DNA of 64,000 bases, taken from positions 434,001 to 498,000 of the forward strand of contig NIVC01000029.1 of assembly GCA_002269645.1 (NCBI GenBank), in the 5' to 3' direction. The DNA comes from Macrostomum lignano. Its lineage: Eukaryota. How positions within the stretch are numbered: position 1 is the first letter of the stretch; the number at the start of each line of letters is the position of its first letter. The notes under the pieces are model-generated. The model was not told the origin of the DNA, did not search any database, and saw only the letters and a list, made by a program, of their open reading frames with translations. Shown one piece after another: positions 1 to 64,000 of this stretch. The position numbers and the translations under genes were made by a program.

Positions 1-24
1 CATCCTCGCATCTGTTCTACCCTT

Positions 25-1249
25 TGCACCCGCTCTACCCTCCGCACCGCTTGGCGCTCCTTACCCATTTTATCCTCCGCACCCGCTTTGCCCTTTGCAC
101 CCGCTTCACCCTCCGCACCCGCTTCAAATATTCGCACCCGCTTTACCCTCCGCACCCGCTTCACCCTCCGCACCCGCTTCAAATATTCGCACACGCTTTA
201 CCCTCCACACCCGCTTCACCCTCCGCACCCGCTTCAAATATTCGCACCCGCTTCAAATATTCGCACCCGCTTCACCCTCCGCACCCGCTTCACCCTCCGC
301 ACCCGCTTCACCCCCGCACCCGCTTCAAATATTCGCACCCGCTTTGCCCTTCGCACCCGCTTCACCCTCCGCACCCGCTTCAAATATTCGCACCCGCTTC
401 ACCCTCCGCACCCGCTTCACCCCCGCACCCGCTTCAAATATTCGCACCCGCTTTGCCCTTCGCACCCGCTTCACCCTCCGCACCCGCTTCAAATATTCGC
501 ACCCGCTTCAAATATTCGCACCCGCTTCACCCTCCGCACCCGCTTCACCCTCCGCACCCGCTTCACCCCCGCACCCGCTTCAAATATTCGCACCCGCTTT
601 GCCCTTCGCACCCGCTTCACCCTCCGCACCCGCTTCAAATATTCGCACCCGCTTCACCCTCCGCACCCGCTTCACCCCCGCACCCGCTTCAAATATTCGC
701 ACCCGCTTTGCCCTTCGCACCCGCTTCACCCTCCGCACCCGCTTCAAATATTCGCACACGCTTTACCCTCCACACCCGCTTCACCCTCCGCACCCGCTTC
801 AAATATTCGCACCCGCTTCAAATATTCGCACCCGCTTCACCCTCCGCACCCGCTTCACCCTCCGCACCCGCTTCACCCCCGCACCCGCTTCAAATATTCG
901 CACCCGCTTTGCCCTTCGCACCCGCTTCACCCTCCGCACCCGCTTCAAATATTCGCACCCGCTTCACCCTCCGCACCCGCTTCACCCCCGCACCCGCTTC
1001 AAATATTCGCACCCGCTTTGCCCTTCGCACCCGCTTCACCCTCCGCACCCGCTTCAAATATTCGCACCCGCTTTACCCTCCGCACCCGCTTCACCCTCCG
1101 CACCCGCTTCAAATATTCGCACACGCTTTACCCTCCACACCCGCTTCACCCTCCGCACCCGCTTCACCCTCCGCACCCGCTTCAAATATTCGCACACGCT
1201 TTACCCTCCGCACCTGCTTCACCCTCCGCACCCGCTTCACCCTCCGCAG
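25..1249 (+). repeat. Compound 18-19 bp minisatellite in the intron upstream of PNPO-like copy 1
   Basis: Interleaved units CACCCGCTTCACCCTCCG, CACCCGCTTCAAATATTCG and CACCCGCTTTGCCCTTCG with higher-order periodicity. Explains ORFs 24..1409 and 88..1512 and the N-terminal part of 95..1936. Confidence 0.95.
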
Positions 1250-1936
1250 CCGCACACAAAGCCCATCCGCGATCCGAAGGACGCGATCAGCCGCGGCTTC
1301 TCGCAGCCGTTCTGCCTGTTCCGCCGCTGGCAGAAGGACGCCGCCAGATGCGGTCAGTTCGGCAACGCCGACACCTTCGTCCTCGCCACGGCCTGCCCGC
1401 AGTCCATGACGCCATCGCAGCGGCCCATGCAGCTCGCCGACGTCTGCGACAACTCCTTTCTGTTCCTGTCCACCTTGCACAGCCGCAAGGGCAGCCAAAT
1501 ATCGCAGAATAAAAATGTCTGCCTGTACTTTGATTGGCTGCCAATCGGCCGTCACGTGACCGTGGCCGGCGAGACTTCCATGATCAGAGACCGTCACGTG
1601 ATCAACAGCTACTTCCAGAAGATGTTCACGCCAGACCTGAAGTGCTACTTCAGCGCTATCGACTCCAACCAGAGCAAGGTGATCGACTCAGAGTTCAAGG
1701 AGAAATTCCAGGAGCTGAGGCACAAGCTGGCCCAGTACAAGGACTCCAAGATTCCGCCGCCAGAGTCCATGCTGCTCTTCAAGGTGGAGCCGAATCACTT
1801 CGAGTTCTACGAGAACTCCAAGGAGGTCGGCAACGTGCGGCTGACCTACGCGCGATTCGTTGAGGGCACGCCAGTAGACAATAGGTTCACCTTCTGCGCC
1901 AACCCCGACTGGGTTATTGAGCAGATTGCTCAGTGA
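1250..1936 (+). CDS. Divergent pyridoxine/pyridoxamine 5'-phosphate oxidase (PNPO/PdxH)-like protein, terminal coding exon, copy 1; 5' exon outside the window
   Basis: Acceptor CAG at 1247-1249, phase 0, then PHTKPIRDPKD...WVIEQIAQ*. Colinear with recalled PNPO motifs: F..W..DA, VLAT, SRK, LYFDW..GRHV.V.G, YF, QS, P.P, EF, C-terminal W..E.(I/L)A. Confidence 0.8.
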   Translation, partial: PHTKPIRDPKDAISRGFSQPFCLFRRWQKDAARCGQFGNADTFVLATACPQSMTPSQRPMQLADVCDNSFLFLSTLHSRKGSQISQNKNVCLYFDWLPIGRHVTVAGETSMIRDRHVINSYFQKMFTPDLKCYFSAIDSNQSKVIDSEFKEKFQELRHKLAQYKDSKIPPPESMLLFKVEPNHFEFYENSKEVGNVRLTYARFVEGTPVDNRFTFCANPDWVIEQIAQ

Positions 1937-2339
1937 GTGGCGAATTTTGTTTAGAGAAAAAACTCTCGATGCGATTAATAGTAGCAATATCTGCGTATTT
2001 TTGGCATTTTTTTCGTAACATTCTGTATGATACAATTTCATTTTTCTATTTCCTTTTGCTTGTTTCAACTACAAACGAACTCAGGACGAAATATATCGCT
2101 TTAGTTTGAACTTGCTCATCCACTGAGTACCCATTTTTCATATTGTACGCTAGTAACATTGCATTGGAGAGTGGGCTTTCTGAATTGCTGTTATTTGTTT
2201 GGGTATTAAAATTTCAAGCCAATATAGCTTTTAAAACATTTTGTCTACCAAATCTTGCAGTTCTTTTTAATGATACAAGCTCGGGACACCTGATTAGAGC
2301 AGCCGTCCCGTCTTATCGTATCTGCGCTCATCAAAGGAT

Positions 2340-3830
2340 CCGCCCCATCTTATCTGTGTTCATCAAAGGAGCCCACACCCATCTTATCTGTGTTCATCAA
2401 AGGAGCCCACACCCATCTTATCTCTCTTTATCAAAGGAGCCCACACCCATCGTATCTGTGTTCATCAAAGGAGCCCACACCCATCTTATCTCTCTTTATC
2501 AAAGGAGCCCACACCCATCTTATCTGTGTTCATCAAAGGAGCCCACACCCATCTTATCTGTGTTCATCAAAGGAGCCCACACCCATCTTATCTGTGTTCA
2601 TCAAAGGAGCCCACACCCATCTTATCTGTGTTCATCAAAGGAGCCCACACCCATCTTATCTGTGTTCATCAAAGGAGCCCACACCCATCTTATCTCTCTT
2701 TATCAAAGGAGCCCACACCCATCGTATCTGTGTTCATCAAAGGAGCCCACACCCATCTTATCTCTCTTTATCAAAGGAGCCCACACCCATCTTATCTGTG
2801 TTCATCAAAGGAGCCCACACCCATCTTATCTGTGTTCATCAAAGGAGCCCACACCCATCTTATCTGTGTTCATCAAAGGAGCCCACACCCATCTTATCTG
2901 TGTTCATCAAAGGAGCCCACACCCATCTTATCTGTGTTCTTCAAAGGAGCCCACACCCATCTTATCTGTGTTCATCAAAGGAGCCCACACCCATCTTATC
3001 TGTGTTCTTCAAAGGAGCCCACACCCATCTTATCTGTGTTCATCAAAGGAGCCCACACCCATCTTATCTGTGTTCTTCAAAGGAGCCCACACCCATCTTA
3101 TCTGTGTTCTTCAAAGGAGCCCACACCCATCGTATCTGTGTTCATCAAAGGAGCCCACACCCATCTTATCTGTGTTCTTCAAAGGAGCCCACACCCATCT
3201 TATCTGTGTTCATCAAAGGAGCCCACACCCATCTTATCTGTGTTCATCAAAGGAGCCCACACCCATCTTATCTGTGTTCTTCAAAGGAGCCCACACCCAT
3301 CTTATCTGTGTTCTTCAAAGGAGCCCACACCCATCTTATCTGTGTTCATCAAAGGAGCCCACACCCATCTTATCTGTGTTCATCAAAGGAGCCCACACCC
3401 ATCTTATCTGTGTTCTTCAAAGGAGCCCACACCCATCTTATCTGTGTTCTTCAAAGGAGCCCACACCCATCTTATCTGTGTTCATCAAAGGAGCCCACAC
3501 CCATCTTATCTGTGTTCATCAAAGGAGCCCACACCCATCTTATCTGTGTTCTTCAAAGGAGCCCACACCCATCTTATCTGTGTTCATCAAAGGAGCCCAC
3601 ACCCATCTTATCTGTGTTCATCAAAGGAGCCCACACCCATCTTATCTGTGTTCTTCAAAGGAGCCCACACCCATCTTATCTGTGTTCATCCAAGGAGCCC
3701 ACACCCAATCTTATCTGTATTTATCAAAGGACAAAAGGAGCCCACACCCATATCTTAATTGTGTTCATCAAAAGAGCCGCCCCATCTTTATTCCGCCCAT
3801 GCAGACCCAATCAACTCATCAAAGGAGCCG
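2340..3830. repeat. 34-bp minisatellite, about 40 copies
   Basis: Unit AAAGGAGCCCACACCCATCTTATCTGTGTTCATC; source of ORFs 2143..3834, 2390..3850 and 2526..3758. Confidence 0.95.
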
Positions 3831-4130
3831 CTGAAACCGAAATCAAATGAAATAAAATAAAAATGAAAAATCAATCGAAGCATCACACAAAGTTTCAGTT
3901 AAAAATCGTTGTCTTACATGTCCGTGATGGCAAAATATTGATTAACCTTCAATTCAACGTTACTACTTCAACCTATTTATTCGTCGTTACATAGACATAT
4001 CAGCGCGAGGCAAATATCAATTTTTGGAAACGAAGTCTTTGCGGGCGGAATCAAATTGATAACCAGTTCTATTTTTACAATGTCTGTTCTCGGGCCTTTA
4101 TCTTGCCACCTAAACACCCGAGACTTCAAG

Positions 4131-4202
4131 TCCCTGATGGTCTAGCGGTTAGGATCCCTGGTTTTCACCCAGGTGGCCCGGGTTCGACTCCCGGTCAGGG
4201 AA
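4131..4202 (+). tRNA. tRNA-Glu (anticodon TTC)
   Basis: Acceptor stem TCCCTGA/TCAGGGA; anticodon arm CCTGG-TTTTCAC-CCAGG (TTC at 4164-4166); T-arm GGTTCGACTCCC; oligo-T Pol III terminator just downstream. Confidence 0.97.
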
Positions 4203-4682
4203 ATTAATTTTTTTACGTCGATAAAAAAATAACATTACTTATATAACTGACACAAAATTAGGTGCGAAATTAAAAAAATAAATATAATAGATGTACTGCT
4301 TATATGTACTTTCTTTGACAAAGTTTATTTCGATAATCAAGGCTAATAAATTTACATGTATGACATATAATTAAAGTGCACATTCATATGCGAAGTTGAA
4401 CAAATTAATATTACTGATCAATAAGCATTAGCCCTTATTTATACTTAACTTCAGAATTGAAACAGTCAATATTTTGCACGACGCCTGCGTCGCGATGCTA
4501 TTAGTAATTAAATAAAATTCTCTAATTCAAGTAGCAAAAGTAGCATAGCTAGAATACTACGGTATTTTTTCGAAACGTAACAAAATTCACATCAATGGCC
4601 GTTTAAAGTGAAAAAATGAAATGAAAAACGAAATAAATTTAAAAGACTTCAATCCGACAAATAGCTATTTGTACCTGTTCTA

Positions 4683-4870
4683 CAACAGGTGAAAGATCCC
4701 AGTCCATGAACAGGTGGTAGATTCCCAGTCCATTAACAGGTGAAAGATCCCAGTCCATGAACAGGTGAAAGATTCCAGTCCATGAACAGGTGGTAGATCC
4801 ACAGTCCATGAACAGGTGAGAGATCCCAGTCCATAAGCAGGTGAGATCCCAGTCCATATACAGGTCAGAG
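4683..4870. repeat. 25-bp minisatellite, about 7 copies, just 3' of tectonic
   Basis: Unit AACAGGTGAAAGATCCCAGTCCATG with variants. Confidence 0.85.
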
Positions 4871-5070
4871 ATCCCTGCACTACAAATGACACTCTCAAAA
4901 ATCCATGTTACACAGATCCTACACGTGACTCCAATTGATAATACAGTATGATAACAAATGGTGTCATTTGCAATCTTAACATTCTGTTTTGAGCTGTTAT
5001 AAATCTAAATACTTGTACCAATCAACAGGTAAGTACGCAACAATTTAGTAACCCTAAAACCAGTTAGCAG

Positions 5071-10591
<5,521 letters not shown>

Positions 10592-11064
10592 TATGAAGAA
10601 ACGCTGGTATCGAAGCAGAAGCAAAAATATGCAAGTATAAATGGAAACGTCCTAAATAGTCGTAAAATTGTTGTGGAATTCCAAAACTTAAATTGCGCCG
10701 TTTGCTTAGATACTTAGTATAACAAAATTATTAAGACTTCTTAGCTAATGTTTTTTAAACTGCTTGTCAAATCTCTAGGTATATAAGTAGCTTTTTTAAT
10801 TATAATTATTTCTATTGTGAAACGAAAAAAACTTTCTACAAATATTGAGTATTTGCTCTTTTTAACTTCCAATATTTTTAGGCAATTTAACGGACTTCAT
10901 TGCAGAATTAGTGACAAATGAAGATTTCAGCAGAAGCGGAAAACTTTAGGATCGCCAAAAATTGTCCTGAATATTAAATAAATCTTAAATTTATACGGAG
11001 GCTCAGATATTAATATATTTGTAAATTCTCGACCTTGTTGAAGGACACCAGATAGAAGCAGAAC

Positions 11065-14000
11065 ATGGGAGATTACGACGATTTAAAGAAAAGAATTGAT
11101 ACTTTTATTAAAGAGGTAAAGTGCTCATTTTATGCATCTAATTAGTATAAGTTACGTAGAAACACAGCCATTCAGTCGATTGTATTAATTAGAAGTGAAA
11201 AAGAATGCACATCATTTAATTCAGTGACTATTATTTTTGAGGTCTTCATTTCTATGGTCTGGATAATGTGTTGTAATTTTTTACTTGCAGCGAATTTAAA
11301 GCCTGCAGGTTTTAATGTATTTTAATACGTTGTTATGTTCTGCATGCTGCATGCATTTTATTTTAATTTATGTTCTTTGAATGTTTTTTAAATGTGTTAA
11401 ATTTTATGTATTACTTGAAATAAAAACATCTTATGTATGTTTGTATGCAGTTTTGCTGTTAAACTGTTGTAGTAGGAGAGGAGAAAAAGGCCAGAATATT
11501 TATTTAGTAGCACTTAGCTAAAGTATACTCGTACGTCATAATGTCAATATTGATATTTTAGTGTCCATGCAACCTTTTAGGTCAAAGGATTTGCTTCAGG
11601 CATTGCTGGAACAAGTACAGAAATAGAAAGCAACCAAAACAAGTAAGCTTCTAGTCAATGACAATTAGCAATAGAACTCTTCATTTTTTCTTTTTATCAA
11701 CTTGACCACAGTTTTTAATCTAACCTTGCGATTGAATTTCAGATATGTTGAACTTCGCACTCAACAAAAAGCCTTCATCAAGGAAGTCACGGAATTCAAG
11801 GTGACTGAATAAAAATAATTTTAAAAAAATTCTGACTGAAAAAAATAGTTCAAACTGAACGAATAATGTTAATCTTAAGTTCGAATTTTCTCTTAATTTT
11901 ATCTACAATATCCTGATTGAATTTCAGCCGGCTAAGAAAGTTTTCCTTTTGGATAAGAAAAAATCAAACTTGGTGAAGTCTCTTCAAGAGGAGCTGGTAA
12001 GTCAGCCAATGCTGCCTTTCTATAAATTCATAGTTTTGTTTTAACTAATGCGATAATTTTTGTTTATTCAGACGAAATCCAGCAAACTGATGGAGAAGCA
12101 CAGTATCCCTGTTCCTCCAGAGCCAGAAGAGGCTGAAGCTGAAGACAAAGAAACAGACAACGCCGCGGAAACAACAGCGGAACTGAATGCGGAAGAAGCT
12201 GCACCGGCCACTCCAGCTTCAGCGCCGAATCCGGAAAATTCAGGAGCGGCTGCAGCTGCCGCGGCAGAAGAAGAGGAAGAAGAATACGATGAGGACGAAG
12301 AAGAAGAAGAAGAGGAAGAAGAAGATGAAGAAGAAGAAGAAGCAGAAGAAGACCCAGCAGATTCTGCAACAAAACTAAAAAAAGAAGAAGATTCGCAGCA
12401 GAAGACTTCAAGCGGCGATGAAACGGCGCCAAAACCGGCGCCAAGACAGGCGGCACCGGCGCCGAGAAAAACAGACGAAGAGTATGATCAACCGGATCAT
12501 GTGGCTGCAGAAGCAGAAGCTAGAGACAACGAAGAAGAAGAAGACGAGGAGGAAGAAGAAGAAGATGAGGAAGAAGAAGAAGAGGAAGAAGACGATATGC
12601 GCTCGCTGGCATCGGACGAGCCGAATCTCTACGAAGTTCTGCACGCCTACACTGGCCGGGAGTCCGACATGCTGACCATAGTGCCCGGCGAACAGCTGCT
12701 GGTGCTGCGCGTTGGGTGAGTCCGGGGAGTTCTAAATATAAAAATCTGGAATTGTACTTAGAATCTGGATTGGGGGTGATGGACCACCTGACCACCTCTC
12801 ACTCTACAAGAACTTGGCGCCTTCCACATCTCACCCTAGGTGCCTTCCACCTCAAGAAGAACTGGCCACCCAATTCCAATTTTTCAGAGATGACGGCTGG
12901 TGGTTAGCCAAGAACAGTCGAGGCCACGAAGGCTTAGTACCGTCCAATCTGCTCAAAGTGGTTGACGAGTCCGAGTCTGGAGAAGAAATTGATGGAGCTG
13001 GCGAATCCGAAGAGGACAGCGAATACGAGGAGACAGAGAGGCCTGCTGGGACTGCTGATGCGGCTGCTGAGCAGCAAGAGGCAAGTTAATCAATGCTGCG
13101 TATTCGACATGCGAATTGATTTTGTTTCCTTTTTAAAAAATACAAATGGAAGAGGCCACTGTGATGTAATATCGGAGCTTTGAACTGAGATTAATGGGGT
13201 GCCCGCTTCAGCACACACTGGCGCCCACCGCTTCAGCACACAGTGGCGCCCACCGCTTCAGCACACAGTGGCGCCCACCGCTTCAGCACACAGTGGCGCC
13301 CACCGCTTCAGCACACTGTGGCGCCCACCGCTTCAGCACACAGTGGCGCCCACCACTTCAGCACACAGTGGCGCCCACCACTTCAGCACACAGTGGCGCC
13401 CACTGCTTTAGCACACAGTGGGGCCCACCGCTTCAGCACACAGTGGGGCCCACCACTTCAGCACACAGTGGGGCCCACCACTTCAGCACACAGTGGGGCC
13501 CACCACTTCAGCACACAGTGGCGCCCACCGCTTCAGCACACAGTGGGGCCCACCACTTCAGCACACAGTGGCGCCCACCACTTCAGCACACAGTGGCGCC
13601 CACCGCTTCAGCACACAGTGGGGCCCACCACTTCAGCACACAGTGGCGCCCACCACTTCAGCACACAGTGGCGCCCACTGCTTCAGCACACAGTGGGGCC
13701 CACCACTTCAGCACACAGTGGGGCCCACCACTTCAGCACACAGTGGCGCCCACCGCTTCAGCACACAGTGGCGCCCACCACATCAGCACACAGTGGCGCC
13801 CACCGCTTCAGCACACAGTGGGGCCCACTGCTTCAGCACACAGTGGGGCCCACCACTTCAGCACACAGTGGCGCCCACCACTTCAGCACACAGTGGCGCC
13901 CACCACTTCAGCACACAGTGGCGCCCACCGCTTCAGCACACAGTGGCGCCCACCACTTCAGCACACAGTGGCGCCCACCACTTCATCACACAGTGGCGCC

Positions 14001-14769
14001 CACCACTTCAGCACACTGTGACTCATCACATTCTTGCCATTCTATTCTTAGCAACTAATACTGAAATAAAATTAACCGTAAAATGCAGCGAGAGTCCTGG
14101 ATGGAGGACAGTGACGAATCGCTATACTCTGACAGCTCAATGCCAGATGGCAGCACTCAGCCAGCAAAGCACCAAATGCTGCCAATATTTGAGGTATTGC
14201 TCAATTTAGTAGGACTTTCTTCAAATCACTCAAAGCATTTCATTATTGATGCATTACGGATCCAGTGCTGAATTATTGTTTTTGCTGATTATGAGCTCGA
14301 TTTTTTTGATTAAATTTCTTTTAACTCAATTCAATTTTGTTATCAAAGTAGCCAAATAACTGGCCAAATTAAATCAAGGTTTGAGGCACGGCAATTGACA
14401 ATCACACCCGGGGAGGGCCAACCTCCCAAGGCGCACAGAGTGTACATGTCCTGACGATTAGAAAGTTAGCGCAGCTGTACACCCCATGTGAGCGTGTGCG
14501 ATGCCCACGAGTCAGCAGTCTTTTGTCTATAATAATTAGAGTTATCAATTCAATTTCATTCTTCCAGCGTTCGGTTAGCCAGAGCAGCCACCTGCTGTCG
14601 GGACTTCCATCGGGATTTCGGAACAGCACCCTGGCGAAATGGTTCTACGAAGGTGAGCGGCCGTGGGTGCCAGTTTGACTTCCTGTGCTGCATGGTTGTA
14701 ATGATTTTTATGTGCCTTTTTAAGGTGAATAGACAGACTGGTGCTTAAACAGACAGACAGACAGGCGTC

Positions 14770-14826
<57 letters not shown>

Positions 14827-14841
14827 CAGAGAGACAGACAG

Positions 14842-14872
<31 letters not shown>

Positions 14873-17800
14873 CTCAGACAGACAGAAAGACAGACAGACA
14901 GACACTCTGACAGACAGACAGACACTAAGACAGACACTAAGACACTAAGACAGAAAGACAGACAGACAGACACTCTGACAGACAGACAGACACTAAGACA
15001 GACAGACAGACAGACACATAGACAGACACACAGACAGACAGACAGACAGCCAGACAGACAGACAGCCAGACAGACAGACAGCCAGACACTAAGACAGACA
15101 GACAGACACTCTGACAGACAGACAGACAGACAGACAGACACACAGACAGACAGACACACCAAATTCATGAAATACCGAAATTTACCGAAATTTCTGTCTG
15201 CTCAAATGCATGAAATTTGCTTGAATATTCATTCAGTAAGTCTATCGTACCGTGTTCAGCGTCGCTACGCTGTGTAGCCGACATGGGATAATCTCACCCC
15301 TTATAAAACGTTATAAAATCGGCCCTGTTGTTGTCCATGGTTCCTGCTGTCCATGGCCGTCAAGAATTTCTAAGAAACCTGTTCATAGACCGTAAAGTGC
15401 TTTACTAGTTTCAATCATTCGTTGATTCTAAAATAACTCCGCACCAGGTTCCCACGGTCTGTCTGCTCACCTGACTCCGAAACTGTCGCGCAGTTGCCTT
15501 GGTTACAGAGATTTACTAACCAACCCAACAAGTCTTCAGGTATTGTCGCGTTTCCCAACAATGTCTTTGAAGATACGCTTGTAATTTCGCATGGCTGCCA
15601 TAATCCCGGATTCCTTTAGCGACGCGTTTGTCACTTTTGCACCTTAATGACTAGCTCGTAACTTAGCGATATGTACGTGATTGTAGCCGGTGGTAAATAT
15701 GGTTTAACCTTAATAGTGCACAACTGTAGCTATATTTTTCTAAGAATTAGCTCGTAATCAATTAATTTGTTAATAATTGGTAATCATACAAAATTATTAA
15801 ATAATGCAACCTAAAAACATAACTTGTCTCTCTTTTAAAAAATTGTGTTTTGTTAGAAATTCACTAAACTCCCCGCCTGTAGAAAATTGTTTAATCGCTT
15901 AAAATTCTTTAATCTTAAAATCAAGCAATTTTTTAGACCTATAAGTTTCAATGGTCGTGTTTTGGCTTTTTGTAGCTAATTTACATTTATTGCGCTTATT
16001 GACTATGCAGCATGTTGAGCTCAAACGCGCTAATTAACATAAAAACTAACTTTATTTATTTTCAATTGACTTTAACAAATTAACAAATTGTTAGTTAAAA
16101 GACTAAAAATAGCATCCTGTAATTACATTCGAATTAACATTCGTTAATTTTAATTAAATGACTTTACAATGATAAATGAATTACAATTGCAGGTGCAGGT
16201 CAATTCAGCTTAGCTAGCAGCTTGCAGCCAAAACTGGCTTCATCCTGTGCTGCAATGCAGGACGGATGGTGCGCTGCCGCTCAGGTACTGACTGGCATTG
16301 CCAGCAGCGCGTCTCACACGGATATATAATACATATTAGTCAACCTGTAGATTTTGTTCCCGCGGTTTGGTTAGCAGTTGAAAACAGACAGTTTAATTAA
16401 CTAATCACTTAAAGTTTTTGTCTGGTGTTTTTAAAAGTTAATAACAAAAAAATTTACCCTGTGCTTTAGCAAAATGGCAAAAAGCTAAACATTTAAACAA
16501 AACAGCAAAATGTTTTACCGGAAACCTCAACTTTAAATAATAGCTAGTGAAATTTTATCAATATCGTTTCATTGATCAGTATATTAATGTTCGAATTTTC
16601 CGGAAATATTATTGAAGACTGAAATTCATAACGTCGTTGAAATGCATTTTTAACTAGTATATTAGCTATATGTAAGTCTTCTAAACAAAAGTTTGTAATC
16701 GTCACTTAGGTTGCGATTATCCCCGCAGTGTTGCCACACCGGCGAATTTTAATCGCTGGGCGATTTTAAATAGCTGAGCGATTTTTTTGTCATATTCAGC
16801 AATTTTCAGCGATGTTTTATTCCTTGGGGTAGAATCCCACCCCCCAGAATTACCCCAGAATCGTAAGATTCTGGGGGTAAGAATCGTGAGATTATGGGGT
16901 GTAGAAATCGTAAGATTCTGGGGGTAAGAATCGTGAGATTCTGGGGTGTAGAAATCGTGAGATTCTGGGGTGTAGGAATCGTGAGATTCTGGGGGTAAGA
17001 ATCGTGAGATTCTGGGGTGTAGGAATCGTGAGATTCTGGGGTGTAGGAATCGTGAGATTCTGGGGTGTAGGAATCGTGAGATTCTGGGGGTAAGAATCGT
17101 AAGATTCTGGGGGTAAGAATCGTGAGATTCTGGGGGTAAGAATCGTGAGATTCTGGGGGTAAGAATCGTGAGATTCTGGGGTGTAGGAATCGTGAGATTC
17201 TGGGGTGTAGGAATCGTGAGATTCTGGGGGTAAGAATCGTGAGATTCTGGGGTGTAGAAATCGTGAGATTCTGGGGTGTAGGAATCGTGAGATTCTGGGG
17301 GTAAGAATCGTGAGATTCTGGGGTGTAGGAATCGTGAGATTCTGGGTGTAGGAATCGTGAGATTCTGGGGTAAGAATCGTGAGATTCTGGGGTGTAGGAA
17401 TCGTGAGATTCTGGGGTGTAGGAATCGTGAGATTCTGGGGTGTAGGAATCGTGAGATTCTGGGGTGTAGGAATCGTGAGATTCTGGGGGTAAGAATCGTG
17501 AGATTCTGGGGTGTAGGAATCGTGAGATTCTGGGGTGTAGGAATCGTGAGATTCTGGGGGTAAGAATCGTGAGATTCTGGGGGTAAGAATCGTGAGATTC
17601 TGGGGTGTAGGAATCGTGAGATTCTGGGGTGTAAGAATCGTGAGATTCTGGGGTGTAAGAATCGTGAGATTCTGGGGTGTAGGAATCGTGAGATTCTGGG
17701 GGTAAGAATCGTGAGATTCTGGGGTGTAGGAATCGTGAGATTCTGGGGTGTAGGAATCGTGAGATTCTGCATGGGGTGTAGGAATCGTGAGATTCTGGGG

Positions 17801-20800
17801 TGTACGTGTAGGAATCGTGAGATTCTGGGGGTAAGAATCGTGAGATTCTGGGGTGTAGGAATCGTGAGATTCTGGGGGTAACAATCGTGAGATTCTGGGG
17901 GTAAGAATCGTGAGATTCTGGGGGTAAGAATCGTGAGATTCTGGGGGTAAGAATCGTGAGATTCTTGGGGTAAGAATCGTGAGATTCTGGGGGTAAGAAT
18001 CGTGAGATTCTTGGGGTAAGAATCGTGAGATTCTGGGGGTAAGAATCGTGAGATTCTGGGGGTAAGAATCGTAAGAATCGCAACTTGCGAATATATTATT
18101 GATTAATTTAAAAAATTAGGATAACTCAAGTCTAAACTCTAAACTTTAAACTTCAATTTTAATTCAGTGAACTCTTAATTAGCTACCTCTAAAATGTTTG
18201 CTAATGAATTTTCCTTGAAAGCACGTCAAAGTAATTTCTAGGCTTCCTCTAAACAAAATGGCTTCAACTTTCAAATTCCTTTTCAAGTAGTTGAGGTTAG
18301 ATAGTTAATTGAAACTAAATTGCACCCTTTAGTTTTCCTTTGTCTTAGTGGGTGGCGGTTTTACTCAAGTATTTTCAAGAATTTTTTAGTTCAGCTAACA
18401 ATTATTTTCCCCATGAAGTTAGCAAAACCTTATTTTGCATATGCGTAATTTAAATATATTTCATTCATTGTATCATACAAGTAAATAAATTTGTGAAGCC
18501 AAAAACCTAACTAACTATTAATCGTTTTGCTGTTATGCTACTACTCGTGAGTAACAATTATGTTAAATATTATATTTTAACCTTTTTCTAATTTCAGCTA
18601 AAGTTTCAATAACTAACTAACAAATTATATGTGCAGATATACAAAATCATAAATATGCTAACAACAACGACAGTGTTATTGGAAAAATCTGCTTCCAATA
18701 AAAATTTTAAAGTTCATAAGACGATGAAACTAAGAGAAAGGCTTAATAATTTACTTTATAATTTCCAACCTAAATTTAAATCCGTTTCCTAAGTTATTCC
18801 AACTAAATAAAGACGACCGCGCTTTTACCGTTACTGTTTTACTCGTTAACTAATCAATGAAGTGCACTGTTAACCCAACTGCCGCCCACCCGTAGGTACG
18901 TCCAGTTCCGTCGCGTATTGAAAAATTGTTGCATCTGCAAAAGTGCACCCTAATGCCAGCCGACCTGCGTGAGTTCGAATCTTATTTCTCAACTGGGTGA
19001 AGGATTATTGATTCGGTGTGGGATTGATAGAAACTGTTGGGGGGGGGATTCAATATTTTCATGTCAGAAGATTAGATCGAAAGAATAGCGTGAGAAGATG
19101 GGATCAAATATTATAACGTGTGGAGATGAGATCAAAGATTCTAGTGTGAGGAGATGAGATCAAAACATTATAGCGTGAGAAGATGAGATCAAAGATTCTA
19201 GCGTGAGGAGATAAGATCAAAGATTCTAGCGTGAGGAGATGAGATCAAAACATTATAGCGTGAGGAGATGAGATCAAGATTCTAGCGTGAGAAGATGGGA
19301 TCAAAGATTATAGCGTGAGAATATGGGATCAAAGTTTATAGCGTGAAAGTGGGATCAAAGATAGCATGAGTATGGAGTCACTCTCAAGGCAAGGCAAGGT
19401 GAACTAAATGAAAATGAGACTAGGTACATCATGTACTTCGGTACGCACATCGCCGGCCACATCTGCAGCCGTAACCGTGTTGGATCGCTTCGTTCGACTC
19501 TGCTTATTCGACGGCAAAGGCCCCGTGTCCAACGTGCTCACCGTTCGAGCCATGCCAGCCAGCAGAAACGACGACAGAGTCTGGAATTTTGCCAGCCGTC
19601 TGGGCGACTCAACGCCCGGATTAGAGTTTGGAGAGCTGTACCTCAGGTACAACTACGGTCCAAATCATGTCTGCCTCCTGCTTGAGGCCACCATCGTCTG
19701 CCCTGAGACCGCAACTTTGGGACAGCAGGTGAACTGTCCTTGTTAGTTTTTTAGTTTAGAAGGCTGGAGGCTGTGTGCATTCCACCGATTCCCCTGAGCA
19801 GGCGCACAAGCGCAAGATACGTACGCAGTCATACGCACAGGTACATACTCACACAGGAGTGTACAGCAGGGCATGTACACCTCACTGTGCCTTCGGAGGG
19901 GATGGCTCTCAAGGGCGTTAACTACACGAGCAGTGCCAAGCCGAGATTCCAATTCAGCCCCAAATTAATGTGACTGCACTTGGAATCGAGCCTGGGCCGC
20001 AGGTTCGCCTGACTGTGTTTGGCAATCTGCCTCTACAACCACTCTCAGTCTCAGAGCCTCTCAATTCACTCTCTCACTGAACTGGAACGAATAATCAATC
20101 AATTTTATTCACCATTCATTCCTTTCCAGCCAACTGGAAATGAGAAACTCGTCGAACTGAGCATTGGTCACGTGACAGTTCCTCTATTCGACGATAACGG
20201 CGCTCCTTTGCCGCCAAAGTAAGTGAATTAATATACGATCCCTTTAAAATTTGAAGTTTTTCAATGTATTTTAACTAGTGATTAAATAAATTTGATTTAG
20301 AATTAGATTGCACTGCTTTTATGCGGAGATTGCAGGCACAACTGCGCTCCTCCAATTGGCAGAGCAGTGGCTCATTTCAGCAGGTACTGCAATTTGTCGA
20401 AGGAAGACATCAATTGGCATTAAAATTTCACATTAGGATGATGCATTTAGCGGGTTTCTTAAACAAGTCTAAGAATAAAAGTGCATGCATTCGTTTCTCT
20501 TGGTGAATGCGCTTCTCAAAAAAACGCTTCTCTTGGTGAATGCATGTTAATAGAATAATATTGATCATCATATTTGAAAGCCTGCATCATTTTTTGGCTT
20601 CATTGACATTAGGAGTTTGTAAATAAATGTGTACTTTTAATCTATCGCCTGTCATTTACTTACTAATGACACGAAATGTCATGTCCATGTACGTGTCTCG
20701 TATTGTTGACGCCTACAGTAGTTAAAACAAAATCAATGGTGGAGCCAAAGCAAACAGAATGGGGTGGACATTGCGAATAGCACTACTGAAAGTGTCAAAA

Positions 20801-23800
20801 ACATCAGTAGAATTTTTACAAAACTTTAATTTTATGAGTTTATTAAACTACTTTATGCAGGTCGCTCGATTTACAATTGGAGGGCGGAACGCCGTTTGAA
20901 CATCAGGTTGAAGTTGACTCAAATTTGAGCAAACCTGGAGGTAATAATAGTATGATTTTACTATTGAAATATTTACCAATTAATATATTTTTGTATTAAA
21001 ACAAGGTGCTTATTGTTGCTAGATTTACTTTTATCTACGAGTATTATAGCCGTTGTCTCTAGTTTACTTGTAAATTTTTTGTTAAATGACGTGAAAATAT
21101 AAATTAATCGACGTTTTGTTTAAGAGCAGTCAAGTAAAATTAAACCATTTTAAACAAACATACGGCATTTTTCAGTTTCTAACAGGCGTCAATCCCTTTG
21201 GGACGCGCTGGAGTCCAGTTTTAGCGGTACAACTTTGAAAAAAACAAGAAAAAATCTACCTTTTTGCTTAAAGCTGAAAATTTTGAAGTTTATTTCAGAT
21301 TTTCTATTGCAATTTTTCGCGCAATACTAATTATAAAAATATTTTAAATAATCATTGATTTGTATTGAATCATTTTTTATTAAAATTAGACTTATATAAA
21401 TTAACAAAATGAAAGCGTAAATTTTGCTAAGATTGCGTTAGTTTAAGTAGTATAGAATGCAAAATTAATTGTCCTCAATAAAATTTATTTTTACAGCGAA
21501 CCAATCAACGGGTGGTTTATTCAGAGGCTCGCAGCAGAACAAACAGCCAAGAATTCATTTGAAATTCACCATGCCAAATCGAGAAGTGAAGGAGTTCATG
21601 GAGTGAGTATCGAGCTCATTTTCGTATTTTTTTATTCTGGTTTACAGTCTATATAACTAAATTTAAACTTACTTTAACTAATTTTGATAAGTCAATCATG
21701 GAGCATCATCTAAGATACCTTCTTGGTGTTTCATTACTAACTCCTCATCTCTCATCAACTCATCTCTTATCTTGGCGCCTAATTTCTCATCTTGGCGCCT
21801 AATTTCTCATCTTGGCGCCTTATCTCTCATCTTCGAGCCTCACTTCTCATCTTGGCACCAATAATCTCTCATCTTGGCGCCGATCATCTCTCATCTTGGC
21901 GCCGATCATCTCTAATTTTGGCGCCTCATTGCTCATCTTGGCGTCTCATTTCTCATCTTGGCGCCTCATTTTTCATCTTGGTGCCTCATCTCTCATCTTG
22001 GCGCTGATCATCTCTCATCTTGGTGCCTCATCTCTCATCTTGGCGCTGATCATCTCTCATCTTGGCGCTGATCATCTCTCATCTTGGCGCTGATCATCTC
22101 TCATCTTGGCACCGATAATCTCTCATCTTGGCGCCGATCATCTCTCATCTTGGCGCCGATATCTCTCATCTTGGCGTCTCATCTCTCATCTTGGCGCCTC
22201 ATTTTTCATCTTGGTGCCTCATCTCTCATCTTGGCGCCGATCATCTTTCATCTTGGCGCCGATCATCTCTCATCTTGGCGCCGATCATCTCTAATTTTGG
22301 CGCCTCATTTCTCATCTTGGCGTCTCATTTCTCATCTTGGCGCCTCATTGCTCGTCTTCGCGCCTCATTTTTCATCTTGGCGCCGATCATCTCTCATCTT
22401 GGCGCTGATCATCTCTCATCTTGGCGCCTCATTATCATTGGGCGCCTTATATCTGTCATTGTGATTTATTATCGCAAAAAATTGGCGCACTAAAACCAAA
22501 TCGGCACTGCTCCCAACACGCAATGCAGCACATGTCCAAGCACCATCATTGGGAGCATCGCTCACCTGCAGTTGCACAGCCTCTATAGACACCTGCTAGG
22601 CCAAGAGCTTAGCATGGATAGTAGAATTGTTGAACGAGACAGCGCGCCAGTCTACGGACCATGTCTGGTTCAATTTCCCGCCATGGCTGACCAACCAGAT
22701 CTGATGGATCTTATTCGGGTGAGATAACCACATCCTTGTCGTGAGCTGCTGGAGGGGTAGAAATTGAGTCATACTATATTATACTACGTACATAGTCGCA
22801 ATCTGATTGGCTGCTGAGGGATAGAAAAGCCTAGAATGATAAGAGTCGGATTCTGATTGGCTGCTGAGGGATAGAAAAACCTAGAATGATAAGAGTCGGA
22901 TTCTGATTGGCTGCTGAGGGATAGAAAAACCTAGAATGATAAGAGTCGGATTCTGATTGGCTGCTGAGGGATAGAAAAACCTAGAATGATAAGAGTCGGA
23001 TTCTGATTGGCTGCTGAGGGATAGAAAAACCTAGAATGATAAGAGTCGGATTCTGATTGGCTGCTGAGGGATAGAAAAACCTAGAATGATAAGAGTCGGA
23101 TTCTGATTGGCTGCTGAGGGATAGAAAAGCCTAGAATGATAAGGGTCGAATTCTGATTGGCTGCTGAGAGATAGAAAGTAATTACTGCTATAAACTACGA
23201 TCAAATGGTAAGGAACTTATTTTCACTTCATTTTAGCGTCGGTGGAACGAATTCGCAAAACGTGATCGAGCTTTTAGAGTAAGACAATGAAGCTTAATTG
23301 AATGATAGGGTTTTTCTCTAAATTGTAAATATTTTGAATTGAATTTCAGAACTTTAACAAAAAACAACCTAATTTTTTATCCAGAAACCAATAGCCACAG
23401 AGACAATGAAGCTGGAGTTTAGCCGCATTGTTAAGTCGACCTATTTTCTTAATCAGGTCAAGGATTTTCAGCCCTACGTGTTTGGCAACAAGGCGCAAGA
23501 GCAGGTAGGCTAATGGAGAAGTTTACCTGTCAGACAGTCGTCCCACACCTGTCAGACAGTCGTCCCACACCTGTCAGACAGTCGTTCCACACCTGTCAGA
23601 CAGTCATCACACACCTGTCAGAGAGTCATCACACACCTGTTAGACAGTGATCACATAACCTGTTAGACAGTTATGACACACCTGTTAGACAGTCATCACA
23701 CACCTGTTAAACCAGTCATGACACACCTGTTAGACATTCATCACACACCTGTTAAACCAGTCATGACACACCTGTTAAACCAGTCATGACACACCTGTTA

Positions 23801-24397
23801 AACCAGTCATGACACACCTGTTAGACATTCATCACACACCTGTTAAACCAGTCATGACACACCTGTTAAACCAGTCATGACACACCTGTTAAACCAGTCA
23901 TGACACACCTGTTAGACAGTCATCACACACCTGTCAGACAGTCATCACACACCTGTCAGACAGTCATCACACACCTGTCAGACAGTCATCACACACCTGT
24001 CAGAGAGTCATCACACACCTGTTAGACAGTGATCACATACCTGTTAGTTATGACACACCTGTTAGACAGTGATCACATACCTGTTAGACAGTTATGACAC
24101 ACCTGTTAGACAGTGATCACACACCTGTTACAGCGATCACATACCTGTTAGACAGTCAGGAAAAACCTGTTAGACAGAATCCCCAGTTTAATTAATCCCA
24201 TCATAACAAAATCCCGAATCCCTCAGACCCGAGCAAATCTTATCCAGGATTTCCAACGCCGGACAGCCACGGATCCCAGTGGAACAGGCTTCAGCCTGTC
24301 CGCCGATTTTGCAGTCGAACCGTTTAGCATGCTTGAGGTTACTATGCCGTTGCTGGGGCCTCATTCAGTACCAGTTATCCCTGTTGCAGTCGAATGA
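11065..24397 (+). CDS. NPHP1: Nephrocystin-1, 18 exons, about 829 aa
   Basis: Exons: 11065-11115, 11581-11642, 11743-11800, 11928-11996, 12072-12715, 12888-13080, 14089-14193, 14568-14652, 16193(or 16199)-16284, 18896-18968, 19469-19728, 20130-20218, 20861-20940, 21497-21602, 22529-22718, 23237-23278, 23385-23504, 24227-24397. Phases all match. Acid-flanked SH3 (YEVLHAY...[22 protein letters not shown]). Motifs [60 protein letters not shown] and EPF match recalled human NPHP1. Confidence 0.92.
13200..14020. repeat. 25-bp minisatellite in NPHP1 intron 6
   Basis: Unit CTTCAGCACACAGTGG(C/G)GCCCACC(A/G). Confidence 0.95.
14405..14520 (+). mobile_element. Internal fragment of a SINE-like dispersed repeat (copy A)
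   Basis: GAGGGCCAACCTCCCAAGGCGCACAGAGTGTACATGTCCTG...CTGTACAC..ATGTGAG aligns by eye with 19743-20055(-) and 48295-48500(+). Confidence 0.6.
14745..15155. repeat. Interrupted (GACA)n microsatellite in NPHP1 intron 8
   Basis: CAGA repeats interrupted by CACT units. Confidence 0.95.
15493..15506. promoter_or_regulatory. Candidate RFX X-box in NPHP1 intron 8
   Basis: GTTGCCTTGGTTAC; the reverse complement GTAACC-AA-GGCAAC matches GTNRCC-N(0-3)-RGYAAC exactly. Confidence 0.35.
16858..18080. repeat. 21-22 bp G-rich minisatellite in NPHP1 intron 9
   Basis: Unit GAATCGTGAGATTCTGGGG(GTAA/TGTAG). Confidence 0.95.
19085..19370. repeat. About 29-30 bp degenerate minisatellite in NPHP1 intron 10
   Basis: Unit TAGCGTGAGGAGATGAGATCAAAGATTC-like. 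Confidence 0.85.
19743..20055 (-). mobile_element. tRNA-headed SINE-like element (copy B, longest) in NPHP1 intron 11
   Basis: On the - strand: A-box-like GACTGAGAGTGGTT, B-box-like GGCTCGATTCC, body shared with copies A and C, and a CTAAACTAAAAAACTAA tail. Confidence 0.6.
21750..22445. repeat. Variable 15-22 bp pyrimidine-rich minisatellite in NPHP1 intron 14
   Basis: Core TCTCATCTTGGCGCC, with or without GATCATC. Confidence 0.92.
22800..23175. repeat. 50-bp tandem repeat (7-8 copies) in NPHP1 intron 15
   Basis: Unit TCTGATTGGCTGCTGAGGGATAGAAAAACCTAGAATGATAAGAGTCGGAT with an exact 50-bp period. Confidence 0.95.
23525..24175. repeat. 22-bp minisatellite in NPHP1 intron 17
   Basis: Unit CACACCTGTTAGACAGTCATCA and variants. 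Confidence 0.93.
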
Positions 24398-25190
24398 CAA
24401 GAAACTGTTTAGCGAACAGAGAAAAAGTAATGAAAAACTATTCTCTGTATACTATAAGTAGTAGACTGTCGATCAGTCGTACTAGTTTTTTTTCAAACTT
24501 TTATTCCTTCATATTTTTTGTAACTCTCTTCACACCAAAATACTTTGTTGTGTTTGTTCTAAATCTGCATTCCCTATCGAAATTCTAGTGATGATTTTTT
24601 TTGCGATGATTTATTACTTTATCCAAATATGTACACATAGCAATATTATTCATATTTTAAAATTTAATCATAATCAAAGATTTATTTGAGTTAAAAAAGT
24701 TGTCAAAAGTCAAGCAGCGGGTTTTGTTGAGAACGGATTAGGTACATTGTTTCTTATAAAATATTTTAATGTTTTTTTATACAGAACAGCCATTTTCTAA
24801 GACACTAACTTTCCCGATTTTTGATTTTTAAATCTGATCTCTCGATTCTATTTTTTCGCCTGGCAAGACATTGATGTGAATTAAAGTCTGCAACTGTAAA
24901 ACACCTTCTATAAAAAAATTAAATTCTTGATTTGTTACTTTTTAAATATTTTAAAAGTAAAACAACAACAAACCTCTACAACTGTTTTATTTCTCTGGTC
25001 GTTAAAAAAACTAAAAAATAAATAGCTCGCAAGTGTTACGCGGAGAACATAAAAACAAAATGCGTATTGACATTTCTTTTCGAAATTGAATGTTTATTGA
25101 GTTAAGAAAAATGATAGCGCCAGTCGGTGGTACAGTACACTACAGAGAGTTTATTTAGGCGGGCTAGAACTATAAGTCATAAAAATGATC

Positions 25191-25877
25191 TCACTGAGCA
25201 ATCTGCTCAATAACCCAGTCAGGGTTGGCGCAGAAGGTGAACCTATTGTCTACTGGCGTGCCCTCAACGAATCGCGCGTAGGTCAGCCGCACGTTGCCGA
25301 CCTCCTTGGAGTTCTCGTAAAACTCGAAGTGATTCGGCTCCACCTTGAAGAGCAGCATGGACTCTGGCGGCGGAATCTTGGAGTCCTTGTACTGGGCCAG
25401 CTTGTGCCTCAGCTCCTGGAATTTCTCCTTGAACTCTGAGTCGATCACCTTGCTCTGGTTGGAGTCGATAGCGCTGAAGTAGCACTTCAGGTCTGGCGTG
25501 AACATCTTCTGGAAGTAGCTGTTGATCACGTGACGGTCTCTGATCATGGAAGTCTCGCCGGCCACGGTCACGTGACGGCCGATTGGCAGCCAATCAAAGT
25601 ACAGGCAGACATTTTTATTCTGCGATATTTGGCTGCCCTTGCGGCTGTGCAGGGTGGACAGGAACAGAAAGGAGTTGTCGCAGACGTCGGCGAGCTGCAT
25701 GGGCCGCTGCGATGGCGTCATGGACTGCGGGCAGGCCGTGGCGAGGACGAAGGTGTCGGCGTTGCCGAACTGACCGCATCTGGCGGCGTCCTTCTGCCAG
25801 CGGCGGAACAGACAGAACGGCTGCGAGAAGCCGCGGCTGATCGCGTCCTTCGGATCGCGGATGGGCTTTGTGTGCGG
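25191..25877 (-). CDS. Divergent PNPO-like protein, terminal coding exon, copy 2 (inverted paralog of 1250-1936)
   Basis: 687 bp; acceptor CAG at 25880-25878; translation identical to copy 1; 4 synonymous differences. The 5' exon was not identified. Confidence 0.8.
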   Translation of the reverse strand, partial: PHTKPIRDPKDAISRGFSQPFCLFRRWQKDAARCGQFGNADTFVLATACPQSMTPSQRPMQLADVCDNSFLFLSTLHSRKGSQISQNKNVCLYFDWLPIGRHVTVAGETSMIRDRHVINSYFQKMFTPDLKCYFSAIDSNQSKVIDSEFKEKFQELRHKLAQYKDSKIPPPESMLLFKVEPNHFEFYENSKEVGNVRLTYARFVEGTPVDNRFTFCANPDWVIEQIAQ

Positions 25878-26420
25878 CTGCGGAGGGTGAAGCGGGTGCG
25901 GAGGGTGAAGCAGGTGCGGAGGGTAAAGCGTGTGCGAATATTTGAAGCGGGTGCGGAGGGTGAAGCGGGTGGGAAGGGTAAAGCGGGTGCGAATATTTGA
26001 AGCGGGTGCGGAGGGTGAAGCGGGTGCGAAGGGCAAAGCGGGCGCGGAGGGTGAAGCGGATGTGGAGGGTGAAGCGGGTGCGGAGGGTGAAGTGGGTGCG
26101 GAGGGTGAAGCGTGTGCGAAGGGTAAAGCGGGTGCGAATATTTGAAGCGGGTGAGGAGGGTAAAGCGGATGCGGAGAGTGAAGCGGGTGCGAAGGGTGAA
26201 GCGGGTGTGGAGGGTGAAGCGGATGCGGAGGGTGAAGCAGGTGTGAAGGGTAGATTGGGTGCGGTGGGTGGAGGGTATAATGGGTGAGGAGGGTGAAGCG
26301 GGTGTGGAGTGGGTGTAATACCCCACCGATCGGGTGCGGTGGGTGGAGAATATAACCTGTAAGGAGGCAGGAGGGTGAAGCGGGTGTGGAGGGTATAATA
26401 GGAGAGGAGGGTAAAGCGGG
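25878..26420 (-). repeat. Same 18-19 bp minisatellite family as 25-1249, shorter and decaying away from the exon
   Basis: Reverse-complement units such as CGGAGGGTGAAGCGGGTG and CGAATATTTGAAGCGGGTG. Confidence 0.92.
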
Positions 26421-28104
26421 TGTCAAGGGTAAAGTGGCGCAGAGGATATAACAGGTTGAGGGTGAAGCAAGTGTTGAGTGTGGAGGGGGTAGGGAGAGTA
26501 TGGGGGCCTGTAGATAAACATGTGTTGAAGATATATTAAATATCATGCTAATGATGCACACTAAATTACTTTTCTTAGTCAGTTGTATAAGAATACAGCT
26601 TAATCAAAATTCACAGAAAGCCTCATGATAAGCACAATCTTTTATACCACATGGTAAATATAGCTTACCTATAGAATAGGTAAATATATTTTTGTGAAAA
26701 AGTAGTAGTATTTATTGTTTAAAATGCTTTATTTCTTAGTACACTACACAGGGGCATAGGCCATAGGCAAACTTTATTAGGCCTAGCCTATGCTATATAT
26801 TTAGTTTTTAGGTAAAGTCTAATAATTATTATAATTGCTTTAACTTTGTTTTGGCTTGAAGTAAGTATGTCAAAAATTCATCAATTATGAATAAATAAAT
26901 AACACAAATAGTTCAACTTATATGACAAAAATCAATTTTTATATCAAGACAAATAAAACTTATTGTCTTGACTGTTTCAATATAACAAAACCATTAAATT
27001 TTGGCCAATGTGTTTAATTATTTCTTGTTTTGAAATAACTGTCTGGGAATCCATGTACCAGCACATTTCTAGGCACATATGCAGTTTAAACAAAAACACA
27101 AGCGAAATTCTCCTAATTGAAATAATTTAATAAGAAAATAGTTTGCTAATTCCTACCTCACTATGAACAAAATGTATTACCTTAAATACATTTAATATCT
27201 ATAATAACTTAAATAACTATAATCCAAGGCCTTTTTAAACTTGGTACTTTAGATAGCTTTCAATGTATTATTCAACACTTAGTGAGGAGGTAGACAAACA
27301 TTTATACAATTGAATCTTCCTATCCTATATACGAAATATCTAATTTGAGGTTTGTATGATTGTTTGCTTGTAAACTAACTATAACAGACAAGGAATCATA
27401 CGGTTAAAAATGCCTTAGTAAACTTCCGATCGGCAATGAATAGATGCATGGGTATCTAAAGCTGCAAACTGGTATTATTGTCATTGACAATGTACAGAAT
27501 CAGAACGTACTTATTCTTATTTAGTCGATCAGATCAGGACAACTAGATCCCAGTACAGGATCAAAAAACGAAATACCACCATTAAAGAAATCGTGAAGAA
27601 AAATATTAACTTTTTGGAGATAATGCTGTAACTTTGTTTTAATATTAGTTTTTTTAGTAAATTCTTTCCATAGTAAAAAGTATTTTTTAAACTCCTTTGT
27701 TTTACAGCACACAGCCATATTTTATAATGATGATGTATGTTTATATCCAAAGACGAAACGACAACTTAAATTATTCTCAAAGTTGCATATTAAAATGAAT
27801 ACTTTTTTCGCTCTTACCGTTTTTAAGTGAAACTATACATTTGTTTAAATCAATTTTTATCAAAACTAACAAACAGTGCAGAATTTAAAAGTGTAAACAA
27901 ATGCACGTTTTCAGCCATGCGCAGATGCAGTGCAGTCAAATTAGGCCTATGTCAAATTGTCAGAATGCACGAAGTAAGGCTTATATAGGCGTTAAAGCTT
28001 TAGGCTTAGGGAGCTAGTCCACTATAATCATAATATTTATACGGCTGTAATCTATCCATGATAAACATGTTTTAGAATGACATTTTGCCATTTCTATTGC
28101 CAGC

Positions 28105-28463
28105 CTGGGTTTTTTTCGCCAGAGACAAGGTGCAAAATCGCACCTTGTGCCAATTTTCAAGGTGCGATTTTAAGGCTCAGAGTGCAATTTCTCTTGAGTC
28201 TTGTTTCAGACAACTGGGAATGTATATTTCAATATCTTACATAAGGCTATAGCCATAGGCTATATCGCCTATATGACTTAATAGGATTTAAAGAGTTATT
28301 TTGTTTCATATTTTAAGGCAGTGCATGAAAAATAGCTTAAGAATGGTTAAGCCTTTTTAAAATGGTTTTAAGACTGCACCTAAACTGCACCTACCTTTTA
28401 ATTTCAGGGTGCAATTTTAAAATTTAGGGTGCATACGCACACTCTGTGCACAAAAAAACCCTG
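28105..28463. mobile_element. MITE (359 bp) with 12-bp TIRs and 9-bp target-site duplication
   Basis: Ends CTGGGTTTTTTT and AAAAAAACCCTG (1 mismatch); ATTGCCAGC directly repeated at 28096-28104 and 28464-28472; internal GTGCA/TGCAC motifs. Confidence 0.8.
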
Positions 28464-28540
28464 ATTGCCAGCCTAGCTATCATTAAGTCAGGTGGCTTTT
28501 TTGTAAACCAGCCAGCCAGAGCCAGTGGCTGGAGGGTGCT

Positions 28541-29720
28541 AGGCTTTTTGGCGACAGTTGATTTCAGCGACAGTTGATTTCGGCAACATGAAAAATTGTG
28601 ACTTTGGCGACAAGCAATGTTAAATTTGGCAACAAGTATGTTTTGTCAACAATGCTTATTGTCTGAGTACAACTGTGTGTTTCCAAGAGTGTTCTAACTC
28701 AATCCAAGTCAAAGTCAATGCAATTGTCATTGAAAACCATAGACCCAAAAGCCGCGCAAATGATGCAATGCCCATGGCCTCACCTACCCCCGATTGCAAA
28801 ACCAGAGAAGTGAAGGAGACTAAAGCTACCTGACAGTAGCATAAAAATTATGGTGTACTATGGCGCCATAACCCATCACCCACCCCACACACCAGCTAAG
28901 TATAAGCTATTTATTTCAAAGCACTTCAAAGTGCTTTATCACAAAGACAAGTGCAAAAAAGGCAAAGGCCACATTAGGTATCTGCCATTCCATAGAGTTG
29001 CAGCCCATGTACTTCTATGGCAGCGTGTATTCCACAGAGCCCATATGGAGCTGTTTAAATCAGCTGCTCAAATTGCTCGAGATGAGTGCTTAGCATCTGA
29101 GTTATTATTTGAGGTGAGAAGAACATGCAATTTGTTATATCGGCAATGGGCTAGGGCCTATAATATACAGTACTACTTGGTACCTACAATGTAATAGTCT
29201 TGACAATAGGCTATAGGATTTGTATAGCCTGCATGATACTTAAGACGTGGCCATATGATAAAATTGAAATTTTGATTCAATAAACATAGAAACCACAGTA
29301 TATGTAAATGTTCTCATAGGATTAGAGTTGCAAATCGTACTGCAACGAAGCCGCCTTGGTGATGGGGCTCGCTCACACACTTGATTGGTCTCTTTAGGTT
29401 GGTGGGTACAAAGTCAGAGTGCAGATATTTATTAAAGCTTTTTATCCCAACAAACAATCAGCACATAACAGGATTGCTTGTCAGAGCACACATGTTCGTT
29501 ACATTTAACAAAAAGGGAAAATATTTTGTAGGCTGTAGGTGGTTAAGGTAGGATATAGAGGCATTGGTTATATTAGTAAGAATATAATAAAAAGATTAAA
29601 TAAATAGCCATAGAAAGTGATTTGTAAAAGTGAAGAGAAACTTTTCGCCAAATTTAACATTGCTTGTCGCTGAAGTCACCATTTTCCATGTTGCCAAAAT
29701 TAACTATTGCCAAAATGCCT
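28541..29720. mobile_element. Non-autonomous DNA-transposon relic with ~85-bp imperfect TIRs
   Basis: Left GGCAACATGAAAAATTGTGACTTTGGCGACAAGCAATGTTAAATTTGGC is the reverse complement of right GCCAAATTTAACATTGCTTGTCGCTGAAGTCACCATTTTCCATGTTGCC. No clear TSD and no transposase ORF. Confidence 0.65.
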
Positions 29721-30924
29721 GGAATTTGTGGCTAGCAGCTACCTAAGGGCGAGTTAAGAGCCAAAAGTCTATGAAAGGAGGAATTTGAGGAGGAAACACA
29801 AAAAGCCAAATTCAGATATTATTTGGATACAGAAAATTAAACAAAGAATAAAGACTAAATAAGTATCATTATTTGTCATTAAAATATTGCCTTGGGAAGC
29901 TTTGTTTCTTTTTTGTGCTATAGGCAGTGGGTGCCAGTGGCACAACTAGGGGGGAGGGAGCAGTTGCAGTTGTCCCCATTTAGGTGGAAATCAGAAAAAA
30001 TTAAAGTGGGGACCAACTGAATTTTGGCCAAAATACAAATCTATCCTTTATTTTCCTAAGTTCCCTTTGGGTCATAACCTTCCTAAACTCACCTTCTTGC
30101 CTAGGGATGCTATAGCATCTTTATTTAAATTATATCCTTGATAAATTATACCTTAGATGCAATTTTGTGTCCTAGTTCTATCAAAAAAACTTTAGACTAG
30201 GCCCTATGTACTAAGGATGCTATACTATATTAATATATAATATCCTAATTTTCCAAATTACATTATTGGATTAATTGTATTAATCTTCCATTTTTATCAA
30301 AGGTGAAGTATGTCTCTCACAAAAGCAATTTGTTTCCAAAACATATATCACCAAAATGACTTAGCAAATGTATAGTGTTTTGGAATAGCTTTATTTATAG
30401 CCTTCTCTGCATCCCAAGAATAGAGAGGCTACATTTAGCCATAACAGTTTTTAGGAGAAAAATTTTAACCACTGCCCTCTGTACAGGCAAACTCTGCAGC
30501 AGTTTAATATTAGATGGCAATTGGCAAATCAATGCAATCTAGCATGGTTTTTAAAAGTGAAAGATTTATGAAAAGGCGATGCAATACAATACAACCCTAC
30601 TAAATTAGTCACACCATGGAAATTTTAAGTTTCTCATAAAGGTACTTTAAAATTTAAATAGCCTCCTAAAAAATGGGTGTTTCTTTGGTTGTTAGACTGA
30701 TGCAGACTGCAGTTGAACTGAAGATACAAAAATTCTTTTCAATTCTGCAAATTGGCAAGAAAGATGACATTGATCAAAGCACAAGAACAACCATGAGAGT
30801 ACTATGTCCCGCAAACTGGCTTTCCAAGCAGGGATGGGCAGACTTTTACCTCAAAGGCCAGATAAAGAATCCAGCTCATGGCTGGGGGGCAGATAAGAGT
30901 GAAAAGAAGGAATAGACTATTCGA

Positions 30925-32030
<1,106 letters not shown>

Positions 32031-33668
32031 TAGGGAGAGTCAGAGACAGAGGCCAGAGTTTGCCAATACATGTTTTAGAGTCAGCCAGACATTGCCTAAC
32101 ATTCTGTGCAGCACCCCAGCCAACAAGATCAATGTTTGTCTCAAATTCTAATTTTACACGAATGTGTTCCATTTTATGTTTACCTTTACCCTAACTATTA
32201 ACAAGTTTTTGTTTGAGTATGACTTTAGATTTTAGAATACATGCAAAAATAGTTCTGGGATTGGAATTTCCTGGGTTCAAAATCTGCAGGTTTCAACAGC
32301 TTGTTAGGCCTATATATACAAATAGGCCTATAGGCTTTATATACAAATATTATTATTTGATATTAGGCCCTATGAACTTTAAAAAATTAAATATTAGTTT
32401 TTATATAGTATTTTATAATGTTTTTTACCTAATAAGAATGGCTAGATAGATTGTAAAAATTATATTTTTATAGACAAAAAAGTAGCAAAAATAGTAGCAA
32501 GTAGCAATAAATAAAATGACTATCAATCTATAGCTAGACCTGATAAAAACATGATTATATTTTTAAATTGTAAGGTATTTTATTTTTAGGCTCATTTTAA
32601 GCTTTTGATAAATTTTAAATGGAGCTTAGCCCTAGGCTAGGCATAGGCCTTATTTTACTTTTATTTTTATTTAAGTCTTTTCAACTTAGTATTAGACTTC
32701 ATAATGAACTAAAAACAGTTAAAAACATTAAAATTTATATATACAACTTATTTTATAAGACCAAATGTTTCTAAAAACATACTTATTTATCTTAAATAGG
32801 CCTATTAATCATTAATAATACTAGTCCTTTGGCTATTGCAGCCATAGTCTAGACTGCCAAATACCACTAGTATGTCATACTGTGTCTGCATTGCTAGAGG
32901 TAAATCTGCAATAGATAGTCTGCAATAATGGTGATTGGCTACAATAAGGAATACTAGAAAGTCTAATTGTATATAATAAACTTTAATGACAAGCAACCAA
33001 GTAGCAAGTAATATTATAAATTTAGTAATATTTATTAATAAAGGCCTAATATTATTGTCTTAGGAAGTAAAGCCTAGTTTGCTATATTTTTATTAGCAAT
33101 GGTTATTTGTATTGTATATATACAAATATCTATACATTTGTATATATAGTCCATCCAACTATACTAAATGTCTAAGATTTTCTTGTACATCTATATTTAT
33201 AGTGTTAGCAAGAAAAGGATGAATAAACTTAAAAAGTTTCCATATAATATCAGATAGAATCGATATTTTGGATTAGGTAAAGATTATTGCTTAAATTTGG
33301 ATCATACATATGCACCCCCCCCCCTAGATTTACACTGGCCATGCAACTTACTTTTTGACCAAAATTTGACTTACCTGTGAAAGAAACCCAAAGTGAAAAT
33401 TAATGGAAATTTACATAAATGGCAGGAGTAACTATGACTGTCTTATTAAAGCTAAATGCCTCGTCATCTAATTAGTACTACGTCTTTTGGGTGGGCATTT
33501 TTGTGACTTACCCCTCCCTGGTCTACCACAATTGTGGCCAGATCGGTCAGGTCGACCAGTAGTTGTGCATGTATGATATTTTGGATCCCATTGCCTCTAA
33601 TAGTATAATTCCTCCTGTTTTGTACAGTGACCCATGTATAGCTTACAATATTTGATGTCATTATTTTC

Positions 33669-36600
33669 ATGAAGCCAACACAAGCAATGAGCGGCAGCTT
33701 AGCAGCTGACGCTAACAATCCACAGGCTAAGACGCCTCAGTCATCAACATTTAAGCAACGTCGTTCAGCTGTCAATCAATCAAATCTCAGTCTATCTGAT
33801 TCTGTTAAAAAGTCGAAAAAACGCAATTCCATGGCTAAAGCTGGCCCAGTGCCAAAGATGAGCTACGCCATGGCTTTGAAACATATTGTTGGCCCGATGC
33901 CAAGGGGTGCAGCTGATTCTAATCAGCCAGACCCAGCTTGGCTACACCAGCGACAGAAACGGCCGCGCCAGCAGCAGCAGCCGCCTAGAAAGAAGGCTTC
34001 TCGCCGATCCAGCATTCGAGTTCGAGGACGCGGACCGAACGATGCAGCTCGAACTCCAGTTGCTATTCGTCAGGCTGGCGCAATGTCTACTGGCCACGCT
34101 CTGTCGCCTCCAACTTTGATTGTTGGCTCAAAGCAGCCGGCTAAGCAGCAGACAAAGCAGAAACTCTCAATAGTTGCTAGGGAACCTAACGTGACCCCTA
34201 CTGATGCCGCTGGTACTAATACTACTAATGCTAGTAGTAAAACACCGCCTCCACCAACTCCGGCTTCGATATTGAACAAAAAGAAACGAATGACTTGGGC
34301 TCAACAGTTGCACTCGCCTGCGGCTAAGCCGCCTCAAAGCGATCCCGCCGAACCTCCGCCAAATTCGGCGCTGAGAAAGTCGATCCTAGTTCGACGAGCA
34401 GTGATGGGAGCCGCTGCGAAAGCTTCTAAGCAACGTGCCGATGACGGGCCTGATATTAATAATAAGTCTCCCGTTGTTATTAAAGTTAATAAAACACCGA
34501 TTGCTACTGCTAGTAGTAATCAGTCTACAAGCTCGTCGGTTTCTATGCTAACTATGGCGCCAATTGTTGTTGCTAATACGCCAGACAGGGCTGCTGTAAC
34601 TGCTGCCGGCAATGAGTCAACTGCACCAGCGGCTGATAATAAACGCCGACGTTCCTCTGTAGCGGCCGCTAAATCGTTGAGAAAGTCGAAATCTATTGGC
34701 AAGGTATGTTGAAGTATTATAAATACTTATCAGGTTTAGGAGCGGGAAGATTTATTTAGACACAGATGATCCCATCTTAAAATAAGTACCTGGATAATTC
34801 TGCTCGAAATTTAGTGTTTCATCAATAGATCGCAACTGTTTCCACTAAGATATAATTTAATAGCCTTAGACAATTCCAATCCTCAATTCAATACCCCTTA
34901 AAGCTTTCTAAGAGTGAACTAATCCATGAATTCTGTTCTAGAACTATATTACCCCTAAGATAATCCCGTCAGAGATTTGATATTCTTAAAGAATTCCCTT
35001 CGAAATTTATTACTCCCGAGAGAATTCCATCCTAGATTTATCACTCCTAGAGATTCCCTCCTAGTTTATTAGTCCTAGAAAATCCCCGCCTAGTTTATTA
35101 GTCCTAGAAAATCCTTGCCTAGTTTATTAGTCTTAGAAAATCCCCGCCTAGTTTATTAGTCCTAGAAAATCCCCGCCTAGTTTATTAGTCTTAGAAAATC
35201 CCCGCCTAGTTTATTAGTCTTAGAAAATCCCCGCCTAGTTTATTAGTCCTAGAAAATCCCCGCCTAGTTTATTAGTCCTAGAAAATCCCCGCCTAGTTTA
35301 TTAGTCCTAGAAAATCCTTGCCTAGTTTATTAGTCCTAGAAAATCCTTGCCTAGTTTATTAGTCCTAGTAAATCCTTGCCTAGTTTATTAGTCCTAGAAA
35401 ATCCCCGCCTAGTTTATTAGTCTTAGAAAATCGCCGCCTAGTTTATTAGTCTTAGAAAATCCCCGCCTAGTTTATTAGTCTTAGAAAATCCCCGCCTAGT
35501 TTATTAGTCCTAGAAAATCCCCGCCTAGTTTATTAGTCCTAGAAAATCCCCGCCTAGTTTATTAGTCCTAGAAAATCCCCGCCTAGTTTATTAGTCCTAG
35601 AAAATCCTTGCCTAGTTTATTAGTCCTAGAAAATCCTTGCCTAGTTTATTAGTCCTAGAAAATCCCCGCCTAGTTTATTAGTCTTAGAAAATCGCCGCCT
35701 AGTTTATTAGTCCTAGAAAATCCTTGCCTAGTTTATTAGTCCTAGAAAATCCTTGCCTAGTTTATTAGTCCTAGAAAATCCCCGCCTAGTTTATTAGTCT
35801 TAGAAAATCGCCGCCTAGTTTATTAGTCTTAGAAAATCGCCGCCTAGTTTATTAGTCTTAGAAAATCGCCGCCTAGTTTATTAGTCTTAGAAAATCGCCG
35901 CCTAGTTTATTAGTCTTAGAAAATCGCCGCCTAGTTTATTAGTCCTAGAAAATCCCCGCCTAGTTTATTAGTCTTAGAAAATCCCCGCCTAGTTTATTAG
36001 TCCTAGAAAATCCCCGCCTAGTTTATTAGTCCTAGAAAATCCCCGCCTAGTTTATTAGTCTTAGAAAATCGCCGCCTAGTTTATTAGTCCTAGAAAATCC
36101 TTGCCTAGTTTATTAGTCCTAGAAAATCCTTGCCTAGTTTATTAGTCCTAGAAAATCCTTGCCTAGTTTATTAGTCCTAGAAAATCCTTGCCTAGTTTAT
36201 TAGTCCTAGAAAATCCTTGCCTAGTTTATTAGTCTTAGAAAATCGCCGCCTAGTTTATTAGTCCTAGAAAATCCCCGCCTATTTAATACTCCTACCTACA
36301 GAATTCCCTCCTTTTTTATTACCCCGGAGAGCATTCCCGAGACTTAATATCCCGATAGAATTAATACCCTCTAAAAATTCCATCTGAGAATTATTACCCC
36401 CTAGAAAATACCCTCCAAGATTTAATACTTCATGAAGGATATATTGCGAGATTTACTGCTCACTAAGAGTTTTTACGAGTAGTGGTTTATTACCCCAATA
36501 ATTTTTTCTCCTGATCTCGCAGGCCCAGCCGAAGATGACCTACGCCATGGCTTTGCAACGCGTCGCCGGGCCAATGCCCCGCAGCGCTATGGCTTCCACC

Positions 36601-39600
36601 ACCGCTGCCGTCAGAATTAGGACTAAGCAATATCAACAGCAAAAACGTCGCTCAAAAAAGCAGCAGCCTCAACAAGCCGGTAAACGGCCTGGGCCGCCCA
36701 TGTCGACGCTAGAACAACCGACCGCCCCGCCGCCGGCTAAACTGCCTCGACTGTCGGCGACCACGGCATCGACAGCAACAACTAGCGATTCCGGAGCTGA
36801 GGAATCAGCGACTAAGCAGCAACGGCCAGTAGGAGGAGGTCCACGACGAGGCAAAACAACCGGCGTTTTGGCACGCTCGAAAAGTCTGGCAACTAGCGGA
36901 CATCTGGCTGCTGCGGCTCACGCGTCTCGCCCTGCCGCTTTGGTTGTTTCGCATCTGCGTAAATCTGTTGATAGCGGGGTTAGTCAGGTGGTCGTTAAGA
37001 CGCCTCGGGATAAGACGCCTGCCAAGGTACCTGTGGAGAAGACACCCGCCAAGACACCACGGGACAAGACGCTAGCCAGGACACCCCGAGACAAGACACC
37101 TGCCAGGACACCCCAGGACACGACGCCTGCCAAGACAACCCGGGACAAGACACCTGCCAGGACACCCCGGGACAAGACACCTGCCAGGACACCCCGGGAC
37201 AAGACACCTGCCAGGACACCCCGGGACAGGACGCCCGCCAAGACACCTGGCGAGAAGACGCCCGCCAAGACACCTGGCGAGAAGACGCCCGCCAAGACAC
37301 CTGGCGAGAAGACGCCCGCCAAGACACCTGGCGAGAAGACGCCCGCCAAGACACCTGGCGAGAAGACGCCCGTCAAGACACCTGGCGAGAAGACGCCCGC
37401 CAAGACACCTGGCGAGAAGACGCCCGATAAGACACCTCGGAACAAGACGCCCGTCAAGACACCTGCTGCGATGGCATCAAGGGACAAGACGCCTTCCAAG
37501 ACACCTAGCGAAAAGACGCCCGCCAAGACACCTAGCGAAAAGACACCCCGGGACAAGACGCCTGCCAAGATATCAGGCGAGAAGACGCCCGCCACAACAC
37601 CTGCTGAGATGGCACCCAGGGACAAGACGCCTGCCAAGGTACCTGGGAAGAAGACCCCCGCCAAGATACCTAGCGAGAAGACACCCCGAGACAAGACGCC
37701 CGCCAAGACACCTGGCGAGAAGACGCCCGCGACAACACCGTCTGCGATGGCACCCAGAGACAAGACGCCTGCCAAGACACCCCGCGACAAGACGCCCGCC
37801 AAGACACCTGGCGAGAAGACACCCCGCGACAAGACGCCCGCCAATACACCTGGCGAGAAGACACCCCGAGACAAGACGCCCGCCAAGACACCTGGCGAGA
37901 AGACACCCCGCGACAAGACGCCCGCCAAGACACCTGGCGAGAAGACACCCCGCGACAAGACGCCCGCCAAGACACCTGGCGAGAAGACACCCCGCGACAA
38001 GACGCCCGCCAAGACACCTGGCGAGAAGACACCCCGAGACAAGACGCCCGCCAAGACACCTGGCGAGAAGACACCCCGAGACAAGACGCCCGCCAAGACA
38101 CCTGGCGAGAAGACGCCCGCGACAACACCGTCTGCGATGGCACCCAGAGACAAGACGCCTGCCAAGACACCCCGCGACAAGACGCCCGCCAAGACACCTG
38201 GCGAGAAGACACCCCGCGACAAGACGCCCGCCAATACACCTGGCGAGAAGACACCCCGCGACAAGACGCCCGCCAAGACACCTGGCGAGAAGACACCCCG
38301 AGACAAGACGCCCGCCAAGACACCTGGCGAGAAGACACCCCGCGACAAGACGCCCGCCAAGACACCTGGCGAGAAGACACCCCGAGACAAGACGCCCACA
38401 AAGACACCTGAGCACAATAATACGCTCTCCAAGTCACAGTCTGCCAGCACTAGTAAAGCGGTCGCAAACACAGCCGACACCCTCGCCGTCCCTGAAAAGC
38501 CGGCCAATCGTCAGGGACGAAGCCGAAAGCGCAAAGCGGCCAGAGATGCAGAGAACTCGCCAGCTGATAAGCAGCATCAGCAACAACGAGTTGCTCCATC
38601 TTCAAACTCGTCGTCTCCTTTGAGACTGTGGAATCCGGCTAATGATCCCGTCGATGAAGTACCGCCTTCAACAAAGACTATGACGAAGAGCAGCAAGCAA
38701 AAAGCTAAAGTAGTTTCTGTCGCTAAGTCGGTTAAATCGACAAAAACTCGCACGAACAGCAAGGCCGTTGCTAAGGACGCTATTGATTCGGAATCTGAAG
38801 TTGTTGGCAAGGCCAATTCAACCGTCGTCAAGAAAAATTCGCGTCAAAAACGACCCGTCGGCAAGAAACCGATTGTCGGAGAACTGGCTCAACCAGCGCT
38901 TGGCAATTCGACGCGTCAAGCCGCTACGGTTGCTATGGACGCTATTTATAATGCTGCCGGTTCAAAGCATACGATTGCCATGGCAACCAACACGGCTCCT
39001 ACTAAAAATAATTCGCGTCGTAAAGCGGTTGCTAAGCAACCGAGAGAGCCGGTTGTTGCTGATGTCGAAGAGTCGATTGCTAAGATCGCAGTGGTTGCTA
39101 ACGAAATCCAATCATCTGATACCGTCACTAAAGCTAATAATAATAAGCGTCTTCGCAAGCCAATAAGCACTGAAGACAAGACTTCTTTGGCTGAGGTTGC
39201 TAAGGACGCTACAAGGTCCAGTCGAGCCATTCCAGCGGCGGAACTCGCTGCTCAGCCTGAAATCGTCGAGTCGGTCGTCGAAGACGCCCCGGTTGGTCGT
39301 CGAAAGCGACGGGCGGCAGCGCCGTCTACGAAGACGGCGGCGTCGAAAAAGTCCCGCCGCAGCGCCGCTAGTAAGACCAACGAGATTGCTGTAGAATCAA
39401 GGGAGCCGATTGTTACTAAGGAGGTCGTTGTCAAGGAGACGGTTACACGCGGCCGCGCCAAGCGAGCCATGACTGTTGCAGACGATACGGAATCGCCAGC
39501 TAAGAAGCCGCGTCGCGGCGCAGCCAGAAAAGCAGCTCCTGTTGCTAAGGAAGCTCCAATTGATGCAGAAGCTCCTGTTGCTAAGGAAGCTTCAATTGAT

Positions 39601-40368
39601 GCAGAAGCTCCTGTTGCTAAGAGGGCTCCAGCTGCTAAAAAAGCGGCTGCTACTAAGGTACCTCCTACGATCGAAAAAGCTCCTGTTACTGAGGAACCTT
39701 CCGTTGCTAGGAGGGCTCATGCCACACGTAGGGCGGTTGCTAAGGAAGCTCCTGTTTCTGGGGAACCTTCCGTTGCTAAGAGGGCTCCTGCTACAAGGAG
39801 GGCAGTGGCTGCTAAGGAAGCTGCTGTTGCTGTGGAAACTTCTATTGCTAAGAGAGCTCCGGCTACGCGAAGGGCTATGGTTGCTAAGGAAGCTTCTGTC
39901 ACTAAGGTCAATACTGTTTCAAAGCAGTCTCCGGTTGCTAAAAATGTCACTAGTGCCAAGAAAGCTCCCGTCACTAAGAAAGCTGCCGTTGCTAAGGAAG
40001 CTCCCGTCACTAAGAAAGCTGCCGTTGCTAAGGAAGCTCCCGTCACTAAGAAAGCTGCCGTTGCTAAGGAAGCTCCCGCCACTAAGAAAGCTGCCGTTGC
40101 TAAGGAAGCTCCCGTCACTAAGAAAGCTGCCGTTGCTAAGGAAGCTCCCGTCACTAAGAAAGCTGCCGTTGCTAAGGAAGCTCCCGTCACTAAGAAAGCG
40201 GCTGTTTCTAAGAAAGCCGCCGTCACTAAGAAAGCCGCCGTCGCTAAGGAAGCTCCCGTTGCTATGCCAGCTGTTCGAGCTAAACGAGCCGCTGCCAAAG
40301 TCGCAGAGGAGGCCATTATAGTTTCAGCTGAGGCTAGAGTGACGACCAGACGCGGCGGTCGGAAATAA
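33669..40368 (+). CDS. Large basic disordered protein (about 1626 aa) with Ki-67/RepoMan-like motifs, KTP repeats and an H1-like Ala/Lys tail
   Basis: Exon 33669-34703 (AAG|GTATGT) joins exon 36523-40368 (CGCAG|GCC) in phase 0. Motifs STGHALSPPTLIVG and SILNKKKRMTW...PPNSALRKS; (KTPAKTPGEKTPRD)n; (KKAAVAKEAPVT)n. The gene model is solid; the family assignment is inference. Confidence 0.85.
35040..36290. repeat. 29-bp minisatellite in the intron of the Ki-67-like gene
   Basis: Unit TAGAAAATCCCCGCCTAGTTTATTAGTCC, about 43 copies. Confidence 0.95.
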
Positions 40369-41814
40369 ACAGCTACTAACAGTTACCATGGACTCGTTGA
40401 GTTGCTAAGGACACGACTATAATAGCGTTCAATCTATTAATCTGTTATTATATGATTAAGTGTATTGTTTGTAACTATTATCTAAACGCTGTGCTCTTAT
40501 TTATATTGGATGTTGTGAATAATTAATATGCACGATACTTCAAATGCTTATATTATTAGCTTGTTACCTATTAACTATGTGCGCTTATTAGTATTTTAGC
40601 CTCTCATTGTATTTACTAACTTGTATTTATAGCTTTGCCGAAGCTTGTAATCAAATGCTCTTATTTGCATTTTTTCTTTGTCTAGGCATTTTAGCTAACT
40701 AAAAAACACACAAGGTGCAAAACTCAAACTATTTTGTAATTTTTTTATTCAGCTCAATTATACTCGCTTGTCAGTCTCTTTCCCAAAGTCAGCATTTCTC
40801 TAGTTTATTAATTTAATTTATTTACGTTTCTTCTAACCTAACAAACGATTTGCTCATATTTTTGCTATTAACTTTTTTACTGCCTTATAGTTTTATATTT
40901 ATTTTTCTGCTAAAATCAGCTGTACCCTACTGATATAAGTAGTGCAGCTCGGTAGGATGGCAATCTTTGATAAGTGTAAGTTTCTTCAATTAGTGATTTG
41001 CATTGTTTCTTTGTTAGGTATTGAATTTATTAATTTTTATTTTTAACCACCGTCATACTATTTATAATCCTTCAAAATTACTAATACTGCTATTAGTAAG
41101 CCGTGCGTTGATTCCGTTTTTATACGAGTATATAAACTAATGTGGCAGCAGTTTATTATTTTTTTTAATATAGCATCAAAATGATTTTGTTATTTATGTA
41201 AACTATGCAAAATTATACTTTATTATTATTCAGCAGCTATAGCTTATAATCCATTATTACAATTTTTCATTATATTTTAGTGAATAAAAACTGTAATGTC
41301 TGTAATCGATGACGAGCTTATTTATTTCGATTGTTATTTATTTTTGTAAGAATAGCGCGTGTAAATAAAATGATTAACAAGTTTAAATGATATTTAGCTA
41401 GCATGTGTAAGCGGTAATGAACACTTATTAGACATTAAAACTAATTTTAGTCAAAATATGTATATAAAGATACAAACTTTTCAAAAGGGCGTATTAAAAA
41501 TATCAGTTTTTCATAATTTTGATTTAGAACGATTTACCCTAGGTACAGGTTTACTGTTATGAAGTTCTATAGCAAAACAATAGAAATTTTAGTGGAAAAT
41601 CTCGAAATTTTGTAATGAAGAATTTAAAAAAATCAATTTTTTCGATGGAAACATCCCGGTTGCTAAGGCATCCGACTTCGCTAAAAAAAACTAAAGTGAC
41701 ATTTAATGTAGGTTTTTGTTTTTGTATAAAAATAGCATTTGAAGTAAACCTTTCTGGTTTTTATTCATAGTTAATTATCGGAGTGAAAAAGATCCCAGTT
41801 GCACTCGCCTTAAG

Positions 41815-55528: not shown

Positions 55529-58500
55529 ATGGAGGTTGACATCGGCATGGGCGATGGGGGCGGCGGTGGCGGCGGCAGCGGCCGTGGAGCCAGCTCGCCC
55601 AACAGTCGGCTGCACTACCAGTCTGAACGGCACCCCAGGGCGAGTCTGGATGCCCTGCACTGGATGCGAAGGCAGCAGGTGTGCCAGCCGATGGTTGCTG
55701 GGCCAGCCTCCCAGAGTGTCAGTTGCTGGGCCAGCCTCTCAGATCCTCAGTTGCTGGGCCAGCCTCCCAGATCCTCAGTTGCTGGGCCAGCCTCCCAGAT
55801 CCTCAGTTGCTGCGCCAGCCTCCCAGAGTGTCAGTTGCTGAGCCAGCCTCCAAGAGTGTCAGTTTCTGGGCCAGCCTCCCAGAGTGTCAGTTTCTTGGCC
55901 AGCCTCCCAGATCCTCAGTTGTTGGGCCAGCCTTCCAGTGTCAGTTGCTGGGCCAGCCTCCCAGATCCTCAGTAGTTGCTGGAGGGGGGGGGGTAGCATC
56001 CCAGATCCTGAGTAGCTGTTGGACCAGCCTCCCAGATCCTCAGTTGTTGGGCCAGCCTTCCAGAGTGTCAGTTGCTGGGCCAGCCTCCCAGATCCTCAGT
56101 AGTTGCTGGAGGGGGGGCAGCATCCCAGATCCTGAGTAGCTGTTGGACCAGCCTCCCAGATCCTCAGGATCTGCAAATCTCCCAGATGCCTGCAATGACC
56201 ACCAATATAGATCTGTAATACTCTACTTTATTCTATTATTCCATTCACCCTATGTCTACCAGGAGCTCTGCGACGTGGCCCTCCTAGTTGGCAGTCGTCG
56301 AATCCACGCGCACCGAGCGGTGCTGGCTGCCAGCTCCCCCTACTTCAGGGCGATGTTCACCGGCGAACTGGCCGAAAGTCGTCAGCCCGAGGTGACGCTT
56401 CGAGACATGGACGAATTGGCTGTGGAAAGCCTTGTAGAATTCTGCTATACGGCTCACATTATTGTGGAAGAATCAAATGTACAAACCCTTCTGCCGGCTG
56501 CCTGTCTGCTTCAGCTGCAAGAGATTCAAGAGGTCTGTTGCGAATTTCTAAAGCGCCAACTCGATCCTAGCAACTGTTTAGGCATCAGAGCCTTTGCTGA
56601 CACCCACGCCTGTCGTGAACTATTGAAAGTGGCGGAAAGATTTGCCCAGTACAATTTCGTTGACGTCACAGAGTCTGAAGAGTTCTTGTTGCTACCCGTC
56701 AATCAGCTGATCGATATGATCGGCTCGGATGAATTGAATGTGCGCAGCGAAGAGCAGGTCTATCAGGCTGTGATGGCCTGGGTGAGGCACAGTCTACCGG
56801 AGCGGAGACAGCATCTGCCTCTGGTCCTGTCGCATGTGCGACTGCCTCAGGTGTGTGTTGTTTGGCTTTTTCCGGCCTTTTCGTTGTTTTTAGTAATTGG
56901 TTTTTAGAGTCTCAGTGAAATGCTCTCCGACAGTGATCTCTAAGATTTACTAAAAATCGTCCTTTAACTACTCAAAGAATCGCCCCTAAACGACCCTAAG
57001 AATCGCCCCTAAACCAACCCAAGAATCGCCCCTAAACCGCTCCAAGAATCGCTCATAAACCACCCCAAGAATCGCCCCTAACCCACCCCAATAATCGCCC
57101 CTAAACCGCTCCAAGAATCGCCCATCGCCCCTAAACCGCTCCAAGAATCGCCCCTAAACCGCTCTAAGAATCGCCCCTAAACCAACCCAAGAATCGCCCC
57201 TAAACCGCTCCAAAAATCGCCCCTAAACCGCTCTAAGAATCGCCCCTAAACCAACCCAAGAATCGCTCCTAAACCACCTCGTAGAATCGCTCCTAAACCG
57301 CTCCAAGAATCGCCCCTAAACCAACCCAAGAATCGCCCCTAAACCAACCCAAGAATCGCTCCTAAACCAATCCAAGAATCGCTCCTAAACCACTCCAAGA
57401 ATCGCCCCTAAACCACGCGAAGAATAGTCCCTAAACCAAACAAAGAATCGCCCCTAAGCCACCCTAAAAATCTTTCCAAAACCACACTAAGAATTGCACC
57501 TAAACCATTCCAAGAATCGCCCCTAAACTACCCTAACAATCACCCTTAAACTATCCTAAGAATCGTTTTTAAACTACCCTAAGAATTTCCCCTAAACTAC
57601 CCTAACAATCACCCTTAAACTATCCTAAGAATCGCCTTTAAACTACCCTAAGAATTTCCCCTAAACTACCCTAAGAATCGCCCCTAAACTAGCCTAAGAA
57701 TTACCCCTAAACCACGGGAAGAATAGCTGTTTCTTAAAATTGTTGTTAAACTATCTTTAAAACTAACTTAGATTCCTAAGAAAATCCTTTTAAATGTTGG
57801 CATTTTTACTTTAAGTAGTTAGTTGTGGACAGTCTCGCACACAAATATTCTTTTTATTCTACGCGCAGATGTCGCCAAAATTTCTAGTCAACACGGTCAG
57901 TTCGGACCTGCTCATCCGCGGCAGCGAACCCTGTCGCGATCTGGTAGACGAAGCTAAAAATTATCTGCTGTTGCCGCAGGAACGCCCTCACATGCAGGGC
58001 CCTCGGACTCGACCAAGGAAGCCGCTACGTTGCGGCGAAGTTCTGTTTGCCGTCGGCGGTTGGTGCTCCGGCGACGCTATTAACACTGTTGAACGATTCG
58101 ATCCGACTCATTCCGGCGGCGAATGGCGTCTGGTAGCGCCGATGAACAAGCGGCGATGCGGTGTTGGAGTAGCCGTTCTCAACGATCTCATGTACGCTGT
58201 TGGAGGCCACGATGGACAGAGCTATTTGAACTCGGTCGAGAGGTGAGCTTGGGAAACTGTCTCAAATATTTTGGGTCTTTAGGGATTTAGAGTATTAGGT
58301 ATTTGGGGTGTAGGGGATTTGGGAGTATTAATGATTTGGAGTATTGGGGATTTGGGAGTATTGGGGATTTGGGGTATTGGGGATTTGGGGGTATTGGGGA
58401 TTTGGATGTATTGGGGATTTTGGGGTATTGGGGATTTGGGGTATTGGGGATTTGAGAGTATTGGGGATTTGGGGTATTGGGGATTTGGATGTATTGGGGA

Positions 58501-59773
58501 TTTGAGAGTATTGGGGATTTGGGGTATTGGGGATTTGGGGTATTGGGGATTTAGATGTATTGGGGATTTGGGGTATTGGGGATTTGGGGTATTGGGGATT
58601 TGGATGTATTGGGGATTTGAGAGTATTGGGGATTTGGGGTATTGGGGATTTGGATGTATTGGGGATTTAGGGGTATTGGGGATTTGGATGTATTGGGGAT
58701 TTGGATGTATTGGGGATTTTGGGGTATTGGGGATTTGGGGTATTGGGGATTTGAGGTATTGGGGATTTGGATGTATTGGGGATTTGAGAGTATTGGGGAT
58801 TTGGGGTATTGGGGATTTGGATGTATTGGGGATTTTGGGGTATTGGGGATTTGGATGTATTGGGGATTTTGGGGTATTGGGGATTTGGGGTATTGGGGAT
58901 TTGGATGTATTGGGGATTTGAGAGTATTGGGGATTTGGGGTATTGGGGATTTGGATGTATTGGGGATTTAGGGGTATCGGGGATTTGTATGTATTGGGGT
59001 TTTAGGGGTATCGGGGATTTGTATGTATTGGGGTTTTAGGGGTATCGGGGATTTGTATGTATTGGGGTTTTAGGGGTATCGGGGATTTGTATGTATTGGG
59101 GTTTTAGGGGTATCGGGGATTTGTATGTATTGGGGATTTAAGGGTATCGGGGATTTTGGGATATTAGGGATTTAGGGAATATTGGGAATTTTAGGGTATT
59201 TGGAATTTAGGGGTATTGGAGATTTGAAGATATTAGGGATTTAAAGGTACTAAAGAATTGGGCGTCCCTGTCTCCTGATGGGCGATCTAATCCCTATTTA
59301 CGGGAGCTCCTGTCATTCAACGTTATGTATTGTTTCCCTTTCCATTCAGTTTTTGGAGCAGGTCACATTGTCTCACCGTGTATCCATACCCCCCCCCCTC
59401 ACAGATACGATCCCCAGCTCAACCAGTGGTCTGCCGACGTGGCCCCAACCAGCTCCTGTCGCACATCTGTCGGTGTCGCCGTTCTAGACGGAGCAATGTT
59501 CGCCGTCGGCGGTCAGGACGGCGTCTCGTGTTTGAATTACGTTGAACGCTACGACCCGGGAGTGAACAGGTGGACCAGAGTGGCCAGTATGTCTACCAGG
59601 CGTCTGGGAGTTGGGGTGGCTGTGCTGGATGGCATTCTGTACGCTGTTGGTGGCTCGGATGGTCAGCAGCCTTTGCAGACTGTCGAACGGTAAGCGGCGG
59701 GCTTTGTTTGGGCATGTGTGCATGTGTTAGATAAACAGATGGATAGATAGATAGACAGATAGATGGGTGGATT

Positions 59774-59823
<50 letters not shown>

Positions 59824-59824
59824 C

Positions 59825-59887
<63 letters not shown>

Positions 59888-59888
59888 C

Positions 59889-59943
<55 letters not shown>

Positions 59944-59961
59944 CAGATAGATGGGTGGATT

Positions 59962-60027
<66 letters not shown>

Positions 60028-60028
60028 C

Positions 60029-60071
<43 letters not shown>

Positions 60072-60072
60072 C

Positions 60073-60103
<31 letters not shown>

Positions 60104-60104
60104 C

Positions 60105-60171
<67 letters not shown>

Positions 60172-60174
60172 CAA

Positions 60175-60263
<89 letters not shown>

Positions 60264-60264
60264 C

Positions 60265-60338
<74 letters not shown>

Positions 60339-60343
60339 ACGCT

Positions 60344-60380
<37 letters not shown>

Positions 60381-60948
60381 GCTACACGGGACCAAAGCCA
60401 ATGAGAATGGAGAATCAGAGCCAGACTAAACAGTTACCAACGGGAACCCTCGCAGCTACGATCCCCGCGCCAACCGCTGGATGCAAGTGGCCAGCATGAC
60501 CACCCGCCGCAAGCACCTTGGCGTTGCCGTATTTAACAACTGCATCTACAGCGTTGGCGGCCGCGACGACACCACGGAGTTATCCAGCGCCGAGTGCTTT
60601 GATCCGAAGATGAACTGTTGGCGTCCCGTGGTTGCCATGACATCCAGACGAAGCGGGGTCGGCCTGGCGGTTGTAAATAATCAGTTAATGGCTATTGGTG
60701 GTTTCGACGGATCGACCTATTTGAAAACTGTGGAGATCTTCGACACCGACTGTAACTGCTGGAAAAGCTTCGGCAGCATGAACTCTCGCCGACTTGGCGG
60801 CGGTGTTGGCGTCGTGCGTCTGGCTCGACTGCACGAGTCGCCAATGCTGATTGGTAGTCACGACTTTTTCGGCGGTTACGGCGGGCCAACAACTTCGTCT
60901 AATGCTAATTGGATGCCAAATTCGGCTGATAGAGGGTTTAGGAAATGA
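55529..60948 (+). CDS. KLHL20: Kelch-like protein 20 / diablo (BTB-BACK-Kelch CUL3 adaptor), 5 exons, about 629 aa
   Basis: Exons 55529-55678, 56263-56850, 57869-58242, 59405-59689, 60456-60948, phases 0,0,2,2. Long stretches match recalled KLHL20: [83 protein letters not shown]. Confidence 0.95.
55690..56190. repeat. About 28-bp minisatellite in KLHL20 intron 1
   Basis: Unit GTTGCTGGGCCAGCCTCCCAGA(TCCTCA/GTGTCA). Confidence 0.9.
56960..57720. repeat. About 25-bp minisatellite in KLHL20 intron 2
   Basis: Unit AAGAATCGCCCCTAAACC(GCTCC/AACCC). Confidence 0.9.
58275..59250. repeat. G-rich 15-17 bp minisatellite in KLHL20 intron 3
   Basis: Unit GTATTGGGGATTT(GG/GGAT/GAGA). Confidence 0.93.
59733..60375. 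repeat. (GATA)n/(GACA)n microsatellite in KLHL20 intron 4
   Basis: About 640 bp of GATA with GACA interruptions. Confidence 0.97.
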
Positions 60949-61093
60949 CTGCCGTGTTGTACATTGTGCATACATTTATTGCTGCAGTCTGTTTGTGCCT
61001 ATTTGAAAATAATGTCTTTTCATGCTTGAGAGAATGTACTTTTAAGGTAATTTATGTCCCAATGGACTAATTTTTTTAATGCACAAATAATGC

Positions 61094-61925
61094 AACCTTG
61101 AGAATCGCCCTGAGACAACCTTGAGAATCGCCCTGAGACAACCTTGAGAATCGCCCTGAGACAACCTTGAGAATCGCCCTGAGACAACCTTGAGAATCGC
61201 CCTGAGACAACCTTGAGAATCGCCCTGAGACAACCTTGAGAATCGCCCTGAGACAACCTTAAGAATCGCCCTGAGACAACCTTGAGAATCGCCCTGAGAC
61301 AACCTTGAGAATCGCCCTGAGACAACCTTGAGAATCGCCCTGAGACAACCTTGAGAATCGCCCCAGACAACCTTAAGAGTCACCCCAGACAACCTTGAGA
61401 ATCGCCCCAGACAACCTTAAGAGTCACCCCAGACAACCTTAAGAATCGCCCTGAGACAACCTTGAGAATCGCCCTGAGACAACCTTGAGAATCGCCCCAG
61501 ACAACCTTAAGAGTCACCCCAGACAACCTTAAGAATCGCCCTGAGACAACCTTGAGAATCGCCCTGAGACAACCTTGAGAATCGCCCCAGACAACCTTGA
61601 GAATCGCCCCAGACAACCTTGAGAATCGCCCTGAGACAACCTTGAGAATCGCCCCAGACAACCTTGAGAATCGCCCCAGACAACCTTGAGAATCGCCCCA
61701 GACAACCTTGAGAATCGCCCTGAGACAACCTTGAGAATCGCCCTGAGACAACCTTAAGAGTCACCCCAGACAACCTTAAGAATCGCCCCAGACACCTTGA
61801 GAATCACCCCAGACAACCTTGAGAATCACTTCAGACAACCTTAAGAATCGCCCCAGACAACCTCAAAAATCGCTTCAGACAACCTTGAGAATCGCTTTTC
61901 ACGTCAGTGAAAATCGCCTGAGACA
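61094..61925. repeat. 22-23 bp minisatellite just 3' of KLHL20
   Basis: Unit CCTTGAGAATCGCCC(TG/C)AGACAA. Confidence 0.95.
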
Positions 61926-62619
61926 AACTGTACGGTTTATTTTCTGTACTAAATATTTTTAATTCAAACAATTTACTTGGTTTAACTTAACCTACTTTGA
62001 GTAGTTTGCTGGCTAGCTAGTTTTTACAGTAGCCTGTCTTTCTCTGTCCACCCCTAGCACTATTAAAACGGTTTTTTAATTAATATACCCCTACTTAAAA
62101 TGAATATTTGTTTAATATTTGTTAACTAATACTAATTTACAATCTGACCTGTAAAAGACTAATAAGTAACCTAGTTAAGATTTTCCATTCTATGGTATTA
62201 GATTCTTTGCATGCTACTCCATAAGTAGTAGTTTTTGTATAGGGCGTTCATAATTTATTTCGATTCTCATATATTCAGAGACATTTGATATCTCCAATTG
62301 AATAAATATCAATTGACTTGCGTATGCATGCAGATGATTATTCAAATATTTTACAAAATATACAAATGTAATCTGATTAAAAAATTTGTATTATATAAAA
62401 CAATTGATAAGTTTATACTCGTATGTGCAGTACGGAATACTTTGATTTTTGAAAAATGCTCTTGGTTTCTTTGAATCTCAGTTCGCTTAGTTATTTAGTA
62501 AAAAAAGTCGTCAATATATCGATAAAAAAAATTTTTTACGCTTACCTACTTGAAGTAGCAAAAAAAGAATTTTACAATCGGAATTAGCTTTTTCCCCAAA
62601 AATATTTAAATAATTTCAG

Positions 62620-63159
62620 TCGCAAAAAATCATATTAAAAGCGGCAGCTGCCGCAGGCAGTTTATTATCAGCCGGTTTCGTTGGCTACTCAATCGGCAAA
62701 GACGGTAATAAATCTGAATTTCGAGCAGGCGCTGTAGCCAATGCTTCAACTAGTTCGTCACAGAACGCCTTGTTGCCAATGCCAACAACTCAGTTGCCTA
62801 GCAACCCCAATAGTCGAGCCCAACAGATTCTGCGTTTCGGCTCGCCAACCACCGATTCTAATGTGAAACTATTCGACGATTATGTGCTGGCTTACGACAG
62901 GAGACTTCGAATACCTGCGTGGGTTGTTGAACGACTCGATAATCAGAGCCGACCGAATCCGGCCTCAACCAGTTCGGTTGTGGACCGAGCCGGATTCGAG
63001 TTCTATGAGGATCTGGCCCAGCATCCGTATTTTCGGGCCAGCAACTCCGACTATGCCGGAAGCGGCTACGACCGAGGGCACATGGCGGCTGCTGGCAACC
63101 ACAAGAGCAGCAGTGCGGCATGTCTGCAGACTTTCATTCTCAGCAATATCTGTCCCCAG
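62620..63159 (+). CDS. ENDOG: Mitochondrial endonuclease G, internal coding exon (partial gene)
   Basis: Acceptor TTTCAG at 62614-62619 opens the frame; YDRRLRIPAWVVE, DYAGSGYDRGHMAAAGNH (DRGH active site), TFILSNICPQ then |GTGAGA donor. Start exon uncertain; later exons lie beyond the window. Confidence 0.88.
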
Positions 63160-63344
63160 GTGAGAGATGTCATCATCAAACTCGTCATTACATTATACAA
63201 AACTTTTCGGAATTGGCTTGAAAAAAAATACAAACTGAAAAGTGTCACATAAAATCACATTTAGAATCGCCGTTCTTTAAAATTGGTTCTAAATCTTCTT
63301 TTAAAAGACGCCTTTAAATCCCCTTGGTAATCGCTTCTAAATTT

Positions 63345-64000
63345 CCTTAAGAATCGCCCCAATATGCATCAAAATTGCCTCTAAATCTCCTTGATAATCG
63401 CCTCTAAATCCCCTTGATAAGGGCCCTTAAATCCCCTTGATAAGGGCCCCTAAATCCCCTTGATAAGGGCCCCTAAATCCCCTTGATAAGGGCCCCTAAA
63501 TCCCCTTGATAAGGGCCCCTAAATCCCCTTGATAAGGGCCCCTAAATCCCCTTGATAAGGGCCCTTAAATCCCCTTGATAAGGAGCCCCTAAATCCCCTT
63601 GATAAGGGCCCCTAAATCCCCTTGATAATCGCCTCAAAATCCCCTTGATAAGGGCCCTTAAATCCCCTTGATAAGGAGCCCCTAAATCCCCTTGATAAGG
63701 GCCCCTAAATCCCCTTGATAAGGGCCCCTAAATCCCCTTGATAATCGCCTCTAAATCCCCTTGATAATCGCCTCTAAATCCCCTTGATAAGGGCATCTAA
63801 ATCCCCTTGATAAGGGCCCCTAAATCCCCTTGATAAGGGCCCCTAAATCCCCTTGATAAGGGCCCCTAAATCCCCTTGATAAGGGCCCCTAAATCCCCTT
63901 GATAAGGGCCCCTAAATCCCCTTGATAAGGGCCCCTAAATCCCCTTGATAAGGGCCCCTAAATCCCCTTGATAAGGGCCCCTAAATCCCCTTGATAAGGG
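63345..64000. repeat. 23-bp minisatellite in the EndoG intron, running off the window
   Basis: Unit AAGGGCCCCTAAATCCCCTTGAT. Confidence 0.95.

Follow-up and report, generated by a model that had tools for sequence, protein, structure and literature searches.

A candidate stripped-down relative of Ki-67 with a 14-residue conserved-domain core, a KTP repeat array and a basic tail

Ki-67 (MKI67) of vertebrates is a large, basic, disordered protein rich in CDK sites. It contains an FHA domain, a PP1-docking region of the form RV[ST]F...LPPN[ST]PL[RK][RK] and a conserved domain (CD) with the core STGHA[ND]SPxTI[VI][VI]G, and the CD is followed by an array of 122-aa repeats and then by a basic C-terminal region. 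RepoMan (CDCA2), a largely disordered protein associated with chromatin, recruits PP1; its PP1 domain is the only element that it shares with Ki-67, and it is not known to carry the CD core. Linker histone H1 and the SPKK-type sperm proteins have Ala/Lys-rich basic tails and [ST]PxK-type motifs, which bind DNA and are phosphorylated by CDKs. Homologues of Ki-67 outside the vertebrates, found by means of their N-terminal FHA domain in lancelet, echinoderms, molluscs and annelids, were reported to be long, basic, disordered and dense in CDK sites (bioRxiv 10.64898/2026.06.18.733134). Ever since it was noticed, the CD itself has carried the description "of unknown function", which papers of 2016 and 2026 still repeat (PMC4841783, PMC13649782).

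Here we describe a locus to which we assign a probability of about 60% of being a genuine gene that shares ancestry with Ki-67, with an intact CD, a decayed second CD, a KTP repeat array and a basic tail. Because it is without the two best-known parts of Ki-67, the candidate looks like an unusual, stripped-down relative of this protein, and we infer that it is either a lineage-specific paralogue or a truncated, diverged orthologue.

The whole stretch of DNA that was analysed (64 kb, hereafter the window) contains on its forward strand, where all parts of the candidate gene lie, two coding exons that together encode a predicted protein of 1,626 aa and 171 kDa. Exon A (33669..34703) has 345 codons in a frame that is open from 33642, and ends at a GT donor (34704-05); exon B (36523..40368) has 1,281 codons and the stop codon TAA (40366-68). 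The intron between them (34704..36522) is of the GT...AG type, in phase 0, and consists mostly of a 29-nt minisatellite at 35031-36294. Exon A has 0 stops in its coding frame versus 17 and 38 in the other two, and a GC content of 0.50 versus 0.31 upstream, while exon B shows 0 in-frame stops across 3.8 kb, some 2.4 kb of which are non-repetitive. In the intron there are 54-58 stops per frame and the GC content is 0.37; overall, exon GC is 0.50-0.64 against 0.28-0.37 outside the exons, and the flanks and the other frames are stop-rich. These features support the locus well as a true gene whose coding sequence is split over two exons, and an internal duplication that spans the exon junction (see below) also speaks for this model. 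The window is rich in minisatellites, which produce long ORFs in more than one frame, and the TP array of the candidate itself lacks stops in several frames, on both strands alike, as would be the case if the open frames were produced by tandem repeats, or if this were a decaying pseudogene copy rather than a functional gene. We consider this extremely improbable: outside the repeats, about 3 kb can be read through in a single frame only (0 stops versus up to 38 elsewhere), on which ground an ORF made by repeats was rejected; moreover, the exons are set apart from the flanks by their GC content, the canonical splice sites preserve the frame, and the CD core is intact.

Two acceptors are conceivable at the 5' end of exon A. 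A possible 3' splice site read from the sequence, ttcctcctgttttgtacAG (33626..33641), places an AG at 33626-27 and then an in-frame TAG at 33639-41; were it used, the upstream exons would be 5'UTR and translation would start at the ATG at 33669 or 33687. The use of a weaker AAG acceptor (33672-74), whose AG at 33673-74 is in phase 0 and is preceded by a T-rich tract, would allow upstream coding exons.

The initial annotation of this DNA had proposed three resemblances to Ki-67. The peptides that it quoted are all present, namely STGHALSPPTLIVG at 34086-34127, SILNKKKRMTW...PPPNSALRKS at 34266-34382, KMSYAMALK at 33855-33881 and KMTYAMALQ at 36532-36558, and the vertebrate motifs with which it compared them are real, as they occur in database Ki-67 sequences (P0001-P0028). 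Of the three, only the likeness of STGHALSPPTLIVG (34086..34127; aa 140-153) to the Ki-67 CD holds alone, and it substantiates the claim of a shared, Ki-67-specific signature. This peptide fits the pattern [ST]TGHAxSPxTφφφG exactly and is thereby also like the vertebrate core. In the proposed profile check, translation of the window in six frames gave 1,853 ORFs, and exon A was the top and significant match among them for a CD profile that included invertebrate-type loci and excluded the candidate (E=7.6e-6); a vertebrate-only profile likewise had the candidate as its best match over the six frames (i-E 0.0028). The CD HMM score of the candidate was reached by 0 of 20,000 composition-matched shuffles, and an hhalign comparison gave P=2.8e-6, with a score that was reached by none of 400 shuffles. 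The similarity of the CD core clearly exceeds chance. When the 14-residue core was masked, the hhalign similarity to Ki-67 dropped to background, and the sequence flanking the CD module aligned pairwise to real Ki-67 loci no better than shuffles did; at the level of sequence, the statistically secure tie to Ki-67 is this one 14-residue motif only.

A degenerate DNA pattern of the CD was searched in a very large collection of metagenome contigs. This search yielded 28 loci (L001-L028), all of which encode [ST]TGHAxSPxTφφφG, with no false positives. In 11 of the 28, that is, in every one with at least 2.6 kb of upstream sequence, a PP1_bind domain lies 1-4 kb upstream on the same strand, while the remaining 17 have at most 2.2 kb of upstream sequence; the order PP1-then-CD was thus found in 11/11 real Ki-67 loci that could be checked, and L017 also carries Ki-67-type FHA exons. 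The candidate has the same CD core as these loci and, from the CD onward, the same layout (CD, repeats, basic tail) as L007, L012 and L019. In contrast to them, it is without the near-invariant RVSFGPxLSPExFDxxLPPxTP domain and without the W-box LWSEVV[KR], which they carry where sequence is available; likewise, it does not have the GEMFVSPL motif and the G[VI][KR]xLMKTPK repeats of L007, L012, L018 and L019. A search of the metagenome for close relatives of exon A found none.

Could the candidate be a basic, disordered nuclear protein of another kind (H1-like with SPKK/TPKK motifs, a sperm nuclear basic protein or a nucleolar phosphoprotein), with no descent from Ki-67 and with an STGHA..SP..T...G peptide that arose by convergence or accident? 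Low-complexity sequence of the KTP, AKK and TRR kinds, such as that of the candidate, is often found in the tails of H1 and in sperm nuclear proteins, nothing outside the 14-mer aligns significantly with Ki-67, and the family-defining FHA and PP1 domains are missing. We nevertheless regard this explanation as quite unlikely, since chance matches to the CD pattern are expected at only about 1e-4 per Gb of six-frame translation, the metagenome scan retrieved true CD cores in 28 of 28 cases, and convergence on 12 constrained positions is improbable. Besides, a PP1-like remnant adjoins the CD core. The candidate shares Ala/Lys-rich basic tails and [ST]PxK-type motifs with linker histone H1 and the SPKK-type sperm proteins, but it is five to ten times larger and carries the Ki-67 CD core. 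Membership in the H1 and sperm-protein families was rejected, as no globular domain was found (no linker-histone globular domain by Pfam, and no folded domain in an AlphaFold2 model of aa 1-509) and the size is wrong. Furthermore, the motif sits in a long, basic and S/T-P-dense protein, as in the non-vertebrate Ki-67 homologues reported (bioRxiv 10.64898/2026.06.18.733134).

Downstream of the CD core, a PP1-binding region with SILK-like docking had been claimed. The stretch in question comprises SILNKKKRMTW (34266..34298), which is basic and includes the only relaxed RVxF-like motif of the protein, KRMTW (aa 206-210), and PPPNSALRKS (34353..34382; aa 229-238), which lies 19 aa downstream of KRMTW and is the best match of the protein to LPPxTPL[RK][RK]G of the KiR-SLiM. 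The SILK-like assignment did not hold, as SILN is outside the SILK motif, and the region failed Pfam as well as both custom profiles. With the Pfam PP1_bind model (PF15276), a check that the initial annotation had suggested, the candidate protein gave no match at E<=10; it was not recognised by an HMM of the vertebrate PP1 domain (E=11), and with a pan-metazoan PP1 HMM it scored -3.5 bits, a value that 8,052 of 11,158 scored shuffles equalled or bettered. A phmmer search of the PDB with the PP1-like stretch returned no matches, and the canonical motif [RK]x0-1[VI]{P}[FW] occurs nowhere in the whole protein, KRMTW being the sole match once M is allowed. Among the Ki-67 homologues compared, the PP1 domain is near-invariant from sponge to human, and the V, F, G, P and FD residues, which hardly vary over this range, are missing from the PP1-like stretch. 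On the other hand, KRMTW located 5-30 aa upstream of a PPPNSALRKS-like match was a joint occurrence seen, post hoc, in 7 of 20,000 shuffles; the PSSM score of PPPNSALRKS itself (20 Ki-67 sequences) was reached by 151 of 5,000. These data suggest that KRMTW...PPPNSALRKS may be a decayed remnant of a PP1-docking region of the Ki-67 type, and continued PP1 recruitment by the candidate appears doubtful. As for the proposed likeness to RepoMan, both proteins are without an FHA domain; because the PP1 domain, the sole element common to RepoMan and Ki-67, failed the Pfam and HMM tests in the candidate, we see no link to RepoMan and this reading was rejected.

The third resemblance, that of KMSYAMALK to the SWADVVK segment of Ki-67, was not significant: block profiles for the W-box (SWAD[VI]VK or LWSEVV[KR]) picked up neither KMSYAMALK nor KMTYAMALQ, and the core-masked hhalign comparison stayed at background. 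These KM[ST]YAMAL segments belong instead to a genuine internal duplication, detected by BLASTP with 44% identity over 66 aligned positions (E=2e-9). Copy 1 (SDSVKKSKK..PKMSYAMALKHIVGPMPRG..QRQKRPRQQQQP; 33795..33983, aa 43-105) is the site of a short helix predicted by AlphaFold2 (aa 66-73); copy 2 (36523..36669, beginning in exon A at 34668-34703; aa 334-394) spans the intron and thus crosses the exon A/exon B junction. Farther downstream, TSGHLAAAAHASRPAALVVS (36892..36951; aa 469-488) may be a decayed second CD core, as the CD profile weakly aligned AAHASRPAALVVS to TGHAdSPaTIviG (5.6 bits, E=0.0011, with the 65-aa piece searched alone). A likeness between PKMTYAMAL..AGPMPRS and PKMTAAMRRRAGGTPSRS of L019, noticed by eye, failed a shuffle test.

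The duplication also bears on the order of the motifs, which had been called permuted. The intact CD does precede the PP1-like stretch, which differs from vertebrate Ki-67, where the CD module is not duplicated; the internal duplication, however, accounts for this order better than a permutation. The elements would run from CD copy 1, with the intact core, through the PP1-like remnant to CD copy 2, with the decayed core, so that the second and third elements retain the canonical order of PP1-then-CD. The PP1-like remnant sits upstream of CD copy 2, as is canonical.

That no FHA domain is present was borne out within the 64-kb window by three independent searches, all of them negative: tblastn with a human FHA, an HMM trained on 21 FHA domains of real vertebrate Ki-67 and run over all frames, and an FHA HMM that included the invertebrate-type exons of L017, together with tblastn with those exons. 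Over all frames of the 64 kb, none of the FHA searches scored better than E about 1, and an FHA hidden inside the window was rejected. Under another explanation, the gene model would be the 3' two-thirds of an ordinary Ki-67 orthologue, whose FHA and canonical PP1 exons are separated from it by a very long intron or lie off the upstream end of the window, with exon A an internal exon joined via the AAG acceptor at 33672-74. The layout from the CD on, which matches that of vertebrate Ki-67 and of L007, L012 and L019, would fit this proposal; so would the existence of the phase-0 AG at 33673-74 with its T-rich tract, and a PP1 domain is found upstream in every other checkable CD-bearing locus. 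In real loci, however, that domain lies only 1-4 kb upstream of the CD. Profile searches of the 33.6 kb upstream of the candidate, over all frames, detected neither FHA nor PP1_bind. Here the 7 kb immediately upstream are AT-rich and stop-rich, with no exon-like island, other sequence features intervene, including a PNPOx-like ORF on the opposite strand, the stronger acceptor (33626-27) is followed by an in-frame TAG, and a PP1-like remnant is already present within the gene itself. We therefore find the ordinary orthologue unlikely, and favor a gene that shares ancestry with Ki-67 and is itself without these domains.

Searches for homologues with aa 1-509, both word-indexed and by exhaustive phmmer, found none, and every Ki-67 that the databases returned had 1,335 aa or fewer; a search with a PP1-domain profile returned only fragments of at most 81 aa. 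The missing homologues count for little, because these databases seem to be without proteins longer than about 1,350 aa. A Pfam search of the candidate found no PP1_bind, K167R or FHA.

As the initial annotation had noted, the motifs are followed by a TP-repeat region and a basic tail, and in this succession of CD, repeat array and basic C-terminal region the candidate is like vertebrate Ki-67. The KTP repeat array (36988..38412; aa 501-975, 475 aa) consists of KTPA, KTPRD and KTPGE units, holds 93 of the 107 S/T-P sites of the protein, has periods of 27 and 42 nt and is organised at a higher order into a 390-nt repeat (97% matches). The array is followed by a non-repetitive basic middle region (38413..39507; aa 976-1340) with several KR clusters that are NLS-like, and by an Ala/Lys/Val-rich basic C-terminal tail (39508..40365; aa 1341-1626) that includes 36-nt AKEAPVTKKAAV repeats at 39954-40259 and ends in RVTTRRGGRK. 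That the repeats are lineage-specific was supported. They are KTP units of 4-5 residues, in contrast to the 122-aa repeats of vertebrate Ki-67, and Pfam found no Ki-67 repeats (PF08065) in the candidate. By eye they are also unlike those of L007, L012 and L019, with which they have only a KTP/KSP character in common (BLASTP E about 1e-3, in low-complexity sequence). The similarity of the tail to a human LR domain was not significant. When the tail was compared with those of the metagenome loci, the similarity score was reached by 9 of 300 block shuffles for L007 and by 14 of 300 for L019, both marginal, and similarity was absent for L012. The middle region, too, is at most marginally similar, and not significantly so, to what follows the CD in real Ki-67 loci; the C-terminal ends showed no significant similarity to the Ki-67 of these three loci. 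Two likenesses to Ki-67 noticed by eye were discarded after testing, that of the ends ..AIIVSAEARVTTRRGGRK and ..AIVSPRATRSRQAKR and that of the TR[RG] motifs in the tail.

The protein has a pI of about 10.8, a net charge of +204, an FCR of 0.295, an NCPR of 0.125 and 21% K+R. Its 107 S/T-P sites, 39 of which fit [ST]Px[KR], amount to one per 15 aa, and with all of them phosphorylated the computed net charge changes to about -10. According to AlphaFold2, which gave a mean pLDDT of 44 and no folded domain for aa 1-509, the protein is predicted to be almost wholly disordered. A large, basic, disordered, S/T-P-dense and charge-reversing protein of this kind is within the range of the non-vertebrate Ki-67 homologues (Table 1 of bioRxiv 10.64898/2026.06.18.733134), which have about 1,500-1,700 aa, net charges in the hundreds, one S/T-P per 9-16 aa and short repeats of the K[ST]P type, and whose charge is likewise reversed by phosphorylation; unlike the candidate, all of them carry an N-terminal FHA.

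By analogy, the candidate probably works as the disordered part of Ki-67 does. The basic tail would anchor the protein to DNA or chromatin, with the long cationic chain projecting outward from the surface of the chromosome. In mitosis, CDK would phosphorylate the TP array and so take the charge from about +204 to about -10, and this swing would switch the interactions of the candidate or its condensate behaviour. We propose, tentatively, that the candidate is a functional and naturally "minimal" relative of Ki-67, which lost the FHA and the canonical PP1 dock and kept the CD core, a CDK-switchable array and the basic tail.

A protein derived from Ki-67 might also have taken on a new, structural role in packing the chromatin of cells that do not divide, for instance sperm or terminally differentiated cells, instead of coating mitotic chromosomes, with the TP array serving its deposition or removal rather than a switch in the cell cycle. 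The parts that are missing or decayed (the FHA, the PP1-docking domain and the Ki-67-type repeats) are those tied to mitotic regulation, and the composition of the Ala/Lys-rich tail resembles that of H1-type tails. In addition, the 390-nt unit at 97% matches indicates that the repeats expanded recently, and recent repeat expansion is typical of fast-evolving reproductive proteins. Such a change of role seems improbable to us, as the sperm nuclear basic proteins known so far are much smaller than 1,626 aa, an intact CD core implies that a Ki-67-type interaction is still under selection, and the predicted charge reversal mirrors that of Ki-67 homologues.

If the candidate is indeed a minimal relative, the CD would persist better than any other hallmark of the family, the FHA included, and FHA-based searches would miss a class of Ki-67-like chromosome-coat proteins. 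The 14-residue core is essentially unchanged between vertebrate Ki-67 and the invertebrate-type genes on metagenome contigs, and it survives in the candidate after the loss of the FHA and the canonical PP1 dock; this persistence points to a strongly selected interaction, and the candidate offers a simpler natural context for testing the CD. Relatives of Ki-67 outside the vertebrates can be found via the CD, besides the FHA, which was the route taken previously (bioRxiv 10.64898/2026.06.18.733134). Should the candidate be tied to proliferation, it could mark dividing cells in the host organism. The one element reported by Rfam and tRNA scans of the sequence was a tRNA-Glu.

The + strand carries two long open frames, 33642-34709 (first ATG at 33669) and 36502-40365, which together form a single gene of two exons, A (33669-34703) and B (36523-40368). 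In exon A the last codons, ATT GGC AAG, run into a GTATGT donor (GT at 34704-05), and exon B begins directly after ctcgcAG; both junctions are in phase 0, and thus the spliced product has 1,626 aa. The coding status of this gene is well supported: its frame has no stop across 4.9 kb (the other frames have up to 38 per segment), and GC content is 0.50-0.64 in the exons vs 0.28-0.37 in the intron and flanks. Of the coding sequence, about 3 kb is free of repeats, and the 1.8-kb intron is filled mostly by a 29-nt minisatellite. The 5' boundary of the gene is uncertain. An in-frame TAG (33639-41) after a strong acceptor (33626-27) favours a start at the ATG at 33669 or 33687, while coding exons further upstream would be possible with a weaker AAG acceptor at 33672-74; no exon-like island was detected in the 7 kb upstream of the gene.

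The initial annotation compared this product with vertebrate Ki-67 motifs, and all the peptides that it quoted are present where it placed them. We took the vertebrate motifs from databases: with a human N-terminus as query, 28 real N-terminal sequences of Ki-67 were recovered, spanning mammals to sturgeon. These contain SWAD[VI]VK and, some 48 aa further on, STGHA[ND]SPxTI[VI][VI]G, the core of the Ki-67 conserved domain (CD), with KR[KR]RVSFGGxLxPELFDxxLPPN[TS]PL located upstream. Full-length Ki-67 proteins have 2,000-3,300 aa. No Ki-67 above 1,335 aa came out of the protein collections searched, so long proteins are apparently missing from them, which weakens any failure to find a homologue of a long protein.

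The proposed resemblance to the CD was borne out by profile search, hhalign and shuffles. The candidate core, STGHALSPPTLIVG (34086-34127, including H143 and P147), made exon A the first of 1,853 six-frame ORFs of the window against a vertebrate CD-module profile (domain i-E 0.0028). Its HMM score of 21.5 bits was not reached by any of 20,000 composition-matched shuffles (maximum 16.3), and hhalign against the CD gave P=2.8e-6, with none of 400 shuffles close. Masking the 14-mer abolished the hhalign signal, indicating that the CD similarity is confined to the core. With a profile that included metagenome loci and left the candidate out, exon A reached 23.1 bits (E=7.6e-6), the next-best ORF of the window having E=4.1. 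Only ~1e-4 matches to the core pattern are expected per Gb of six-frame translation. We consider chance to be excluded as the source of the core. Convergence, which would have had to act on 12 constrained positions, is unlikely, and these two considerations together imply that the gene is most probably related to Ki-67 by descent.

Searched with a degenerate DNA pattern of the core, metagenome contigs yielded 28 loci, and every one encodes [ST]TGHAxSPxTφφφG. A strong match to PP1_bind, the Pfam PP1-binding domain of Ki-67, was found 1-4 kb upstream on the same strand in 11 of them (E 4e-20 to 5e-16); the other 17 have at most 2.2 kb of upstream sequence each. In every locus that could be checked the core lies downstream of the PP1 domain. 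Four metagenome contigs of eukaryotic origin carry large parts of Ki-67 genes (L017:371-11405, + strand; L019:6487-854, L012:10951-7424 and L007:12670-4819, - strand). In L017, Ki-67-type FHA exons are followed by a 1,615-aa S/T-P-rich repeat exon, ending in HLGVSFGPDMSPELFDRRLPPMTPIKRG and KTLWSEVVKR, and then by the CD exon. After the CD, L007, L012, L019 and a further locus, L018, have a GEMFVSPL motif and G[VI][KR]xLMKTPK repeats, with a basic tail beyond the repeats in the first three. The composite order from these four contigs is FHA, long S/T-P repeat exon, PP1 domain, LWSEVV[KR] box, CD exon, GEMFVSPL, G[VI][KR]xLMKTPK repeats and basic tail, a layout implying that conservation of the CD module and of Ki-67-like repeats extends far outside the vertebrates. 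Since all 28 loci encode a true core, and those that could be checked have the PP1 domain upstream, we regard the CD core as an ancient, highly specific element of FHA- and PP1-bearing Ki-67 genes. A variant locus (L027:844-1 and L008:674-2, both - strand) has the core STGHANSPETFIIG, a W-box reading PLFSEILKK, where F replaces W, and ATPKAATPK repeats directly after the CD; these repeats are the nearest in style to the KTP array of the candidate.

The candidate had been described as having a permuted motif order, and it is true that its intact CD precedes the PP1-like stretch. However, the protein holds a true internal duplication, of aa 43-105 and aa 334-394 (44% identity, E=2e-9), whose second copy retains a decayed core, AAHASRPAALVVS. 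The order is then CD copy 1 with the intact core, PP1-like remnant and CD copy 2 with the decayed core, so that the apparent permutation is explained by the duplication, and the last two elements stand in the canonical order of PP1 followed by CD. The likening of KMSYAMALK to SWADVVK found no support in block profiles or in hhalign with the core masked.

The PP1-binding region that the initial annotation saw at 34266-34382 failed Pfam, the check named there, as well as both custom profiles. Pfam gave no match on either exon except a sub-threshold chance match to LbH_EIF2B; a vertebrate PP1-domain profile gave E=11; and a profile spanning sponge to mammal (20 sequences), compiled from the supplement of bioRxiv 10.64898/2026.06.18.733134 and database sequences, scored -3.5 bits, no better than shuffles. 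Profile searches found no PP1_bind domain anywhere in the 64-kb window. The whole protein lacks a canonical RVxF, and SILN, proposed as a SILK-like motif, does not fit [GS]IL[RK]. Once Met is permitted at the Val position, KRMTW is the sole RVxF-like match in the protein, and PPPNSALRKS is its best 10-mer resembling the KiR-SLiM part (p ~0.03). The two occurred in the right order, 5-30 aa apart, in 7 of 20,000 shuffles, a test defined after the data had been seen, which makes its support post hoc. These motifs suggest at most a weak resemblance to PP1 docking.

The reported absence of an FHA domain held within the window, where three independent searches covering all frames of the 64 kb found none. 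The candidate also has no W-box, GEMF motif or Ki-67-type repeats, and its CD flanks, post-CD region and C-terminal end have no significant similarity to the real Ki-67 loci; several eye-catching similarities failed shuffle tests. Since FHA and PP1_bind, two features that define the family, were both lacking, we do not file this gene as an ordinary Ki-67 orthologue and call it a diverged Ki-67-family gene, putatively a paralogue or a truncated orthologue. The non-vertebrate Ki-67 homologues reported in June 2026 were all found through the FHA domain, in a study that does not mention the CD (bioRxiv 10.64898/2026.06.18.733134). The function of the CD is still called unknown or uncertain (PMC4841783, PMC13649782). 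A CD-bearing protein without FHA would be a new variant.

The long TP-repeat region followed by a basic tail was confirmed. The protein (171 kDa, pI ~10.8) has 342 K+R vs 138 D+E, that is, a net charge of +204 (FCR 0.295, NCPR 0.125). It contains 107 S/T-P sites, 93 of them within aa 501-975 and 39 fitting [ST]Px[KR]; with all of them phosphorylated, the computed net charge falls to about -10. KTPA, KTPRD and KTPGE units make up the TP array, and the 97% matches in its 390-nt higher-order repeat imply a recent expansion; the Ala/Lys/Val-rich tail holds 36-nt AKEAPVTKKAAV repeats. For aa 1-509, AlphaFold2 without an alignment predicted short helices only (mean pLDDT 44). All these values lie within those tabulated for the Ki-67 homologues of lancelet, echinoderms, molluscs and annelids (bioRxiv 10.64898/2026.06.18.733134). 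By analogy with what is established for Ki-67, the basic tail would anchor the protein to chromatin, the cationic chain would be extended and CDK might switch the charge of the TP array; recruitment of PP1 by the candidate is doubtful.

Elsewhere in the window we identified a large ankyrin-repeat protein in an uninterrupted 1,677-aa ORF (43065-48098, - strand; Ank_2, E=5e-61), with a 296-aa open frame without Pfam match just downstream (42132-43019); exons of a BTB-BACK-Kelch (KLHL-type) gene (56140-56904, 57815-58243 and 60430-60945, + strand), the introns of which are minisatellite-filled; an Endonuclease_NS exon (62614-63249, + strand); the C-terminal part of an SH3 domain adjoining an acidic Ala-rich ORF (12742-13086, + strand); and a tRNA-Glu(TTC) gene (4131-4202, + strand). 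An inverted duplication, 93% identical across 1,123 nt (842-1937 and 25190-26309), contains a PNPOx-like ORF (Pfam PF01243) and 18/55-nt GC-rich minisatellites. Minisatellites are unusually dense, with at least 15 separate arrays of 17-55-nt period and 0.3-1.4 kb length (for example 21-1253, 2315-3731, 7759-8644, 13206-14020, 16857-18076, 35031-36294, 56955-57715, 58282-59242, 61093-61895 and 63377-64000). Long GATA, ACAG, TAGA and AG microsatellites also occur, and many of the repeat arrays generate spurious ORFs in several frames.
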